From: a virus
DNA: 64,000 bases
Strand: one strand, 5' to 3'
IMG/VR virus record: IMGVR_UViG_3300016457_000282
Coordinates: 64,001 to 128,000 of that record
Shown: positions 1 to 64,000 of the stretch, in pieces
Position numbering within the stretch: position 1 is the stretch's first letter
Layout: each line of letters begins with the position of its first letter
Translations under genes and position numbers: made by a program
Notes under the pieces: generated by a model
Seen by the model: the letters and a program-made list of their open reading frames with translations, nothing else
Databases searched by the model: none
What the model was told of the DNA's origin: nothing

Positions 1-573
1 GATGCTTTCGGTAAAGAACATGTTTGGTTCTGTATTGGTGCTGATTCATATGTTATTCGTAGAGAGCTCAATCTTGTCAAATCTCACTGTAATGATGCTT
101 ACTGTATTGCTATCAACAAACTGATGCGAAACAACGTTGAAATCAAACATGAACCATTCATCGATAAACATGTGGTACGTTTTGAACAGAAACGACAGCA
201 TAATCGTAGAATGAAGAATAGCGAACGTAATCGATTGTACTATGTCATCAAAAACAAGAAGTGTATTCGTGTAGCTACGAATCGAAATGGAAATCCAGAG
301 TCATTTCATAACGTATACAGTACGAAAATTCTACCACTGTTAAAACAGGGTTATCAAGTCAAAGTAAATCCTGGTGTCAAAGGCTATCGAAAGAAGTTCT
401 CTGAAGTTGGATTCAAGGAAGGTGCTACAATTGAAATCGACAATCATATTGATGTGTTGAAGGGTTATAGTTTGACAGGTGGATTTGGATATACATACGA
501 TGGAACACGATTCAAGCTTAAGGATATGAATGTAGTATATCCATATGGAGGATGGAAATGCGTAGAAACATAA
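1..573 (+). CDS. iscB: IscB, C-terminal part (mirror copy cut by window edge)
   Basis: Frame open from base 1 (DAFGKEH...SHCNDAYCIA); mirror of 21858-22430. Confidence 0.9.
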   Translation, partial: DAFGKEHVWFCIGADSYVIRRELNLVKSHCNDAYCIAINKLMRNNVEIKHEPFIDKHVVRFEQKRQHNRRMKNSERNRLYYVIKNKKCIRVATNRNGNPESFHNVYSTKILPLLKQGYQVKVNPGVKGYRKKFSEVGFKEGATIEIDNHIDVLKGYSLTGGFGYTYDGTRFKLKDMNVVYPYGGWKCVET

Positions 574-577
574 CACA

Positions 578-618
578 GATTCATTCATGCGCTAAAGCAT
601 CATGGCTTTCTCTGTATG
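578..618 (+). mobile_element. IS200/IS605-type right-end hairpin of the IscB element (mirror copy)
   Basis: GATTCATTCATGCGCTAAAGCATCATGGCTTTCTCTG just after the iscB stop. Confidence 0.75.
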
Positions 619-771
619 GAGATTGTAAAGAGTATGTAACTAGTTTCTTTGAAGTTCGTTGGTGGAGTACGAAAGAAGGGCGTTATAAGAAAACGAAAGT
701 GAGTATCAGGCGGAATGGTGGATATAAGAAAGCTCTAAGAAAGACTTTGGAAGTTCAACAGGAGAAGGAAA

Positions 772-1053
772 ATGCGGAAGCAAACTAAGATCTGGACTAC
801 TAAAGATGGCCGTAAAATCAGGATTTGTGATATGACTGATGAACATTTGTTGAACACAATTAAGCTGCTCAGAAGAGCGAAAGAGAAGGTTGTATTAGAA
901 GGTTACAAGACTCTTTGTTTCCTAAGAGGTGAGCAAGCTACCTTCGATCTAGAGTGTGAGCTTTATCACCTCGAGGTTGGCGACATCGACGTTTTTCATC
1001 CCTTAGGTGAGGCCCTATTACAAGAGGTTCACAGAAGAGGGTTGAGAGTGTAA
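772..1053 (+). CDS. Hypothetical phage protein
   Basis: ORF with upstream RBS; WTTKDG..I..M...HL.N pattern. Confidence 0.7.
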   Translation: MRKQTKIWTTKDGRKIRICDMTDEHLLNTIKLLRRAKEKVVLEGYKTLCFLRGEQATFDLECELYHLEVGDIDVFHPLGEALLQEVHRRGLRV

Positions 1054-1235
1054 GAAGTTGTTATGAGTAGAGAACGGTTGAAATTTTAACCGGTACGTAG
1101 AGAAGAAATTAACTGTGAAGTACTTTTGTGGAAGTTTGATGCTAAGAAAATTGAGTTGTACAGTTTCACTAAACATAGTGATATCTACGCTTTAGCGAAA
1201 CGTTAGTATCTCTTAGAATTCTGAAAGGAGCAAAC

Positions 1236-1610
1236 ATGATGATACATGTTACTCTAGATAATTTACTGATGACAGTTGCGAAATACTTTGAAGATTGTAG
1301 GTTCGACGACAGAGTGCACTTAGGACTAGGAGATATACGACTGACGATCGGGATGCAAGAGGAAATATTAAGGATGATAGCTGAAGCAACCGGTAAAGAG
1401 TTTGACAACATTGACTCAGTGTCGACAGAGATGAAGGAGAAAGAAAAGAGGGTCGAGCGTTACTTCTCTAACACAGCCGATGATCAGTTAGCTGTTGCTG
1501 TAGAAAAAGCAAGTTACTCATTCTACAAGAATGTTAATCCCGAGAACGACGGACTCAGGCTAGCACCTAGTCAAAAGAGTCCTACTAATAAAACCAAGGA
1601 GGTAAGGTAA
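1236..1610 (+). CDS. Hypothetical protein
   Basis: AAGGAG RBS; overlaps the start of the next gene. Confidence 0.7.
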   Translation: MMIHVTLDNLLMTVAKYFEDCRFDDRVHLGLGDIRLTIGMQEEILRMIAEATGKEFDNIDSVSTEMKEKEKRVERYFSNTADDQLAVAVEKASYSFYKNVNPENDGLRLAPSQKSPTNKTKEVR

Positions 1611-2080
1611 TGGATAGTTTAGTTCTAGTACTTAACGGTGAGAGAAACACTGAAATGGTAGAGGAGAAAGATGAGAAAGGGATCTTAAGTTATGTTTATG
1701 CTGAGAAGAGTTACTACGGAAAGATTGTAGTTGAAATAGAGGACGGTGAAGGAAGCTACTTCACCGAGGATGGGACATCATCTTGGACGATACCTAGTGA
1801 ATTGGTACAAAAGATAATCGGGCGAGAAAAAAGAATATCGGAGCTCGAATTGGAATTAGGCAAATCGCTAGGAGGTTGTGATGCTGAGATCGAGGATTAC
1901 CGACAAAAAGTTCAGGAGTTAGCATCGAAGTTGGAGGAGAAACAAGAAATGAAGGAAATAGAGGTCTTCCAGTGCAGAAGACATAACCGAGTCTTATCAG
2001 CATCGGAGCTAAGAGATCTCCGAGCCGGCGGTTTTGAGGTAGAGGATATTATCAAACTTAGAGAAGCCCAATTAATCTAA
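1610..2080 (+). CDS. Hypothetical coiled-coil protein
   Basis: GGAGGT RBS; TAATG translational coupling. Confidence 0.75.
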   Translation: MDSLVLVLNGERNTEMVEEKDEKGILSYVYAEKSYYGKIVVEIEDGEGSYFTEDGTSSWTIPSELVQKIIGREKRISELELELGKSLGGCDAEIEDYRQKVQELASKLEEKQEMKEIEVFQCRRHNRVLSASELRDLRAGGFEVEDIIKLREAQLI

Positions 2081-2171
2081 CGCATTATTTGGTTAGTTGA
2101 ACGAATACTTGTTACGTACTCTTTTTTTTATTTAAAAAACTTTTAATTTTTCTTGCAGAGGAGGTGCGTTA

Positions 2172-2414
2172 ATGAGCGTAGAAGGAGAGAAAATGCCAGA
2201 GAAGGTAGTGGTCACCTCTGATCAAGAAGTTTGGGTTAAGGAGAGGATAAGAACGGCGATTCAGATGGCAATGTCATTGAAACAAGCTAGAAAAGTTCAA
2301 GCAGACCACTATGCTTATACGTACGGTTTAGATGGCGTGATTGAGGGAACTGCGCTCGAGATAATCCACTTACTTGGTCTGGAGCCATCGTACGTGAATT
2401 TAAGGCGAAGATGA
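2172..2414 (+). CDS. Hypothetical protein
   Basis: GGAGGTG RBS. Confidence 0.7.
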   Translation: MSVEGEKMPEKVVVTSDQEVWVKERIRTAIQMAMSLKQARKVQADHYAYTYGLDGVIEGTALEIIHLLGLEPSYVNLRRR

Positions 2415-2478
2415 ATTTTGGGTAGTCTGTAACGTTCGAGAAGCCGCATTCTAATAGCTTACTAAAAGGAGGAAAGTT

Positions 2479-2733
2479 ATGGCATGGCTAACACTTAAAC
2501 CAGTGAAGGAGTTTTTGACAAACAAAACTATCAAAAGGATTGATACCAGTGATTGGCCCGAAGCAGTAATAGTTTTTACTGATGATACAGCTGTGAGATT
2601 GATACCTTGTGTTGATGTCAAAAATTCACTTACCTTTACAGGAGGAGATGTAAGTGTGTCTCCTTATATCCTAGCTACTCCATTGAAGCTGGAGAATGGA
2701 GAGTTTAAAGTTGTTCAATTGGAAATTCACTGA
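2479..2733 (+). CDS. Hypothetical protein
   Basis: AAGGAGG RBS. Confidence 0.7.
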   Translation: MAWLTLKPVKEFLTNKTIKRIDTSDWPEAVIVFTDDTAVRLIPCVDVKNSLTFTGGDVSVSPYILATPLKLENGEFKVVQLEIH

Positions 2734-2745
2734 GGAGGTTATACG

Positions 2746-2946
2746 GTGAAGGACCACAAAAATGAGTGGTTAGCGAAAGTGTTTCCTCTTTGGTTCAAAG
2801 TAATCAAAGGTAATCCTTATAGGTTGCCTATAGGAAAGGTATTACGAGGGCGATACAAAGATGGCGATGCTTCTCCATTTCCCGTAGAATTACAAGGCAA
2901 TCAAATGTATCAAATGAAGTTGGAAGAAGTTGAAGAAATTAAATGA
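2746..2946 (+). CDS. Hypothetical protein
   Basis: GGAGGT RBS, GTG start. Confidence 0.55.
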   Translation: MKDHKNEWLAKVFPLWFKVIKGNPYRLPIGKVLRGRYKDGDASPFPVELQGNQMYQMKLEEVEEIK

Positions 2947-3950
2947 AGGAGAGAAACATGGATAAAGAGGAATTAGCGCAGATATTAAAGGAACACAAAA
3001 AGTGGTTGACAGGGAAGGGAGGAGGAACTAAAGCTGATTTAAGAGGAGTTGATTTAAAAGGAGTTGATTTTTCAAAGGCTAACTTGAGAAAAGCTAACTT
3101 TAAAGACGCTAATCTTACAGGAGCTAACTTTAGAGAAGCTAATCTTAGCTGGGCTAATCTTCAAAGAGCCGATCTTAGAGAAGCTAATCTCATAGGAGCT
3201 AATCTTAAGAAAGCTATTCTCGCGGAAGTTGATCTCCAAGGAGCCGATCTCACGGAAGTTGATCTCACGGGAGCTAACCTCTGGAGAGCTAATCTTAAGG
3301 AAGCTGATCTCGCGAGGGCTGATCTCAGAGGAGTTGATCTCAGGGAAGTTGATCTCTCGAGAGCTAATCTTACAGGAGCTAATCTCAGGAAAGCTATTCT
3401 CACGGAAGGTGATCTTGAGGAAGCTAATCTCACAGGAGCTGACCTTTGGAGAGCTAATCTTAAGGAAGCTGATCTCGCGAGGGCTGATCTCAGAGGAGTT
3501 GATCTCACAGGAGCTGATCTTAGGGAAGCTAATCTCACAGAGGCTGACTTTAGGGAAGCTAATCTTAAGGAAGCTATTCTCACGGAAGCTGATCTTAGAG
3601 GAGTTAATCTCAAGGATGCCAGAATAAATTATTTGACCACGGGCATCCACCCAGCACCGGAAGGAGATCTAATTGGTTGGGGAAAGAAAGACGGGTACAT
3701 CGTCAAACTCCTCATCCCTAAAGAAGCTCGCCGGTCATGTGCTACAACAAGAAAGTATAGAGCAGAATATGCTATTTGTTTAGAGGTAGAGGGAACAGAT
3801 GAGGTAATAGTAAAGAATAGTCATGCTACCGCCGTTTATCGACCTGGAGAAAAGGTGGTAGCACATGAATGGTGTGAGGATAGATGGCAAGAATGTGCGG
3901 GAGGAATTCATTTCTTTCTGACTAGAGAAGAAGCAGAAGCATGGGGTTAG
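2943..3950 (+). CDS. Pentapeptide-repeat protein with C-terminal DUF5758-like domain (start probably 2958)
   Basis: Long run of A(D/N)Lxx repeats, then PEGDLIGWGKK..IVKL.IP..ARRSCATTRK.RA..GIHFF. Confidence 0.9.
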   Translation: MKERNMDKEELAQILKEHKKWLTGKGGGTKADLRGVDLKGVDFSKANLRKANFKDANLTGANFREANLSWANLQRADLREANLIGANLKKAILAEVDLQGADLTEVDLTGANLWRANLKEADLARADLRGVDLREVDLSRANLTGANLRKAILTEGDLEEANLTGADLWRANLKEADLARADLRGVDLTGADLREANLTEADFREANLKEAILTEADLRGVNLKDARINYLTTGIHPAPEGDLIGWGKKDGYIVKLLIPKEARRSCATTRKYRAEYAICLEVEGTDEVIVKNSHATAVYRPGEKVVAHEWCEDRWQECAGGIHFFLTREEAEAWG

Positions 3951-3973
3951 ATAAATAGTAGAAGGAGGAAAAC

Positions 3974-4717
3974 ATGAATAAGGAGGAATTAGCGCAAATA
4001 TTAAAGAACCACGAAAAGTGGCTGACAGGAAAAAAGGGAACAAAAGCTAATCTGGAAGAGGTTGATTTGAGAGGAGTTGATCTCACAAGAGCTGATCTTA
4101 GGGAAGCTAATCTCAGAGGAGCCGACCTCTGGAGAGCTAATCTCTGGAGAGCTGATCTCTGGGGAGCTAACCTCAGAGAAGCTAACCTCAGAGGAGCTGA
4201 TCTCTGGGAAGCTAACCTTTGGGAAGCTAATCTCAGAGGAGCTAATCTCTGGGAAGCTAACCTCTGGAGAGCTAATCTTAAGGAAGCTGATCTCACAGGC
4301 GCTGATCTCAGAGGAGCTGATCTCACAGGCGCTGATCTCACGGGAGCTAATCTCAGGGATATCAGAATAAATTATTTAACCGTGGGTATCCACCCAGCAC
4401 CAGAAGGGGATCTAATTGGTTGGGGAAAGAAAAACGGCCACATCGTCAAACTCCTTATCCCTAAAGAAGCTCGCCGGTCATGTGCTACAACAAGAAAGTA
4501 TAGAGCAGAATATGCTATTTGTTTGGAAATCGAAGGAGCAGATGAGGTAAAAGTAGAAAATTACTATGCTACTGCGATTTACCGGTCCGGAGAAAAAGTG
4601 GTAGCACATGAGTGGTGTGAGGATAGATGGCAAGAATGTGCAGGAGGAATTCATTTCTTCCTGACTAGAGAGGAAGCAGAAAATTGGGTTGACTCAAAGG
4701 AGGTAAACCATGATTAA
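3974..4717 (+). CDS. Pentapeptide-repeat protein, tandem paralog
   Basis: Same architecture with a shorter Trp-rich repeat block. Confidence 0.9.
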   Translation: MNKEELAQILKNHEKWLTGKKGTKANLEEVDLRGVDLTRADLREANLRGADLWRANLWRADLWGANLREANLRGADLWEANLWEANLRGANLWEANLWRANLKEADLTGADLRGADLTGADLTGANLRDIRINYLTVGIHPAPEGDLIGWGKKNGHIVKLLIPKEARRSCATTRKYRAEYAICLEIEGADEVKVENYYATAIYRSGEKVVAHEWCEDRWQECAGGIHFFLTREEAENWVDSKEVNHD

Positions 4718-5009
4718 AGAAGTGTTCCTTTTCACAAACCGGAATTTACTCGTCCTTGATGAAAAAGGTGAGCAAATAGCTGATATACAAAGAGTGATAG
4801 GATGGGGAACTGAATGGTTTGAGCATGAACGCGAAGAAGAGGCTTTAGAAAGGATTATTCAAGATAGACCTAAAATTTACTTAGCGAATTATGTTAAAGG
4901 ATGGAAGCATGAAATTACTGTTGATGAATTTTGTTCACTGCTGGGTCACGGGCCTTGGTATTGGGAAAAGTATAAGAAAAGTAAGGCTAATAAAGAGGAA
5001 GAGTATTGA
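4710..5009 (+). CDS. Hypothetical protein
   Basis: AAGGAGGT RBS. Confidence 0.7.
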   Translation: MIKEVFLFTNRNLLVLDEKGEQIADIQRVIGWGTEWFEHEREEEALERIIQDRPKIYLANYVKGWKHEITVDEFCSLLGHGPWYWEKYKKSKANKEEEY

Positions 5010-5048
5010 CATCCTCTCTTACCCAGAGGGAAGGGGCCTTGCAGGCTC
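5004..5048 (+). mobile_element. Solo IS605-like end hairpin, family B
   Basis: TATTGACATCCTCTCTTACCCAGAGGGAAGGGGCCTTGCAGGCTC; similar copy at 53434-53479 (-). Confidence 0.45.
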
Positions 5049-5084
5049 AAATTAGAAAAAGAAGAAAGTGCTCAGGGGGTTGAA

Positions 5085-5903
5085 ATGTTACATTTATGGC
5101 ACCGCTGGAAATATGTGTACAAATATTCAGGTACTGAATGTTTCGAAGAAGTAGAACTTCCTCAATTTAGACGCGCTTATAGAATTTGTACGCAGTGCGG
5201 CAAAGTGCAAGAACGTTTTACGCACTTTGATGGTGGCGTGTCTTGGTATAACTTACACGGAGTCAAGAAAAGAATCTTAATGCGGAGACTTGTTGATAAA
5301 GGAGACCACTATTATCTTCGGCCACGTGCACAAGTCAAAAGTACTGACGCCGCGCATAAGCGCCGATTAAAACAATTATTGATTGATTATGCTCTAATTT
5401 TCGATGATGTTAAACTTTCGTCCGGTAGTCAAAGTACCTACTATATTGATGCTAGAATGGTTACAACTTCGTCAGAAGGAGCGTCAATTATAGCTGAGAT
5501 AATGAGAGATGTAATTGAAGAGGTTGATGCAGTTGGTGGCCCTACAATTGGTGCTGATCCAATACTTGGAGCACTTGCGGGCAAAGGTTACTATCGTACT
5601 TTTATCATCAGAAAAGAGCCTAAAGAATACGGCTTGTGTAAATGGATTGAAGGTCAGCTTACAGAGAAAGACAAGAGAGTGGCTATTGTAGATGATGTGG
5701 CAACAACAGGGCGTTCTCTGGTGAAAGCAATCCAAACTGTCAAGGGCCACTTTCCTCATATCAACATAGCTAAGGTCGTGGTCCTGGTTGATCGTGAGGA
5801 AGGGGCGAAAGAAGCCTTAAGCGAGCACAATTATCAATTAGTTAGTATTTTTAAAGCAAGTGAATTGATTAAAAAGTTGAAGGAAAAACAAAAAGAGGAA
5901 TAG
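5085..5903 (+). CDS. pyrE: Orotate phosphoribosyltransferase with ~90 aa N-terminal CxxC extension
   Basis: LSSG..S.YYID, RKE.K.YG, PRPP-binding VAIVDDVATTG.S, V.VDREEG. Confidence 0.9.
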   Translation: MLHLWHRWKYVYKYSGTECFEEVELPQFRRAYRICTQCGKVQERFTHFDGGVSWYNLHGVKKRILMRRLVDKGDHYYLRPRAQVKSTDAAHKRRLKQLLIDYALIFDDVKLSSGSQSTYYIDARMVTTSSEGASIIAEIMRDVIEEVDAVGGPTIGADPILGALAGKGYYRTFIIRKEPKEYGLCKWIEGQLTEKDKRVAIVDDVATTGRSLVKAIQTVKGHFPHINIAKVVVLVDREEGAKEALSEHNYQLVSIFKASELIKKLKEKQKEE

Positions 5904-5907
5904 GCAG

Positions 5908-6174
5908 ATGGATACATATAGAAAAAAGCCGGTTATAGTAAAAAGCAGAGCAATGGATGGGGAATTTACACCTGAGCTATTAGAGGCCTTACAATTGAGC
6001 GGGCGTCGTTTTGCTAAAGCCAGCGATGGAGATTTGCTAATTTCAACACTGAAGGGTATCATGCGAGCAACTAAAGAGGATTATATCATTTTGGTGTTAA
6101 TGGCGAGCCATACCCCCGCAAGCCCGATATTTTTGAAAGAACTTATGAAAAAGAAAGTGATAAAGGCGGTGTAA
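5908..6174 (+). pseudogene. Phage hypothetical protein, frameshift near 6090
   Basis: YRKKPV..TL.G.M.A...DYII continues in another frame as GVNGEPYPRKPDIFERTYE. Confidence 0.6.
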
Positions 6175-6176
6175 CT

Positions 6177-6401
6177 ATGTCAGAACAAGTATTTGCCATA
6201 CAGATGGTTATGGTAATGCGTTCAGACCTTCCTGATATTGTAGAGCGTCCTTGCGACAATTGTTTTTTCAAGGAAGGTTGCCCGTTTTCTGAGTTTTTGA
6301 TTGTGGATTGTCCTATGGTAGATAAAAAGCCAACAGAGGAAGATCAGGCCATGATTTTTGTGCCACAAGAAGGAAGACAGGTAAAGAGGAGGGATTATTG
6401 A
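6177..6401 (+). CDS. Small Cys-rich hypothetical protein
   Basis: CxxC-x5-C cluster. Confidence 0.55.
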   Translation: MSEQVFAIQMVMVMRSDLPDIVERPCDNCFFKEGCPFSEFLIVDCPMVDKKPTEEDQAMIFVPQEGRQVKRRDY

Positions 6402-6413
6402 GAAAGATTTTTA

Positions 6414-6798
6414 TTGATGAAAGAGAGGTATATAATAGACCTAAATGAACGTAGAGCAAAGTTTGTTTATGAAGGGGCTAGGTTACACGCTGTTCAATTA
6501 CGGTGTCCTGTCATTCCAAAACCATGGGATGAGCGGGAAAAGGAATTTAAAGAGCAATTCAGGGATTTAACTGCGGACTTGTGTTCTGGTAAAAAGAAAT
6601 TTCAAAACTCCGAAGAGGCTCATAACTCATGGATGAAGAAATACCTTGAAAATGGGATGGAAGTATGGCGAAAAATATGATCCAGAAAACAAAATTCATC
6701 CAGACTTAGTGCCTTACAATAAACTTCCCTTAGAAGAACAAGTCAAAGATGAGGTATTTGTCCGGCTAGTTGAAATCGCACGGGACTGTATTTGGTAA
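6414..6798 (+). pseudogene. RyR-domain protein, frameshift in the A-run near 6650
   Basis: AHNSW..K then, in shifted frame, GWKYGEKYDPENKIHPDLVPYNKLPLEEQVKD. Confidence 0.75.
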
Positions 6799-6918
6799 AT
6801 AAGGACACCAACGATGACAGAGAGGAAAATTGACTTCATTGACCTAATAGCAAATGACATCCTAAGCCTAGCCAAAAACTGACCCGTAAGTGGCGAGGTT
6901 GCTGCTATCCACGGAGTA

Positions 6919-7150
6919 TGGATTGAAGGTCAGCTTACAGAGAAAGATGAAAGAGTAGCTATCATAGATGATGTAGCAACGACTGGGCGTTCTTTGGTGA
7001 AAGCAATCCAAACCGTCAAGGATCACTTTCCCCACATTTAAGTGGTTAAGATAGTAGTATTAGTTGATCGTGAAGAAGGTGTGGAACAAGTTTTGACCAA
7101 ACACGGTTTTTCAGTTGGTTAGTATTTTCAAGGTAAGTCAGTTAATTTCT
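6919..7150 (+). pseudogene. pyrE: Degenerate second copy of the 3' half of pyrE
   Basis: WIEGQLTEKDERVAIIDDVATTGRSLVKAIQTVK matches 5643 onward; internal stop and frameshift. Confidence 0.85.
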
Positions 7151-7167
7151 AAAGGAGGTAATGAAAA

Positions 7168-7557
7168 ATGATAGTTGAAACACATAAGTGTGAGTGGTGT
7201 GGAAAGATCACTCTCGATGTTCATGCGGAAAAAGGATGGGTCTTTTTTGACGACCTTGGAACGCATATTGTTAAAGGAGAAACTGGAGAAGGTTGTTCCA
7301 GTTTCATTACGTCTTTCGAATCTCTTAGGTATACGGGCAGTGGCTCTCTTGATTTCTGTTCGTTAAAGTGTTTCTTAGGTTGGTTACTATTATCTAATAG
7401 AACTAACGGAGACCGTAGTTTGCCTTCGGAAAAACGAAAGCAGCTCGTAGAAGAGTTGTTGAAAAGTAGTGGAATTATACAGACCTGTGATTCGTTTCTA
7501 ACTAAGAGACAGGAGAATGAAAGCGGTATGAACCTAAGTGAGCAGAAAGAAGATTGA
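7168..7557 (+). CDS. Hypothetical Zn-binding protein
   Basis: CxxC ... DFCSxxC; AAGGAGGT RBS. Confidence 0.7.
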   Translation: MIVETHKCEWCGKITLDVHAEKGWVFFDDLGTHIVKGETGEGCSSFITSFESLRYTGSGSLDFCSLKCFLGWLLLSNRTNGDRSLPSEKRKQLVEELLKSSGIIQTCDSFLTKRQENESGMNLSEQKED

Positions 7558-7590
7558 AAACATACTCTGTTTAGTGGGAGGTGTTTATTT

Positions 7591-8085
7591 ATGGATTTAA
7601 AAGAAATGCTCTCGGTAGCGAAGAAGAAAGCAGATTCAAAGTATGAAGAATGCCCAGAATGTGAGGAGATTGCAAAGGATCTTATGCGCAGGTTTCCTAA
7701 CCTCTTAGAACATGCTAAGGAGGCTAACATTAGGTATTTGAAGAAGTGGAGTGAGAAGTCTCGTTACTTAGGCAAATGTTCAAGAGCGACTGGAAAATGG
7801 GCTTATTTAACCGGCTACGATTACGTAATTGAAGTATGGGCTGATTGGTGGGCAGGTGCGGAGCTGCAAGAAAAGGAAGCTTTGTTACTCCACGAGCTTC
7901 GTCATATCGTGAAAAGTATAACTAGTCAAGGAAAGGTCAAGTGGGGGCTGCGTCAACATGATGTGGAAGAGTTCTTTGATGTAGTTCGTATTTATGGCGC
8001 TTGGGATAATTCTCTTATGAAGTTGAAGAAAGTGTTAGAGGAGAGTGAAAATGAAAGTTGTGCAAGGGAAGAACACACTGATTAA
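7591..8085 (+). CDS. Putative phage metallopeptidase
   Basis: LLLHELRH ... HDVEEF...V..YG.W. Confidence 0.8.
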   Translation: MDLKEMLSVAKKKADSKYEECPECEEIAKDLMRRFPNLLEHAKEANIRYLKKWSEKSRYLGKCSRATGKWAYLTGYDYVIEVWADWWAGAELQEKEALLLHELRHIVKSITSQGKVKWGLRQHDVEEFFDVVRIYGAWDNSLMKLKKVLEESENESCAREEHTD

Positions 8086-8371
8086 TTGGCGCTTTTCGCC
8101 ATATACGGGCGAACCTGAAGTTGATTCTTGCTTAGTTGTGAGAACTTACCCGAAGAGCTTCTTGGAAGTAGCAGCTCAACTAGCACCTCCTGAAGTGCAG
8201 AAGGAACTAGAAGCTGAGGCTAGTGCTATTCGGGCCTTTTTCCTGCGACGACGTCATCATAGTGAATTACGTTTGTTGAATTTGAAGGATCTGGAACTGA
8301 CACTTGAGGGTGCAGAATTTTTGGTCAAGGAGGTTTTGCCTAAAGAGAGGTTGCTAGAATTGAGCAAATAG
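8045..8371 (+). CDS. Hypothetical protein
   Basis: ORF within a co-oriented gene run. Confidence 0.6.
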   Translation: MKMKVVQGKNTLINWRFSPYTGEPEVDSCLVVRTYPKSFLEVAAQLAPPEVQKELEAEASAIRAFFLRRRHHSELRLLNLKDLELTLEGAEFLVKEVLPKERLLELSK

Positions 8372-8381
8372 GAGGGTTTTC

Positions 8382-8672
8382 ATGAGCGCTGCTCAAATCA
8401 AAGAGTTGAAACAAACATGCTTTGCTTGTCCTTCTCAATGGGAGATTAAACTCGTTGACGGAAGGATGGTTTATGTTAGATATCGATGGGGCTATTTAAG
8501 TATAAAGATTTCTCCTAGTGTTACAGATGACATATTTGACGCGGTGAGAGGTAAGGAAATTCTAGGAGTACAACTAGGTTGTGGTTTAGATGGAGAGATT
8601 ACCGAAGAAGATATGATGGCGTATCTTACTAAGGCTTTGAAGGGTATTACACCCGTTGAAGAGGAGGTGTAG
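8382..8672 (+). CDS. Hypothetical phage protein
   Basis: QTC.ACPSQWE...DG...YVRYRWG.L pattern; GGAGG RBS. Confidence 0.75.
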   Translation: MSAAQIKELKQTCFACPSQWEIKLVDGRMVYVRYRWGYLSIKISPSVTDDIFDAVRGKEILGVQLGCGLDGEITEEDMMAYLTKALKGITPVEEEV

Positions 8673-8673
8673 G

Positions 8674-9588
8674 ATGGAGTTTGATGTAGTTAGAGAGTTT
8701 AGTGAAAGATGTTTTGATGTAGTGAGCCCTTTCCGCATGACACCGCAAGGACAGGTGGTTTTAGAAGGACAATTTTATCCCTTAACAGACTGGGCTAGGC
8801 AGCAAGTTTGTAAGTTAGCTGGATGTACACCTAAGTTCTTTGAGGCATTGGTTGAACATGAAGAATGTGAGGTTTTCAACAAAGTAGTTGGGGACAAGAT
8901 CCTCTTATTCAGAGGTGTCCGCGATTCTTCAGAGGATTATATTCGCGCTGTACTAAGTACACAGTACAACACTAGCATAAGTAACGTTTGGGTGATAGAC
9001 GAGATAATCAAAAAGGTCAACTTCGTAAAGGTACTAGCTAGTAAGGACGTCCAAATTAGCCTCGAGAAATTTGATGAAGACTTCTTAGGTGTTGGAGTTA
9101 GTGCTGGTGATATTGGACTTTTAGTCCTCAATGGAGAAACAGGACGTGTTGCTTTGTCTTTCTTAGTTAAAGTAGTACTTAACGGATTTCCTCTAACTAC
9201 CGTAATTCACAGAAAAATTCACACTAATTTAGACCCAACTGTTACTGAGGACATATTACTGGAAAGTGTGACAACAGTAGTTACTAAGGTAAACTCTCTA
9301 ACTGCAGATGTGTTGGAGAGAAAATTCAAAGTAAGGAAAGTTGATCTGAGACTGTTTTCTTACCCTCGAGAAGTAAAATCTGTTCTCTTTGATTTACCTC
9401 GACTTAAAGTAGATGACGTGACCGAAATTACCCTCTCGCAGTTACTTGAAAGAGCGAAGGAGATAGAAGACTTTAGGTGGAGCTTGATCTTGAGTTGTGA
9501 TCTGTATAATGTTTGTACATCATTTACGACTTACGTAAAGGAAGGGTGGATCGTAAGATGGCCGGTGAGAACGAATTGGCTAAAATGA
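8674..9588 (+). CDS. DUF932-like protein
   Basis: LT.WA..Q.C, RAVLS..Y, NGETG..AL; GGAGGT RBS before 8674. Confidence 0.55.
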   Translation: MEFDVVREFSERCFDVVSPFRMTPQGQVVLEGQFYPLTDWARQQVCKLAGCTPKFFEALVEHEECEVFNKVVGDKILLFRGVRDSSEDYIRAVLSTQYNTSISNVWVIDEIIKKVNFVKVLASKDVQISLEKFDEDFLGVGVSAGDIGLLVLNGETGRVALSFLVKVVLNGFPLTTVIHRKIHTNLDPTVTEDILLESVTTVVTKVNSLTADVLERKFKVRKVDLRLFSYPREVKSVLFDLPRLKVDDVTEITLSQLLERAKEIEDFRWSLILSCDLYNVCTSFTTYVKEGWIVRWPVRTNWLK

Positions 9589-10067
9589 GATTCGATCAGA
9601 TTTTAAGTGCGGATCTGAGTTTGTACCGAGATATTATTCAATGGTCTGCTGTTTTGTTTAGCTACAATTTACCCGGAGTTCCTGATTCGGTATTGATTGA
9701 ACTGTACTACAAATGGTTAGGTAAACTACCTATCTCTAAACAGGCTCGTGCCGCGAGCGCGTTTTTCTTAGGGTTAAGTCGGGGGCAACAATACTCTTTG
9801 GGCAGCTTTTTCGAGGAACCCGTCTTCATTAAGAAACAAGATGAGCGTAACCTCGAGCTTAATCATAACAGCCCTTTTTTGAGTGAATCAGCGGGCCTTT
9901 CACAACAGGATATTACTGAAGTGTTCGATATCGATGTTAACTCTTTCTGCCTCGTTGACGTTGTTAAGAAGTGGTTTGAAGAGGGAAAGACTTTAGAACA
10001 AATTTGTGTCTTGTCTTTTCTTTGTGGTGAGAGCTACTTCAAAGCCCGGATAAAGGAGATTCAGTAA
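9513..10067 (+). CDS. Hypothetical protein (start probably 9558)
   Basis: ORF within a co-oriented gene run. Confidence 0.6.
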   Translation: MYIIYDLRKGRVDRKMAGENELAKMRFDQILSADLSLYRDIIQWSAVLFSYNLPGVPDSVLIELYYKWLGKLPISKQARAASAFFLGLSRGQQYSLGSFFEEPVFIKKQDERNLELNHNSPFLSESAGLSQQDITEVFDIDVNSFCLVDVVKKWFEEGKTLEQICVLSFLCGESYFKARIKEIQ

Positions 10068-10087
10068 AAGTTGAGGGGGTACCTATA

Positions 10088-10657
10088 GTGGGTAAAGGTG
10101 ATGATTTCGAACGTGATCAGTGCCGGTTCTTATCTCTTTGGTGGACTAAAGGGGCGCGAGATGACATTTTCTGGCGTAATAGAAGGCACCGTACTATTAA
10201 GGATCCGACTGGACGTCATCAACTTGGAGATATAACAGCTCTTCAACCGGAAGGAATCCCTTTTGTTGAGATATTCAATGTAGAACTCAAAACAGGTTAC
10301 TCAAAAACTAAGAAAGGAAAAAGGGTCAAGAACATACCTTGGGATGTACTTGACCTAATAGATCATACAGGATCAGAACCTCAAGATCCAGTGTTACTTC
10401 GTTTTTGGGAGCAGACATACAAAGACGCCTCTTTGAGTAAAAGGTTACCTCTCTTGATTTTTAAGAGAGATTATCACGTTCCTGTCGTTTGTATTGAAGA
10501 AGGTACCCTTCGTTCCTTGATTCCTCGCCTAGAAGAACCCTCCTACCCGTGGGTCCAATTCTCAAAGGATGGTGTCGCTTTGGTAATGTTCCGAGAGGAA
10601 CATTTTTTTAGTTGGTTAACTCCTGAGGTAGTGAAAGAAATTCATCGCGGTTACTGA
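10088..10657 (+). CDS. Hjc-like Holliday junction resolvase, PD-(D/E)XK fold
   Basis: KG..FER helix, GDI, VELK, FW.Q, P.LIFKR. Confidence 0.7.
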   Translation: MGKGDDFERDQCRFLSLWWTKGARDDIFWRNRRHRTIKDPTGRHQLGDITALQPEGIPFVEIFNVELKTGYSKTKKGKRVKNIPWDVLDLIDHTGSEPQDPVLLRFWEQTYKDASLSKRLPLLIFKRDYHVPVVCIEEGTLRSLIPRLEEPSYPWVQFSKDGVALVMFREEHFFSWLTPEVVKEIHRGY

Positions 10658-10899
10658 TACTGAAATACAGTACTAATTAGTCGCGCGTATTTTCGCACAA
10701 AATCATAGGAATTTGCGCAGTTCTTTGTTCAGAGTATGTCTTAGTATTGCTAGTAGGGGAACCATCACAAATTCGCGCATTTTGTGAGTTTTAGTTACTT
10801 TATGGTTCAACAAAGCCCTCAATTAGTTGCCTTAGTACGAATAGGAGAGGTTGTTACGTCCGTTTGAACCTAGGAGGGGTTCCCTTTGAACTCCCCATT

Positions 10900-10941
10900 G
10901 TCACATGATCAGGTGCTAAAGCATCCAGCTTTCTCTGCATG
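10900..10941 (+). mobile_element. Solo IscB-element end hairpin (left-end/right-end hybrid), family A
   Basis: GTCACATGATCAGGTGCTAAAGCATCCAGCTTTCTCTGCATG. Confidence 0.75.
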
Positions 10942-10973
10942 AAGTTTGTAAAGTTATTACAAACCTGCGGTCC

Positions 10974-11033
10974 ATAGGAACTAATAAACTTATATAGGAA
11001 CCAATAAACTTATATAGGAACCAATAAACTTAT
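10974..11033 (+). repeat. 3 x 20 bp tandem repeat ATAGGAACYAATAAACTTAT
   Basis: Read directly; mirror at 11398-11457. Confidence 0.95.
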
Positions 11034-11066
11034 ATAAGATTATACAAATTTATGTTTTCGGAACTG

Positions 11067-11150
11067 AGTTTCGAGGGTTTTTGGAAAAGTTTCGAGGGTT
11101 TTTGGAAAAGTTTCGAGGGTTTTTGGAAAAGTTTCGAGGGTTTTGGGAAA
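11067..11150 (+). repeat. 4 x 21 bp tandem repeat AGTTTCGAGGGTTTTTGGAAA
   Basis: Read directly; mirror at 11281-11364. Confidence 0.95.
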
Positions 11151-11160
11151 TTTTGACGGT

Positions 11161-11270
11161 CTAACTCGGTGAAATCCTTAGCAAATTTTGCTTAATAAGA
11201 TTTAATAAGATCTTATAAGATCTTATTAAATCTTATTAAGCAAAATTTGCTAAGGATTTCACCGAGTTAG
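11161..11270. other. Candidate hairpin telomere or resolution site at the palindrome axis
   Basis: AT-rich core with repeated TAAGAT around the axis, flanked by CTAACTCGGTGAAATCCTTA, a motif also found beside the parS-like sites. Confidence 0.55.
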
Positions 11271-11280
11271 ACCGTCAAAA

Positions 11281-11457
11281 TTTCCCAAAACCCTCGAAAC
11301 TTTTCCAAAAACCCTCGAAACTTTTCCAAAAACCCTCGAAACTTTTCCAAAAACCCTCGAAACTCAGTTCCGAAAACATAAATTTGTATAATCTTATATA
11401 AGTTTATTGGTTCCTATATAAGTTTATTGGTTCCTATATAAGTTTATTAGTTCCTAT
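11281..11457 (-). repeat. Mirror copy of the 21 bp and 20 bp tandem repeats
   Basis: Reverse complement of 10974-11150. Confidence 0.95.
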
Positions 11458-11489
11458 GGACCGCAGGTTTGTAATAACTTTACAAACTT

Positions 11490-11531
11490 CATGCAGAGAA
11501 AGCTGGATGCTTTAGCACCTGATCATGTGAC
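11490..11531 (-). mobile_element. Solo IscB-element end hairpin (mirror)
   Basis: Reverse complement of 10900-10941. Confidence 0.75.
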
Positions 11532-11773
11532 AATGGGGAGTTCAAAGGGAACCCCTCCTAGGTTCAAACGGACGTAACAACCTCTCCTATTCGTACTAAG
11601 GCAACTAATTGAGGGCTTTGTTGAACCATAAAGTAACTAAAACTCACAAAATGCGCGAATTTGTGATGGTTCCCCTACTAGCAATACTAAGACATACTCT
11701 GAACAAAGAACTGCGCAAATTCCTATGATTTTGTGCGAAAATACGCGCGACTAATTAGTACTGTATTTCAGTA

Positions 11774-12343
11774 TCAGTAACCGCGATGAATTTCTTTCAC
11801 TACCTCAGGAGTTAACCAACTAAAAAAATGTTCCTCTCGGAACATTACCAAAGCGACACCATCCTTTGAGAATTGGACCCACGGGTAGGAGGGTTCTTCT
11901 AGGCGAGGAATCAAGGAACGAAGGGTACCTTCTTCAATACAAACGACAGGAACGTGATAATCTCTCTTAAAAATCAAGAGAGGTAACCTTTTACTCAAAG
12001 AGGCGTCTTTGTATGTCTGCTCCCAAAAACGAAGTAACACTGGATCTTGAGGTTCTGATCCTGTATGATCTATTAGGTCAAGTACATCCCAAGGTATGTT
12101 CTTGACCCTTTTTCCTTTCTTAGTTTTTGAGTAACCTGTTTTGAGTTCTACATTGAATATCTCAACAAAAGGGATTCCTTCCGGTTGAAGAGCTGTTATA
12201 TCTCCAAGTTGATGACGTCCAGTCGGATCCTTAATAGTACGGTGCCTTCTATTACGCCAGAAAATGTCATCTCGCGCCCCTTTAGTCCACCAAAGAGATA
12301 AGAACCGGCACTGATCACGTTCGAAATCATCACCTTTACCCAC
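11774..12343 (-). CDS. Hjc-like Holliday junction resolvase
   Basis: Mirror of 10088-10657. Confidence 0.7.
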   Translation of the reverse strand: MGKGDDFERDQCRFLSLWWTKGARDDIFWRNRRHRTIKDPTGRHQLGDITALQPEGIPFVEIFNVELKTGYSKTKKGKRVKNIPWDVLDLIDHTGSEPQDPVLLRFWEQTYKDASLSKRLPLLIFKRDYHVPVVCIEEGTLRSLIPRLEEPSYPWVQFSKDGVALVMFREEHFFSWLTPEVVKEIHRGY

Positions 12344-12363
12344 TATAGGTACCCCCTCAACTT

Positions 12364-12918
12364 TTACTGAATCTCCTTTATCCGGGCTTTGAAGTAGCTC
12401 TCACCACAAAGAAAAGACAAGACACAAATTTGTTCTAAAGTCTTTCCCTCTTCAAACCACTTCTTAACAACGTCAACGAGGCAGAAAGAGTTAACATCGA
12501 TATCGAACACTTCAGTAATATCCTGTTGTGAAAGGCCCGCTGATTCACTCAAAAAAGGGCTGTTATGATTAAGCTCGAGGTTACGCTCATCTTGTTTCTT
12601 AATGAAGACGGGTTCCTCGAAAAAGCTGCCCAAAGAGTATTGTTGCCCCCGACTTAACCCTAAGAAAAACGCGCTCGCGGCACGAGCCTGTTTAGAGATA
12701 GGTAGTTTACCTAACCATTTGTAGTACAGTTCAATCAATACCGAATCAGGAACTCCGGGTAAATTGTAGCTAAACAAAACAGCAGACCATTGAATAATAT
12801 CTCGGTACAAACTCAGATCCGCACTTAAAATCTGATCGAATCTCATTTTAGCCAATTCGTTCTCACCGGCCATCTTACGATCCACCCTTCCTTTACGTAA
12901 GTCGTAAATGATGTACAA
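12364..12918 (-). CDS. Hypothetical protein
   Basis: Mirror of 9513-10067. Confidence 0.6.
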   Translation of the reverse strand: MYIIYDLRKGRVDRKMAGENELAKMRFDQILSADLSLYRDIIQWSAVLFSYNLPGVPDSVLIELYYKWLGKLPISKQARAASAFFLGLSRGQQYSLGSFFEEPVFIKKQDERNLELNHNSPFLSESAGLSQQDITEVFDIDVNSFCLVDVVKKWFEEGKTLEQICVLSFLCGESYFKARIKEIQ

Positions 12919-13757
12919 ACATTATACAGATCACAACTCAAGATCAAGCTCCACCTAAAGTCTTCTATCTCCTTCGCTCTTTCAAGTAACTGCGAGAGGG
13001 TAATTTCGGTCACGTCATCTACTTTAAGTCGAGGTAAATCAAAGAGAACAGATTTTACTTCTCGAGGGTAAGAAAACAGTCTCAGATCAACTTTCCTTAC
13101 TTTGAATTTTCTCTCCAACACATCTGCAGTTAGAGAGTTTACCTTAGTAACTACTGTTGTCACACTTTCCAGTAATATGTCCTCAGTAACAGTTGGGTCT
13201 AAATTAGTGTGAATTTTTCTGTGAATTACGGTAGTTAGAGGAAATCCGTTAAGTACTACTTTAACTAAGAAAGACAAAGCAACACGTCCTGTTTCTCCAT
13301 TGAGGACTAAAAGTCCAATATCACCAGCACTAACTCCAACACCTAAGAAGTCTTCATCAAATTTCTCGAGGCTAATTTGGACGTCCTTACTAGCTAGTAC
13401 CTTTACGAAGTTGACCTTTTTGATTATCTCGTCTATCACCCAAACGTTACTTATGCTAGTGTTGTACTGTGTACTTAGTACAGCGCGAATATAATCCTCT
13501 GAAGAATCGCGGACACCTCTGAATAAGAGGATCTTGTCCCCAACTACTTTGTTGAAAACCTCACATTCTTCATGTTCAACCAATGCCTCAAAGAACTTAG
13601 GTGTACATCCAGCTAACTTACAAACTTGCTGCCTAGCCCAGTCTGTTAAGGGATAAAATTGTCCTTCTAAAACCACCTGTCCTTGCGGTGTCATGCGGAA
13701 AGGGCTCACTACATCAAAACATCTTTCACTAAACTCTCTAACTACATCAAACTCCAT
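12843..13757 (-). CDS. DUF932-like protein
   Basis: Mirror of 8674-9588. Confidence 0.55.
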   Translation of the reverse strand: MEFDVVREFSERCFDVVSPFRMTPQGQVVLEGQFYPLTDWARQQVCKLAGCTPKFFEALVEHEECEVFNKVVGDKILLFRGVRDSSEDYIRAVLSTQYNTSISNVWVIDEIIKKVNFVKVLASKDVQISLEKFDEDFLGVGVSAGDIGLLVLNGETGRVALSFLVKVVLNGFPLTTVIHRKIHTNLDPTVTEDILLESVTTVVTKVNSLTADVLERKFKVRKVDLRLFSYPREVKSVLFDLPRLKVDDVTEITLSQLLERAKEIEDFRWSLILSCDLYNVCTSFTTYVKEGWIVRWPVRTNWLK

Positions 13758-13758
13758 C

Positions 13759-14049
13759 CTACACCTCCTCTTCAACGGGTGTAATACCCTTCAAAGCCTT
13801 AGTAAGATACGCCATCATATCTTCTTCGGTAATCTCTCCATCTAAACCACAACCTAGTTGTACTCCTAGAATTTCCTTACCTCTCACCGCGTCAAATATG
13901 TCATCTGTAACACTAGGAGAAATCTTTATACTTAAATAGCCCCATCGATATCTAACATAAACCATCCTTCCGTCAACGAGTTTAATCTCCCATTGAGAAG
14001 GACAAGCAAAGCATGTTTGTTTCAACTCTTTGATTTGAGCAGCGCTCAT
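13759..14049 (-). CDS. Hypothetical phage protein
   Basis: Mirror of 8382-8672. Confidence 0.75.
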   Translation of the reverse strand: MSAAQIKELKQTCFACPSQWEIKLVDGRMVYVRYRWGYLSIKISPSVTDDIFDAVRGKEILGVQLGCGLDGEITEEDMMAYLTKALKGITPVEEEV

Positions 14050-14059
14050 GAAAACCCTC

Positions 14060-14386
14060 CTATTTGCTCAATTCTAGCAACCTCTCTTTAGGCAAAACCT
14101 CCTTGACCAAAAATTCTGCACCCTCAAGTGTCAGTTCCAGATCCTTCAAATTCAACAAACGTAATTCACTATGATGACGTCGTCGCAGGAAAAAGGCCCG
14201 AATAGCACTAGCCTCAGCTTCTAGTTCCTTCTGCACTTCAGGAGGTGCTAGTTGAGCTGCTACTTCCAAGAAGCTCTTCGGGTAAGTTCTCACAACTAAG
14301 CAAGAATCAACTTCAGGTTCGCCCGTATATGGCGAAAAGCGCCAATTAATCAGTGTGTTCTTCCCTTGCACAACTTTCATTTTCAC
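14060..14386 (-). CDS. Hypothetical protein
   Basis: Mirror of 8045-8371. Confidence 0.6.
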   Translation of the reverse strand: MKMKVVQGKNTLINWRFSPYTGEPEVDSCLVVRTYPKSFLEVAAQLAPPEVQKELEAEASAIRAFFLRRRHHSELRLLNLKDLELTLEGAEFLVKEVLPKERLLELSK

Positions 14387-14840
14387 TCTCCTCTAACACT
14401 TTCTTCAACTTCATAAGAGAATTATCCCAAGCGCCATAAATACGAACTACATCAAAGAACTCTTCCACATCATGTTGACGCAGCCCCCACTTGACCTTTC
14501 CTTGACTAGTTATACTTTTCACGATATGACGAAGCTCGTGGAGTAACAAAGCTTCCTTTTCTTGCAGCTCCGCACCTGCCCACCAATCAGCCCATACTTC
14601 AATTACGTAATCGTAGCCGGTTAAATAAGCCCATTTTCCAGTCGCTCTTGAACATTTGCCTAAGTAACGAGACTTCTCACTCCACTTCTTCAAATACCTA
14701 ATGTTAGCCTCCTTAGCATGTTCTAAGAGGTTAGGAAACCTGCGCATAAGATCCTTTGCAATCTCCTCACATTCTGGGCATTCTTCATACTTTGAATCTG
14801 CTTTCTTCTTCGCTACCGAGAGCATTTCTTTTAAATCCAT
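14346..14840 (-). CDS. Putative phage metallopeptidase
   Basis: Mirror of 7591-8085. Confidence 0.8.
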   Translation of the reverse strand: MDLKEMLSVAKKKADSKYEECPECEEIAKDLMRRFPNLLEHAKEANIRYLKKWSEKSRYLGKCSRATGKWAYLTGYDYVIEVWADWWAGAELQEKEALLLHELRHIVKSITSQGKVKWGLRQHDVEEFFDVVRIYGAWDNSLMKLKKVLEESENESCAREEHTD

Positions 14841-14873
14841 AAATAAACACCTCCCACTAAACAGAGTATGTTT

Positions 14874-15263
14874 TCAATCTTCTTTCTGCTCACTTAGGTT
14901 CATACCGCTTTCATTCTCCTGTCTCTTAGTTAGAAACGAATCACAGGTCTGTATAATTCCACTACTTTTCAACAACTCTTCTACGAGCTGCTTTCGTTTT
15001 TCCGAAGGCAAACTACGGTCTCCGTTAGTTCTATTAGATAATAGTAACCAACCTAAGAAACACTTTAACGAACAGAAATCAAGAGAGCCACTGCCCGTAT
15101 ACCTAAGAGATTCGAAAGACGTAATGAAACTGGAACAACCTTCTCCAGTTTCTCCTTTAACAATATGCGTTCCAAGGTCGTCAAAAAAGACCCATCCTTT
15201 TTCCGCATGAACATCGAGAGTGATCTTTCCACACCACTCACACTTATGTGTTTCAACTATCAT
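14874..15263 (-). CDS. Hypothetical Zn-binding protein
   Basis: Mirror of 7168-7557. Confidence 0.7.
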   Translation of the reverse strand: MIVETHKCEWCGKITLDVHAEKGWVFFDDLGTHIVKGETGEGCSSFITSFESLRYTGSGSLDFCSLKCFLGWLLLSNRTNGDRSLPSEKRKQLVEELLKSSGIIQTCDSFLTKRQENESGMNLSEQKED

Positions 15264-15280
15264 TTTTCATTACCTCCTTT

Positions 15281-15512
15281 AGAAATTAACTGACTTACCT
15301 TGAAAATACTAACCAACTGAAAAACCGTGTTTGGTCAAAACTTGTTCCACACCTTCTTCACGATCAACTAATACTACTATCTTAACCACTTAAATGTGGG
15401 GAAAGTGATCCTTGACGGTTTGGATTGCTTTCACCAAAGAACGCCCAGTCGTTGCTACATCATCTATGATAGCTACTCTTTCATCTTTCTCTGTAAGCTG
15501 ACCTTCAATCCA
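15281..15512 (-). pseudogene. pyrE: pyrE 3' fragment
   Basis: Mirror of 6919-7150. Confidence 0.85.
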
Positions 15513-15632
15513 TACTCCGTGGATAGCAGCAACCTCGCCACTTACGGGTCAGTTTTTGGCTAGGCTTAGGATGTCATTTGCTATTAGGTCAATGAAGTCA
15601 ATTTTCCTCTCTGTCATCGTTGGTGTCCTTAT

Positions 15633-16017
15633 TTACCAAATACAGTCCCGTGCGATTTCAACTAGCCGGACAAATACCTCATCTTTGACTTGTTCTTCTA
15701 AGGGAAGTTTATTGTAAGGCACTAAGTCTGGATGAATTTTGTTTTCTGGATCATATTTTTCGCCATACTTCCATCCCATTTTCAAGGTATTTCTTCATCC
15801 ATGAGTTATGAGCCTCTTCGGAGTTTTGAAATTTCTTTTTACCAGAACACAAGTCCGCAGTTAAATCCCTGAATTGCTCTTTAAATTCCTTTTCCCGCTC
15901 ATCCCATGGTTTTGGAATGACAGGACACCGTAATTGAACAGCGTGTAACCTAGCCCCTTCATAAACAAACTTTGCTCTACGTTCATTTAGGTCTATTATA
16001 TACCTCTCTTTCATCAA
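15633..16017 (-). pseudogene. Frameshifted RyR-domain protein
   Basis: Mirror of 6414-6798. Confidence 0.75.
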
Positions 16018-16029
16018 TAAAAATCTTTC

Positions 16030-16254
16030 TCAATAATCCCTCCTCTTTACCTGTCTTCCTTCTTGTGGCACAAAAATCATGGCCTGATCTTCCTCTGTTG
16101 GCTTTTTATCTACCATAGGACAATCCACAATCAAAAACTCAGAAAACGGGCAACCTTCCTTGAAAAAACAATTGTCGCAAGGACGCTCTACAATATCAGG
16201 AAGGTCTGAACGCATTACCATAACCATCTGTATGGCAAATACTTGTTCTGACAT
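16030..16254 (-). CDS. Small Cys-rich protein
   Basis: Mirror of 6177-6401. Confidence 0.55.
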   Translation of the reverse strand: MSEQVFAIQMVMVMRSDLPDIVERPCDNCFFKEGCPFSEFLIVDCPMVDKKPTEEDQAMIFVPQEGRQVKRRDY

Positions 16255-16256
16255 AG

Positions 16257-16523
16257 TTACACCGCCTTTATCACTTTCTTTTTCATAAGTTCTTTCAAAA
16301 ATATCGGGCTTGCGGGGGTATGGCTCGCCATTAACACCAAAATGATATAATCCTCTTTAGTTGCTCGCATGATACCCTTCAGTGTTGAAATTAGCAAATC
16401 TCCATCGCTGGCTTTAGCAAAACGACGCCCGCTCAATTGTAAGGCCTCTAATAGCTCAGGTGTAAATTCCCCATCCATTGCTCTGCTTTTTACTATAACC
16501 GGCTTTTTTCTATATGTATCCAT
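16257..16523 (-). pseudogene. Frameshifted phage hypothetical protein
   Basis: Mirror of 5908-6174. Confidence 0.6.
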
Positions 16524-16527
16524 CTGC

Positions 16528-17346
16528 CTATTCCTCTTTTTGTTTTTCCTTCAACTTTTTAATCAATTCACTTGCTTTAAAAATACTAACTAATTGATAA
16601 TTGTGCTCGCTTAAGGCTTCTTTCGCCCCTTCCTCACGATCAACCAGGACCACGACCTTAGCTATGTTGATATGAGGAAAGTGGCCCTTGACAGTTTGGA
16701 TTGCTTTCACCAGAGAACGCCCTGTTGTTGCCACATCATCTACAATAGCCACTCTCTTGTCTTTCTCTGTAAGCTGACCTTCAATCCATTTACACAAGCC
16801 GTATTCTTTAGGCTCTTTTCTGATGATAAAAGTACGATAGTAACCTTTGCCCGCAAGTGCTCCAAGTATTGGATCAGCACCAATTGTAGGGCCACCAACT
16901 GCATCAACCTCTTCAATTACATCTCTCATTATCTCAGCTATAATTGACGCTCCTTCTGACGAAGTTGTAACCATTCTAGCATCAATATAGTAGGTACTTT
17001 GACTACCGGACGAAAGTTTAACATCATCGAAAATTAGAGCATAATCAATCAATAATTGTTTTAATCGGCGCTTATGCGCGGCGTCAGTACTTTTGACTTG
17101 TGCACGTGGCCGAAGATAATAGTGGTCTCCTTTATCAACAAGTCTCCGCATTAAGATTCTTTTCTTGACTCCGTGTAAGTTATACCAAGACACGCCACCA
17201 TCAAAGTGCGTAAAACGTTCTTGCACTTTGCCGCACTGCGTACAAATTCTATAAGCGCGTCTAAATTGAGGAAGTTCTACTTCTTCGAAACATTCAGTAC
17301 CTGAATATTTGTACACATATTTCCAGCGGTGCCATAAATGTAACAT
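16528..17346 (-). CDS. pyrE: Orotate phosphoribosyltransferase with N-terminal extension
   Basis: Mirror of 5085-5903. Confidence 0.9.
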   Translation of the reverse strand: MLHLWHRWKYVYKYSGTECFEEVELPQFRRAYRICTQCGKVQERFTHFDGGVSWYNLHGVKKRILMRRLVDKGDHYYLRPRAQVKSTDAAHKRRLKQLLIDYALIFDDVKLSSGSQSTYYIDARMVTTSSEGASIIAEIMRDVIEEVDAVGGPTIGADPILGALAGKGYYRTFIIRKEPKEYGLCKWIEGQLTEKDKRVAIVDDVATTGRSLVKAIQTVKGHFPHINIAKVVVLVDREEGAKEALSEHNYQLVSIFKASELIKKLKEKQKEE

Positions 17347-17421
17347 TTCAACCCCCTGAGCACTTTCTTCTTTTTCTAATTTGAGCCTGCAAGGCCCCTT
17401 CCCTCTGGGTAAGAGAGGATG

Positions 17422-17721
17422 TCAATACTCTTCCTCTTTATTAGCCTTACTTTTCTTATACTTTTCCCAATACCAAGGCCCGTGACCCAGCAGTGAACAA
17501 AATTCATCAACAGTAATTTCATGCTTCCATCCTTTAACATAATTCGCTAAGTAAATTTTAGGTCTATCTTGAATAATCCTTTCTAAAGCCTCTTCTTCGC
17601 GTTCATGCTCAAACCATTCAGTTCCCCATCCTATCACTCTTTGTATATCAGCTATTTGCTCACCTTTTTCATCAAGGACGAGTAAATTCCGGTTTGTGAA
17701 AAGGAACACTTCTTTAATCAT
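17422..17721 (-). CDS. Hypothetical protein
   Basis: Mirror of 4710-5009. Confidence 0.7.
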   Translation of the reverse strand: MIKEVFLFTNRNLLVLDEKGEQIADIQRVIGWGTEWFEHEREEEALERIIQDRPKIYLANYVKGWKHEITVDEFCSLLGHGPWYWEKYKKSKANKEEEY

Positions 17722-18457
17722 GGTTTACCTCCTTTGAGTCAACCCAATTTTCTGCTTCCTCTCTAGTCAGGAAGAAATGAATTCCTCCTGCACATTCTTG
17801 CCATCTATCCTCACACCACTCATGTGCTACCACTTTTTCTCCGGACCGGTAAATCGCAGTAGCATAGTAATTTTCTACTTTTACCTCATCTGCTCCTTCG
17901 ATTTCCAAACAAATAGCATATTCTGCTCTATACTTTCTTGTTGTAGCACATGACCGGCGAGCTTCTTTAGGGATAAGGAGTTTGACGATGTGGCCGTTTT
18001 TCTTTCCCCAACCAATTAGATCCCCTTCTGGTGCTGGGTGGATACCCACGGTTAAATAATTTATTCTGATATCCCTGAGATTAGCTCCCGTGAGATCAGC
18101 GCCTGTGAGATCAGCTCCTCTGAGATCAGCGCCTGTGAGATCAGCTTCCTTAAGATTAGCTCTCCAGAGGTTAGCTTCCCAGAGATTAGCTCCTCTGAGA
18201 TTAGCTTCCCAAAGGTTAGCTTCCCAGAGATCAGCTCCTCTGAGGTTAGCTTCTCTGAGGTTAGCTCCCCAGAGATCAGCTCTCCAGAGATTAGCTCTCC
18301 AGAGGTCGGCTCCTCTGAGATTAGCTTCCCTAAGATCAGCTCTTGTGAGATCAACTCCTCTCAAATCAACCTCTTCCAGATTAGCTTTTGTTCCCTTTTT
18401 TCCTGTCAGCCACTTTTCGTGGTTCTTTAATATTTGCGCTAATTCCTCCTTATTCAT
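17714..18457 (-). CDS. Pentapeptide-repeat/DUF5758-like protein
   Basis: Mirror of 3974-4717. Confidence 0.9.
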   Translation of the reverse strand: MNKEELAQILKNHEKWLTGKKGTKANLEEVDLRGVDLTRADLREANLRGADLWRANLWRADLWGANLREANLRGADLWEANLWEANLRGANLWEANLWRANLKEADLTGADLRGADLTGADLTGANLRDIRINYLTVGIHPAPEGDLIGWGKKNGHIVKLLIPKEARRSCATTRKYRAEYAICLEIEGADEVKVENYYATAIYRSGEKVVAHEWCEDRWQECAGGIHFFLTREEAENWVDSKEVNHD

Positions 18458-18480
18458 GTTTTCCTCCTTCTACTATTTAT

Positions 18481-19488
18481 CTAACCCCATGCTTCTGCTT
18501 CTTCTCTAGTCAGAAAGAAATGAATTCCTCCCGCACATTCTTGCCATCTATCCTCACACCATTCATGTGCTACCACCTTTTCTCCAGGTCGATAAACGGC
18601 GGTAGCATGACTATTCTTTACTATTACCTCATCTGTTCCCTCTACCTCTAAACAAATAGCATATTCTGCTCTATACTTTCTTGTTGTAGCACATGACCGG
18701 CGAGCTTCTTTAGGGATGAGGAGTTTGACGATGTACCCGTCTTTCTTTCCCCAACCAATTAGATCTCCTTCCGGTGCTGGGTGGATGCCCGTGGTCAAAT
18801 AATTTATTCTGGCATCCTTGAGATTAACTCCTCTAAGATCAGCTTCCGTGAGAATAGCTTCCTTAAGATTAGCTTCCCTAAAGTCAGCCTCTGTGAGATT
18901 AGCTTCCCTAAGATCAGCTCCTGTGAGATCAACTCCTCTGAGATCAGCCCTCGCGAGATCAGCTTCCTTAAGATTAGCTCTCCAAAGGTCAGCTCCTGTG
19001 AGATTAGCTTCCTCAAGATCACCTTCCGTGAGAATAGCTTTCCTGAGATTAGCTCCTGTAAGATTAGCTCTCGAGAGATCAACTTCCCTGAGATCAACTC
19101 CTCTGAGATCAGCCCTCGCGAGATCAGCTTCCTTAAGATTAGCTCTCCAGAGGTTAGCTCCCGTGAGATCAACTTCCGTGAGATCGGCTCCTTGGAGATC
19201 AACTTCCGCGAGAATAGCTTTCTTAAGATTAGCTCCTATGAGATTAGCTTCTCTAAGATCGGCTCTTTGAAGATTAGCCCAGCTAAGATTAGCTTCTCTA
19301 AAGTTAGCTCCTGTAAGATTAGCGTCTTTAAAGTTAGCTTTTCTCAAGTTAGCCTTTGAAAAATCAACTCCTTTTAAATCAACTCCTCTTAAATCAGCTT
19401 TAGTTCCTCCTCCCTTCCCTGTCAACCACTTTTTGTGTTCCTTTAATATCTGCGCTAATTCCTCTTTATCCATGTTTCTCTCCTTCAT
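18481..19488 (-). CDS. Pentapeptide-repeat/DUF5758-like protein
   Basis: Mirror of 2943-3950. Confidence 0.9.
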   Translation of the reverse strand: MKERNMDKEELAQILKEHKKWLTGKGGGTKADLRGVDLKGVDFSKANLRKANFKDANLTGANFREANLSWANLQRADLREANLIGANLKKAILAEVDLQGADLTEVDLTGANLWRANLKEADLARADLRGVDLREVDLSRANLTGANLRKAILTEGDLEEANLTGADLWRANLKEADLARADLRGVDLTGADLREANLTEADFREANLKEAILTEADLRGVNLKDARINYLTTGIHPAPEGDLIGWGKKDGYIVKLLIPKEARRSCATTRKYRAEYAICLEVEGTDEVIVKNSHATAVYRPGEKVVAHEWCEDRWQECAGGIHFFLTREEAEAWG

Positions 19489-19685
19489 TTAATTTCTTCA
19501 ACTTCTTCCAACTTCATTTGATACATTTGATTGCCTTGTAATTCTACGGGAAATGGAGAAGCATCGCCATCTTTGTATCGCCCTCGTAATACCTTTCCTA
19601 TAGGCAACCTATAAGGATTACCTTTGATTACTTTGAACCAAAGAGGAAACACTTTCGCTAACCACTCATTTTTGTGGTCCTTCAC
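19485..19685 (-). CDS. Hypothetical protein
   Basis: Mirror of 2746-2946. Confidence 0.55.
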   Translation of the reverse strand: MKDHKNEWLAKVFPLWFKVIKGNPYRLPIGKVLRGRYKDGDASPFPVELQGNQMYQMKLEEVEEIK

Positions 19686-19697
19686 CGTATAACCTCC

Positions 19698-19952
19698 TCA
19701 GTGAATTTCCAATTGAACAACTTTAAACTCTCCATTCTCCAGCTTCAATGGAGTAGCTAGGATATAAGGAGACACACTTACATCTCCTCCTGTAAAGGTA
19801 AGTGAATTTTTGACATCAACACAAGGTATCAATCTCACAGCTGTATCATCAGTAAAAACTATTACTGCTTCGGGCCAATCACTGGTATCAATCCTTTTGA
19901 TAGTTTTGTTTGTCAAAAACTCCTTCACTGGTTTAAGTGTTAGCCATGCCAT
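19698..19952 (-). CDS. Hypothetical protein
   Basis: Mirror of 2479-2733. Confidence 0.7.
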   Translation of the reverse strand: MAWLTLKPVKEFLTNKTIKRIDTSDWPEAVIVFTDDTAVRLIPCVDVKNSLTFTGGDVSVSPYILATPLKLENGEFKVVQLEIH

Positions 19953-20016
19953 AACTTTCCTCCTTTTAGTAAGCTATTAGAATGCGGCTTCTCGAACGTT
20001 ACAGACTACCCAAAAT

Positions 20017-20259
20017 TCATCTTCGCCTTAAATTCACGTACGATGGCTCCAGACCAAGTAAGTGGATTATCTCGAGCGCAGTTCCCTCAATCACGCCATC
20101 TAAACCGTACGTATAAGCATAGTGGTCTGCTTGAACTTTTCTAGCTTGTTTCAATGACATTGCCATCTGAATCGCCGTTCTTATCCTCTCCTTAACCCAA
20201 ACTTCTTGATCAGAGGTGACCACTACCTTCTCTGGCATTTTCTCTCCTTCTACGCTCAT
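20017..20259 (-). CDS. Hypothetical protein
   Basis: Mirror of 2172-2414. Confidence 0.7.
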   Translation of the reverse strand: MSVEGEKMPEKVVVTSDQEVWVKERIRTAIQMAMSLKQARKVQADHYAYTYGLDGVIEGTALEIIHLLGLEPSYVNLRRR

Positions 20260-20350
20260 TAACGCACCTCCTCTGCAAGAAAAATTAAAAGTTTTTTAAA
20301 TAAAAAAAAGAGTACGTAACAAGTATTCGTTCAACTAACCAAATAATGCG

Positions 20351-20821
20351 TTAGATTAATTGGGCTTCTCTAAGTTTGATAATATCCTCTACCTCAAAAC
20401 CGCCGGCTCGGAGATCTCTTAGCTCCGATGCTGATAAGACTCGGTTATGTCTTCTGCACTGGAAGACCTCTATTTCCTTCATTTCTTGTTTCTCCTCCAA
20501 CTTCGATGCTAACTCCTGAACTTTTTGTCGGTAATCCTCGATCTCAGCATCACAACCTCCTAGCGATTTGCCTAATTCCAATTCGAGCTCCGATATTCTT
20601 TTTTCTCGCCCGATTATCTTTTGTACCAATTCACTAGGTATCGTCCAAGATGATGTCCCATCCTCGGTGAAGTAGCTTCCTTCACCGTCCTCTATTTCAA
20701 CTACAATCTTTCCGTAGTAACTCTTCTCAGCATAAACATAACTTAAGATCCCTTTCTCATCTTTCTCCTCTACCATTTCAGTGTTTCTCTCACCGTTAAG
20801 TACTAGAACTAAACTATCCAT
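20351..20821 (-). CDS. Hypothetical coiled-coil protein
   Basis: Mirror of 1610-2080. Confidence 0.75.
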   Translation of the reverse strand: MDSLVLVLNGERNTEMVEEKDEKGILSYVYAEKSYYGKIVVEIEDGEGSYFTEDGTSSWTIPSELVQKIIGREKRISELELELGKSLGGCDAEIEDYRQKVQELASKLEEKQEMKEIEVFQCRRHNRVLSASELRDLRAGGFEVEDIIKLREAQLI

Positions 20822-21195
20822 TACCTTACCTCCTTGGTTTTATTAGTAGGACTCTTTTGACTAGGTGCTAGCCTGAGTCCGTCGTTCTCGGGATTAACAT
20901 TCTTGTAGAATGAGTAACTTGCTTTTTCTACAGCAACAGCTAACTGATCATCGGCTGTGTTAGAGAAGTAACGCTCGACCCTCTTTTCTTTCTCCTTCAT
21001 CTCTGTCGACACTGAGTCAATGTTGTCAAACTCTTTACCGGTTGCTTCAGCTATCATCCTTAATATTTCCTCTTGCATCCCGATCGTCAGTCGTATATCT
21101 CCTAGTCCTAAGTGCACTCTGTCGTCGAACCTACAATCTTCAAAGTATTTCGCAACTGTCATCAGTAAATTATCTAGAGTAACATGTATCATCAT
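20821..21195 (-). CDS. Hypothetical protein
   Basis: Mirror of 1236-1610. Confidence 0.7.
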   Translation of the reverse strand: MMIHVTLDNLLMTVAKYFEDCRFDDRVHLGLGDIRLTIGMQEEILRMIAEATGKEFDNIDSVSTEMKEKEKRVERYFSNTADDQLAVAVEKASYSFYKNVNPENDGLRLAPSQKSPTNKTKEVR

Positions 21196-21377
21196 GTTTG
21201 CTCCTTTCAGAATTCTAAGAGATACTAACGTTTCGCTAAAGCGTAGATATCACTATGTTTAGTGAAACTGTACAACTCAATTTTCTTAGCATCAAACTTC
21301 CACAAAAGTACTTCACAGTTAATTTCTTCTCTACGTACCGGTTAAAATTTCAACCGTTCTCTACTCATAACAACTTC

Positions 21378-21659
21378 TTACACTCTCAACCCTCTTCTGT
21401 GAACCTCTTGTAATAGGGCCTCACCTAAGGGATGAAAAACGTCGATGTCGCCAACCTCGAGGTGATAAAGCTCACACTCTAGATCGAAGGTAGCTTGCTC
21501 ACCTCTTAGGAAACAAAGAGTCTTGTAACCTTCTAATACAACCTTCTCTTTCGCTCTTCTGAGCAGCTTAATTGTGTTCAACAAATGTTCATCAGTCATA
21601 TCACAAATCCTGATTTTACGGCCATCTTTAGTAGTCCAGATCTTAGTTTGCTTCCGCAT
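21378..21659 (-). CDS. Hypothetical phage protein
   Basis: Mirror of 772-1053. Confidence 0.7.
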   Translation of the reverse strand: MRKQTKIWTTKDGRKIRICDMTDEHLLNTIKLLRRAKEKVVLEGYKTLCFLRGEQATFDLECELYHLEVGDIDVFHPLGEALLQEVHRRGLRV

Positions 21660-21815
21660 TTTCCTTCTCCTGTTGAACTTCCAAAGTCTTTCTTAGAGCT
21701 TTCTTATATCCACCATTCCGCCTGATACTCACTTTCGTTTTCTTATAACGCCCTTCTTTCGTACTCCACCAACGAACTTCAAAGAAACTAGTTACATACT
21801 CTTTACAATCTCCAT

Positions 21816-23520
21816 ACAGAGAAAGCCATGATGCTTTAGCGCATGAATGAATCTGTGTTATGTTTCTACGCATTTCCATCCTCCATATGGATATACTACA
21901 TTCATATCCTTAAGCTTGAATCGTGTTCCATCGTATGTATATCCAAATCCACCTGTCAAACTATAACCCTTCAACACATCAATATGATTGTCGATTTCAA
22001 TTGTAGCACCTTCCTTGAATCCAACTTCAGAGAACTTCTTTCGATAGCCTTTGACACCAGGATTTACTTTGACTTGATAACCCTGTTTTAACAGTGGTAG
22101 AATTTTCGTACTGTATACGTTATGAAATGACTCTGGATTTCCATTTCGATTCGTAGCTACACGAATACACTTCTTGTTTTTGATGACATAGTACAATCGA
22201 TTACGTTCGCTATTCTTCATTCTACGATTATGCTGTCGTTTCTGTTCAAAACGTACCACATGTTTATCGATGAATGGTTCATGTTTGATTTCAACGTTGT
22301 TTCGCATCAGTTTGTTGATAGCAATACAGTAAGCATCATTACAGTGAGATTTGACAAGATTGAGCTCTCTACGAATAACATATGAATCAGCACCAATACA
22401 GAACCAAACATGTTCTTTACCGAAAGCATCTGACAACCAATCTTTTAAAAACGGCATAATGATATTGAGTCTGGATGTAGATGTGAAGTCTGCTATTTTC
22501 GTTTTGATTTTGCTTTGTACTCTTTTCAGCAACTGAGCATCAGTATGTACTTTAACGTGACAATCTGGGCACAGTGTAATAAGATTATCCGGATGATCTT
22601 TACCGTTTTGAGATCTGGGTACTACATGATGCAGCTGAAATTGAACGTTCTTCTTTCCGCATAGCTGACATGCATACTTATCACGGTGTAGTACATAAGC
22701 ACGAATATTTTGGTAACCGAATAATCTTCCGTGTTGATACTGCTCACCTTCAATATCTGAATTCATCATACGTTGGATGTCAAACTTAGCATATTCAAGT
22801 GAGATGTTAGCGTCAGGAACGTATTCAACTATTTTCTGTATAGCAGCTTTATGTGACTCTAGAAAATGTCGAACTGATGGAGTCAACCGTCCATCTAAAC
22901 GTCTTCTATTTTCGAATCTAGCTGGTCTATGCTTTGGTACGAGTCCTTTTCTCTTAATACGTTTACGTCTGAAGTATCGTCTCATATTTCGATATCCCCG
23001 TCTTATCTCAAGTAATTGCTTGATTTCTTTCGACCTTGTGTGAAATTCGATACTTAGCAATTGCTTGACTTTGTTATACATAGTGATTCTGACTAAACAA
23101 ATACCAATCGTATCTCCTGGATCTACTCCAATCCAGTATATAGGGTTATCTCTTTGCTGCGATAGTGTCTTGAACACTTGTACGACCATAATTTTACCGA
23201 CAAATCGAATGACTTTAGCATTCATCTGTCGCAACCAACGTTTAACCATATCCAACTTTCGTGTTGGATGTAAAATGTTATTTCTTCCATCTACAAGAAA
23301 TATTAATCGTTGATGTTGCATCGATTTTCCTCCTGGTGTATGCCCCTATAGGGCAGGAGCAGTAATACGTCCCTGGCCTGAGCTATGGCTTGAAAGTACG
23401 AACGCATTCAATCGAATGCTCCTTCGCAGAGCCAGGAGCTGGAACGACACCCCTGGGTGCATCACCATAGTCCATTGGCATGATCACAAGCCAGGATGCT
23501 TTAGCTCCTAGTCATGTGAC
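21816..23520 (-). mobile_element. IS200/IS605-superfamily IscB (OMEGA) element without tnpA
   Basis: Left-end hairpin GTCACATGACTAGGAGCTAAAGCATCCTGGCTTG at 23520, omega-RNA, iscB, right-end hairpin ending near 21816. Confidence 0.85.
21858..23321 (-). CDS. iscB: RNA-guided endonuclease IscB
   Basis: PLMP-like ILHPT, RuvC-I IGVDPG, Arg-rich bridge helix, RF.NR..G.L.PS, RuvC-II LEYAKFD, HNH HHVVPRS..G.D...NL.TLC..CH, RuvC-III SH.NDA. Confidence 0.96.
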   Translation of the reverse strand: MQHQRLIFLVDGRNNILHPTRKLDMVKRWLRQMNAKVIRFVGKIMVVQVFKTLSQQRDNPIYWIGVDPGDTIGICLVRITMYNKVKQLLSIEFHTRSKEIKQLLEIRRGYRNMRRYFRRKRIKRKGLVPKHRPARFENRRRLDGRLTPSVRHFLESHKAAIQKIVEYVPDANISLEYAKFDIQRMMNSDIEGEQYQHGRLFGYQNIRAYVLHRDKYACQLCGKKNVQFQLHHVVPRSQNGKDHPDNLITLCPDCHVKVHTDAQLLKRVQSKIKTKIADFTSTSRLNIIMPFLKDWLSDAFGKEHVWFCIGADSYVIRRELNLVKSHCNDAYCIAINKLMRNNVEIKHEPFIDKHVVRFEQKRQHNRRMKNSERNRLYYVIKNKKCIRVATNRNGNPESFHNVYSTKILPLLKQGYQVKVNPGVKGYRKKFSEVGFKEGATIEIDNHIDVLKGYSLTGGFGYTYDGTRFKLKDMNVVYPYGGWKCVET

Positions 23521-23540
23521 GGAGTTTAAGTGTACTCTAA
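23325..23540 (-). ncRNA. omega-RNA: scaffold about 23520-23325, guide from the 5' flank about 23521-23540
   Basis: GCACCCAGGGGTGTCGTTCCAGCTCCTGGCTCTG core, GGCCAGGGAC segment and TGCCCTATAGGGGCA terminal hairpin, directly upstream of iscB. Confidence 0.85.
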
Positions 23541-24580
23541 ACGCTACGATACAGAACCCACACATTGGAATACGACACTGTACTTTGCAGATCACGTGAA
23601 GAAAACCGTGATGCTTTAGCACCTAATCATGTGACTATGTTTAAGCGAAGAAAAAAATCTAAGACGCCAATACAGATCACTACGTTACGCGACAGCACCT
23701 TTCACTTTACTGCACTTCAAAATACCACAGTACACTTAACCGTTACCACACACAACTTCAGACTGCTTTAGTTGACTTTACATTACCGGTGCAGGACCAG
23801 GCCTTACATCACCTTCGCAATATGATACGGTACCTCTCTTTACCATACTCCCCCACAACACGGAGCATTACGAAGCCACCACTCGAGTTCGCTAAACTTA
23901 CTCAAGCCTCCACAGCATAGTACGATACACCACCTTCACTTTAGTTGACTTTGCAATAGCTTCTCCTCAGAGCTGTCTTTTCTTCCACTTTTCCTTACTT
24001 TCTTAACAAAAACTACCAACGCATGTTGAAAAGGCTACCAAACAGTGCAGTCAACTACCTTAGAGACAAACTTCTAGGTTTTCTCTGAAAACTTTTGATA
24101 AAACTCCTTACATCTAAGTTATTCAGTACTTAATTGCTATGACCAAGACAGTGCGTCGCATGCAAAACAATACAATACCTTTACTTTACACAACATTGGT
24201 TTGCTCTACTGAACCAAGCTTTCACGCCCCGTAAAAACTCTTTGACTGCACTGTACAACATTCTTTGCCACATAATGGAACAATCTCTCTTTAAGAGACA
24301 TCTGAGAAGGAACTTCCCTTCTTCTAACCACCTATGAGTCATCGTATGTTCAGTTAGTCAAAGTAGTTTACTTTTACATCAAATTACATAACACCACGAT
24401 ACCGGTTACACGACTACACTTTTCCGTGCTAATACTACCTTTCCCCATTCTACCTACGATGGCTCTGTAATCTTCTGGTTTGCAAACTGATTTTCCGCTC
24501 ACGGAACTGAGCATCACTGTGCTCATGCTTAGCTCTATAAAGACAAACCTTCACGCTTCGTTACAGTGCATTACAAACGC
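23541..24580 (-). ncRNA. Non-coding array with 5-nt NNNGY periodicity; candidate guide RNA(s) for the adjacent RAMP protein
   Basis: Minus strand example: GAAGGT GATGT AAGGC CTGGT CCTGC ACCGGT AATGT AAAGT CAACT AAAGC AGTCT GAAGT TGTGT GTGGT AACGGT; no credible ORF. Confidence 0.75.
23593..23635 (-). mobile_element. Solo IscB-element end hairpin, family A
   Basis: GTCACATGATTAGGTGCTAAAGCATCACGGTTTTCTTCACGTG. Confidence 0.7.
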
Positions 24581-24623
24581 CATACAGAGAAAGTCATGAT
24601 GTTTTAACACAGGATCATATGAC
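24581..24623 (-). mobile_element. Solo IscB-element end hairpin, family A, with a compensatory base change
   Basis: GTCATATGATCCTGTGTTAAAACATCATGACTTTCTCTGTATG. Confidence 0.7.
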
Positions 24624-24637
24624 CACTACTACATACT

Positions 24638-25252
24638 TCAAGGTGACACTTCTACTATTTCGAAACGACCATAACCACCGGAGCCTCTCCACTGTCCTAA
24701 CCCAACGTATTTACCATAATCAAGCATTTGCTCAATAGCGTCACGATTAATCCCAACTTTATTCTTCAGAATTCTCACTGTAAACTGAATTTCAGTCCCT
24801 GCATCTACATAATCACTTCTGCAAACAGTCACTCGAGGACCTTTCGCTGTTAACGTTCTCAAAGGTCGCTCTAAGCAACCATCTGGTTCCTTCTTTCCTA
24901 ACGGTATCTGCCGTGGGTCAATAAAAACTACCAGATCGATCCACTTCTTATAAGCAACGATCTTAGACAAGGCTCCTGCGGACATGCACACTTCGCATGC
25001 GCTTTTAAGGAAGCCTTTGATCATGTAGTTGTAGATGAAAATACCTTGCTCGTTCTTATGAAATCCGGTCCAACCTCTCTCCTCTACTTCTTCGACGGTT
25101 TCCGTTTCTTCCTCTTCCAGTTCAGGTTCTGGTGCCTTACTTGCTACAAAACGAGTATAGACTTCTGGATCTTTTGGCACAGTACCTAAAAGTTTCTCCA
25201 ACAAGCGGATTTTTACGTCAAACCTTTCTTCCAACTCCGAGAGCTTCTTCAT
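24638..25252 (-). CDS. Stand-alone Cas7/RAMP-fold protein (Vipr-like)
   Basis: N-terminal strand then LLG, IKGFLKSA helix, C-terminal Gly-rich loop YVGLGQWRGSGGYGRF typical of RAMPs; no other cas gene seen. Confidence 0.8.
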   Translation of the reverse strand: MKKLSELEERFDVKIRLLEKLLGTVPKDPEVYTRFVASKAPEPELEEEETETVEEVEERGWTGFHKNEQGIFIYNYMIKGFLKSACEVCMSAGALSKIVAYKKWIDLVVFIDPRQIPLGKKEPDGCLERPLRTLTAKGPRVTVCRSDYVDAGTEIQFTVRILKNKVGINRDAIEQMLDYGKYVGLGQWRGSGGYGRFEIVEVSP

Positions 25253-25529
25253 GTTTTTAACCCTCCTTATTTGATATTGAGTTAAATCGAGCTACTACTA
25301 CAAAACTCTCTTTCTCAAGCTTACAGTGAACCTTCTAAAGAGAGTCTCGTGCCTTGAATAACATTGTTACTCTTGCTACAAATACGCTCGTCCTCGCTAT
25401 AACATATAAGACGACCGGCATAAGCGTCACAAAAAATCTTCACTACACTTAGGCAAGGCTTTGCCGCAAGCTAAGTATTTGTCTTTCGTGCCATAGATGT
25501 AACATTTCATAGCTTACTCTGCTACTTTT

Positions 25530-26312
25530 TTAGTCTAATCTTCCTAACATAGGCCAATGAACCATAATAAAAGATCCTCTTACAGTCACTGTATTAGAGC
25601 CACCTTCAACTAAGTCTTTGACACTCAAAGTGGCTTTTCCGTAAGTTCGGAATAAAGCCTGGGCTCGCTCGTGTCCATAGTAGTCTTCAGAGTAGGCTCT
25701 CCAAATATAGAGAGCTCCTTCAACTATTTTGATTTCGTGATGACCCATGTTAAAAGAATCGCCTTGAACCAACGTGTCAAACCCATCACTTTTTTCACAA
25801 GAAGGATAAACAAACAGTTTCAGTCGACTAAAAGAAATTGAAGAAGCTACAAAGAAAGCTCTCTGCCGCAGCCCTGGTATCACGCTACCTTTTAGTTTTA
25901 TTTTACCGTTACACTGCCCGAGTCGAGGTAATTTGTATATGTATTCAGAGTCATTTAGAATTTCTACAATATCTTCTACTCCTAAATCAGGAGCAGACAA
26001 CCAATTCTGAGATAAAGGAGGTTCAGGACAAAAACGCCCTGGAACTTTACGAGCAAGTTCTTGGACCCCTTTGGAAATTAAATCTCTCAGCTCACTTTCT
26101 TTAGGAGGCGGGTAATAACAGTTAATTAATTTAATGTCAGCGGCCTGTAATGGTTCGGATTCAAATTCCCGGGGAGTTGTACCTCCTGCAGGATTTATAC
26201 TGCCCGGCATTTGTACTCTCACTACAGGAGTATCAGGCTCAATATACCAATGATACCTTTCGTTCAAATAACCTTTTAGTTTTCGTAAGCTACAGTAGGA
26301 CAAACTCCCCAA
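25530..26312 (-). CDS. Hypothetical protein
   Basis: 260 aa ORF co-oriented with neighbours. Confidence 0.7.
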   Translation of the reverse strand: MGSLSYCSLRKLKGYLNERYHWYIEPDTPVVRVQMPGSINPAGGTTPREFESEPLQAADIKLINCYYPPPKESELRDLISKGVQELARKVPGRFCPEPPLSQNWLSAPDLGVEDIVEILNDSEYIYKLPRLGQCNGKIKLKGSVIPGLRQRAFFVASSISFSRLKLFVYPSCEKSDGFDTLVQGDSFNMGHHEIKIVEGALYIWRAYSEDYYGHERAQALFRTYGKATLSVKDLVEGGSNTVTVRGSFIMVHWPMLGRLD

Positions 26313-26363
26313 TTATCTTCTTGATATGCTAAAGAGAACTGTACATTGAAAGTCTTAGTATTG

Positions 26364-26669
26364 CTAGCTCCTGTATTTAACAGTTTCACAACTTAACCTC
26401 CTAAGAGTAAGCTGGCTAACCAAAGCCAGAAGTTCTTCATCAGAAAATTCCTTATGGACTATTCTAATGAATCCGTTAAGGGTAAGAGTATCAATTCTGA
26501 ATAAGACTTCTTCCCCAGAACTAGTCTTACCTACAATAAAAACTTCATTCTGGTCAGAGTCATATACATAAATGTAGTCACCAATTTTAACTCTCAGTCC
26601 TGACATAAGGGCTTCTATTACAACTGTGCAAGCATCTCTTGACTTCGTCCTTAATCCTTCACTGGACAT
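26364..26669 (-). CDS. Hypothetical protein
   Basis: AAGGAG RBS. Confidence 0.7.
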   Translation of the reverse strand: MSSEGLRTKSRDACTVVIEALMSGLRVKIGDYIYVYDSDQNEVFIVGKTSSGEEVLFRIDTLTLNGFIRIVHKEFSDEELLALVSQLTLRRLSCETVKYRS

Positions 26670-26687
26670 AACTTAACTCCTTATAAG

Positions 26688-27098
26688 TTAGTCATTTATG
26701 TTAAGCCATTTCCCTACTTTAGCTGCAGAACCCCAACAGTCGGCCGGAGCTTCGTTATACAAATAGTAAACATAAGCAGGTAAATTTCGAATGTTAACAT
26801 CATCTGCGCACAGCACTGCTCCTGTAAGATCATTACTCAACACAGCTCTTAGAAAGTCTCCTATTGGTACTCTCTTCTCGATGTATAACCGTAAACCACG
26901 AAACATGCGCTGAGGGATGTAAAACTCTCCTACTTCGTATGCTACATCTGTACAGTCAATAGCATCGAAAGTCACTCCCCCTTTAAAAGACTCTCCGAAG
27001 AGGTAGACTAAAGAGTCCTCAATCTCTTGTGCTCCGTTGATGAGCTTCGCGCACGGATCGGTATCATTCACTAAAAATGTAATCGTAACTTTCTTCAT
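26688..27098 (-). CDS. Hypothetical phage protein
   Basis: GDFL.AVL.NDL..A...AD..N ... P..CWGS pattern. Confidence 0.75.
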   Translation of the reverse strand: MKKVTITFLVNDTDPCAKLINGAQEIEDSLVYLFGESFKGGVTFDAIDCTDVAYEVGEFYIPQRMFRGLRLYIEKRVPIGDFLRAVLSNDLTGAVLCADDVNIRNLPAYVYYLYNEAPADCWGSAAKVGKWLNIND

Positions 27099-27766
27099 GA
27101 TACCTCCTTACTACTACCTGTGATTAGTTGGTCTAGAGTTAACAATCTCAAACGGTCCTTAATTATTCTTGAGGCATACGTGTTGCTGCTTAAGACCACT
27201 GAGATTTTTTCATTTGAGAAGAACGAGCTTTTAAGATCAAACGATGTCTTAGTAGGCACTAGTACGCCCAGCTTTTCGAGGATCACGCTTACCACGTCGG
27301 CAGGTAAGTCCTTATTAGCTTGGAAGTATAACGCTTCTGAAAACTTACGGTCAACTGAGCCGTGACCCATTACTAAGAAGGAAATAGGTGGTATACTAAT
27401 CCGTCCGCGTACTGCTACATAACGGAGAAATTCCTTTGGCGATGCCGCAGACGAGGTAAATTTCTCATACTCCAATTCATCGAGTAACTGCTTAAGCGTC
27501 TGATCTAGCTCCTTTTCGGACGCCATCTCAATAAAAAAGCGCATTCTGCCTGTATAAAGGCGCTCGCAATACCAACTAGAGAAGTCGACGAGATCTGAAT
27601 AAGTCATATCAGGATCTTTCTTTAGTTTTTTGAGTATTGTACTTTGTGTATACATAGGCGCAAAACGAATAGTAATCGTTTTCTTGAAGAATTGAAATTC
27701 TAAGCTTGCTCGCGAATTAGGTAATCGCGCAGTTAGAATTTTTACACTAGACGGTATAAAGTGCAT
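27095..27766 (-). CDS. Hypothetical protein
   Basis: ORF with RBS, coupled to the next gene. Confidence 0.7.
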   Translation of the reverse strand: MHFIPSSVKILTARLPNSRASLEFQFFKKTITIRFAPMYTQSTILKKLKKDPDMTYSDLVDFSSWYCERLYTGRMRFFIEMASEKELDQTLKQLLDELEYEKFTSSAASPKEFLRYVAVRGRISIPPISFLVMGHGSVDRKFSEALYFQANKDLPADVVSVILEKLGVLVPTKTSFDLKSSFFSNEKISVVLSSNTYASRIIKDRLRLLTLDQLITGSSKEVS

Positions 27767-27783
27767 AACCTCTACCTCCGTAC

Positions 27784-27972
27784 TTATACTCTTCGTCCTG
27801 GCCCTTTTATCGGATCCTCGATTTGAAGAACTACGTCAAGGAACCCTTTATTCTCAACAACTGCTCTAACGTAAGTCCTCAAGACAGTAGCCCGCGAGAG
27901 ATGGTATTGTGTACAAATCTCGTCGAACTGATCTAGAAGATCGTCAGGGATAGATAAACAAATCACTTTCAC
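27784..27972 (-). CDS. CopG-like ribbon-helix-helix regulator
   Basis: I.LSIPDDLL..FD.......SR..V.R. Confidence 0.75.
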   Translation of the reverse strand: MKVICLSIPDDLLDQFDEICTQYHLSRATVLRTYVRAVVENKGFLDVVLQIEDPIKGPGRRV

Positions 27973-28095
27973 GACAACCTCCTCATTTCTAAAGTTTGAG
28001 AACAGTAAGAGATTTTTCGCCGAGTTGCGCTACTGTCTAACTCCTTGTCGTTTGATGGCACGAACGAGAGTAAACTTTTCCTATATTAATGAGTA

Positions 28096-28602
28096 TTACA
28101 ACGAGTCTTGCATTAAGAAAACATATCTCTTGGACTTACCGAACTTAAGAGCGTCTTCTTTACGCCACATGAATACATCAACGTGTGGTCCTTTTACTTT
28201 TGGAGACATTAGATCTCCAATGATTTTGACTCCAATTCCTTCAATATAAACTTTTCGACCCGGCGACCAACCTTGGCGCAGTAAGTCTCGAGAAATAGCA
28301 ACGTACTTAGGATGAACTCTTTTGAGAAAAGCAGTGGTATAGGGAGTAGAGTCGCATTCACGAATGGAGGGCGAATATGCAGTAACAGTAGCGATGACAT
28401 AGTTCTTGTACTTCAGGGATTTGAGCTCTACTGTGAGGGAACTTACTTGCTTGGTTAAATCAGAGATGATCTCTTGTTGTCGAGCAATGATATAGTCGTA
28501 CTGAGAAAATTTGTCGCTAATGTATTTACCTGCTGTAAATGAAGTAAGAGCAGCAAGACAGATAGTACTACCTGCAAAGAGTTGAGCTAATCTTCTGTTC
28601 AT
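28096..28602 (-). CDS. 3D-domain cell-wall hydrolase with N-terminal anchor and coiled coil
   Basis: VTAYS....CDS.P..TA, AISRDL, D.M ... VDVF. Confidence 0.85.
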   Translation of the reverse strand: MNRRLAQLFAGSTICLAALTSFTAGKYISDKFSQYDYIIARQQEIISDLTKQVSSLTVELKSLKYKNYVIATVTAYSPSIRECDSTPYTTAFLKRVHPKYVAISRDLLRQGWSPGRKVYIEGIGVKIIGDLMSPKVKGPHVDVFMWRKEDALKFGKSKRYVFLMQDSL

Positions 28603-28811
28603 GAAGCCTCTGCTAGTAAATACTTTAACGGACGACCTGTCTTATACTCAACGATCTGGTCCGGAGAAGCAAATTTGAAATAAGGACACTTTATACACGT
28701 CCAGCCCAATGCGTTGAGCTGGGCCGCTTTCGTTAGACATTTATCGTAAAGCGGACAACTTATCCACTTCTTACAAACTGCCTTGGGTTTATTTATCATT
28801 TTAGGGTTCAT
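28599..28811 (-). CDS. Small Cys-rich protein
   Basis: C....C..Y..CL..A......W.C..C. Confidence 0.6.
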   Translation of the reverse strand: MNPKMINKPKAVCKKWISCPLYDKCLTKAAQLNALGWTCIKCPYFKFASPDQIVEYKTGRPLKYLLAEAS

Positions 28812-29232
28812 AATCACTAATCAGTATAGTTGTTAAGATAAGTAGACAGACATTCCACAAGATAGTTTGAGTCGCTAAGTATTCACGAGGTAGAATACTC
28901 AATACTTCTACTTCCTCAGAAGGCCGCATTGAATAAGGTTCAGGAGCACCGCTAGCTCCTTGTGCCAGAGCTCCTAGTACGTTAGATAACCGATTAACAG
29001 GTTCAGACATTAATGAACACACTTGCGCCGTTTGTCTACGAGCTGTCATTAACAGCGTAGCAACCAAAACTCTCGGTTTTTCACAGAGATACTCGACCGT
29101 CTGTTCAAACCTAGCCAAGTCTCCTTCTAGAAATGACATTATTCGTCGCTGCAAATCTATAAACTCTTGAAAGAGTACTGTCTTCTCAATCCCTACTGCT
29201 TCAGCTAAACTATCACGTTCGTGATCAAACAT
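28801..29232 (-). CDS. Hypothetical protein
   Basis: AAGGAGGT RBS. Confidence 0.65.
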   Translation of the reverse strand: MFDHERDSLAEAVGIEKTVLFQEFIDLQRRIMSFLEGDLARFEQTVEYLCEKPRVLVATLLMTARRQTAQVCSLMSEPVNRLSNVLGALAQGASGAPEPYSMRPSEEVEVLSILPREYLATQTILWNVCLLILTTILISDYEP

Positions 29233-29257
29233 CGTTTTGACCTCCTTACACAAAAGG

Positions 29258-29509
29258 TTACTGAGCGTCTATACGTTGTCTTACTTGATCCAAAATGTTC
29301 TCTATTACTCGTTCTACTTCAACATAGTCTCCTTCATCTAAAGAGATGAGATCCTCTTTAGTCAGAGTAATTTTGTACTCGTCTTCTAAAGGAAGATCTC
29401 GCAAACTTAACTCACACAAACAATCTGACGCTGGCGAGCTAACTATACTGCCGTTACTATTACGATACATTCGAGCGCCGCACTTACGGCAAGTTCCTAG
29501 AAATTTCAC
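29258..29509 (-). CDS. Hypothetical Zn-ribbon protein
   Basis: CxxCG; AGGAGG RBS. Confidence 0.65.
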   Translation of the reverse strand: MKFLGTCRKCGARMYRNSNGSIVSSPASDCLCELSLRDLPLEDEYKITLTKEDLISLDEGDYVEVERVIENILDQVRQRIDAQ

Positions 29510-29529
29510 TTCTTGATTCCTCCTTTCAC

Positions 29530-30675
29530 TTAATCAATATAGTAAACAGTACCAAAAGGTACTCGTATGTCTAACGTTTGGAAAGTTCTAACTACAATCC
29601 AAATCACAGAGTAAGTAGGTGTCTTTTGAGGAAAGGTACCAAAAGTGTCTGTAAAGTATACGAACAAGTCAGGTTTCAGTTTTCTCTTCTCAACATCTTC
29701 AAAAGGCGGTGCTAGACTAGTACCTCCACCTCCTCTCAAGTTCGCAACCAGCTCGTCATACGACGGGTTATGTAATACAGCGTGAATATCAGCATCTATC
29801 ACATAAACCCAATGTTCTGAAACTAACTTCTCAACTCGTTGATATTCAGCACAGAATTTCGAAAGTTCTTGTTGCGAAATACTACCTGAGGTATCAAAAG
29901 CCGTAACGAGATTAAACTCCTTCTTGTAGTTACCAGCTAAACGAACGTCGCAAGCGATTTGGTAGTACGGTAACTTCGTATAGGTTGGTGTAGCAACTTT
30001 CTTTCCTATGAAAGACAAAATCCTAGCCGCGATTACTCGCTCCCAAGGAACTTGAGACTTATAACCTTGGTCAATCTCACGCAGCACGTCGGCAGAAACA
30101 CTACCTTGGGACTTGAGATGATTCCCAAACTCATATAATGATCCAGTACTTATCGGCAGAGGTTCAGTAAAGTGCTTAGGGGGTCTGATACCATCTACAG
30201 TAAGCGGTACTAATCGTATTGTCTTGCCGCCAAACTTAAACTCGGTTTTTCCTTCCTTTTTAGTCTTATCTACTAAGCGTTGTAACTCTCGATAAATCAA
30301 CTCGGCAGGCCCATCAGGAATATCTCGAAACAGTATAAACCTATGTTGTTCAACCCAATTCACAGACTCAAGCTCGAGGACAGTAGTTAATAAGTTGTTT
30401 ACAACATGGTCAATAGCTAGTCCCCAAAGGACTCGATCTTTTCCAGCACCTCTTCTAATGTGGTTGAATATGTAGTGTAGCAGTTCGTGACAGTACACAA
30501 ACAACTGAGTTTGATAATCTTCTTCTTCAGATATTACAATGTGACTATCTCGAACCAGACAACCGCCTATTTCACTAGGCAACTTATCGAAGTAGATCGG
30601 AATTTGTAATGCAGCAGATGTTCCTACCTTTCGATAAGCATCAATTCTTAGTTTTGTATCCTTTTGTTTCTTCAT
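29530..30675 (-). CDS. Metallopeptidase-VWA protein (DUF2201-like), MoxR partner
   Basis: HELLH, A.D..VN, MIDAS DTSGS, GGGGT, FTD. Confidence 0.88.
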   Translation of the reverse strand: MKKQKDTKLRIDAYRKVGTSAALQIPIYFDKLPSEIGGCLVRDSHIVISEEEDYQTQLFVYCHELLHYIFNHIRRGAGKDRVLWGLAIDHVVNNLLTTVLELESVNWVEQHRFILFRDIPDGPAELIYRELQRLVDKTKKEGKTEFKFGGKTIRLVPLTVDGIRPPKHFTEPLPISTGSLYEFGNHLKSQGSVSADVLREIDQGYKSQVPWERVIAARILSFIGKKVATPTYTKLPYYQIACDVRLAGNYKKEFNLVTAFDTSGSISQQELSKFCAEYQRVEKLVSEHWVYVIDADIHAVLHNPSYDELVANLRGGGGTSLAPPFEDVEKRKLKPDLFVYFTDTFGTFPQKTPTYSVIWIVVRTFQTLDIRVPFGTVYYID

Positions 30676-30676
30676 T

Positions 30677-31666
30677 TTACTCTCCTAAAATAGCTGCTAG
30701 TTCATCTACAATTTCTTTCATGTGTCTATTACGATACAGGAACTTGACCTGATCGGGAAATCGAGTGAGAACTAGTCTGAAGTAACAAGCTCGAGCGTCC
30801 GGAGTCAACTTCTTAATTGTCACAAGTATGCGGTCTGTGGGCTTGTATGACGATAGAAAGGCTGCCGCGGCTACTTGATCTTTCAAATCAGCGTCAGTGA
30901 AATCTTTCGACAAAAGATCATTGAGAGACTGATTCAGAAAAGGCCAAGCATCTACTATTTTGGATCCAGCATCGATTCCTACTACACCTGGAGCCACTTC
31001 AATTGAGAATCCTGCCTTAAGTGCCTTATCTAAAGAAAACCAAGCTCGAGGCGATGGAAACTTCTGACTCGTTCCTGGATCAGGCGTATATAAGTAGTCT
31101 GTTCCATAAGAAGACAAGAATGTAATAATTCTATTATCAAGACCTTGAGAAATCGCATACTTTACGAAGTCTTCTAGAGTAGGAGTGTACCCGACGAAAA
31201 GGTCGAACCTATCCATAATAGGCGCCATTATCTCAGAGGCGCTAGCTGACGCCAGACCAATATTTCCAGCTGCAACGAACCTGGTCGACTCTGGAACTGT
31301 ATGTCCATGCAGTCTTCTGCACAATAGTAACTCATATAAAGGGCTTTGATTGTATTCACGAACTAAATGAATGTCGTCGAAAAACAGAGCCGTGTTTTCC
31401 TTTTCTGGTAGCCAATCAGGCCGAGACCAAACAGTCCTTCTCTCAACTAGCCAAGGAATGCCTTTAGCCTCACCTGGCTCCATTAAATAGAGTCGTACCT
31501 CAGTCGGTGTCAGTACAGCAAACGATTCTGAGACTTCACTTATAGCTTGGAAGAAAATTTCGCTCTTCCCAATACCTGGCGCCCCTGAGGCCAAAACAGA
31601 TAAATTGTTTCGCAGACACTTTACTAGTACTTCTTTTAACGCGTAACTTCCTTCGATTCTATACAT
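30677..31666 (-). CDS. MoxR-like AAA+ ATPase
   Basis: Walker A GAPGIGKS, Walker B LFFDD, AAGN, DRF, SPR.W. Confidence 0.9.
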   Translation of the reverse strand: MYRIEGSYALKEVLVKCLRNNLSVLASGAPGIGKSEIFFQAISEVSESFAVLTPTEVRLYLMEPGEAKGIPWLVERRTVWSRPDWLPEKENTALFFDDIHLVREYNQSPLYELLLCRRLHGHTVPESTRFVAAGNIGLASASASEIMAPIMDRFDLFVGYTPTLEDFVKYAISQGLDNRIITFLSSYGTDYLYTPDPGTSQKFPSPRAWFSLDKALKAGFSIEVAPGVVGIDAGSKIVDAWPFLNQSLNDLLSKDFTDADLKDQVAAAAFLSSYKPTDRILVTIKKLTPDARACYFRLVLTRFPDQVKFLYRNRHMKEIVDELAAILGE

Positions 31667-31682
31667 AATAGCACACTCCTCC

Positions 31683-32018
31683 TTAATCTTGTTTAACTAT
31701 CGGTGTTTCACGTAACCAAGCAATTAGATCAGCTTCAGACGCAAACCAATAAAACTGGTCTCCAACTAACATTCTCTCTTGAATGAACCTGATCAACTCT
31801 TCTGGACTAGAAGCACCCATACTTTCACGGTCCATGCCTCTATCGAGATAGGCCGAAAACCAACTGTACGCTCGTTCTCTACCAGCAGCGTCGTAAGGTC
31901 CTTTGAGGATTCTGTAGGACGGCGAGTAGAAACAAACCCACAACAACACACCTTTGTTTTCTTCTAAAACAGTTCGTAACTTATCTAATGTAATAACCTC
32001 TGAACGAACTACTTGCAT
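31683..32018 (-). CDS. Hypothetical protein
   Basis: GGAGG RBS. Confidence 0.65.
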   Translation of the reverse strand: MQVVRSEVITLDKLRTVLEENKGVLLWVCFYSPSYRILKGPYDAAGRERAYSWFSAYLDRGMDRESMGASSPEELIRFIQERMLVGDQFYWFASEADLIAWLRETPIVKQD

Positions 32019-32049
32019 CGCGAGCCTCCTGTACAAAAAGTTGTAGTTC

Positions 32050-32367
32050 TTAATAACTTCGACCGTATGTATTGTTTTTCACATCTGTAGTGTCGTACGC
32101 TAATCGTACTTCCCAACCTCGTTTGTCGTATAGCTCAATTACTTTTCTGCAACATTCAACTAGAGTTCGACCAATACAGTAGAGAGTAGAAGGATCTAAC
32201 CACAACAACTTACGATGAGGGTCAATCGCCATGAAATACTCTTGATCGTACTTCCTTTCTTCATTGTACTCTACAGCACCGGTACCAATGTCGTCAACGT
32301 CAAGTAGTACTAGTTCTCCAGTCTCGATCAGATTATCAACTACACGACGAGCGGCGTCGGTTAACAT
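32050..32367 (-). CDS. Hypothetical protein
   Basis: GGAG RBS. Confidence 0.65.
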   Translation of the reverse strand: MLTDAARRVVDNLIETGELVLLDVDDIGTGAVEYNEERKYDQEYFMAIDPHRKLLWLDPSTLYCIGRTLVECCRKVIELYDKRGWEVRLAYDTTDVKNNTYGRSY

Positions 32368-32467
32368 CGCTCCATCGAAAGTCCTCTCAACTTCCTAAAT
32401 CCCTATAGGCTGAATTATTGCCATCGCCGAACGAGTTCCCATATTCCTACTACCTTATTTACTAGGA

Positions 32468-32782
32468 CTATGAACAAGTAACATTTTTTCTAAAAAATTT
32501 TTCTAAAAAATAAAAAAAAGAGCACATAACAAACGCACATTCTGTCAAAACCAACAAACTGTATACTACACATACAAATATCAGTAAATTCACTTTTTTG
32601 TCTAAACAACACAACAGTCCTACGGTATAAGCCAACAGCACTTTCACTACAATCAACAGTCTAGGTGAATTCTCTAACAACGGTCTCACAAGCGGATTAG
32701 CTTCCCCACATCCTAAGTACATAGTTAATACTACATCGAGTACCTGAAGCAGCATTAACAACATTGTTAATTGCAAGTACAT
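32468..32782 (-). CDS. DUF5658-like membrane protein
   Basis: D...T.....G.GEANP with hydrophobic helices. Confidence 0.65.
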   Translation of the reverse strand: MYLQLTMLLMLLQVLDVVLTMYLGCGEANPLVRPLLENSPRLLIVVKVLLAYTVGLLCCLDKKVNLLIFVCVVYSLLVLTECAFVMCSFFYFLEKFFRKNVTCS

Positions 32783-32838
32783 GTTGACAATCCGTTGATC
32801 AGCATCTATACTTAGGAAAAAACAAAAAGAGGTAAATA

Positions 32839-33000
32839 ATGGCACTAAGACAACCACCAAGACCGCGTGATGGTAGAGGCCGAGGTAGAGGCGTTTCGGG
32901 AGGACAACGACAAGGTCGTAATAGAGGTCCTTGTAAATTTGGAGGACCTGGTTTCGGAATGGGAGGCGGTCGCGGGAAAGGTGCTGGTAGAACTCGCTAG
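32839..33000 (+). CDS. 53 aa Gly/Arg-rich microprotein (not in the ORF track)
   Basis: GAGGT RBS; MALRQPPRPRDGRGRGRGVSGGQRQGRNRGPCKFGGPGFGMGGGRGKGAGRTR. Confidence 0.65.
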   Translation: MALRQPPRPRDGRGRGRGVSGGQRQGRNRGPCKFGGPGFGMGGGRGKGAGRTR

Positions 33001-33179
33001 TCGTATTTACTCAACGACGCTGCACACTCTTCACAGTATTCGCCGATCCAAAACTCGTTCAATGCCTTAGAGTAGCTAAAGTCAGAGTAGTCACAAGACA
33101 CTACCTCGAACTCTCTACAAGCGATCAGAGCAAGCTCTCTGCCGCACTTTCTACAACAAATTGTAATGTAGTCCTTCAC
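32997..33179 (-). CDS. Small Zn-finger protein
   Basis: Two CxxC pairs; GGAG RBS. Confidence 0.6.
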   Translation of the reverse strand: MKDYITICCRKCGRELALIACREFEVVSCDYSDFSYSKALNEFWIGEYCEECAASLSKYD

Positions 33180-33188
33180 GACTTACTC

Positions 33189-33677
33189 CTAAAGTGTTTT
33201 GATTGAGGACAACTCCTCAGTCAAAGCATCTTCAGTGTTAACAGGCAGCATCAAGCTGTAAGCGCCCCAAGAACGCTCAGTTTCATACAGAGTCGTGCAC
33301 AAAGACGCAATAGCCTCAAAAGTAGGCTGTGAGAGAGTATTCTTTAACGCAAAGTACATCTTAACGGTACTAAGATAGGTTAAGTATTCAACTGTAGGAT
33401 CTATAGGTAGTATTACCGTTCCTTTTTTATCAGTACTAGCATCACTTGTCAAGAACTTGTGATCGAAAAAGTCCTCAACTTCTCTTTTGAGGAGTTGTTT
33501 TAACACTGAAAAATCAACGAGCATTCCTCTAAATTCGTGCGGCTCTTGAGTAGTTGTAATCGAAAATTCACCTTTGTACGTGTGTCCATGAACTCGAGAA
33601 CACGGATGTCCTTCTGGTACAGTCTCGCTCAATCGATGAGCGGCATTAAACGAGAACTTTCTTGCGATTGTTAACAT
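33189..33677 (-). CDS. queD: 6-carboxytetrahydropterin synthase
   Basis: F.AAHRL, C.R.HGHTY, DF..LK, DH, PT.E, ET. Confidence 0.9.
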   Translation of the reverse strand: MLTIARKFSFNAAHRLSETVPEGHPCSRVHGHTYKGEFSITTTQEPHEFRGMLVDFSVLKQLLKREVEDFFDHKFLTSDASTDKKGTVILPIDPTVEYLTYLSTVKMYFALKNTLSQPTFEAIASLCTTLYETERSWGAYSLMLPVNTEDALTEELSSIKTL

Positions 33678-33678
33678 G

Positions 33679-34056
33679 TCATACCTCCTGATCAATATTT
33701 TCGCCTACTAAGATCCTTACATTAGGATCGCCGTTCCAGCGATAAGGAATGTGATAAGCATCGAGTTTTTCGCATAATTTCTTTCCTACTTCTTTAGTTG
33801 ACAATCCTATTGTACCATATTTTTGAGTAACACAAGGTCCATAAGCAATGTACATTCGACTATGATTTCTAAGACTCTCCTCATCTTGCCGAGTCCAAAA
33901 GATAGCTCCTTTAACTTCCTTTCCTTTCTCATAAAGTTTTTCAGCTCTACAAGCAAGCTCTGATCCTGCGCAATTTCGACAACACATAAAATTGGCTCGA
34001 GCGAGGAATCCTTCTTTACGCAACTCTTTGAAAACTTCGATCAAACGACTTCTCAT
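33679..34056 (-). CDS. DUF6891-like protein
   Basis: F..L...G.LAR.NF.CC..C ... W.G. Confidence 0.6.
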   Translation of the reverse strand: MRSRLIEVFKELRKEGFLARANFMCCRNCAGSELACRAEKLYEKGKEVKGAIFWTRQDEESLRNHSRMYIAYGPCVTQKYGTIGLSTKEVGKKLCEKLDAYHIPYRWNGDPNVRILVGENIDQEV

Positions 34057-34434
34057 ACTTCTATCTCCTTTTTCTACAAGTTACTAATCTTCTTACACAA
34101 CTCTTGAAATTGACTTTGGGTCAACAAAATCCCGCATAGTCCAAATTAACGTAGTCAAAGGCTTTAGTTTGTGCGTCGTTGAAACTCTTAGCGGTAATCT
34201 CAAACACATCAACTCTGTGATTGTCACCAGGTAGGTAACGAATCACAACATAGACTTCTTCTTTTCTCTTAAACTCAGTCATCATTTACTCCTTTACTAA
34301 GTACTTAACAGTTACACATAAAATCAATAAACCTATAAAGTTCGCTACAGGAAACCATGAACCATCACTACTAATCAAACATATACTACCGCCAAATATT
34401 AATCCTTTTAGGAAGTTCATAATACACTCCTTTC

Positions 34435-35064
34435 TTAACACCAATCCTTACGTAATTCTTCGTACTCACGATGTAAAATTTGTAGAATCTGTTTTGGTCC
34501 TTTAGACGGAACTTTCTTTTGCCAGTACAAGTACATATCGCAACTAAACTTCTTTACGAGATACCTTCCATTTCTTGTAACATAATTGGATATGTACAAC
34601 TCATTTCCAGTCTCTTCAGACACAATTGAAAGATAGTAGTGAACATACTTTCTGCCAAATGCCAGCACGGGGTCTGAGCGACGGAATATAAGTCCAGGAA
34701 TGACAGAAGGTTTAGTAACAGGCGACTGTTTGATACGCTCGTATTTTGCTTTAGCTTCACGACGTTTTTCTTCCTCAAGCTTCTTTCGTTTTTCTTCTTC
34801 GGCTCTGAGGTAAGCATCGATTTCCTGAATGTCTTTTGTTATTACTTCTTCTACTTTCTCAGGACACTTGAGAACGTAATCACTAATACTGGCTCCTGTG
34901 CTGCTCGAAGAGAAGTAAGAAGTAACAATAGACAAGTCGTCTGAGACGTAACGCAGAACAGGCTTGTCTTGATGTTCTATTTTCACTAGAGCTAATGAGA
35001 GATCAACTACTTTCTTGTCTAACCATACCTTCGCCGCAATTACAGAACCTTGTCTTAGTTGCAT
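34435..35064 (-). CDS. Hypothetical protein
   Basis: AAGGAG RBS; central charged coiled coil. Confidence 0.7.
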   Translation of the reverse strand: MQLRQGSVIAAKVWLDKKVVDLSLALVKIEHQDKPVLRYVSDDLSIVTSYFSSSSTGASISDYVLKCPEKVEEVITKDIQEIDAYLRAEEEKRKKLEEEKRREAKAKYERIKQSPVTKPSVIPGLIFRRSDPVLAFGRKYVHYYLSIVSEETGNELYISNYVTRNGRYLVKKFSCDMYLYWQKKVPSKGPKQILQILHREYEELRKDWC

Positions 35065-35076
35065 ATCCAGTCTCCT

Positions 35077-35442
35077 TTACTCAATTTTTACTTCAGGATA
35101 AAGTACTACTTTCTGTGTCAATTCCCGTAAGTGAGCGTTGCCGTCTACAAACCGAATTTCGTACTCGTAGTCTGTACAGCCGAGTTCTTCTTCTAATGGC
35201 ACTAAGTACACATTACCTGACTCTCCTTTCTTCAAATACCAAACAAGCTGAGCCGCAAGGTCTGTCATTCCGTTGTAGACATTTGTCGCTCCTACAGGAA
35301 TTCCGTTAACATAGCGACGTACTTTTAGAAACTCTTGTAGCTGCTTTCCTACACCGCTCAAATATCCATCAAACAGTATGTAGATTAAACAGATAGGACG
35401 GTCGTCTTCATCGTATACAGTAACAGTAGCTTGTGTTCCCAT
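35077..35442 (-). CDS. Conserved phage protein of the MGT/MST...DGY..GVG type
   Basis: Motif read directly; GGAGGT RBS. Confidence 0.75.
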   Translation of the reverse strand: MGTQATVTVYDEDDRPICLIYILFDGYLSGVGKQLQEFLKVRRYVNGIPVGATNVYNGMTDLAAQLVWYLKKGESGNVYLVPLEEELGCTDYEYEIRFVDGNAHLRELTQKVVLYPEVKIE

Positions 35443-35533
35443 ATTTTACCTCCTCTTAATTTAGTAGTTCCGGCTGAGACCTTGTACCTTTACGACTGCG
35501 AAGTGACTAAGTAGCAAGTGAGCGTAACACTCA

Positions 35534-36496
35534 CTATGAGATAGGTCCTATAGCCGGAACCGTTTCACTTCGGTACACCATATTTAACCAACCTTTGATA
35601 CCGTTGATTTTATGTTTACTTAATGAGATCTTACCTGTCTTATTGTTGTGAAGCATAGCTCGGTACAATCTTCTAACCTTACGCGATATCGTAACTTTGT
35701 CAGAATGAACTACACAACCCAAAACTCGTAGCTTGCCTCTTCCGACTCTTAACTTAGAAGGATGAAGCTCAAGACTGATTTTGTTTAGGTAACGGTTAAT
35801 GACCTGACTCGTTTTTGAGATGGAGATTTTAGCGTCTTTAGGAAAGGACACTAGTATATCATCTGCGTAACGAGTGTATACACCGTGTAGTCTCGCAATT
35901 ACTTCTGCAATTACTAAATCAGTCTGAGAAAGCACGATATTGAACAACCGGCCCGAAGTAGGAGCTCCTTGAGGTAAACCTTTAAAGTAACAATCTCTTA
36001 TCAACATTTGTCTAACAGAAAGCGGCACATCGTGCTTTACCAGTACTGAGTCGAGAACTTTTTTTCTGATCGAAGGATAAGCATCCTTTATGTCCAGTCT
36101 TAGGAACAAGTAGTTACCTACATGCTTTTCAAGAGCATCTCGTAAAGATCTGCGTTTCTCGAACGCATAAGCGTGCGTCACTTTAGGAACCAAAATGTAG
36201 GTTAGCTTTAACCACGCTCGCTGTCTCTCCTTGAGTTGATCTGAAGGAATGTACAGAGTTCTAAAACCACCAGACCTTTTAGGGATCCTAACAGGAGTAT
36301 ACTCAACTTTAACGTCTTCGCTTAACACATTATGGTACTGTTCATACCAATCTCTCAAAGCGTGCTTACGCACTCCTAACCAAAAAGCAGAAGTGCCTTT
36401 CTCTACCAACTGTGAGTAAACAAAAGCAAAGGAAGGAGACATCTCAACTTCTTCAACATCGTTAAAGATCGACAACAGTTCGTCCAAGCTGAACAT
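35534..36496 (-). CDS. Retron-type reverse transcriptase
   Basis: IPKRSGGFR, LDIKD..PSI, LPQGAPTS, YTRYADD; retron region X-like DA..KH and region Y-like VLG. Confidence 0.9.
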   Translation of the reverse strand: MFSLDELLSIFNDVEEVEMSPSFAFVYSQLVEKGTSAFWLGVRKHALRDWYEQYHNVLSEDVKVEYTPVRIPKRSGGFRTLYIPSDQLKERQRAWLKLTYILVPKVTHAYAFEKRRSLRDALEKHVGNYLFLRLDIKDAYPSIRKKVLDSVLVKHDVPLSVRQMLIRDCYFKGLPQGAPTSGRLFNIVLSQTDLVIAEVIARLHGVYTRYADDILVSFPKDAKISISKTSQVINRYLNKISLELHPSKLRVGRGKLRVLGCVVHSDKVTISRKVRRLYRAMLHNNKTGKISLSKHKINGIKGWLNMVYRSETVPAIGPIS

Positions 36497-36539
36497 ACTA
36501 TTCCTCTTTAATAGGCGTTATATGGTTTATAGTTAGAGT

Positions 36540-36830
36540 GAGACAGTCCAACCAGTCGTGAGGGTTTACAACCAAACTAAGAGTACCTATGAAGAACTCG
36601 GCGAACTCTCGTCTTTTTCTCTTCTGAAAGTTCTTTTCACAATTTGAGAGTACAAACTTAAAGGATTCACGACAGCGACCTCTTTTGTGAAAGTTGGAGA
36701 GGTTCTATCTTGCGCAGCTTTGCCGAGACGAAGCGAGGCGAACCTGCTCAAGACTACGCACAATGGTAAGTAAATTAGTCTTGGCGTAACACCAAGCTCG
36801 CGCTTCAACCTCTCCTTAACACTAACGGAG
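36540..36830 (-). ncRNA. Candidate msr/msd-like structured RNA upstream of the RT
   Basis: Nested inverted repeats 36696-36704/36807-36815, 36712-36720/36794-36803, 36722-36729/36778-36785; internal UUCG hairpin on the minus strand. Confidence 0.6.
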
Positions 36831-36899
36831 AAACAAATATTACAGCTTTCTAATAACATAATGAATCACTAATAGCAACTTCAATGCCTGTCTGATCTG

Positions 36900-37085
36900 T
36901 TAGAATTGTTTCTGTACAATTCCTTCTTCCTCAGTTAGAGGTACAAGTGTAATTTGGTATTGTTTCACCTTAGCAGCTCCTTTTGTAAGATAAATCGTAC
37001 CTACTATCTCTTCTCCTTCCACTAAGTATCTATGATATCGTTTTGAGTCTCGATCGTACACTATCTTACCTACTATTTTTTCCAT
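36900..37085 (-). CDS. Small hypothetical protein
   Basis: AAGGAGG RBS. Confidence 0.7.
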   Translation of the reverse strand: MEKIVGKIVYDRDSKRYHRYLVEGEEIVGTIYLTKGAAKVKQYQITLVPLTEEEGIVQKQF

Positions 37086-37102
37086 GATAGCCTCCTTTCT
37101 AC

Positions 37103-37574
37103 ATTAATCTATCAATCTCGCTAAATCATTCAAATCTCCTTGAGGAATCTCTCTAGGATTTCCAAGAGAGTCGTTCCAATAGTACAGATTGACGAGTACT
37201 TCTCTTCTAATTCAAACAACTTCAACTCATACTCGGTTTGGACTTTAGGATCTCTAACTAACTCAGATTTCTTTCTCCTCAGTCGTCCTCTCTTAACTTC
37301 ACTCTTTGCTGTCAACAACAAATCTGTCAGTGCACTATTCTTCTTTATCTTCTCTCTTTTTTCTGATTACTTTCTGCTGACCACTCTGTCATCCGCGCTG
37401 ATAGAGAACGATAAGGTAACCATTCCCATTCATACCGAGTCAACTTCGTACTTAGTAAAGCTTTAGGTTTACTAGCTTTGTTAGTACTAATATACGAAGT
37501 ATACCTCTTTCCTTTCTTTTTCTCTGTTGCTCTCGCTTCACTTTTTCTAACAAATCCTTTAACTCGCTCAGCAT
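37103..37574 (-). pseudogene. Frameshifted paralog of 42180-42683
   Basis: ASKPKALL.TKL.R.EWEWLPY, ELVRDP..QT.Y.LKL.ELEEKY and YYWNDS.G.PREIP.GDL.DLARL lie in different frames. Confidence 0.85.
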
Positions 37575-37664
37575 AGTACTTCGAAAAAAAAATTAAAAAA
37601 TTTTTAAAAATTAAAAAAATGTTACTTTACAGTTAGTCATATTTTGCGAGAAAATCTGTTCAGC

Positions 37665-38075
37665 TCACACTAATTCATAACCCTGAACCATTAAGTTAAC
37701 TTGTTTGTCACTTAATTGATCCGACCAGTGCTCCATTGTCAACTGATTCGCTCGACAGATTTCCACAAACTTGCGCAACTTAGTACGATCACTAACCTCA
37801 GAAAAGTTACTCTTTACATACTCTCTTGCTTTAGAGAAAATAACAGTAGCTGAAGGAACTTTTCGATTGCCTTGTACTTTACCTTCCAAATTGAACCAAC
37901 AACCACATACTAAACAATGTGACCAATTATCAACTTTAAAAGGTCGTATCTGCCATCGCCACTTTTCCGCAGATAGTACATCTTTAAATTGGCAATTAAG
38001 CAACTCATGTGCTCCGCAATTCGGACATACAATACAACCACACTTACCTGATCCTGCATGTACTTTAACAATCAT
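37665..38075 (-). CDS. Hypothetical Zn-binding protein
   Basis: Two CxxC pairs. Confidence 0.65.
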   Translation of the reverse strand: MIVKVHAGSGKCGCIVCPNCGAHELLNCQFKDVLSAEKWRWQIRPFKVDNWSHCLVCGCWFNLEGKVQGNRKVPSATVIFSKAREYVKSNFSEVSDRTKLRKFVEICRANQLTMEHWSDQLSDKQVNLMVQGYELV

Positions 38076-38101
38076 AATTACTAACCCTTCTAACTTAACT
38101 G

Positions 38102-38446
38102 TTACTCAAACATAAGTGAAAGTTCGTACACATGAAACTCGTCTTCACTCTTCATTCTCGCAAGAAGCGCACACGAAGTACTATCATCCAATTCAGTCTC
38201 CTCACGTAAACCTAACTTAACAAGCATTCTCAACGGTACAATCAACAACTCAATCTCTCCAGTCAGAGAAGGAATGCAACAAAACGAACTTTCCTCTAGT
38301 TGCTTCAACGTGCACAGATCTACAACGCCCAGTTCCTCAATTGCACACAAACCTTGTCCTTCTACTGTTACCAAAATCTCCTTAGCTTCAACTTCTGTTA
38401 CATCTCGATCTGAACCTTCGCCGAATCGGCGTAGACCTATTAACAT
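38102..38446 (-). CDS. Hypothetical protein
   Basis: GAGG RBS. Confidence 0.6.
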   Translation of the reverse strand: MLIGLRRFGEGSDRDVTEVEAKEILVTVEGQGLCAIEELGVVDLCTLKQLEESSFCCIPSLTGEIELLIVPLRMLVKLGLREETELDDSTSCALLARMKSEDEFHVYELSLMFE

Positions 38447-38570
38447 GATATATCGCCTCTTTTCTTGTTCTAACTAATCTCTCTTATGATTTACTTTTTT
38501 AAATACAGAGTACTAGGTTCGTTTTCGTTTTTTCAAAATTAAGAGTATCGGATTCACTCTTCAAATTTTT

Positions 38571-38745
38571 AAATGAGAGAGTACTAAAAGTCATTCTCCG
38601 ATTTTAAATGAGAGAGTACTAAAAGTCATTCTCCGATTTTTATAAATGAGAGTGTACTAAAGTCATTCTCCTCTTTTAATGAGAGTGTACTAAAGTCATT
38701 CTCCTCTTTTAATGAGAGTGTACTAAAAGTCATTCTCCGATTTTT
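38571..38745. repeat. 5 x 33-35 bp iteron-like direct repeats (candidate origin)
   Basis: AATGAGAGWGTACTAAA(A)GTCATTCTCC followed by T-runs, five times. Confidence 0.9.
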
Positions 38746-38937
38746 AAATTTTTTAGATATGGGGTACTTACTCCTGTTATTGTAACTCAACCGCCCCGGG
38801 TTCAGTTCCTAAGGGGGTGTTTTGTGAGGTACTTAACGTAGTTTAGTTCCTTGAGACAACCCCCGGCAGTAAGAGTCTGTCATTTAGATTATTATTTGCT
38901 ATTCTACGCTTTGTTTTGCTGGAAATTTTTTCCTTAG

Positions 38938-38956
38938 ACGGGCCATGATGGCCCGT
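38938..38956. promoter_or_regulatory. parS-like palindrome 1
   Basis: ACGGGCCATGATGGCCCGT. Confidence 0.75.
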
Positions 38957-39123
38957 TCCTGAGTTGTAATGATTTCAATAAGTTAGCTGAGAAAATACAG
39001 AATTTTTTGTAGACAAAAATGAATGCAGGTATCTGTCAGATACGACAATTTGCGCGTTTTAGTAGTGTTTTTGTCAAGTTTGAAGTATAATTACTGACAA
39101 AACTAACAAAAAAGGAGGTTATC

Positions 39124-39816
39124 ATGTTAGAAGTTGATCGAAAACAACTCAAACGGATCACAAAGGTTAGTGATAAAGTGTTCTATGCTTACAAACCTCT
39201 ACAAAGACTACTACCTAACCTTACCAAAGCAGATATTGAGGACCTCAGAGAAGTTCTTAAGATGGAAGGATTAACAAAACCTTTGAGAGTAGTACTGTTC
39301 AGTGACAAGAAAGTCAAAAGGTATGTAGTGTTAGATGGTGTACATAGAGTTCAGATCGCAGTGGAGTTAGGTTTGGATTTGGAATTAGAAGAGGTTCAAG
39401 TGAGGAATGAGGAAGAGTTAGTAGAATTAGGATTGAAGCTCAATTTGCAGGAAAAGAGAGGTCGACAGATAAGTAAGAGACAGTTGGTAAAAAGATTACG
39501 AAAAGTACACTCTGATCTGTCTTTTGAAGAGTTCTGTGTGGTGTTGAAAGAGAAGTATGGTCTGCAGTTAAGTAAAGAGACAATCTCTAAGTATGTGTAC
39601 TTGAAACAGAGAGGACAGGTTAAGTCAAGTGAACAGAAGTGTCGTATTAAAAGACTTGCACAGGAACTTGGTTGTAAACCTAAAGAACTGGCAGAGACAG
39701 TGTGTACTTTGGTTAGGACAGTTCATCAAGTTGCTGGACCTCAATGGAAGACAATGTTGATGCAACTGTCAAATCCTGAACTAATAAGAGTTGTATCTAC
39801 TGTAGTACAGTCATAG
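39124..39816 (+). CDS. ParB/Srx N-terminal-domain protein with putative HTH
   Basis: G...PL.V, VLDGVHR, NL...R; AAGGAGGT RBS. Confidence 0.85.
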   Translation: MLEVDRKQLKRITKVSDKVFYAYKPLQRLLPNLTKADIEDLREVLKMEGLTKPLRVVLFSDKKVKRYVVLDGVHRVQIAVELGLDLELEEVQVRNEEELVELGLKLNLQEKRGRQISKRQLVKRLRKVHSDLSFEEFCVVLKEKYGLQLSKETISKYVYLKQRGQVKSSEQKCRIKRLAQELGCKPKELAETVCTLVRTVHQVAGPQWKTMLMQLSNPELIRVVSTVVQS

Positions 39817-39825
39817 TAACTCAAC

Positions 39826-39850
39826 CAAACGGGCCATGATGGCCCGTTTG
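39826..39850. promoter_or_regulatory. parS-like palindrome 2
   Basis: CAAACGGGCCATGATGGCCCGTTTG. Confidence 0.75.
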
Positions 39851-39851
39851 A

Positions 39852-39928
39852 AAAATCTCAATTTTACTATGCAAAACCGCGTGAAAAAGTCAAAAATGTT
39901 AGGTTTTACATAGTAAAATTGAGATTTT
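39852..39928. repeat. Inverted repeat with 27 bp arms, one mismatch
   Basis: AAAATCTCAATTTTACTATGCAAAACC / GGTTTTACATAGTAAAATTGAGATTTT. Confidence 0.9.
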
Positions 39929-40145
39929 ATTTTTCGGTACTTGTGAAAAAATTAAAGAAGCTCGGTTGTACATAGATAAAATTTCCTCAGTTTCTTATAC
40001 AAAAACTTGCTGTTTTGTCTTTTTTGTAAGGTTCTACTATGTAAAACTATAAATTTTAGTAGACTGTTGCGAACCGTACTTCATTTTTGTCCTCAAAAAT
40101 TCCTACTTTTCTAAGCTAACTCGTTGAAATTATTACAACTCAGAC

Positions 40146-40164
40146 ACGGGCCATCATGGCCCGT
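40146..40164. promoter_or_regulatory. parS-like palindrome 3
   Basis: ACGGGCCATCATGGCCCGT. Confidence 0.75.
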
Positions 40165-40194
40165 TTGGCTCAAAAAATGTATGTTTGTTATTCA

Positions 40195-40316
40195 AACCGA
40201 ACCAATTTTGACTAAATACTTACTTGTCTGATTAGTACCTTTCTCAGAGTATATGACAAGTACAATCGGTACCTAACTAATGTAAGAGTAAGTACTTACT
40301 CAAAATCAGTTCGGTT
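40195..40316. repeat. Imperfect inverted repeat with 30 bp arms
   Basis: 40195-40224 pairs with 40287-40316, about 4 mismatches. Confidence 0.8.
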
Positions 40317-40794
40317 ACTCACTTAACAAATGAGCTACCCATCTATGAAGCACTTCCCATCGTACCTTCATTGTCTTAGCACCACATAGTACCAATCCGT
40401 TACCTTCTCTAATCGCGTTCCAGTCTAGCTCGAACAGATCGTACTTAGGATTGTACTCTCCTGTACGGTCACTGAACTCTGTGATTAGTACTTTCTTATG
40501 TTCTGCAGTGAACCCTAGAGCTTCTAGTATTGTATCCCACACATCATATGGTTGTCCTTGTACTTCGTTGGACAGTCCTTCCGCAGCAATTCTAAGGAAC
40601 CCTTTAGCAATATCTAACCTTATCTTTTCCTTGTGTGTCTTTGGTTGTATTTCCTCTAACTTCTCTCTCAAAGATTGGGCATATACTTTAGGACGGCACC
40701 ATCTGAACTGGTCCGTCCAATCCCAATCCCAGTACTTATTGAACTGTCTCTTTCTTTTCTCGTTTAGTATCCTAACCGCGCCTCTCTTGGCCAT
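40315..40794 (-). CDS. Hypothetical protein, putative early gene
   Basis: AAGGAGGT RBS. Confidence 0.75.
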   Translation of the reverse strand: MAKRGAVRILNEKRKRQFNKYWDWDWTDQFRWCRPKVYAQSLREKLEEIQPKTHKEKIRLDIAKGFLRIAAEGLSNEVQGQPYDVWDTILEALGFTAEHKKVLITEFSDRTGEYNPKYDLFELDWNAIREGNGLVLCGAKTMKVRWEVLHRWVAHLLSE

Positions 40795-41000
40795 ACTACC
40801 TCCTTTCTTGTCTCAGTGAACCACTCTTCGTTTCGGTCACAAAGACGGTTTTGATTGTGTTGAAGTCGAGAGAACAGGACCAATTATTGAGTTCTGAAAC
40901 TGTATTCCAGTTATGTATGGTATGCCATTCCTTACACGTGTTACACTATACCTGTACTTCTCTCATTACTCTACCTCCTTTTCCTAAGTGGTTATTAACA

Positions 41001-41028
41001 TAAGGGACCCTAACAAAAGGGTCCCTTA
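41001..41028. terminator. Stem-loop, probable terminator
   Basis: TAAGGGACCC-TAACAAAA-GGGTCCCTTA. Confidence 0.55.
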
Positions 41029-41043
41029 TCAACTTAAGGTTCG

Positions 41044-41382
41044 CTATTTCTCATCTCTTACTCTGTAGTATAATTGACCGACTTCCGACCTATACAATGT
41101 CTTTCCAACTTGGGACATTACCTTCTTGTACAGATCGGGCTTCTTCTGTTCCATTAGCTTACATACCACATAGAAGGCCGCTCCTGGTCCTAATGTCTCA
41201 TACTCTTCTTGACCTACTTCCTTCTTAATTGTCCGTAAGGTTTCCCTGGCAAAGGATATGTGTCCTAGGCCGGCCGATTGTCCTTTCTTCCTCTGACGGG
41301 CTTGGGTCAATAAGTCCCTCAAGGATACCTGTTCCTCTCTTTTCTGAAGATCGGGATTGTGGATAACTGTCACTTTTTCCAT
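41044..41382 (-). CDS. Putative early protein, paralog of 43005-43316
   Basis: NPDL, LGH.S, IK.EVG.EE..TLGP, KPDL and EV..LYYR are shared. Confidence 0.8.
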   Translation of the reverse strand: MEKVTVIHNPDLQKREEQVSLRDLLTQARQRKKGQSAGLGHISFARETLRTIKKEVGQEEYETLGPGAAFYVVCKLMEQKKPDLYKKVMSQVGKTLYRSEVGQLYYRVRDEK

Positions 41383-41483
41383 TTTTTCTCCTCCTTTCTT
41401 CTTTTTTACCGGTTAACGTTTAAAATTATAAAAATTTTATTTATAAATAAGAAAATGTAACTCGACCATCACCTCCTTTTCTC

Positions 41484-41858
41484 TTAAAAGGCCACAATCC
41501 ACCCTTCATGCTTGAAGACAGCTTTCTTCTCAACTGTACCATCTTCAAGCACCTTTTCTTCAACCATTCTCTTTGTGAAAGAGAAAAGCGGTGTTACTCC
41601 TCTACACCGCAATATTGCCGCCAACGGAGTCATGAAGAACAAGGCTCCTCCAATCATCGCTTTTGTAACTCCGTGTTCAACGGCAATGTCGGCTAGAGCC
41701 TGTGCTTTAGACATCACTTCTTCATAAGACGGGAGTTCATTAAACGTTAGCAACTCTCTTACCTTCTCTTTATCCTTCGGTTCAATTACTCCTGCTTCAA
41801 TCTGATCCGACGTGGCTGGATGTTGTGTTAGGTTCAAAATTTTCTCCTTTTTTTCCAT
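41484..41858 (-). CDS. NLTQH-motif Rossmann-like protein, function uncertain
   Basis: ILNLTQH.AT..Q..AGV, LLTF.ELP, AMIGGA, DG.V.K...F.H.G. Confidence 0.75.
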   Translation of the reverse strand: MEKKEKILNLTQHPATSDQIEAGVIEPKDKEKVRELLTFNELPSYEEVMSKAQALADIAVEHGVTKAMIGGALFFMTPLAAILRCRGVTPLFSFTKRMVEEKVLEDGTVEKKAVFKHEGWIVAF

Positions 41859-42026
41859 TTTTCTGCCCCCTTTTCTCTTTTTTACAGGATTCACGCAAAA
41901 TTTTAAAAAAATTTTAGATAAAATTATATGTAAATAAAAAAATATGACCTAACCTGTCCTCATTTTTTGCCTCAAAAAATTCCTACTTTTCTAAGTTAAC
42001 CTATTGAAATCATTACAACTCCTGAC

Positions 42027-42043
42027 CGGGCCATGGTGGCCCG
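42027..42043. promoter_or_regulatory. parS-like palindrome 4
   Basis: CGGGCCATGGTGGCCCG. Confidence 0.7.
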
Positions 42044-42179
42044 TCTGTCACTACTTTCTGAGACAACCCCCGGCAGATGAACCAAACTAACCTTCCCTTT
42101 CCTTTAACAAAGCAGACGGAGGGATCCCAAGGTCCCTTTTAAGAACCCGGTTCTTGTTACCTGACCTAAACCCGTGGTA

Positions 42180-42683
42180 CTACAGTAACTTATCTACCAA
42201 CCGGGCCAGGTCATCCAAATCTCCCCAAGGAATCTCTCTAGGATCACCTGGAGAATCGTTCCAATAATACGGATTAACCGGGTATTTCTCCTCTAACTCG
42301 AGGAGTTTTAATCCGTATCCGGTCTGAATCTCCGGGTCCCTAACCAACTCCGGCCTCTGCTTACGAGGTCTCCCTCTCTTAACCGAGGCCTTCGCTTTAG
42401 TTAGGAGATCCCTTAAGGAGCCTTCTGGAGCAGGAGTGGTCTTCTCTTCTAACCTACGTACCTCTTCTTGATACTGTAGGTTAGCTGACCACTCCGCCAT
42501 CCATGCTGATGGAGAGTGGTACGGAAGCCATTCCCACTCATTCCTCTTAAGTTTCGTGCCCAACAGAGCCTTAGGTTTGGAGGCCTTACGGTCACTTATC
42601 ACAGGACGGTGACCACGACCTCTCTTCCGTCGACTCTGAGCACGAGCCTGTTGAAGGAGCTCCTTAATATTCACTTTTCTCAC
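42180..42683 (-). CDS. Basic putative early protein with AT-hook-like KRGRPRK
   Basis: AAGGAG RBS; degenerate paralog at 37103-37574. Confidence 0.8.
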   Translation of the reverse strand: MRKVNIKELLQQARAQSRRKRGRGHRPVISDRKASKPKALLGTKLKRNEWEWLPYHSPSAWMAEWSANLQYQEEVRRLEEKTTPAPEGSLRDLLTKAKASVKRGRPRKQRPELVRDPEIQTGYGLKLLELEEKYPVNPYYWNDSPGDPREIPWGDLDDLARLVDKLL

Positions 42684-42785
42684 CTCCTTTCTGGGCCGGT
42701 TGCCCTAAATACCTCAACGACTTTTTTGCCCCCGAAATTTACGAGTTTTTCAGGGTAATCTACTGAAATCATTACAATTCCTGAC

Positions 42786-42802
42786 CGGGCCATCATGGCC
42801 CG
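42786..42802. promoter_or_regulatory. parS-like palindrome 5
   Basis: CGGGCCATCATGGCCCG. Confidence 0.75.
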
Positions 42803-43004
42803 TGTCGTTAAGGTATTTAGGACGGTCACAAAGGATGTTCAGTCCTTTGTGACCTTGTAACCTCATTACAGTAGGTTCGGGTTGGTTTTGAAGGTCCGTC
42901 AGTGTAGCTCCCGACCGTCCGTACCCGTTACGGATCGGGCCTTAACGGACCTTTGTGTGTAAAGAGGGTTTACAGGACTCTCCTTACCTTACCTTCAACC
43001 TCTA

Positions 43005-43316
43005 CTACTTTTCCCTGTAGTAGAGGTTGAATACCTCCCTTTTAAACCTTTCTTCCCCTACCTCTTCTTTAATCCGGGGAAGAAGGTCAGGTTTTCTCTG
43101 TTTTATCAGTTCCACCACCACTTTGTACACAGTGGTGGGTCCGAGAGTCCCGAACTCTTCGGTCCCAACCTCTCTCTTTATTTCCCGAATGTATGTTCGG
43201 GAGAGGGACACGTGTCCCAAGGTACGTTGTGGTTTCTGGGTTTTTACCTGGGAGATCAGGGTTTTGATGGTGACCTGGGGTTTAAGGTCAGGGTTGTAAA
43301 TTTTCAAGTTCTTCAT
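43005..43316 (-). CDS. Alanine-free putative early protein
   Basis: AAGGAGGAGGT RBS and upstream TATAAT; paralog of 41044-41382. Confidence 0.8.
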   Translation of the reverse strand: MKNLKIYNPDLKPQVTIKTLISQVKTQKPQRTLGHVSLSRTYIREIKREVGTEEFGTLGPTTVYKVVVELIKQRKPDLLPRIKEEVGEERFKREVFNLYYREK

Positions 43317-43394
43317 AATTTACCTCCTCCTTTCTTAAGTTTAAGTGATGTTTTAATTTTAGGTAAATTATAATAGGGGAGGCGAATTTAACTC

Positions 43395-43670
43395 GTATGG
43401 GTCCTTACTATATAACCCTCTTCCTCTGTTGTACAGACCCTCTGTAATATAAACCTCACTATATGAACCTTTGTTATGTAAACTCCTATTACATAGACCT
43501 TGTTATATAGAGTCCTTACTATATAACCCTCTTCCTCTCCTGTTGTACAAACCCTCTGTAATATAAACCTCACTAATATGAACCTCGTTAATATATGAAG
43601 TCCTTACTATATGAATCCCCAGTTAAATGAACCTTCATTATATAGGTCCCTATCGTGTAGGTTCTTACTA
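43395..43670. repeat. Degenerate ~15 bp periodic array containing a ~70 bp direct duplication
   Basis: ATATRRACCY-like units; 43401-43470 recurs at 43512-43585. Confidence 0.8.
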
Positions 43671-43913
43671 AGTACTGTTTAAGTTCTATTTAGGTTCCCA
43701 TCTAGGTCCTATTCCTATTTTAGGTTCCTCACTAAGGTACCAATTTAAGCGCCTTTTACCTTGAGTTCCTATTCACTGTTAATACCCTTCTTTTCTCAAT
43801 CTCAGTTCTTATCTACTTCTTCTTAGATAAGTGTCGTATATCACGAACTCTTGAAAAAGGGAACAGATCGGAGGTAAACTCTAAAAAACTTGTATCAGAA
43901 GGAGTAATTAATT

Positions 43914-44657
43914 ATGTGGTATGTCAATACTATTGGAAGTAAGTACAAGTATATCAAAGCTATAGAAGAAGTTATTGATAAGGAAGTTAAAGGAACAAGA
44001 AGGGTTATAGAACCTTTTGCAGGTACTTATACTATTAGTCATTTAATGGTTAGGAAAGGTTTGCATGTAATTAGTAATGATATAGGATGGTGGTCGTATA
44101 GTATAGGGCGGGCGTTGGTTGGAGATGGGAAGTGGTTTGGCACCGCAGTGAGAGTGGTAAGTGTACTAGAAAGTGTTAGAAGGGTACCTAGTGAAGGGTA
44201 CGATAGGAAGTTGAAGAAGGATAAGATGGAAGAGATAGCAAGGAGGTTAAGAGAGAATAGGGTTAGAGGAGGAAGGTTAGTAGTTAGTAGAGGGAGTTAT
44301 GATGAGTTTTTGAGGAAAGTTAAGAGAGTGGGAAGAGGTAGTGTTGTATATATAGATACTCCTAAAGTATTTAGGTCGGCGAAGGAGAGTGTTTTTAAGA
44401 ATTTTCCTAAGTTGGACAGTTGGTTAATAGGTAAAGAAGTAGAGTATGAATTGTGGAATGAGAGTAATGTAAGAGAACATCATGAGAGGTTATTTAAGTT
44501 AGTGAGCGCGGTGGGGGTTAGGAAGGTGATTGTGGAATGCTACAAGAAGGCGGTACCTAAAGTGGATGAGATTGAGAGGATGATGAGGAAGTATTGGAAG
44601 GTAAGAAGAGCACATGAATTTAAGAATGACATTACTTTAGTAGGAGAGGAAAAATGA
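43914..44657 (+). CDS. Dam/D12-class adenine methyltransferase homolog with altered catalytic motif
   Basis: IGSK, EPFAG, SND; motif IV reads YIDTPK rather than DPPY. Confidence 0.7.
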   Translation: MWYVNTIGSKYKYIKAIEEVIDKEVKGTRRVIEPFAGTYTISHLMVRKGLHVISNDIGWWSYSIGRALVGDGKWFGTAVRVVSVLESVRRVPSEGYDRKLKKDKMEEIARRLRENRVRGGRLVVSRGSYDEFLRKVKRVGRGSVVYIDTPKVFRSAKESVFKNFPKLDSWLIGKEVEYELWNESNVREHHERLFKLVSAVGVRKVIVECYKKAVPKVDEIERMMRKYWKVRRAHEFKNDITLVGEEK

Positions 44658-45922
44658 AGGCGGTAGGTTTGGTAACTAAGAAAATTGGGGAAGTGTGCTT
44701 GGTCAAAATACCAGGAGTAAAAAGGGTTTTGGTTAGAGGAAATTGGAGGTTAGGAGAGAAGGTAGAGTTGGATGTTGACTTGCTCAAGGGGAAAGAAGAG
44801 GTAATAGTGTTGAGAGTGAAGAGTGTTAAAAAGGGAGAAGGAGAGTTGGGTGTTGAGATGGTTAGGAAGAGTGGAGCTGAGATAGGTAAGAGAGAAGTTT
44901 TAACGGGAACTTTATGTTCGCAAAGCAAGCGTAAAGTGGTGAAAGCAACTCCTGAGGTACTTTGGGATAGTAGGAGGATTCAAAAATACCTAGAGTTTTG
45001 TGATCAGTATAAATTACCTGCGAGTATTGTTAGTTGGAAGTATGGTATAGTCCCAAGGGAAGCAGAAGTGTTCAATTACGATGAGTTCGAGACTAAGAGG
45101 GTTGAGCATTGGGTGAAAGTGCTGAAAGAGGCTAGAGATAGATATGGTATAAGAGAATTGTATATGTGGTTTGACCCTAGTAAAAGAACTATGAGTAGTA
45201 CTATTTTGGAAGCGGCAAGGAGGGTGTTTGAGAAGAGTGGAGGAACGAGGCACCTGTATAACCTAAATAGATATCTAAATGGAAGGAGAGACCTCGAGGA
45301 TGTAGTTAGTTCTTGGATACCCGTGAGATCACGAGTGATTGTAATCAATTCAGGTGATTTCTCTCTGTTGTATCACCTAACAAACGAGAAGTATTGTAGG
45401 TGTGTTGTGTATGATGATAGACCATGGGCGAAGGAGGTTCAGAAGGCAGTAATTAAGAGGGAGAGGATCCCAAAGAGGTTGCCAGAGGAACTACCTGAGT
45501 TACTTAAGCATAAGAACCTAACCGTCCGTGCAGCTGCAATTCTGTATTTCCTCCGACATAAAGAGATAGGAAATGTCGATCTGTCTGAGTTGAGAGAAAT
45601 TGGAGAGATCCTCTTAAAAACTGGAAGGTATAGGAGAGTCGAAGTACGACATGTCTTTCCTAAGATACTGAAGAACGATATTGTACTGGTCAAAGAACCT
45701 ACCTCACATTCCTTCCTTGAAAAGTACTTCGGCGAGACAAAAAAAGATTTTGACTGGGATAAGGTAATGTTCAAGTTGGGAGAGGAACTCCCTTCTAGTG
45801 TACTGATAATTCGAGAAGGTAAACTGAAAGAAGTGAACAGTTTCTACCAAAAAACTGGGAAGTACTTTAGTGATAGATCGGTTTTGACTCTTAACGATAA
45901 TGTTGTGTATAGGTGCGCTTAA
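44654..45922 (+). CDS. Multidomain protein with DUF6884-like central domain
   Basis: CS..K.....P..L..S ... IVS.KYG......V.NYD. Confidence 0.6.
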   Translation: MKAVGLVTKKIGEVCLVKIPGVKRVLVRGNWRLGEKVELDVDLLKGKEEVIVLRVKSVKKGEGELGVEMVRKSGAEIGKREVLTGTLCSQSKRKVVKATPEVLWDSRRIQKYLEFCDQYKLPASIVSWKYGIVPREAEVFNYDEFETKRVEHWVKVLKEARDRYGIRELYMWFDPSKRTMSSTILEAARRVFEKSGGTRHLYNLNRYLNGRRDLEDVVSSWIPVRSRVIVINSGDFSLLYHLTNEKYCRCVVYDDRPWAKEVQKAVIKRERIPKRLPEELPELLKHKNLTVRAAAILYFLRHKEIGNVDLSELREIGEILLKTGRYRRVEVRHVFPKILKNDIVLVKEPTSHSFLEKYFGETKKDFDWDKVMFKLGEELPSSVLIIREGKLKEVNSFYQKTGKYFSDRSVLTLNDNVVYRCA

Positions 45923-45930
45923 AGAGAAGG

Positions 45931-46782
45931 TTATTTACTTAGGAAGTTCCAAGATCTCTCAAGTGTTTCGAAGTAGAGGGTAATAGCGTTGGTTGAGCAT
46001 TTACCTGTTTTAATGTAGAGAAGGAACTCCTCTGCAAACCCTTCAGAGGGATTGGAGCGGCCGTAGGTTGATTGGATCCTGTTTCGTTGCCTCTCGTAGA
46101 TTATGTTCCAAGCTTCGAATTCTTTATTGGAAATCTTTCCCATAAGAAGGTGCCCGAATTCGTGAATCCACACGTCTTTTTCTGTCTTTACGTAACTAGA
46201 AGGGTTCCTTGTAGGTAAGGCAGGGTTCATAAAGAGGTAGTTTCGGTCACCTAGTAGTTTTTTGTTTTGGTAGTAAGACCTAAGGGACCTTTTTAAGTCG
46301 TGTTCTACCAATTCTTGAAGGAAGTTTACAAAGTTTTCGTCTAATTCCTTCACACCATAGGGAATTAAATGGAATTTCTTTGCTGTTGCGATGAACTTCT
46401 CTTGGGAAGTTTTGGATTTCTCTAGCTCAGAGATTATCTGACGGTAATAGGCTATCTTGCGCTTTCCGACATCTGTACTAAGAGCAAACCCCTTTAGTTT
46501 CCTTTTCTCTGTATCAGAAAAGAAGTGGACCTCTACGTTCTCGAGTAGTCCCGGGAATTTTTTGTCGGTGTCCTTGCACGCGGCGGCGAGCCATTTCCAG
46601 TCGATTTTCCCCTTATATGGAACTAACCCTTTGAAGGTATGAGGTGAGGAGTGTGAAAGTCTCTTAAGTAGAGATTCCGTGTCTGCTCTACGAACAAACT
46701 TAATTCCCTTAAAAAGGCTCTCTCGGATGGGGATCCTTTTTCCTTTGTAGGTAATCCACGTTATGATCCTTTCATAAGTCAT
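45931..46782 (-). CDS. Zincin metallopeptidase-domain protein
   Basis: HEFGH ... S.YG...P.EGFAE; N-terminal WITYKGKRIPI. Confidence 0.85.
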   Translation of the reverse strand: MTYERIITWITYKGKRIPIRESLFKGIKFVRRADTESLLKRLSHSSPHTFKGLVPYKGKIDWKWLAAACKDTDKKFPGLLENVEVHFFSDTEKRKLKGFALSTDVGKRKIAYYRQIISELEKSKTSQEKFIATAKKFHLIPYGVKELDENFVNFLQELVEHDLKRSLRSYYQNKKLLGDRNYLFMNPALPTRNPSSYVKTEKDVWIHEFGHLLMGKISNKEFEAWNIIYERQRNRIQSTYGRSNPSEGFAEEFLLYIKTGKCSTNAITLYFETLERSWNFLSK

Positions 46783-46807
46783 TACTTACTTGTTAACTAG
46801 CGTCATT

Positions 46808-47659
46808 CTAAAGTAAGTTCCACTCTTTGTGAAGGCTTCTAAAATACTCGTTAAGTTCTTTTGTCGAGTTATTTCCTCTTGAAATGAACAACCAAAATTC
46901 CTCTGCAAACCCTTCAGTGGGGCTAGTTCTTCCGTACTCCGAACGTAACTTTAGCTGGTTGGGATAGTAAACATCAACCCAACGTTTCCACTGAGAAGGT
47001 TGAAGCTTAGCAGTTAGGACGTGCCCGAACTCGTGAATCCACGCGTGTCTTTGTGTTAGTGGATCTCGTTTATTCAAAACGGAAGGTTGAAAGCAAATGA
47101 TTATATCGTCCGGAGTAATAGCGCTCTTTTGAGGTCTTCCTCCCCTGAGAGGAAGTATTACCAAGGGTTTCAGCTTCTCTATTTGAGTAAGATAGTAGTT
47201 TTTAAGATGAGTCAGGGTGTCGTACGTCAAGTTTGGGTTGGAGGTACCCAAACCGTATTTCGCGGCGATCTTTCGAAGTTCAGTGCGTGAGGTTGCACTA
47301 CGTAATTCCTTACTGATGATGGTAAGTACCTGTAAATCTCTTCGCCCCAGAGTATCATTAACGACAAAACTCAGTACTGACGTTCCTCTACTTGTCTTGA
47401 TTGGGATTATCTTGGTGCCGTGTAGGATTCCCGGGAACTTTTCGTCTACGGCTCGAACTGAAATCCCCAAGCTCTTCAGGTCGTACTTCGTGAAATGAGG
47501 TTCGATGTCGCCGTACCTTCTCCAATACCTTCGATCAAGCTCTTCAGCTATTGGTATAGCTTCTTTTTTCGAGAGAAAGCGGGCTCCTCTTAGGATTCTC
47601 TCCGTGATTGGAATCCTCCTGCCCTTATACGTTATCCACTTGAGGATCCTGAGCCTCAT
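46808..47659 (-). CDS. Zincin metallopeptidase-domain protein, paralog
   Basis: HEFGH ... SEYG...P.EGFAE; N-terminal WITYKGRRIPI. Confidence 0.85.
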   Translation of the reverse strand: MRLRILKWITYKGRRIPITERILRGARFLSKKEAIPIAEELDRRYWRRYGDIEPHFTKYDLKSLGISVRAVDEKFPGILHGTKIIPIKTSRGTSVLSFVVNDTLGRRDLQVLTIISKELRSATSRTELRKIAAKYGLGTSNPNLTYDTLTHLKNYYLTQIEKLKPLVILPLRGGRPQKSAITPDDIIICFQPSVLNKRDPLTQRHAWIHEFGHVLTAKLQPSQWKRWVDVYYPNQLKLRSEYGRTSPTEGFAEEFWLFISRGNNSTKELNEYFRSLHKEWNLL

Positions 47660-47923
47660 TTATACCCTCGGCTCGAAAATGTAGTCACCTTGCTGTTGTG
47701 GAAGAAGGGCGATATGCCAGTACGGACTTAACAGGAGCTTTCGAGGTATTCCTTTAGGGAAGGCTTTGCATTTGTCGTTCTTGAGGTAGTGTTTACACTG
47801 ATAACATGTTGGAGAGAGCGCGTTTGCTAGGGGATATAAGGGAAGATCCTTGATTGCGTTAACTTTGGGAATCTCCACGATTTTACTCTCCTCTCTAATC
47901 AGTCGTTGACTATGTATATCCAT
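47660..47923 (-). CDS. Small Cys-rich protein (CxxC...C.AFP.GIP)
   Basis: CYQCKH....CKAFPKGIP......H....P.Q.GD..FE. Confidence 0.7.
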   Translation of the reverse strand: MDIHSQRLIREESKIVEIPKVNAIKDLPLYPLANALSPTCYQCKHYLKNDKCKAFPKGIPRKLLLSPYWHIALLPQQQGDYIFEPRV

Positions 47924-47951
47924 TAATCTGCTAAGAGAGGCAAGGGAACTC

Positions 47952-50087
47952 CTACTCCTCAACTGTAATAATCCTACACTTGTTCTTATCACCACTCCAA
48001 CGAATTTCCGGGATTATCTTTTCACGTATTATTCTGTGTTTGTATTTGATTAGGTTGGTTAAGATGTTTTTGATCACTACAGCGGGGTTTGCTGTAGGTT
48101 TGTAGCCAAGTCTAGGTAAGTTGTTCCTATCAGGGTTGTAGTAGTGATCTTCCGCTTCAACTCGTGGATTTTCATAGTGAGCGAGTTTGACAGTGAACCC
48201 CAGCTTTTCTGCCTCCCTCTTTACCAACCGAGCCAGCCAGATGATTTCGTATACATCCTCGAATTGGTTAAACACTCTATATTCTCCTTCCTTGGGAGGG
48301 TTCTCAATAGCAATACGGAAGCATTGCATGGAGTCTTGAATGGGAAGGAACCCTCTCTTCTGCTTCCCTTTTCCATAAACCGTTAGTGGAATTCCTACAA
48401 TAGCCTGAGCGCAAGTACGATTTACGAGAGTGCCGAAGCAGTTATGCACCTGGACGTTGTTTGCGACGTACGTGTGATCTTCTTCAACATGGAGGTTGTA
48501 TACCTTCCCTTTGTACATCTTACTTGAAACTGATTTTACTCGCACCAGGTTGTCAAACCCTCCTGAATGTAAATAGATAGGACAGCTCAAATCCATTACG
48601 CTTATGATCGAAGTCCCGTTTGCGACTAACCTGTTAAACCTCTCATACTTCTCAAGGAACGGATTAGTTTGAACTTGGAGCCATTCTTTTAGTTCTCGCG
48701 CTGTCATCCACCGTGTCGTCTCTTTACCGTGCGCTGAAGAGAGCGTCGTTACTAAGATGGGATGACCTGGCGTACAAACAATTTTTCCAAAAGCGCGCTC
48801 AAGTTCTATCTCTATCACTTCCCCAACGTATTCTCGTTCAAACTTCTTAAGCACCTTTCGAAACCGACCCTTATGAGTTAAGACTTTGTCTCCTACCTGA
48901 ACGTCTTTTATAGGTTTTACGCCCTCTAAGCATGTAATTCTGGTGTTAGGAGGAAAACATTCATCTACATCATAGCGAGTAATTAATCTCTCATCTCCTT
49001 TCATTTCGGGGATCTGAATCCCATAAACCACTCCTTGCATGATATCAGTAGATCTAAGCCCCCAAACGTCGCAAGCAAATCTAATGTTGACAGAATCGTG
49101 TACCTTCGTACAATGATAAAAACTAGGAGGTTGACAAGGAAAAGGAAGAGTATCTTTACGCCCTCTATATTCAACTTCAAAGAATCCCTCAGGAATGTCG
49201 AGGTTTGTGACGCCATACTCTCCCATTGTGTTTCCTGACCAAGCCGCTTTTCCGTTCCGGCGTACATATATGATTCCTGTAGGAACGGTGCAACAGTACA
49301 CCTTTCCTGCATAAGGAACCCATTCCATATCAGAAGGAGTTACTTTAGTTTGGCTATCTATCTGTGGAATTATGAAGCTAGATTTCTTTGCCACGTGATC
49401 AGCCCTCTTTATCTGCACAACTCCCGAAGGAGATTCTCTAAAGACCACTCTATGATTGGGAGTAATCACGAAATCGACATCGTCGTTCACAATTCTCAGC
49501 ATCTCTCCCGCATACGGATACTCAACTATATGGTTTGGACAGTTGAACGATACTTCTCCTGTTTCTCCGTTGAGACAGCATACTTTGTCAGAGTAATCTA
49601 GGTCCTTGAACAACTTCCATCCTTTACTTGTTAGCACCTCTGTTTTGTCGTCATAACATCCTAATTTAACTAAGTGGATATCCTTACTCACAGCTTTGAT
49701 GGCGTACAAAAGGTTTAAGGTCCCCACTAGGTTGTTGACTTGGGTGAAAGTAGTGTGATGTACATCGATCATTGAGTAAGGTGCAGAAGGCATTTCACCT
49801 AGGTGGACAATTGCATCTGGTTTGAACTCTTTAATGGAGTTCAACACAAATTTGGGGTTCCTTAAGTCCCCGAAATAGAAAATAGGTTTCCTACCAAACA
49901 CTTCCTCACAAGCACGTATCCTCTCTTCCATACTCGCGATGGGTGTCACGGATTGAGATCCCATCTCCTCAACCCACTCTCTTCTCAACATCAAATCACA
50001 GCCACCTACTACGTAACCCCTAGCAAGTAAGTAAACAGTTAAAGTCCAACCCAAGTAACCATCCATTCCTGCAATATACACTCTCAT
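47952..50087 (-). CDS. sqdB: UDP-sulfoquinovose synthase with two inteins
   Basis: G.DGYLGW, E.PSAPYSM, HLVKLG|TMGEYG, YH.TK.HDS, FGT..NR, PLTVYGKG.Q.RGF, NPRVE.E.HYY. Confidence 0.92.
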   Translation of the reverse strand: MRVYIAGMDGYLGWTLTVYLLARGYVVGGCDLMLRREWVEEMGSQSVTPIASMEERIRACEEVFGRKPIFYFGDLRNPKFVLNSIKEFKPDAIVHLGEMPSAPYSMIDVHHTTFTQVNNLVGTLNLLYAIKAVSKDIHLVKLGCYDDKTEVLTSKGWKLFKDLDYSDKVCCLNGETGEVSFNCPNHIVEYPYAGEMLRIVNDDVDFVITPNHRVVFRESPSGVVQIKRADHVAKKSSFIIPQIDSQTKVTPSDMEWVPYAGKVYCCTVPTGIIYVRRNGKAAWSGNTMGEYGVTNLDIPEGFFEVEYRGRKDTLPFPCQPPSFYHCTKVHDSVNIRFACDVWGLRSTDIMQGVVYGIQIPEMKGDERLITRYDVDECFPPNTRITCLEGVKPIKDVQVGDKVLTHKGRFRKVLKKFEREYVGEVIEIELERAFGKIVCTPGHPILVTTLSSAHGKETTRWMTARELKEWLQVQTNPFLEKYERFNRLVANGTSIISVMDLSCPIYLHSGGFDNLVRVKSVSSKMYKGKVYNLHVEEDHTYVANNVQVHNCFGTLVNRTCAQAIVGIPLTVYGKGKQKRGFLPIQDSMQCFRIAIENPPKEGEYRVFNQFEDVYEIIWLARLVKREAEKLGFTVKLAHYENPRVEAEDHYYNPDRNNLPRLGYKPTANPAVVIKNILTNLIKYKHRIIREKIIPEIRWSGDKNKCRIITVEE
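48441..48959 (-). mobile_element. Mini-intein 2 (173 aa) in sqdB
   Basis: CFPPNT ... T.GHP ... VYNL.V...H.Y.AN...VHN followed by Cys. Confidence 0.92.
49230..49658 (-). mobile_element. Mini-intein 1 (143 aa) in sqdB
   Basis: CYDDKTEVLT..GWK ... TPNH ... VYC..VP.G..YVRRNGK..WSGN followed by Thr. Confidence 0.92.
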
Positions 50088-50115
50088 CTGCAACCTCCCA
50101 CTACAATGTAACTAA

Positions 50116-50139
50116 AAAGGGCACGTGAGGGTGCCCTTT
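50116..50139. terminator. Stem-loop, probable terminator
   Basis: AAAGGGCAC-GTGAGG-GTGCCCTTT. Confidence 0.6.
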
Positions 50140-50164
50140 CAATTGCGAGTTTGTGCTCTCTAAG

Positions 50165-51184
50165 TTATCTTTCCTTCTTGAGAATGCGCGCTGCGGCGCG
50201 TGCATTAGCAGCCCAAAGTCTCATCCCCCATTGTATCGCTCTGGCAATTATGTGAGTTAGGAATCCTCCCACAACCCCAATAGCGCTAATGGCAGCGACC
50301 TTAAGCGTAGTCTTCTCCGCAATTTTTTTAATGGCAGATTGAATTGACTTGAGAGCTGCCTTTTTCGCAGGATCCTTAACAGCTAGGGAAGCTACTTTGG
50401 TAAGACCTGCTGTGAGTATAGGAACACTCATTATTCCCGCAGTCGTGAAAAGGCCTAGCGTTCCCATCACCGCAGCAAAAGCTCCTACCCCCTCTACAGC
50501 CTTCCAATTATGGTATTGCTTTTGATATTTTTCGGGAATGAAGATCTTTCTACCATTTTTTAGAGTCACCCAGTATCCTCTTTCGCCTTTCCACGTAGTT
50601 AGTTTGGAAACTTTGGAAACCGGGTCTTCCTTTGCAGCTCTCTGAAGGAGAGCCGTTCCTTTCTTGAGGTTCTCTCTAGGTGTGAGTACAATCTCGAGAA
50701 CGATATACCCATTCTTATCAACCACTGAAGTGAGCTCAAACTGAACTTTTCCTTTATCTCGAGTAGGACGGAACCTAGAGGATAGTGGTGTCTTAAACAC
50801 TCTTATTGGTGTCTTAGGTATGTAATCGGCGGGCTTTTCCTTTTTAATTCGAGAAATAAACTCCTCAAAGAGCTTCTCTGTTTTCGGTTTACCAATATCC
50901 TTCTCCTGTGCTTTGAGAGATAGATACTCGCCGAAGTTAGACTGATGAAATGCTTTGGACCCAAGTACTCTATGTGCTTGAGATATCGGAGTGACCGCTC
51001 CTTCCTCTTTATACACTTCCTCAAATCGGGGAAGGAATTCCTCGAAGATCTCTCTAAACAAGGGGATAGTAGAAACGCCAGCCTCCCTCCAACCCCACTT
51101 CACTGAAATCCTGGGATTGACTTTCGCTGGCGCCGCTGCAAGAGCGAGTTTCCGCGGCATTCTTAATTCCTCCTTCTTAACCAA
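50165..51184 (-). CDS. Basic protein with C-terminal hydrophobic helices
   Basis: WVTLKNGRKIFI followed by Gly/Ala-rich membrane-like segments. Confidence 0.7.
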   Translation of the reverse strand: MVKKEELRMPRKLALAAAPAKVNPRISVKWGWREAGVSTIPLFREIFEEFLPRFEEVYKEEGAVTPISQAHRVLGSKAFHQSNFGEYLSLKAQEKDIGKPKTEKLFEEFISRIKKEKPADYIPKTPIRVFKTPLSSRFRPTRDKGKVQFELTSVVDKNGYIVLEIVLTPRENLKKGTALLQRAAKEDPVSKVSKLTTWKGERGYWVTLKNGRKIFIPEKYQKQYHNWKAVEGVGAFAAVMGTLGLFTTAGIMSVPILTAGLTKVASLAVKDPAKKAALKSIQSAIKKIAEKTTLKVAAISAIGVVGGFLTHIIARAIQWGMRLWAANARAAARILKKER

Positions 51185-51237
51185 GTGCTAACCTTATTCT
51201 AGTAGGTTAAACTCTTAAGTCAAGGGGATGCCCACTT

Positions 51238-51837
51238 ATGAGAGTACCAAAGAAAACTTGGAAGAACAAATCTCAGTACAGGCTCTCCCTTGAGGAGAGA
51301 GAATACGTAGTCTCCTTACGGAGGACGGACTTCCCTCTGTACTACACTCCCTTAAACCTTTCCGAACTTGTTGTAACTAATTGGCTAGATCTTCGCAGAA
51401 GGTGCTCCCATACGTTCCAACGCGTCCTGTTCGTCTGGCCTTCGGATAACGAGAGTAAGAGCTACCGTATACCTCTCGATCTAATCTACCGACTTACCTT
51501 AAGAAAGACCTTACACATAGCCGTCTTCAAACCACTACGTTGGTACGTGAATAGATTGTTTGACGTACGTGTCCTCCCTACTGTCCTTTGGCTGGGATGG
51601 GATGCACGTTGGATCGAGCTGGGCCGCTTCGAGGGAGGTAACTTCACCGTACAGGAACTTCTAGTTATAGAAAGGAGTATTTCCTGGAATGGAGTAAAGG
51701 TATCAAACTTTGGCCTCGGAGGGTTCAAGGAAGAGGTCGAGCTCGATAGATGGGAAAAGCGAATTCAGTGGCTCTCTAAGAAACAGTTGTTGACCCGAGG
51801 CAGTTACGTTGCCTATGGAAGTAAACAGGGTCGATAG
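51238..51837 (+). CDS. Hypothetical protein, possibly degenerate thioredoxin-like fold
   Basis: F.V..LPT.L ... E..R..G; no CxxC. Confidence 0.45.
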   Translation: MRVPKKTWKNKSQYRLSLEEREYVVSLRRTDFPLYYTPLNLSELVVTNWLDLRRRCSHTFQRVLFVWPSDNESKSYRIPLDLIYRLTLRKTLHIAVFKPLRWYVNRLFDVRVLPTVLWLGWDARWIELGRFEGGNFTVQELLVIERSISWNGVKVSNFGLGGFKEEVELDRWEKRIQWLSKKQLLTRGSYVAYGSKQGR

Positions 51838-51901
51838 TAACTCAAATAAATTTAAACACTTAGTAAAATTGAACTCAGTTCCCTTTTGTGGGATTACTAT
51901 T

Positions 51902-53221
51902 TTAGAAGGGTTTGAGTATATCCCTTGAGGCGAAGTAAAAAGCGTGCGTCGTGTCTTTGGTAGTACTAAATGGAGACGTGAGCAGACTCTTAGGAGTAGT
52001 TGGAATTGCAAAATACCACTCTAAGTCGTAGTTTTTCGTAACTCGATCAATTACTTTGGGGATGTTGGAAACAAGATCACGGCTACGGCCGCGAGTCAGT
52101 TGATCACAGAAAGTTGAGTAGAGTTCGAGGGCGTCGTCTCGATTCTTAACGTAAAACACCCATTCCCTGTTTAAGACTTGCATGGATTCTAAAAACGTTT
52201 TTGTTCGGTCATAGAACGCGCTGTTAAATTGAAGTGTTACGTAGTGAATGCGGTGGGAGCCCGCTACGTAATCAGTGTCACCCGCGTGTGTTACTAGGCG
52301 AATTTCGCGAAAAGCGAAGTTCCTCCGAAAAGGTACTTCAGAGAACACTTCTCTATTAAACCTGTAAACTCTAGTAGCGGTCTCCGGGAGTGGGGAATAC
52401 TGTATGTCCGGCCACTTCTTCGCGCTCTTTAAACTCGAACTTGCCCGTGTTATTAACTCAGGAACTCTCCTGTACGATGTACGGACGATAAATTCCTTCT
52501 CTCTTGTTGAACCAAAACCAATCCTATAGTGCCCAACAATACGGGAGACAGGGATTTTGGCGTGATCGACCATTCCAAACTTCTGAGCCTGACTTTGAAG
52601 GGTTGAAAAAGATGCGAACGGGAAGTCCTTGAGAATGTACTTCTGTGGGTTGAGTTGCATCTCTTTTAAGTCTGCAAAAAACTGGATCATATGGTGCGCG
52701 TAGGTTGGCGAATAAGGGGTTGAAACCCACACACCTCTGTACAAAGTAATACGAGGTAGTTCCTTAGACTCTTTTAGCAAAAGTGCCCTGTTCAGTGCGG
52801 ATACTTCATCCCAAAAAGGGTTCTTAAGTTCCCCAGAAACTAGCTTCTGTAGAGTATCCCTAGCTCTAGAACGGTTCCAATGCCAGTTCTCGATCAACTT
52901 CCTATACCACAACTTATCCTGTTTGTTTGGCCAAGTACGATATAGTTCTGAGAAGAGAGGATGTACATATTTTCCTGTGTTCCCTAAGAAGGTTTTAAAG
53001 TTACGATCCTTTACCAGCTTGTATAGTCCTACTTCGTCAATTCTATCCATCCAGTATTTAACACGTTGCTCGTTGACGCGAGCTCCCTTGGACTTTAACT
53101 TTAGGAATATCCTCCGACCTCCCTTTGTAATGAAGACACCCTCTTCTCCACTTCCATTCAAGTAGATCCTGAAAAGTTTGTTGCGAATCTTGTGGAAAAA
53201 AGAAGTGCGAAAGTAGTTCAT
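51902..53221 (-). CDS. R-S-E clade ADP-ribosyltransferase-domain protein
   Basis: TLYRG ... ASFST ... EKEFIV; N-terminal FITKGGRRIFL. Confidence 0.75.
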   Translation of the reverse strand: MNYFRTSFFHKIRNKLFRIYLNGSGEEGVFITKGGRRIFLKLKSKGARVNEQRVKYWMDRIDEVGLYKLVKDRNFKTFLGNTGKYVHPLFSELYRTWPNKQDKLWYRKLIENWHWNRSRARDTLQKLVSGELKNPFWDEVSALNRALLLKESKELPRITLYRGVWVSTPYSPTYAHHMIQFFADLKEMQLNPQKYILKDFPFASFSTLQSQAQKFGMVDHAKIPVSRIVGHYRIGFGSTREKEFIVRTSYRRVPELITRASSSLKSAKKWPDIQYSPLPETATRVYRFNREVFSEVPFRRNFAFREIRLVTHAGDTDYVAGSHRIHYVTLQFNSAFYDRTKTFLESMQVLNREWVFYVKNRDDALELYSTFCDQLTRGRSRDLVSNIPKVIDRVTKNYDLEWYFAIPTTPKSLLTSPFSTTKDTTHAFYFASRDILKPF

Positions 53222-53403
53222 TTCCTCCTCTCCCTTCTCTTGAGTTTACGACGTAGCAGACGCGCTTCTGAGATAGGAGTCAGCGAAATAGCGTCGCCTA
53301 TCAACGTAGTAAAGGGAACTCCTTCATGTGGAGCCTTGTGAATCCACTCGTCGTCGATCAACCTCGAGAGATCAAATACCTTGACTTTTCGTGTTTGTTT
53401 CAC
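53218..53403 (-). CDS. Small hypothetical protein coupled to the ART gene
   Basis: GGAGG RBS; ATGA overlap. Confidence 0.6.
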   Translation of the reverse strand: MKQTRKVKVFDLSRLIDDEWIHKAPHEGVPFTTLIGDAISLTPISEARLLRRKLKRRERRK

Positions 53404-53433
53404 AAGCTTCCTCCTAAGTTTTTACCTAATTTC

Positions 53434-53479
53434 AAGTCTGCAAGGTTTCTCCCTTTCTAAGCAAAGAGGGATGTCAATA
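53434..53479 (-). mobile_element. Solo IS605-like end hairpin, family B
   Basis: TATTGACATCCCTCTTTGCTTAGAAAGGGAGAAACCTTGCAGACTT resembles 5004-5048. Confidence 0.45.
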
Positions 53480-53668
53480 GTGATTATTACGTTAACGTGT
53501 CGTAAAAGCAAGGGGGAGACGTGATCTTCAGTTGCTTGTAAAAATCGATTTTTAGCCCAGAAGTGCGCATACCTTTGGCACTTAAATCGCAGGTAACGCT
53601 CAACCTATACTTAGTTATACCCGAGGGTGTGGGGTAAGTTCGTTGTAGTGGAAAAAGAAAATTTTATA

Positions 53669-54040
53669 CTAGTCGTTCATGTTCTTACTGAAGCGAAACT
53701 CTCGGGGACTCTTGACCCTCTCCAGGACTACATTGTTATCAATACGACCTGTTCTGTACACATATAAAGGGCACAATCTCGCAGTGCAATCTTTAGGTGT
53801 TCTGCTATTTGAACACCATTGACAATATCTAACTATTGCTTTATTTCTCTCAGCGGATCTACCTCGTACACCTTTACCAGTTCGGAAAGGGTACAGAGGG
53901 CAGTCTGTAAAGGTACACTGTGAAACTGCGTAAGCATTCCACGCGGAACAGTTCAAGCACCTTTCATGTACCGCTTTGGTACGAGTGAGGTTTACCACTT
54001 TAGTACCACCATCTTTAGCAAGAACTTCAACTTTGATCAT
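53669..54040 (-). CDS. Protein with duplicated Cys-rich domain
   Basis: Two KA....CxxC...C....CPLY..R units. Confidence 0.75.
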   Translation of the reverse strand: MIKVEVLAKDGGTKVVNLTRTKAVHERCLNCSAWNAYAVSQCTFTDCPLYPFRTGKGVRGRSAERNKAIVRYCQWCSNSRTPKDCTARLCPLYVYRTGRIDNNVVLERVKSPREFRFSKNMND

Positions 54041-54052
54041 GTTAACCTCCTT

Positions 54053-54520
54053 TTACTTCTTCATCTTCTTTTTGATCAACTCTTTAACACGGGGATCTGT
54101 AATCCCGGCTCTTTCAAACTGCTTGTCAATATCAGTAGTTTTCTTCAACCCTTTAACTACAACCTTTCCTGAACCCTGGATATTTACTGGGGCGACACGA
54201 GCTTTAACTACAGGTTTAACTACAAATGTATCCTCCCAAACACACAAACAGAATTCAGGGCTTACTATCTCCAACTTAACTGGTACCTTCAATTCCTTCT
54301 CGAAAGAGACCTTAACAAAGCTCTCAAAAGGTGGGATAGAAACGTCGATCGAGTTCTTTCGAATTGTAGCAGGAACTCCATATTCAATGCCATTGATGGA
54401 CATTCTCAGGAATCCCTTTAAGTTGGACGTATCAACTCCCGTGATTTCGGATTCGAAGGAGAGGTTGTAAGGTTTGTTAGGAGCGAGTTTCATACTGACC
54501 TCCTTTTCAAAACTATACAC
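54053..54520 (-). CDS. Hypothetical protein, paralog of the upstream gene
   Basis: I.GV...L...LR...IE.G.P ... WED...KP shared. Confidence 0.7.
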   Translation of the reverse strand: MYSFEKEVSMKLAPNKPYNLSFESEITGVDTSNLKGFLRMSINGIEYGVPATIRKNSIDVSIPPFESFVKVSFEKELKVPVKLEIVSPEFCLCVWEDTFVVKPVVKARVAPVNIQGSGKVVVKGLKKTTDIDKQFERAGITDPRVKELIKKKMKK

Positions 54521-54843
54521 GGCGTCTTCTCATTTACTACCTCAACGTTCTTGACTGCAATCGAAGGTTTAAACACAATGCTATCTTCCCAAGGAACCAA
54601 ATAGAAACCGCCGCCAATCACTTCTAATCTTACTTTATAAGTCCTATCAAGCGCAAGACTCACGAACTTCTGTAATGCGGGAATGGTAACAACGATCTTG
54701 TCTCGTAGGACTTCACCAGGAAACCCCAGCTCAATTTTACCGACTTGCACTCTTAAATAAGCTGTTAGTACGGAGTAGTGGACCCCTTCAATGGTAACTC
54801 TGAATTCGAACGTTTTTGCAGATTGTAAATATGCCTCAATCAT
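54490..54843 (-). CDS. Hypothetical protein
   Basis: Paralog of 54053-54520. Confidence 0.7.
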   Translation of the reverse strand: MIEAYLQSAKTFEFRVTIEGVHYSVLTAYLRVQVGKIELGFPGEVLRDKIVVTIPALQKFVSLALDRTYKVRLEVIGGGFYLVPWEDSIVFKPSIAVKNVEVVNEKTPCIVLKRRSV

Positions 54844-55021
54844 GTACCGACTCCACAATCACCTTCAAGAGCTGACTTGTGTCAGGAGCATCTTTGGTAA
54901 CTAACCTATCAATATAAATTCGGGGTTTTTCCTGAGTAATCACTTCACCCCCACTTACTACTACAGGTTGAGCTTCACCTTTACATTTTCCAAAACCTCT
55001 TGTGATAATCAAACTCGTCAT
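54836..55021 (-). CDS. Small hypothetical protein
   Basis: IITRGFG start; coupled to the next gene. Confidence 0.6.
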   Translation of the reverse strand: MTSLIITRGFGKCKGEAQPVVVSGGEVITQEKPRIYIDRLVTKDAPDTSQLLKVIVESVHD

Positions 55022-55029
55022 AACATCAC

Positions 55030-55434
55030 CTACACTCCCATACTGTAGTTCTCGGAAACTTTAATACGTTTAGGAGGTACAGGGGCGCCGGCAGTGGCTT
55101 TAGCATGAGCCACTGCCAGTTCTATCGTCCCTAGTTGGTCAGCAGGAATTCTCAGTTTTCTCTCAATCTGCTCTTTCAGAAACTTGAGTTTACGCAGCTC
55201 CTCCTTCACAGATTGGGGCATATTTTGGGGAATTGGGTAACGATCTTGAAGCTGCCAAATTCTCTGCTGTATTTGGTAATACCTATCAGACCATATCTTC
55301 TGGTCCAAGCGCTGCTCTATTTTCTCCACGTACACCTGTTTAGCATAACGGGAGTCCACTGCCGCTACAGCTCCTATCAGAGAGCAAAGCCCCACCAGCA
55401 CCCCTAATAAGGTACTCACTCTTCCTACCGACAA
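55030..55434 (-). CDS. Membrane-anchored coiled-coil protein
   Basis: N-terminal hydrophobic helix; GGAGG RBS. Confidence 0.65.
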   Translation of the reverse strand: MSVGRVSTLLGVLVGLCSLIGAVAAVDSRYAKQVYVEKIEQRLDQKIWSDRYYQIQQRIWQLQDRYPIPQNMPQSVKEELRKLKFLKEQIERKLRIPADQLGTIELAVAHAKATAGAPVPPKRIKVSENYSMGV

Positions 55435-55456
55435 GGCTCAACCTCCAAGTAGTAGA

Positions 55457-55795
55457 TCATTCTGTCGATATAGAGAAGCCCGAAGGAAGAGCGGGTAGTG
55501 TTTTTGTAAAGTCGAAAGGGACCGGATCACTCACCCCCCAAATGTTCTTCGCTCTTACTTCAACATGATGCTCCCCTTCTGTTACACTAGCTAGATCGAA
55601 ATGGAGACGTACAGTACCATTACCCAAATCTTGAGCAGGTACTTCGGTCTCAGTTCCATCTAGGGTAACTATGTAAGAGGTTACGTTAGTTTGGGGGTCG
55701 CAAACTAGATAAGGAGCGGCAAATGCACTCCCTGCCATGAAAATACAAAAAGCCAGAAGAAAAATTCCTGTCAATACTTTCGACATCCTAATCAT
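55457..55795 (-). CDS. Secreted FN3/Ig-like protein
   Basis: Signal peptide ending AFA; V.A.N.WG.S.P. Confidence 0.7.
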   Translation of the reverse strand: MIRMSKVLTGIFLLAFCIFMAGSAFAAPYLVCDPQTNVTSYIVTLDGTETEVPAQDLGNGTVRLHFDLASVTEGEHHVEVRAKNIWGVSDPVPFDFTKTLPALPSGFSISTE

Positions 55796-55817
55796 CCTAA
55801 TCCCTCCTTCTCTTTTT

Positions 55818-56564
55818 TTAAACTCGACGCCTTTCATAGGCGTCATCTTCTTCACTAATCAATGCCCCGTCTTTATTGTAGAGATCAAATCGAGCAACTT
55901 CCGTAGTGTTATCTTCTTTATAAAACACCATTTGATGTCCGTCAAGCACCCAACGACCACCTTCAATGTCCTTAATAAAAGACACATCTAACTGAATAGT
56001 GGGAATCTTATCCGTTTGCTCTTTTACTGAGTCTATCTGGTCAGAAAGGGTTTTGAGAGAGTCGCTGTCAACACCTCTTATGTTCGCTTCAGCTTGATCC
56101 AACTCAGTTTTGGTTGCGTGACTTTGAACTTCCTCACCAAATGATCCAGAAGTAGTATGATCAGAGGTTGTCTCATCCCATACAACATCGGCAATCTCAT
56201 CTGCTGTAGGAATGGCATCAACAGACTCTTGGGAAGCCCTGGAGCTGATAGTTATATCTATCTTAGGTTCTACCATATTACGGTGGTTTTGAATCTCGTC
56301 AGCAGTATCATCCATCCACCCGCTTAACACTATCTTCCCATACTTGCTATATTCTCCATTGTTCATTACCCACAAGTATTCTTCTTTCTGCGAAATCGTC
56401 TGACTAAAAAGATACTTAAATATCCCTGTTTCTGCCACTTCAGAGCAAGAAGCACCATCCACCACCTTCGTATTGTCTGACAACCTGTACACATTAATCG
56501 TTACAGTATCTCCGCTATTAAATAACGCTAAAATGTTTGTGGACTCTGATTTGGCATACCTCAT
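55818..56564 (-). CDS. Putative virion protein
   Basis: IAD.VWDE....H...GSFG repeat; G.W......M..Y..D....F.L tail. Confidence 0.65.
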   Translation of the reverse strand: MRYAKSESTNILALFNSGDTVTINVYRLSDNTKVVDGASCSEVAETGIFKYLFSQTISQKEEYLWVMNNGEYSKYGKIVLSGWMDDTADEIQNHRNMVEPKIDITISSRASQESVDAIPTADEIADVVWDETTSDHTTSGSFGEEVQSHATKTELDQAEANIRGVDSDSLKTLSDQIDSVKEQTDKIPTIQLDVSFIKDIEGGRWVLDGHQMVFYKEDNTTEVARFDLYNKDGALISEEDDAYERRRV

Positions 56565-57700
56565 ACTAAGGCCTCTTGGTCAACATTAATATTCTCTTTC
56601 TTAAGAACTACTGGAAAGTCCGCCAGTTTTTTAGTTAGTTCGATCTTTGTTTCATACTTTTGGTACCCTTGTTTTGTAACAACAAGGGTATGAGGAGTTG
56701 ATGGATACTCAATACAATTACTACTGTCGTCGAGAGCATAATATCCCCAGTCGAGGACTTGAATGGGACTCCTTCCTGACTCATCTGACGTTTCAGAATA
56801 AACAGTATTACCGTTATTATCTTTCAAAATAACCGATGCGTTTGATATGGGATTATTTCTTTCATCTTGAACTCTAACGTTAAAAGAATACTGCCGCCAA
56901 AGTTTATTAAGACCTTCATATGCGGTTCCCTCAAGAACGGCCATATTCCAATCAACATCCCAATCAATCGCAAAAGATTCACTTCTAGCAAACCTGCACA
57001 AAACAAGAGCATTCCTGATATTTCTCCCAACAAGATTTTTGATAGCAAATCCAGCGTACATAAAAATAATAGCTGTATATGAACAATTAACAACAGTGAT
57101 TTTTTCCATATTTCCAGAGCCAACACTAAAATACAAAAAAGGTGAAACAAAGCTATCTTGGGGAAAATTACCAAGTTCCACATTGTATATATCTAAATTT
57201 GCAGCACTCCCTCTTAATACAAAAAGATGCAATTCACTATTCCAAATCTTTCCGATACAGTTATCAACTGCCAAGATACTATAGTTATCAGCATTTCTTG
57301 AAACAACTTTTATATCAAGCAAATCAATTTCTTGAATATTACCATCAATAAAATAATTTCCATAACACTCTATATAGCATCCATTCTTTGCAGTTTTTTC
57401 TTATTCATTTTCAATTTCTCCCAAAATTAAATGCCCCGTCCGAACAGAATTTTTAAAAGCACAATCAGCAAAGAAAAATAGTTGTTTATTCTTATCAACC
57501 AGCCAAGCATCATGGTCACTATCACCAAGCTGGATAATAGCATGTATGAAATATGCAGTCTCCTTCTTTTCTACAACTCCCCATCCATTTGACACGTCAG
57601 TTTGATAAATATCTTCAAAAGTACAAGGACTTTCCAGTGTAAAATCCGTAATGATAATTGTACTGTTTTCTGAATCATATGTTATCGACATAAGAACCAC
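56561..57700 (-). pseudogene. Probably one tail-associated beta-rich gene split into 57401-57700 and 56561-57322
   Basis: AT-rich, beta-strand pattern continuous across the gap; C-terminal V.D....PI..A.V. Confidence 0.5.
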
Positions 57701-57827
57701 CTTCCTAACAGATGTAGACTACCACTGTTACGCCCTCAGCTCTTCATCAGTAGGTACACCCTCCAATTTTTCAATAGGTCAGCTATAGTTAGCCTAGACC
57801 ACTATAGAAAATTAATAAGCCATCCCG

Positions 57828-57995
57828 TCATCGTCTAAAATTAAAATCCTCTTTTCTCCGAAGACTTTTGATGAAACGTTTCCACTTAGGCTTAGAACTT
57901 GGATAACTTCCTACGTGATACTCAAACGGCGCTACCAATCTCCAACGTCTAGTACTTATAGGTTCTACTATCAAAGGTGTTGTGAACGGACTCAT
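57828..57995 (-). pseudogene. Truncated DUF1353-like gene
   Basis: MS.FT.PL.V......W.L...F.Y..G, then an abrupt end. Confidence 0.5.
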
Positions 57996-58018
57996 GTTAA
58001 CACCTGAGGATGAATCCC

Positions 58019-58320
58019 TTAGATTAAAGCACGTACTCCAACGAAGTAGCAACCTTCCTCAGATAGTGTAATTGTATACTGTGCCTCAGAAATGAGATCT
58101 GTAGTCACTTCTTGAACTTGGACATCAGAGGCATCTCGCTTGACGTAAACACGATACTTAAGTGAATTGTCCCTGGGGACAGGATTACCGTTTGCTAGAA
58201 TTGTAGGTCCCATGTAACTGTAACTTGATTAACTACGTGCCAATTTACTTGTTGAGCAAGCACAATCACTGAGAAAAGAAAGGCACCAATTAAGATTGAA
58301 AGAGAGGTTGTCTTTTTTCG
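58019..58320 (-). pseudogene. Frameshifted FN3-like secreted protein, related to 63227-63703
   Basis: G.P.P....LKYRVY..R ... I.E.Q.T ... GVRA shared. Confidence 0.6.
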
Positions 58321-58341
58321 TCAAACCTCCTAAGTCCTTCC

Positions 58342-58665
58342 CTAATCACGAATATAAAGCACAAACTCACCCCACACAATACCATGTGGGTGAGATGGGT
58401 CGTAAACGATTAATCGAGCAATAAATCTACCCGTTGGCAACGTACCAGTGTACCTATTTAGGTCAATCACAACCCTTCCCCTTTCCAGTGAACCCGCCCA
58501 CTGTATCAGTCCGGGATAATCTTCAGTTGAAAGAGTAGTAACCCCCTTGATCTCCAGTTCCATCTTCGTAACTGGGGAAAGGTCAACAACTGAGTTATTA
58601 GACTTCAGAAGCAAATCTATGCTATTGTCATGCCCTAAGTAGAAGACTTCGACTATCATCTTCAA
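58342..58665 (-). CDS. Putative baseplate/tail-associated protein
   Basis: DLS.VT.M.L ... L.VYD...P.G.VW. Confidence 0.6.
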   Translation of the reverse strand: MKMIVEVFYLGHDNSIDLLLKSNNSVVDLSPVTKMELEIKGVTTLSTEDYPGLIQWAGSLERGRVVIDLNRYTGTLPTGRFIARLIVYDPSHPHGIVWGEFVLYIRD

Positions 58666-58713
58666 AAAGTCTCGTATCGCAAATTAATTTAAAAAATGTG
58701 AAAGCGCGTACTA

Positions 58714-59520
58714 TTAGTCCATACTTATGTTGAAATCTCCAGCGGGGAACCGGTAAGTATCTCCATCGCCGACTTCCTGATCTGTTACTCCGTTATCGTA
58801 GAACAACACGTTACCTGCACTCGAAGCGTCTACCAAGGCAGTGGCTACTATAGTACCCCAAGAACCCCCTGAAGCAGGGCCCACATCAATGTTATCCGCG
58901 TTCTCAATAGCCCCATTCGAAACTGTTCCCCAAGCAGGAGAGCTACCTCCATTGGGATTCACTAACACTCTAGAGTAGCCATTTCCTGGCGGTTCAGAAA
59001 TAGTTGACCCTGTGTCACTATCACTAATAGTAGCAGTAGTTAGAGCTACGTAAGTAGAAGGCGGTGTGTAGGTTTGGTTACGAAATACAAAATCAAGTAA
59101 TGCGTTGGCAAGGTAGCTGGAAATGTACCCTGCAGTGAATTCTATATACACTTCACCTGACGCTATCGAAGGAGTGTTGCCTTCATAAACTGTCTTAGCA
59201 GACGCCAATTCGCCATACGCTAACATATTACCACCTGTACTAGCATCAAAAAGAGCCCAGTGAGTAATAGTACCCCAATCAGCGGTGGCCTGAGGAAACT
59301 CAACATCCGTGTTTTGAACCACTCTCCTATTAGAAGCTGCTCCAAATGTAATAGGTTGCCTAGCATAACCACCTCCAGATGGTTCACTCACTCCAGAACC
59401 ATCATCTTGAGGATCTGCAGTAGACAAAGCTATGTAAATAGTAGTAGGTGGTGTGTACGTATTCTGATTAAGAACATGATCTAGTAATGCATTCTCTAAA
59501 TAATTTGATAGTGATCCCAT
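58714..59520 (-). CDS. Phage tail protein with tandemly duplicated domain
   Basis: Two copies of S.YL.NALLD.V.....Y.AL.T...E..G.GY.R ... WGTI....L.DA...GN.L. Confidence 0.8.
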   Translation of the reverse strand: MGSLSNYLENALLDHVLNQNTYTPPTTIYIALSTADPQDDGSGVSEPSGGGYARQPITFGAASNRRVVQNTDVEFPQATADWGTITHWALFDASTGGNMLAYGELASAKTVYEGNTPSIASGEVYIEFTAGYISSYLANALLDFVFRNQTYTPPSTYVALTTATISDSDTGSTISEPPGNGYSRVLVNPNGGSSPAWGTVSNGAIENADNIDVGPASGGSWGTIVATALVDASSAGNVLFYDNGVTDQEVGDGDTYRFPAGDFNISMD

Positions 59521-59522
59521 TT

Positions 59523-62174
59523 TTAAACCTCCTCTATGGTTCGCCTCGGCGTAAGCGATTCTATAGTTGTGTCTACAATCAAACCTAACATGGTAGTGAT
59601 CAACTCAACCGCTCCAGTTAAGGTCGTACTATCTACTCCCAAAGATGTCGATCTTAGTACCCTGAGCAACACATCCGCAGTAATGGTGTTAGAGGTAATA
59701 TCTATAGCAAGTGCCTTTAGAATCGCGAGAGCTGCTTGAGCAACCTGAGCAGTGACTACAATCTCTACTTGCCCAACTTTAACGATTATTAGCCCGACGC
59801 TGTTCGACGACGTAACAGCGGCCTGAATAGCAGAAGTAACAGAGCGAATCAGCTCGAGTACCACAGCGTGCGAAGCGGTTTGAGTTTGAACTTCAGTTGA
59901 AATCAGTCTTAATATCGAGAACTTCGCATTACCAGTAAGAACTTGTGAAACAACATCAGCGGCTGCTTTTATGAGCGCGGCAATAGAAAGTTCAACAGAA
60001 TCTGAAGAGGTAGTCTTAACTTCGGTTAGTGTTAACAACTCGCGTAGTACATTCGAACTAACTTCACTGGTAGTAACAGTAGTTACAACGTTGGCCGCAG
60101 CAATAAGCACTTCGACTAACAACAAGACAACGTCATCAGCAGCCAGTGTTTGGACTGAGGTAGCACTCGAAACAGGTCTTAGCACTCGTAGCGGAGCTGT
60201 TGAACCACTTGCTTGACTTAAAATATTAACGAGCACTTCTCTCAATAACTCAAGAGGTACATCGCCCGTGCCAGTAGTCGTTTGAATATGTGATACGAGA
60301 GCTCGTTTTATTGCCAGAGAAGTAGTTGAAGGTATAACTAGCGCAAGAATGTTTGAGACTGCTGTGATCAACTGCGCTAGGAGAAGTTCGGCGTCGTCGG
60401 GAGTTGACGATTGTGCGGTGATCGAGTTTAAAGCAATCCGTAGAACGTTCAATGTCGTAGGTGACGTAACAGTGTGACTCAAAACGTAGGTAAACACCCT
60501 TTTCAGTAGTCGAAGTACTACACTGTTGGAGTCCGTCAACACAGAAGCGCTCGTTACAAGTGACCGGAGTACCAAGAGACGTGGCGTGTTAGTACTTGTT
60601 CCAGTGACAATGTTCGCGATCGCTGTAAACAGCTCGGCCAGCGAAAGTATGACTTCGTCAGAGGCGTCGGATTGCAAGGGTATATTTGCCAGCAACTCCC
60701 TAACTACGTGTAAGTGAATCAGAGCTGATGTAAAAGACTGCGCTTGTAGCGAGCTTGTGAGATTCCTCAAAACTCTGAGGGCAGTAGTGCTTGCGTACGA
60801 CTGAATTGGCTCAGAACTAGTTACACGGCGTAGTACTGAGAGAGCACCACTCGGAGTAAACGTACCAACCTGAGATTGTGTTAAAGCGTTCCTCAGTATA
60901 TCTAAATGAAAGATGCTAGAGTCAGAGACTGGGAGTACGTTACTTAACAGCGACCGTAAGATGACTAAATCCGAATCGGCAGTAGTTGATTGACTACTTA
61001 CACCGACCATCGCTAGTTTAGTTAAAGAGAGGATAATCTCGTCAGTAGAGGAACTAGGTTGAATGTTTGAAGTAAGGGTAAGGAGCAGTCCTAAGTGGGA
61101 AAGAGAAGTAGTGCTTAGAGAACTGAGGGAAGCTGATATACTCCTGAGTACGCTAAACGACGTGGCCGGAGTGAGAGACGCTAATAGTATATCAGCTATA
61201 GCTGTAAGTACTCCTCCACCTCCGCTCACATATTCATCCACTCCAATATCCCAAGGAGCAGAGCGAGTTTCACCATCGATGTCGTCAGTGAAAGCTAAAT
61301 AAGGATCAGATGAAAGGTCTGTACCTGCGTCTCTAGCTACTGTATCAGAAGCATCAAGGTGAAAGTCGCCATTAGCTGCGTCTACAAAAGTGACCGTAGC
61401 ATTATGGATTGAATTTGGTCCTGGAGCTGTATCATCTGACGAGATGTTGAAATCTGAATCAGAGTCGAAAACTCCAACAAAACAAGTAGTACAGTCAACA
61501 ATGTTGTTGATAGCTCTGCAATACCCTGATGATCCACCATCTACACCAGTACCACAGTTGATAATAGTATTGTTGTATAAGTAGTAATAGTCGTTTCCAC
61601 GAATGGCATATTGAGGTATGTCATAAAAAAGATTATTGACCAAATAAATTTGTACAGCAGAATTATCACAACTAATTCCAGTATTTACTGTTCCACCAGC
61701 ATTCTCTCTACAGAGGATACATTTTTCGACCCGCAGATAACGGCTTGTGTAATATGTATGTATCAACAACTGAGACCCTGTCGATCTCGTTCCTTTCATC
61801 TGTAAGCCAATAAGTCTCACATACTCTTCTTGTATGTCAAAAATAGTTCCTTCGGAGAGCACAAGCCTGTACTTTGTGTCATCCCATTTCCCTGGGTGTC
61901 TGTACCCCTGATCTGGATCGGTCCAAATCCTAATGTAGTGATCCGAGTCTACAGAAGTCCATCCATCAATAGTAACTGCACTATCATCCTCATCCCCAGT
62001 TGAACACCTACAATCAGCAACAGCGATCAAGTCCGCTCCCACAAGGTCACCGTCTCCAGACATAGAAGGGTAGTTCGACTGGGTACAGCTCCCGAAGTCT
62101 GCTTCCCAAGCAGCTAGAGATGAGTAATCTCCACTTCCTCCTGTATCGACTATCTTTACAACTTCAGTTGCCAT
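59523..62174 (-). CDS. Tail fibre/spike-like protein: beta-helix head plus Ser/Thr/Leu-rich repeat shaft
   Basis: DYSSL..WE, NN..Y/YNNT coils, D.HL, DIDG..R...WDIG.DE, then periodic repeats. Confidence 0.75.
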   Translation of the reverse strand: MATEVVKIVDTGGSGDYSSLAAWEADFGSCTQSNYPSMSGDGDLVGADLIAVADCRCSTGDEDDSAVTIDGWTSVDSDHYIRIWTDPDQGYRHPGKWDDTKYRLVLSEGTIFDIQEEYVRLIGLQMKGTRSTGSQLLIHTYYTSRYLRVEKCILCRENAGGTVNTGISCDNSAVQIYLVNNLFYDIPQYAIRGNDYYYLYNNTIINCGTGVDGGSSGYCRAINNIVDCTTCFVGVFDSDSDFNISSDDTAPGPNSIHNATVTFVDAANGDFHLDASDTVARDAGTDLSSDPYLAFTDDIDGETRSAPWDIGVDEYVSGGGGVLTAIADILLASLTPATSFSVLRSISASLSSLSTTSLSHLGLLLTLTSNIQPSSSTDEIILSLTKLAMVGVSSQSTTADSDLVILRSLLSNVLPVSDSSIFHLDILRNALTQSQVGTFTPSGALSVLRRVTSSEPIQSYASTTALRVLRNLTSSLQAQSFTSALIHLHVVRELLANIPLQSDASDEVILSLAELFTAIANIVTGTSTNTPRLLVLRSLVTSASVLTDSNSVVLRLLKRVFTYVLSHTVTSPTTLNVLRIALNSITAQSSTPDDAELLLAQLITAVSNILALVIPSTTSLAIKRALVSHIQTTTGTGDVPLELLREVLVNILSQASGSTAPLRVLRPVSSATSVQTLAADDVVLLLVEVLIAAANVVTTVTTSEVSSNVLRELLTLTEVKTTSSDSVELSIAALIKAAADVVSQVLTGNAKFSILRLISTEVQTQTASHAVVLELIRSVTSAIQAAVTSSNSVGLIIVKVGQVEIVVTAQVAQAALAILKALAIDITSNTITADVLLRVLRSTSLGVDSTTLTGAVELITTMLGLIVDTTIESLTPRRTIEEV

Positions 62175-62175
62175 T

Positions 62176-62718
62176 TTACTTAGCCAGCTTCGCTAAGGTT
62201 GCTGATATTTTCTGAGGTTTGTCTGTTACGCTGATTTTGTCACTGGTTACTTCAGCAACTACCTCACTTTGTAGGATGTCCTCAATATCTTCAATGTTGA
62301 TCCTATGTCTGCGCCTGGCCACAACGTGTCTGATAGGTTCTATTCTTGTTACGATTTGGTAACTAGGAGATAAATCGTGGTCTTGTAATCTCTTCAGAAC
62401 AGCATCAGCTAGGGTTTGGCAAGTCTTAGATGCTGTCTCTGCATCAGGACCTTCTGCCATTACTCCTAATTCAGGAGACTCAGCAATGTACCGATTTCCC
62501 AGCACAATTTCATCTTCCTTTGTCAAAAACTTTAATTCATCGACTTCTTTGTCAGGCACACACAGAATGTAGAACTTATTCTTGTTCAACTCTTCTTTCC
62601 CCCATTTCCATCCATCTGGCTTCACAACTACAACGTCACCCTTTTTGTAGCATCCGCGTAAATCTTTTATTGGATCGGGGTTTGTCGTATCACTAGACTT
62701 GACTAATAGTTCGGCCAT
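62176..62718 (-). CDS. Hypothetical virion-associated protein
   Basis: GD.V.V.PDG..WG..E; GGAGGT RBS. Confidence 0.65.
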   Translation of the reverse strand: MAELLVKSSDTTNPDPIKDLRGCYKKGDVVVVKPDGWKWGKEELNKNKFYILCVPDKEVDELKFLTKEDEIVLGNRYIAESPELGVMAEGPDAETASKTCQTLADAVLKRLQDHDLSPSYQIVTRIEPIRHVVARRRHRINIEDIEDILQSEVVAEVTSDKISVTDKPQKISATLAKLAK

Positions 62719-62974
62719 TTTTTCGGACCTCCCAATTGAAGATAATAGCTGTAATACAGTTGTACCCTCGTGTAAAGCTCTGCCGATGATTCAAAGCGGT
62801 CTGACTCACCTAATGAAGTACCCTAAGTGCTGTAGGTCTTACTGGACCGGGTCTGGGAGTGGCGCTAGTACGTGCTACTCCCAGAGCGTGACTAACAAAC
62901 ACGAAAAAAGCACAAGATTAAAGCGATCACCAGCCTCGTAAACACTCTTCTACCCCCTAATGCGAGTTAGTATT

Positions 62975-63190
62975 CTATTGTTGACTCCCTTTCTTAGCAG
63001 AACCTCTTGCCAGAGAGTAGCCAAATGCAGCTGCTACAACTCCCACTACTCCGGCTAGTTGAGTAATCGCTTGAGTTACCACAGAAGCTTGCTCAGGTGT
63101 AAACACACCTAGAGCCGCAAGCAGGGCAATTGCTTTCGCTGTTACAGTTACCCAAAACTCAGTAGTTTTGTATCCTGGTTTAATCTCCAT
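62975..63190 (-). CDS. Holin-like membrane protein
   Basis: KPG.KT.EFW plus two hydrophobic helices and Y...RG..K. Confidence 0.65.
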   Translation of the reverse strand: MEIKPGYKTTEFWVTVTAKAIALLAALGVFTPEQASVVTQAITQLAGVVGVVAAAFGYSLARGSAKKGSQQ

Positions 63191-63226
63191 CTTAACTACC
63201 TCCTGTTTTAGAATTTAGTGTGCTTT

Positions 63227-63703
63227 TTACCATCGATGATGCCAAAGCTGGCCCCATCGAGGTCTTCGCCCCAATATAGTTATCAACTTCGAGGAATAGT
63301 TACGCATCCCGAACGTACGACCATTAGCTGCTACTCTAAGGTCGTACGACCACGCGATAGGTGATTCACTAATTTGAACTCCGTTAGAATCGTAAAGTAC
63401 TGCACGTACACCAATAAAACAAAAGTCAACTTTAGGAGGAGCGAACGTAAATTGAGTCTCTGTAATAGGAGCAGAAGTAATCTCTCGCGGAGGAGACCCA
63501 ACTCTTCGAATGTAAACCCGGTACTTTAAAACAGCATCAGTTGGAATCGGGTCACCTGTAGACAGCACTATAGGAGCGTTCCACGCGACAGTAATTGTAG
63601 AGTCTGAGACGAATTGACGTTTACGCACCCATTGAGCACAAACACTTGTTGTAAAAATCGCCAAGAGCAATATACTAATTGAAAGGACTTTCCTGACCAT
63701 CAC
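63227..63703 (-). CDS. Secreted FN3-like protein
   Basis: Signal peptide, T.AW, YRVY, GVRA, ES. Confidence 0.65.
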   Translation of the reverse strand: MMVRKVLSISILLLAIFTTSVCAQWVRKRQFVSDSTITVAWNAPIVLSTGDPIPTDAVLKYRVYIRRVGSPPREITSAPITETQFTFAPPKVDFCFIGVRAVLYDSNGVQISESPIAWSYDLRVAANGRTFGMRNYSSKLITILGRRPRWGQLWHHRW

Positions 63704-64000
63704 TTATCGATCCACAGTTATCCCCAATAGAATTGTTACAGTACCTCCGGAAGTCCCAGAAGTTTCAACCACCTCAAACTGCAAATACTTCGTCATTGCA
63801 CCCAAATCAACTGGTATAAACAAATGGCCGTCGCTCTCCGGACCAGAAGTAGAAGTAAGCTCAGTCGCAATATCTGGGACTCCTTCGGGGGTTCTGAAAA
63901 ACTGTTCATCGAGACTGCACTTCTCCTTAATAGTGTAAACACCTCCTCCAGTAATCGTCACTTGTAACGAAAAGTACCCTGTAGCGCGTAGTTTATCAAG
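63704..64000 (-). CDS. Putative virion protein, 5' end beyond the window
   Basis: Frame open to the window edge (LDKLRATGYFSLQVTITG). Confidence 0.6.
   Translation of the reverse strand, partial: LDKLRATGYFSLQVTITGGGVYTIKEKCSLDEQFFRTPEGVPDIATELTSTSGPESDGHLFIPVDLGAMTKYLQFEVVETSGTSGGTVTILLGITVDR

What the first reader, a model, noticed from the sequence alone, without database searches (positions are those of the whole stretch)
23541..25252. Stand-alone Cas7/RAMP gene followed by a ~1 kb pentamer-phased non-coding array: candidate non-CRISPR RNA-guided system
Seen: the 204 aa protein ends in the RAMP Gly-loop GLGQWRGSGGYGRF, and there are no other cas genes or CRISPR repeat-spacer arrays in the window. 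Directly downstream on the same strand the DNA has no credible ORF and carries GY at every fifth position. Example from 23816 leftwards: GAAGGT GATGT AAGGC CTGGT CCTGC ACCGGT AATGT AAAGT CAACT AAAGC AGTCT GAAGT TGTGT GTGGT AACGGT TAAGT GTACT GTGGT ATTTT GAAGT GCAGT AAAGT GAAAGGT GCTGT CGCGT AACGT. Runs of about 4-8 pentamers restart at longer units ending in GGT. Phased blocks sit near 23541-23590, 23670-23960, 24135-24270, 24370-24430 and 24495-24580. Known: Cas7-type RAMPs polymerise along RNA with a fixed nucleotide step. From memory, this layout resembles recently reported viral VIPR systems (RAMP protein plus RNAs of alternating GGY/NN that read a gapped DNA target); that should be checked against the literature. 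Here the fixed part is relaxed to NGY. Inference: each pentamer docks one subunit and the variable bases specify a non-contiguous target, probably for repression since no nuclease partner is evident.
Basis: partly seen in the sequence, partly recalled or inferred. Interest (0 to 1): 0.95.

Follow-up and report, generated by a model that had tools for sequence, protein, structure and literature searches.

The report
Phage VIPR guide-RNA system
A 75-kb uncultured phage carries a VIPR system, a CRISPR-related RNA-guided DNA silencer first described in 2026. It is a lone Cas7-like protein followed by about 650 bases of five-base-repeat guide genes, so it is a new example of a known kind, with a relaxed repeat and an IscB transposon inserted at the array's end.

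Summary
On the minus strand downstream of the 204-aa ORF (24638-25252), GY recurs every 5 nt (autocorrelation z about 6 against shuffles). This is the only such region in the 75-kb genome.

The protein has a Cas7/Csm3-type RAMP fold (Z 11). Profile comparison shows it is homologous to the experimentally validated Vipr of phage SUSP1 (90% probability). It keeps the W-R of the G-loop and the thumb arginine that hold G2 and Y3 of each repeat. The aspartate that reads G1 is replaced by Q, which fits the relaxed NNNGY unit.

32 of 34 viral contigs encoding homologs carry a period-5 array beside the gene on the same strand, and they share no other neighbouring gene. The locus is therefore a VIPR system (bioRxiv 2026), without a vap gene and without a tail. 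Its arrays are broken by +1 shifts into runs of about 5 units, and most runs start with a canonical NNGGY unit.

The HNH/RuvC gene downstream is an autonomous IscB with its own omega RNA. Two IscB-end mini-elements bracket the array; they are not vrRNA tails.

No target of the window's guides was found, and expression could not be tested.

This scan has already noted VIPR-like loci 195 times in at least 151 genomes. Verdict: new member of a known kind.

The parts
24638..25252 (-). vipr gene: 204-aa single-RRM RAMP with a thumb hairpin (residues about 125-149) and the G-loop GLGQWRGSGGYG
   Evidence: ORF. AF2 model with pLDDT 84.7. Foldseek finds type VII Cas7 and Csm3 at E 5e-8. VIA gives Z 11, and the top 33 rows are all CRISPR RAMPs. 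hhalign to the SUSP1 Vipr family gives 90.3% probability. There are 339 metagenomic homologs.
24581..24625 (-). IscB-derived mini-element 'soloC' (left-end-like 5' half, right-end-like 3' half) between the vipr stop and the array. It is not part of the VIPR system.
   Evidence: Alignment A3 with the IscB left end, right end and an axis copy. The motif GCTAAAGCATC recurs. No period-5 signal.
24481..24577 (-). vrRNA array block 1 (NNNGY pentamers)
   Evidence: GY lag 5+10 z 3.8; segmentation.
24366..24432 (-). vrRNA array block 2
   Evidence: z 3.2; segmentation.
24142..24284 (-). vrRNA array block 3
   Evidence: z 4.9; segmentation.
23672..23957 (-). vrRNA array block 4, the best preserved. It holds nine runs of 4-9 pentamers separated by 1-3 extra bases, and seven of the runs open with a canonical NNGGY unit (the run at 23851 opens with GGAGT).
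   Evidence: z 6.4; run list; an internal duplicated guide segment at 23766-23785 and 23939-23958.
23599..23636 (-). IscB left-end-like solo copy 'soloB', with a terminator-like hairpin at 23610-23623, inserted in the array. It is not a vrRNA tail.
   Evidence: 62-nt direct repeat with the IscB left end; alignment A3; terminator-like site.
23541..23598 (-). vrRNA array block 5, cut off from the rest of the array by soloB
   Evidence: z 3.1; segmentation.
23362..23540 (-). IscB omega RNA (HEARO) scaffold, with the presumed guide just 5' of it. It belongs to the inserted IscB element, not to VIPR.
   Evidence: Rfam HEARO at 28.3 bits, E 0.006, which is below the gathering score. The match covers model positions 1-211 and lies directly upstream of the IscB start. 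No period-5 signal.
21858..23321 (-). IscB RNA-guided endonuclease (RRXRR/RuvC plus HNH), an independent mobile element
   Evidence: Pfam RRXRR 1.7e-33 and HNH 1.7e-13. NCBIfam NF040563 guided_IscB at 223 bits against a cut-off of 175. No homolog in the 34 related vipr loci.

Best explanation
This is a phage-encoded VIPR system (Viral Interference Programmable Repeat): one vipr gene plus a downstream array of vrRNA genes on the same strand.

By analogy with the characterised SUSP1 system, the array is transcribed and Vipr protomers polymerise head to tail along the RNA, one protomer per pentamer. Each protomer pair sequesters the fixed bases. Here these are G and Y, held by the conserved W188, R189 and thumb R145. 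The third fixed base of the canonical GGY is free because the aspartate that reads it in SUSP1 is Q187 here.

The first two bases of each unit are presented for pairing with double-stranded DNA in which every third base is skipped. Binding would silence genes of a competing phage, satellite or prophage.

In this clade the array has no conserved 3' tail and no accessory (vap) gene. It is instead punctuated by single extra bases into runs of about 4-9 units, and each run opens with a canonical NNGGY unit. I infer that each run is one guide.

An IscB/omega-RNA transposon and two of its mini-elements have inserted into and beside the array.

What is shown here: the fold, the homology, the periodicity, the co-occurrence of gene and array in many phages, and the predicted head-to-tail self-association. 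What is inferred: transcription, RNA binding, the skip rule and repression.
For: **Periodicity**
- z is about 6, confined to five blocks on the gene's strand, and unique in the genome.

**Fold**
- AF2 pLDDT is 84.7.
- Foldseek finds type VII Cas7, Csm3 and Cas7-11 at E 5e-8.
- VIA gives Z 11.0 to Csm3 (9g9a_D, rmsd 3.6 over 156 residues), and the top 33 rows are all CRISPR RAMPs.

**Homology to a validated Vipr**
- hhalign of A1 against the SUSP1 family alignment A2 gives 90.3% probability and E 1.5e-6 over 136 columns.
- It aligns GLGQWR with GVGDWR, and R145 with SUSP1 R138.
- The residue roles come from 10.64898/2026.04.26.720927.

**Family-wide linkage**
- 32 of 34 IMG/VR loci have a period-5 GY region above 4 SD next to the homolog on the same strand.
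- Only 5 of 34 have one on the opposite strand, and only 24 of 6982 windows elsewhere pass the threshold.
- DNA similarity between loci stops at the ORF, and no neighbouring gene is shared. Gene and array therefore travel as a module.

**Selection**
- In strain L069 vipr differs by 0.33% (the protein is identical), against 3.2-3.8% for the flanks.

**Self-association**
- The homotrimer prediction scores ipSAE 0.69 against a best control of 0.16.
- That mark was reached by 20 of 30 proteins solved as pairs of one chain and by 1 of 23 solved as single chains.
- Runs agree in at least 52% of contacts, and partner pLDDT is at least 75.
- The two surfaces are used head to tail.
- Solved Cas7 filaments exist, so this pass may partly come from memory.

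**Virus context**
- The record is an IMG/VR virus record with PHROG hits.

**Run architecture**
Against:
- No target of any window guide was found above chance.
- The window's array is less regular than many homolog arrays. No 60-nt stretch reaches 8 of 12 in-phase GY units, whereas most homologs do. About 265 nt of non-periodic DNA and two IS fragments interrupt it. Part of it may therefore be decayed.
- No Pfam, NCBIfam or PADLOC model matches the protein.
- The sequence link to SUSP1 Vipr covers only residues 55-204 and is of moderate strength.
- I could not see the papers' supplementary tables, so the published type of this clade is unknown.
Confidence: 0.85

Rival explanations
1. It is a VIPR locus in decay. 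The protein is intact, but much of the array is no longer functional because IscB-derived insertions and point changes have eroded it. Only a few runs, if any, would still make working guides.
For: - Units without G at position 4 occur inside runs.
- Phasing is weaker than in most homologs.
- Gaps of 48, 81 and 184 nt are non-periodic.
- soloB splits off block 5, and its hairpin looks like a terminator.
Against: - The overall period-5 excess (about 37-43) lies within the range of the homolog arrays, 24-61.
- vipr is under strong constraint.
- The array is identical in eight independent contigs from several samples.
Confidence: 0.1
2. The pentamer tract works as DNA rather than RNA, for example as a phased binding array for a DNA-binding protein. 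The RAMP protein would then have another role.
For: No transcript evidence exists here. Period-5 DNA repeats could in principle be protein binding sites.
Against: - The motif sits on the gene's coding strand in 32 of 34 loci, against 5 of 34 on the other strand. This points to a transcribed, strand-specific element.
- The protein conserves the RNA-contacting G-loop and thumb residues of Vipr.
- The published family binds such RNA.
Confidence: 0.03
3. The array belongs to the downstream IscB, either as an extended guide or omega-RNA region, or with IscB acting as a nuclease accessory (vap) of the RAMP.
For: IscB lies 1.3 kb downstream on the same strand, and IscB-end motifs bracket the array. 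Some published VIPR types have HNH-containing vap proteins.
Against: - None of the 34 related loci has an IscB homolog, yet 32 have arrays.
- IscB has its own omega RNA directly upstream and a right end after its stop codon.
- It matches the autonomous IscB equivalog model.
Confidence: 0.02

Closest known systems
Type II VIPR of Escherichia phage SUSP1 (Vipr + vap1 + four vrRNAs; bioRxiv 10.64898/2026.04.26.720920 and .720927)
   Same: - It is phage-encoded, with a small single-RRM RAMP of about 200 aa that has a thumb and a G-loop.
- The G-loop W-R and the thumb arginine align.
- Pentamer arrays lie on the gene's strand.
- SUSP1's own units are often NNAGT or NNTGT, like those here.
   Different: - Similarity is detectable only at profile level.
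- D177 (the G1 reader) is Q187 here.
- There is no vap gene.
- There is no conserved 3' tail or pseudoknot, and no repeated leader.
- Guides are runs of about 4-9 units set off by +1 shifts, instead of 9-16 units with a tail.
- The array is much longer, with about 650 nt phased.
Non-canonical and staggered VIPR arrays (YNNNG, NNNGG and NNNNG repeats and 'staggered arrays' in 10.64898/2026.04.26.720920; WGT/NN and TGH/NN clusters in 10.64898/2026.10.21.760802)
   Same: - Only G and Y are fixed, and position 3 is mostly A or T in the window (66% W).
- vrRNAs are tail-less and abut one another.
- A Vipr-like fold is encoded next to the array.
   Different: - I could not view the figures or tables, so identity with a named type or cluster is not established.
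- The rule that each run opens with a canonical NNGGY unit after one extra base is not stated in the text I could read.
- The second preprint describes arrays of 10 repeats, whereas runs here have 3-15 units.
Cas7 backbone subunits of class 1 CRISPR-Cas (Csm3, Cmr4, type VII Cas7, Cas7-11)
   Same: The RAMP fold is shared (Z 9-11). Head-to-tail polymer formation is predicted.
   Different: - There are no cas operon, CRISPR array or Cas6/Cas5 partners.
- The step is 5 nt rather than 6 nt.
- The guide information is non-contiguous.
- Sequence identity is 12-20%.
IscB-omega RNA (IS200/IS605-family OMEGA system), for the neighbouring element only
   Same: The match to NF040563 is above its cut-off. 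A HEARO-like RNA lies upstream. Left-end and right-end hairpin motifs are present.
   Different: No tnpA was seen nearby. The HEARO score is below the gathering threshold. The element is a neighbour of the VIPR system, not a component of it.

Membership tests
VIPR (Vipr + vrRNA) | Vipr protein: minimal RAMP with a single RRM core, a thumb and a glycine-rich loop | tested here: met
   AF2 model. Cas7/Csm3 matches at Z 11 and E 5e-8. The G-loop is invariant in 41 homologs.
VIPR (Vipr + vrRNA) | Sequence homology to an experimentally validated Vipr | tested here: met
   Profile-profile hhalign to the SUSP1 Vipr family gives 90.3% probability and E 1.5e-6 over 136 columns. No direct tblastn hit to SUSP1.
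VIPR (Vipr + vrRNA) | Tandem pentanucleotide repeats (YNNGG or a related consensus, at least 4 units) in the intergenic DNA flanking vipr | tested here: met
   Period-5 z is about 6, in five blocks, with runs of up to 9 units of NNNGY. The same holds in 32 of 34 homolog loci.
VIPR (Vipr + vrRNA) | No CRISPR array or cas operon; viral or proviral context | tested here: met
   The record is a virus record. The genome has no CRISPR-like repeats. The neighbours have no Cas domains. Not every ORF of the genome was screened.
VIPR (Vipr + vrRNA) | vrRNAs are expressed and co-purify with Vipr | not testable with these tools
VIPR (Vipr + vrRNA) | Guides match natural DNA targets under the 1-nt-skip (NNx) rule | tested here: inconclusive
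   The window's guides gave only chance-level hits. One homolog guide (L016) has a 22/22 in-frame match in another phage. This is suggestive only.
VIPR type II (SUSP1 / P. fulva clade) | vap1 accessory gene next to vipr | tested here: not met
   No neighbouring gene is shared among the 34 loci or with the window.
VIPR type II (SUSP1 / P. fulva clade) | 9-16 YNNGG units followed by an invariant structured 3' tail | tested here: not met
   No repeated tail was found. The only repeated motifs are IscB-end fragments. Runs have 3-15 units, median 5.
CRISPR-Cas class 1 effector (Cas7) | Encoded in a cas operon with a CRISPR repeat-spacer array | tested here: not met
IscB / OMEGA (neighbouring element) | IscB protein (RuvC split by HNH, with the N-terminal RRXRR/PLMP region) and an upstream omega RNA | tested here: met
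   NF040563 at 223 bits against a cut-off of 175. Pfam RRXRR and HNH. The HEARO match is sub-threshold at 28.3 bits, E 0.006, but correctly placed.

The most novel reading that the evidence does not exclude
In this tail-less VIPR clade the guide array would be punctuated by frame rather than by structure. A single extra base (usually a purine) followed by a canonical NNGGY unit starts each guide. Vipr would nucleate on that strong unit, spread over 3-14 relaxed NNNGY units, and stop at the next +1 shift. One transcript of about 1 kb would then yield some 20 short, independent gapped guides.

The one candidate natural target found for a homolog guide fits this. It matches 22 of 22 positions exactly from the first to the last unit of a run, and not at all in the neighbouring runs.
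Probability: 0.3. Interest if true: 0.6.

Novelty: new member of a known kind. Interest (0 to 1): 0.42.

Why it matters
VIPR is a very recent addition to the RNA-guided systems, so each well-described divergent clade helps to define what is essential.

- **Repeat specificity.** This locus links a relaxed repeat (only G and Y fixed) to a specific change in the G-loop: D to Q at the residue that reads the first G in SUSP1. That gives a directly testable structure-function prediction.
- **Guide punctuation.** The clade lacks both a vap gene and a tail, and its arrays are divided by +1 shifts headed by canonical units. This bears on how guides are delimited without a processing handle.
- **Mobile-element interplay.** An RNA-guided nuclease transposon (IscB) has colonised the guide array of another RNA-guided system.

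None of this changes the category. It is an instance of a published family that this scan has met many times.

Tried and rejected
**Conserved 3' tail.** The 62-nt direct repeat (23488-23549 and 23603-23664) and a third copy after the vipr stop looked like vrRNA tails. Alignment with the IscB left and right ends shows they are IS-derived mini-elements.

**Hammerhead or other known RNAs in the array.** Rfam at E up to 1 gave only the HEARO match and one chance hit.

**Targets of the window's guides under the NNx rule.**
- Two patterns in viral contigs gave 0 and 11 hits, and one pattern in metagenome contigs gave 13 hits. All were at chance level, and none extended into neighbouring runs.
- A local scan of the phage's own genome and the 34 related loci stayed at the level of shuffled guides.

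**Homolog guides.** The L004 and L009 seeds gave chance hits only. The L016 guide gave the 22/22 lead described under Noticed in passing.

**Reading the third variable base as paired (NNN with no skip).** In the L016-L093 match it agrees at 1 of 11 positions (sequences), so this rule is not supported there.

**Array turnover among near-identical strains.** Eight contigs are identical. One differs by 3.8%, which is no more than its flanking genes, so this says nothing about guide turnover.

**Segmentation statistics.** My dynamic-programming segmentation also forces GT-ending units onto coding controls. Its positions 4-5 are therefore not evidence. Only the autocorrelation tests and positions 1-3 are used.

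**Sequence-level family assignment.** Pfam, NCBIfam, PADLOC and PDB sequence searches gave nothing for the protein.

**Published type.** The paper's supplementary tables are not held, so the type (I-VII) could not be assigned.
Full report
**What is there.**
On the minus strand, the ORF 24638-25252 encodes a 204-aa protein that ends in GLGQWRGSGGYGRFEIVEVSP. A 1316-nt gap follows it, with only short ORFs of at most 68 aa. Next comes a 487-aa ORF at 21858-23321.

**Is the periodicity real?**
- The autocorrelation of GY on the minus strand of 23322-24637 peaks at lags 5, 10 and 15. The z values are 6.2, 5.5 and 5.1 against 300 dinucleotide-preserving shuffles, and neighbouring lags are depleted.
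- In 300-nt windows over both strands of the window, this region fills the top twelve places, up to 10 SD above the mean.
- Over the whole 75-kb genome it is the only such region, with z up to 12.
- The signal resolves into five blocks: 24481-24577, 24366-24432, 24142-24284, 23672-23957 and 23541-23598, with z from 3.1 to 6.4.
- The stretches between the blocks, the vipr ORF, the upstream intergenic region and the omega-RNA region show nothing.
- The phased DNA adds up to about 650 nt, or some 130 units.
- A sister strain has a 1-nt deletion inside the longest minus-strand ORF of the gap, which argues against coding.

**The protein.**
- No Pfam, NCBIfam, PADLOC or PDB sequence match was found.
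- It has 339 metagenomic homologs with an invariant G-loop.
- The AlphaFold model (pLDDT 84.7) matches Cas7-type RAMPs.
  - Foldseek finds type VII Cas7, Csm3 and Cas7-11 at E 5e-8.
  - VIA-align gives Z 11.0 to Csm3, type VII Cas7 and a Cmr subunit, and the top 33 rows are all CRISPR RAMPs.
  - In BFVD the best match is a gut-virome protein annotated as a RAMP superfamily protein (E 1.9e-17, 36% identity).
- A homotrimer prediction passes its controls: ipSAE 0.69 against a best control of 0.16.
  - That mark was reached by 20 of 30 proteins solved as pairs of one chain and by 1 of 23 solved as single chains.
  - Runs agree in at least 52% of contacts, and partner pLDDT is at least 75.
  - The two surfaces are used head to tail, as expected for a filament.
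  - Solved Cas7 filaments exist, so the pass may partly be memory.

**The literature.**
VIPR systems are real and recent.
- A small phage-encoded RAMP (Vipr) polymerises on vrRNAs made of YNNGG pentamers.
- The GGY bases are held by the protein, and the NN bases read double-stranded DNA with one base skipped. The outcome is transcriptional silencing of rival phages and satellites.
- Seven types are described, with six vap genes among them.
- Alternative repeats (NNNGG, YNNNG, NNNNG), staggered arrays and ribozyme-interspersed arrays are mentioned.
- A second group reports Vipr-linked clusters with WGT/NN and similar motifs.

**Membership.**
- I located the SUSP1 VIPR locus in NC_028808: a 195-aa gene with YNNGG arrays on both sides.
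- I built an alignment of its family.
- Profile-profile comparison with the window's family gives 90.3% probability and E 1.5e-6 over 136 columns, covering residues 55-204.
- GLGQWR aligns with SUSP1 GVGDWR, and R145 aligns with SUSP1 R138.
- According to the structure paper, W178 and R138 hold G2, R179 holds Y3, and D177 (with H17) reads G1.
- The window's protein therefore keeps the readers of G2 and Y3 and has Q in place of the G1 reader. This fits an array in which G and Y are fixed and the preceding base is free. That base is G in 18% of units in the window and 42% in homolog arrays.
- This residue-to-motif link is an inference.

**Family-wide linkage.**
- 34 IMG/VR contigs encode homologs at 32-87% identity.
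- In 32 of them a period-5 GY region above 4 SD lies beside the gene on the same strand, usually directly downstream and 280-1000 nt long. Only 5 have one on the opposite strand, and only 24 of 6982 windows elsewhere pass the threshold (examples).
- DNA similarity to the window ends at the ORF boundary.
- No neighbouring gene is shared, either with the window or among the loci.
- Gene and array thus move together through unrelated phage genomes, without a vap gene.

**Array architecture.**
- In 13 homolog arrays the phase changes are almost always +1 (114 of 128).
- Runs have 3-15 units, with a median of 5.
- The first unit after a shift has G at position 3 in 88% of cases, against 32% for later units.
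- The extra base is a purine in 70% of cases.
- The window shows the same pattern more weakly: 56% against 11%, and 12 of 16 extra bases are purines.
- This probably corresponds to the 'staggered arrays' of the paper, whose figure I could not see.
- I infer that each run is one guide.

**The neighbour.**
- The 487-aa ORF is an IscB: NF040563 scores 223 bits against a cut-off of 175, and Pfam finds RRXRR and HNH.
- A HEARO/omega-RNA match lies directly upstream at 23362-23520. Its score is sub-threshold (E 0.006), but it covers the full model.
- A right-end motif follows the stop codon.
- The 62-nt repeat that I first took for a vrRNA tail is a copy of the IscB left end (soloB, 23599-23636).
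- A left-end/right-end hybrid (soloC, 24581-24625) sits between the vipr stop and the array. Earlier notes of this scan had suggested this.
- No related vipr locus has an IscB, so it is an inserted element and not a nuclease partner.

**Function.**
- Expression could not be tested.
- The window's longest clean runs specify only 16-18 bases. Their exact NNx patterns gave chance-level hits in the viral and metagenome collections, with no extension. The own genome and the related loci held nothing above shuffled guides. The lack of self-targets agrees with the paper.
- For an 11-unit run of the homolog locus L016, the NNx pattern matches another phage contig (L093) at 22 of 22 positions.
  - The match covers the start codon and the first nine codons of a 113-aa ORF, with NN on codon positions 1-2.
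  - It also matches a 28-contig phage family at 21 of 22 positions.
  - Neither match continues into the neighbouring runs.
  - Permuted seeds gave 6 and 2 contigs.
  - The full pattern has no match in 596 Gb of prokaryote genomes.
  - Six guides were tried and the targets are AT-rich, so this is suggestive and not proof.

**Verdict.**
The system belongs to a family published in 2026. This scan has already noted VIPR-like loci 195 times in at least 151 genomes. It is therefore a new member of a known kind.

Its points of interest are:
- the Q-for-D change that parallels the relaxed repeat;
- the tail-less, vap-less layout punctuated by +1 shifts;
- the IscB invasion of the array.

Strain data show the protein under strong constraint: it differs by 0.33%, against 3.2-3.8% for the flanks.

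Noticed in passing
whole record; axis at window 11215/11216: The 150,430-nt virus record is 100% identical to its own reverse complement, so it is two 75,215-nt copies joined head to head. Window 1-11215 mirrors 11216-22430, and vipr appears twice in the record. This could be a fold-back assembly artefact or a replicative form of a hairpin-ended linear genome. Other contigs of the same phage (50-108 kb) could settle which.
   Followed up: partly
window 21815-23540 (-), plus 23599-23636, 24581-24625 and about 11482-11551: An intact IscB sits with its omega RNA and right end, with no tnpA nearby. There are at least three short copies of its ends. Two of them are hybrids with a left-end-like 5' half and a right-end-like 3' half. 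Two of the copies flank or split the VIPR array.
   Followed up: partly
L016:3794-3848 against L093:380-721(-) and L081:12314-13138(-): An 11-unit guide of a related VIPR array matches the start of a 113-aa ORF in another phage contig (IMGVR_UViG_3300029288_000106) at 22/22 positions under the 1-nt-skip rule. It matches the 3' end of a phrog_674 gene in a 28-contig phage family at 21/22. Both matches are in the codon frame, and both are confined to the run. The controls leave it suggestive only.
   Followed up: partly
L069 (SRR21462135 contig) against window 23822-27551: In a sister strain the vipr gene differs at 2 of 615 nt and the protein is identical. The upstream genes differ by 3.2% and the array by 3.8%. 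This indicates either strong constraint on vipr or a recent exchange of the gene.
   Followed up: partly
window 23766-23785 and 23939-23958: Two runs of the array share a four-unit segment (A[AT]TG[TC] AAAGT CAACT AAAG) at 90% identity, 173 nt apart, including the off-consensus unit CAACT. The array seems to have grown by duplication of guide segments.
   Followed up: no
window 35534-36496 (-): A 320-aa reverse transcriptase-like ORF (phrog_2825 at 3.5e-40, phrog_1423 'Reverse transcriptase' at 1.2e-17) lies in the same phage.
   Followed up: no
window 18050-19450 (-): The coding region of a 335-aa ORF (18481-19488) has five repeated stretches matching phrog_7713. It gives a secondary GY signal at lags 5, 10 and 15, caused by tandem coding repeats. 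It is not a second guide array.
   Followed up: no
window 29530-31666 (-): An ATPase gene (phrog_1297) is followed by a 381-aa HNH endonuclease gene (phrog_1314). This could be a two-gene nuclease module. It was not examined.
   Followed up: no

Follow-up and report, generated by a model that had tools for sequence, protein, structure and literature searches.

One kilobase of a vent phage genome is almost devoid of the dinucleotide GpC, and the gene that it contains encodes a protein with no alanine. This tract (positions 42941 to 43958, no strand assigned) lies in the window, by which we mean the whole 64,000-nucleotide stretch that was analyzed (positions 64,001 to 128,000 of IMG/VR record IMGVR_UViG_3300016457_000282). 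Direct counting in these 1,018 bp gave 3 GpC steps, while 37.2 would be expected from the local base composition. We postulate that the tract is a GpC-free module kept by selection, made up of the first gene of a leftward operon with its 3'-terminal hairpin and the repeat array upstream, and that this module is the first to act and escapes a host factor that reads GC. We hold this reading with slightly less than even confidence.

Our recount agreed to the base with an earlier note on this DNA, which had found only three GpC steps in about 1,020 bp, at 43382, 43749, and 43751, and none from 42941 to 43381. Of all the intervals between GpC steps in the window, the two longest meet here (42939-43382, 443 bp, and 43382-43749, 367 bp), and the longest GpC-free run (42941-43381) corresponds to the gene for the alanine-free, 103-aa protein plus about 65 nt on either side. 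All 16 dinucleotides were scanned in 1-kb intervals over the 75,215 bp of unique sequence in the record, with the expectation scaled by the genome-wide bias of each dinucleotide. No dinucleotide anywhere in the genome is more strongly depleted than GpC in the intervals over the tract (in the listed interval, from 42816, there were 5 GpC versus 35.6 expected; P 1.9e-10), and the second strongest deficit was that of AC in pentapeptide-repeat genes (P 1.7e-6). Among words of two to four letters, strong depletion was confined to GC and words that contain GC. CpG in the tract is at about half of its expectation, and GG and CC are raised.

Every part of the tract contributes to the deficit. GpC steps number 0 versus 2.9 expected in the 3' flank of the 103-aa gene, 3 versus 16.9 in the intergenic region, and 2 versus 11.2 in the repeat array, where CpG is low too. 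The genome contains about 2,840 GpC steps, and there is no genome-wide avoidance. A sliding comparison of observed and expected GpC, which the earlier note had proposed as a check, detected no other comparable trough in the unique genome; a second trough in the profile of the full record is the mirror image of the tract, as the record is palindromic. Of 314 variants between the stretch and contigs of the metagenome runs, the first 40 all fell outside the trough. The trough is real, and it is the single such deficit in the genome.

The 103-aa protein is encoded by the first gene of the leftward operon (43005-43316, minus strand), which we characterized from its open reading frame, by synonymous resampling, and in a family alignment. 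The protein is basic and all-helical, is rich in Lys and Arg as read from its sequence, and has 0 alanines, compared with a genome mean of 6.4%. The earlier note had set this gene against a paralog with several alanines, and the comparison holds: the backbone paralog (41044-41382, minus strand; 112 aa; 43% identity by BLASTP, E 4e-29) has 5 alanines and 8 GpC. It is 90% identical to its ortholog on the related contig L004.

What is avoided is the nucleic-acid word GC and not alanine as such, and the avoidance recurs in alleles that share 44% protein identity. The 103-aa gene has 0 GpC despite a G+C content of 46%. When its codons were redrawn synonymously according to the phage's own usage, the mean was 6.9 GpC, and none of 3,000 draws reached zero. 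Not one of the 24 codons ahead of a codon starting with C ends in G. Because GpC is missing from synonymous sites and codon junctions at which 6.9 would be expected, the avoidance acts on the nucleic acid, and because the G+C content of the gene is above the genome mean, it is avoidance of a word rather than AT-richness. An artefact of chance or of amino acid composition has in its favor only that a small gene would be free of alanine about 0.1% of the time at 6.4% alanine; it is refuted by the probability of the deficit (P about 2e-10), by the count of 0 versus 6.9 at synonymous and junction sites, and by the repetition of the pattern in an ortholog (P0002) and in L004, and we consider its likelihood negligible. 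Selection against the DNA or RNA word GC is the likely cause of the deficit, to judge by these patterns in the sequence.

Other candidate causes and targets were tried and rejected. A cause at the level of alanine alone, such as the loss of tRNA-Ala, is ruled out by the GpC steps that are missing from synonymous, junction, and noncoding positions too. The footprint of simple deamination was not evident; GT and AC are up only slightly, and GG and CC are up most. A context-specific target such as RGCY was rejected on the ground that all NGCN contexts are down two- to threefold. Avoidance of an enzyme with two half-sites (GC-Nn-GC) was also rejected, there being no dip at any spacing genome-wide but only codon periodicity, and so was a genome-wide avoidance of palindromes with a GC core. 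Since neither GC-core palindromes nor GC-Nn-GC words are avoided genome-wide, the pressure is local, and a local pressure means that the module is special in the timing of its exposure, in the timing of its use, or in its own biology.

A profile search of 1.84 billion representatives placed the 103-aa protein in a small family of proteins of about 100 aa (9 clusters). In the family alignment, only this protein and P0002, its 77% identical ortholog, are free of alanine; the seven more distant members contain it. Positions at which the family conserves alanine (QAK, [FY]AR, and GPxxA) are occupied by V, S, and T in the 103-aa protein. As these conserved alanines are replaced in both the 103-aa protein and P0002, the loss of alanine is derived and has been kept through 23% divergence. 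An AF2 model made from the family alignment is an all-helical bundle (pLDDT 86). Fold searches with it returned nothing above background (Foldseek against PDB and BFVD, E > 1; VIA, best Z 6.3, without a clear match), and no named family could be assigned to the protein; nor did any HTH family match, as would be expected of an Xre-type controller (C) protein of a restriction-modification system. No relatives of the 103-aa protein, of the 422-aa protein described below, or of the zincin and the 167-aa and 159-aa proteins were found in IMG/VR, where P0015 had just two 40-residue matches, at chance level; a search for relatives in GTDB genomes and phage records gave no match.

A perfect 15-bp hairpin (inverted repeat I3; 42994-43031, minus strand) lies over the last codons and the stop codon of the 103-aa gene. 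Its predicted RNA fold has an energy of -23.8 kcal/mol (z -5.2), and it contains no GpC and no U-tract. In the L004 allele, an unrelated 12-bp perfect hairpin occupies the same place over the stop codon, also with z -5.2 and no U-tract. On the comparison of these two alleles, the predicted 3' hairpin is conserved in structure and not in sequence between the window and L004.

The tract starts at the edge of a segment that is replaced in relatives of the phage. The stretch is present in four hydrothermal-vent metagenome runs, which are its possible sources, and a diverged form is present in two other runs. The hypervariable segment extends from 42947 to 45828 (no strand assigned), as delimited by a join in a strain of metagenome run X5 and by the limits of homology with L004, and in these two relatives the GpC-free tract starts right at the left edge of the segment. 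In the X5 strain, position 42953 is joined to 45940 with 748 unrelated letters between them, and the flanks differ piecewise by about 1 to 4%. Two JGI contigs, L003 and L004, have the same backbone as the window. Their neighboring genes encode proteins that are 84 to 97% identical to those of the window, except for 75% in the zincin adjoining the segment and 60% in a ParB-like protein; homology of L004 at the DNA level breaks off at window position 42946 and begins again at 45829. Instead of the 2.9 kb found in the window, L004 has 773 bp that contain an array and a gene for a 106-aa member of the family, 44% identical to the 103-aa protein. Both of the methylase-like genes that follow the tract in the window are missing from L004, apart from a remnant of 100 bp from the 3' end of the second (422-aa) gene.

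Despite this replacement, the L004 allele avoids GpC as well. The intergenic region and gene together have 8 GpC versus 31 expected; in the 106-aa gene itself, all 3 GpC steps belong to alanine codons, and GpC outside alanine codons numbers 0 versus 5.45 expected. GpC is back immediately outside the segment edge in the window phage and L004 alike. Given that GpC is avoided, at sites free to mutate, by two alleles too diverged to be recognized as related from their DNA, selection against GC would have acted through most of their history. Judging by the joins and homology limits, the tract is the variable core of a recombination hot spot located where the tail and effector genes end and the long leftward operon of small genes begins. 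We also observed in L004 (1440-1703) an extra ORF of 87 aa, with about 210 bp inserted between the first gene and the conserved hairpin region, which is absent from the window.

The trough lies within a wider GpC-poor island (39124-45922, no strand assigned), defined by the per-gene count of GpC outside alanine codons. Over the eight genes of the island, this count is 40 versus 102 expected, whereas the ratio of observed to expected in the remaining genome is near 1.0; about 149 GpC steps are still present in the island. All NGCN contexts there are two- to threefold down except GGCC, which is the only GpC context enriched, in the form of GGCCATCATGGCC-type palindromes. A pattern search located five of these between genes (38941-42800, no strand assigned), or 5 sites per strand versus 0.39 expected. 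In the same region, a 65-bp stretch (42211-42275) recurs with 11 differences on the contig that continues left of 38000, which gave rise to joints of the type that "goes back" in three runs.

The island bears on the possibility that the low GpC content was imported, that is, that the variable module is horizontally exchanged from a GpC-poor pool of phages or mobile elements and that the trough has no present role at this locus. The exact start of the tract at a recombination edge is what such exchange would give. The same holds for the ParB-like gene (39124-39816), the second most diverged gene in the island (60% identical to its L004 counterpart, compared with about 90% for its neighbors), which has the strongest synonymous GpC depletion in the genome by z-score (4 versus 20.4). 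However, had selection ceased, about 7 GpC per gene would be expected to reappear at synonymous and junction sites, two alleles that are 56% apart in protein are both at zero GpC outside alanine codons, and conserved backbone genes of the island are depleted too. Zero in both alleles and a depleted backbone mean that importation would still need selection and would only move the place at which it acts, and we rate importation as rather unlikely.

Upstream of the 103-aa gene, in a 597-bp divergent intergenic region, is a degenerate array of direct repeats (43395-43780, no strand assigned), with about 21 units in the same orientation and a period near 16 bp, supported by repeat families D1 to D5, an autocorrelation peak at 16, and the list of units. 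The units end in ACC or TCC on the plus strand, and the remainder of the window shows no enrichment of their motif. An array upstream of a small gene recalls the arrangement of iterons or a centromere with a small adaptor, in which the 103-aa protein would have a putative binding role. L004 (640-1030) has a different tandem array in its place, with a period of about 31 bp and rich in purines on the sense strand of the operon; a GGTTC-like core on that strand is common to both arrays. Rfam had no match for the array region, and scans for promoters and terminators yielded no more than chance would give. Part of the GpC deficit of the array follows from the amplification of a unit that is GC-free and strand-skewed.

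The resemblance of the array, with its period near 16 bp, to iterons or operators, together with the origin of the samples in hydrothermal vents, might suggest that a physical property of the DNA is selected in a phage of thermophiles, the absence of the strongly stacking GpC step making the DNA easier to unwind or bend where an origin, a cluster of promoters, or a site of packaging lies. We find this very improbable. The G+C content of the 103-aa gene and the excess of GG and CC, which reach 1.5 to 1.8 times expectation, are the opposite of easy melting, and the other iteron-like array of the phage (38571-38745) has no comparable feature beyond AT-richness.

Immunity at the level of RNA deserves more weight. 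It would require that the first transcript be GC-free so as to withstand a GC-cutting endoribonuclease, such as a toxin of the host or an RNase of abortive infection, and that the 103-aa protein either neutralize the RNase or act in the meantime. The longest GpC-free run resembles a transcription unit, with its gene, its short flanks, and its strong 3' hairpin, and this reading would explain why only one gene is fully cleared. The first gene also evolves far faster than its neighbors (44% identity versus 84 to 97%), as arms-race genes do. MqsR cuts at GCU, and the mRNAs of its own operon are largely without GCU. Toxin-resistant transcripts of this kind, including GCU-poor mqsRA and ACA-less mRNAs, are cleared of strand-specific words of 3 nt. 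They are alike in that a whole transcript is cleared of the word of an endoribonuclease, but here noncoding DNA is cleared too: the presumably untranscribed array is nearly free of GpC, for which repeat amplification could account. GC is its own reverse complement, so that the strands are indistinguishable. We know of no RNase with plain GC specificity. All considered, we regard an RNA-level explanation as unlikely, though it merits serious consideration.

On the other side of the tract are two genes that point rightward. The earlier note had sited the tract between a leftward gene cluster and rightward methyltransferase genes, and the ORF map bears this out for the methylase-like genes. The first gene (43914-44657, plus strand) encodes a 247-aa homolog of D12 methyltransferases, which matches Pfam PF02086 over residues 7 to 71 only (E 2.6e-11), the profile covering just the N-terminal quarter of the protein; PADLOC gave MTase_II matches. 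Within the PF02086 match, the protein has an AdoMet-binding motif of the FxGxG type (motif I, EPFAG). Its motif IV is DTPK and not the catalytic DPPY of the D12 N6-adenine enzymes, and IDTPKVF is invariant across three homologs (the aligned relatives being 83% and 43% identical). The DTPK proteins may form a distinct D12-like subfamily with altered chemistry, as their motifs suggest. The second gene (44654-45922, plus strand) encodes a 422-aa protein of no named family, without a sequence match in Pfam, PHROG, or PDB. Its middle domain is DUF6884-like, as weakly indicated by an Atlas structure match over residues 81 to 205 and a sub-threshold match to PF21818 over residues ~87 to 144 (E 0.0014), and it has a CxxxK motif (LCSQSK). 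No restriction enzyme was recognized beside the 103-aa gene and the methylase-like genes, and no C5 or N4/N6 beta-class methylase was found.

These genes raise the possibility that the phage avoids its own DNA modification. The DTPK enzyme and the DUF6884-like protein would modify sites that contain GC, and the control region and the gene of the regulator would be kept unmodified. Both genes are inside the same variable segment, divergent from the tract; DUF6884 proteins have been proposed to be base-flipping DNA binders (PMC11701544); and the remnant of the 422-aa gene in L004 suggests that the enzymes are perhaps ancestral at the locus. But L004 is without both genes and is still GpC-poor, GpC is present in the enzymes' own genes and throughout the remaining genome, the base methylated by D12 enzymes is adenine, and a regulatory need would not drive alanine from a coding sequence. 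That the phage avoids its own modification strikes us as improbable, but the shared segment and the remnant leave some probability to a link between the tract and a phage-encoded DNA modification. The earlier note had offered selection against nuclease sites or against the phage's own modification as alternatives: selection on the word GC stands, and the second alternative is weakened by L004.

The nuclease alternative brings the tract close to known cases of local site avoidance. In phages T5 and BF23, type I and type II restriction-modification systems are effective only against sites within the part of the genome that is transferred first; a noncoding stretch rich in repeats borders this part (PMC10644984). 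The module resembles this first-step transfer in that the part exposed to restriction is free of nuclease sites that the remainder carries unharmed, in its small, putatively early gene, and in its repeat-rich noncoding border (PMC10644984). The tract shows the same local freedom from a site that is present elsewhere in the genome, with 3 versus 37 GpC locally and about 2,840 in the genome. The differences are in scale and target. The T5 region is about 10 kb long, lies inside the terminal repeat, and avoids ordinary sites of 4 to 8 bp; the module here is 1 kb with one gene and, unlike T5, avoids the bare dinucleotide GC at the cost of all alanine in the protein. Avoidance of palindromes by phages is another likeness, as selection removes a short self-complementary word from the DNA, but it is usually genome-wide and site-specific, whereas here it is local and independent of context. 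A literature search found no description of local GpC-free, alanine-free phage regions.

At the leading end of T7, gene 0.3 (ocr) is the first gene expressed, and ocr is an acidic DNA mimic. The gene order of the window resembles the left end of T7, with genes in one direction, a late/early junction, short repeats, and then a first small gene that would act ahead of the exposure of the remaining DNA, but the 103-aa protein is basic and helical, unlike ocr. The earlier note took the tract to be the end at which virion DNA enters. The one observation in favor of an entry end is that the late-to-early junction of a one-directional genome is compatible, by analogy, with a left end like that of T7. 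The tract is traversed without a break by contigs from several datasets.

The ends of the record itself are peculiar. Its 150,430 bp are their own reverse complement with zero mismatches, with the axis at window position 11215|11216, and the unique sequence of 75,215 bp runs from 11216 to 86430 in window numbering. The axis is flanked by TAAGATCTTA palindromes, and AAGTACTT palindromes are near the record ends. The palindrome could reflect a real hairpin or replicative form, or else a fold-back that arose during assembly. In the whole record there was no match to a family of terminase, portal, or major capsid proteins, and no cos site was found. Tail genes, among them those for a 2,205-aa tape-measure-like protein and a J-like tail protein, continue up to the record end (window numbering 64001-86430; L001 and L002), and the last gene of the record is a LAGLIDADG homing endonuclease. 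With head gene families missing and tail genes extending to the very end, it is probable that the record is incomplete and represents a single arm of a larger genome; other assemblies that carry the phage's proteins reach 108 and 187 kb. The earlier note had also drawn a parallel with N15, in which virion and prophage ends are separate. We found no support for this parallel: protelomerase (PF16684, the TelN/ResT catalytic domain) gave no match at E <= 1 in the record, itself perhaps a fragment, and what stands for the "hairpin" at present is a perfect palindrome of the assembly.

We return to the selected module as our preferred reading. It would comprise the first small gene of a leftward, probably early operon, the 3' hairpin of that gene, and the repeat array as a control region, and it would have to function at a stage when the other protections of the phage are not yet in place. 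Being free of GC, the module would escape a host factor that recognizes this word; this factor would most likely be a DNA nuclease that attacks the DNA first exposed or used, following the logic of T5. The remaining genome could keep its normal GpC content if it were exposed only after the early function had acted, and the twofold-depleted island of 7 kb might be the weaker tail of the same pressure. Against this reading, a "leading region" of 1 kb that holds a single gene would be very small, and the partial depletion on both sides of the trough is a poor fit to a single polarity of entry. To our knowledge, no bacterial or archaeal enzyme has plain GC specificity.

In a broader form, the proposal is that many aquatic and thermophilic microbes have a defense factor, be it an RNase or a DNA nuclease, that reads bare GC, and that phages respond by clearing GpC from the gene that acts first and from its control DNA, at the price of proteins without alanine. 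In this phage the result would be a swappable 1-kb module whose alleles go down to 44% identity and stay GpC-free. We offer this generalization as a speculation that is possible but on the whole doubtful.

Local site avoidance in early DNA is already known, and there is a real chance that the agent behind it here is new. If selection against the bare dinucleotide is real, it implies a host factor with 2-bp specificity that is absent from the catalogues of restriction and abortive-infection systems, and the signature would also mark the phage gene that has to act first. The case offers a vent phage in which the module measures a minimal 1 kb and in which one allele is seen directly to replace another without loss of the signature. 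Being small, bounded, and naturally swapped between near-identical phages, the module is a compact test object of one gene, an array, and a hairpin. The ratio of observed to expected GpC on a local scale, combined with the loss of alanine, is a computable signature that may serve to find the earliest-acting genes in uncultured phages.
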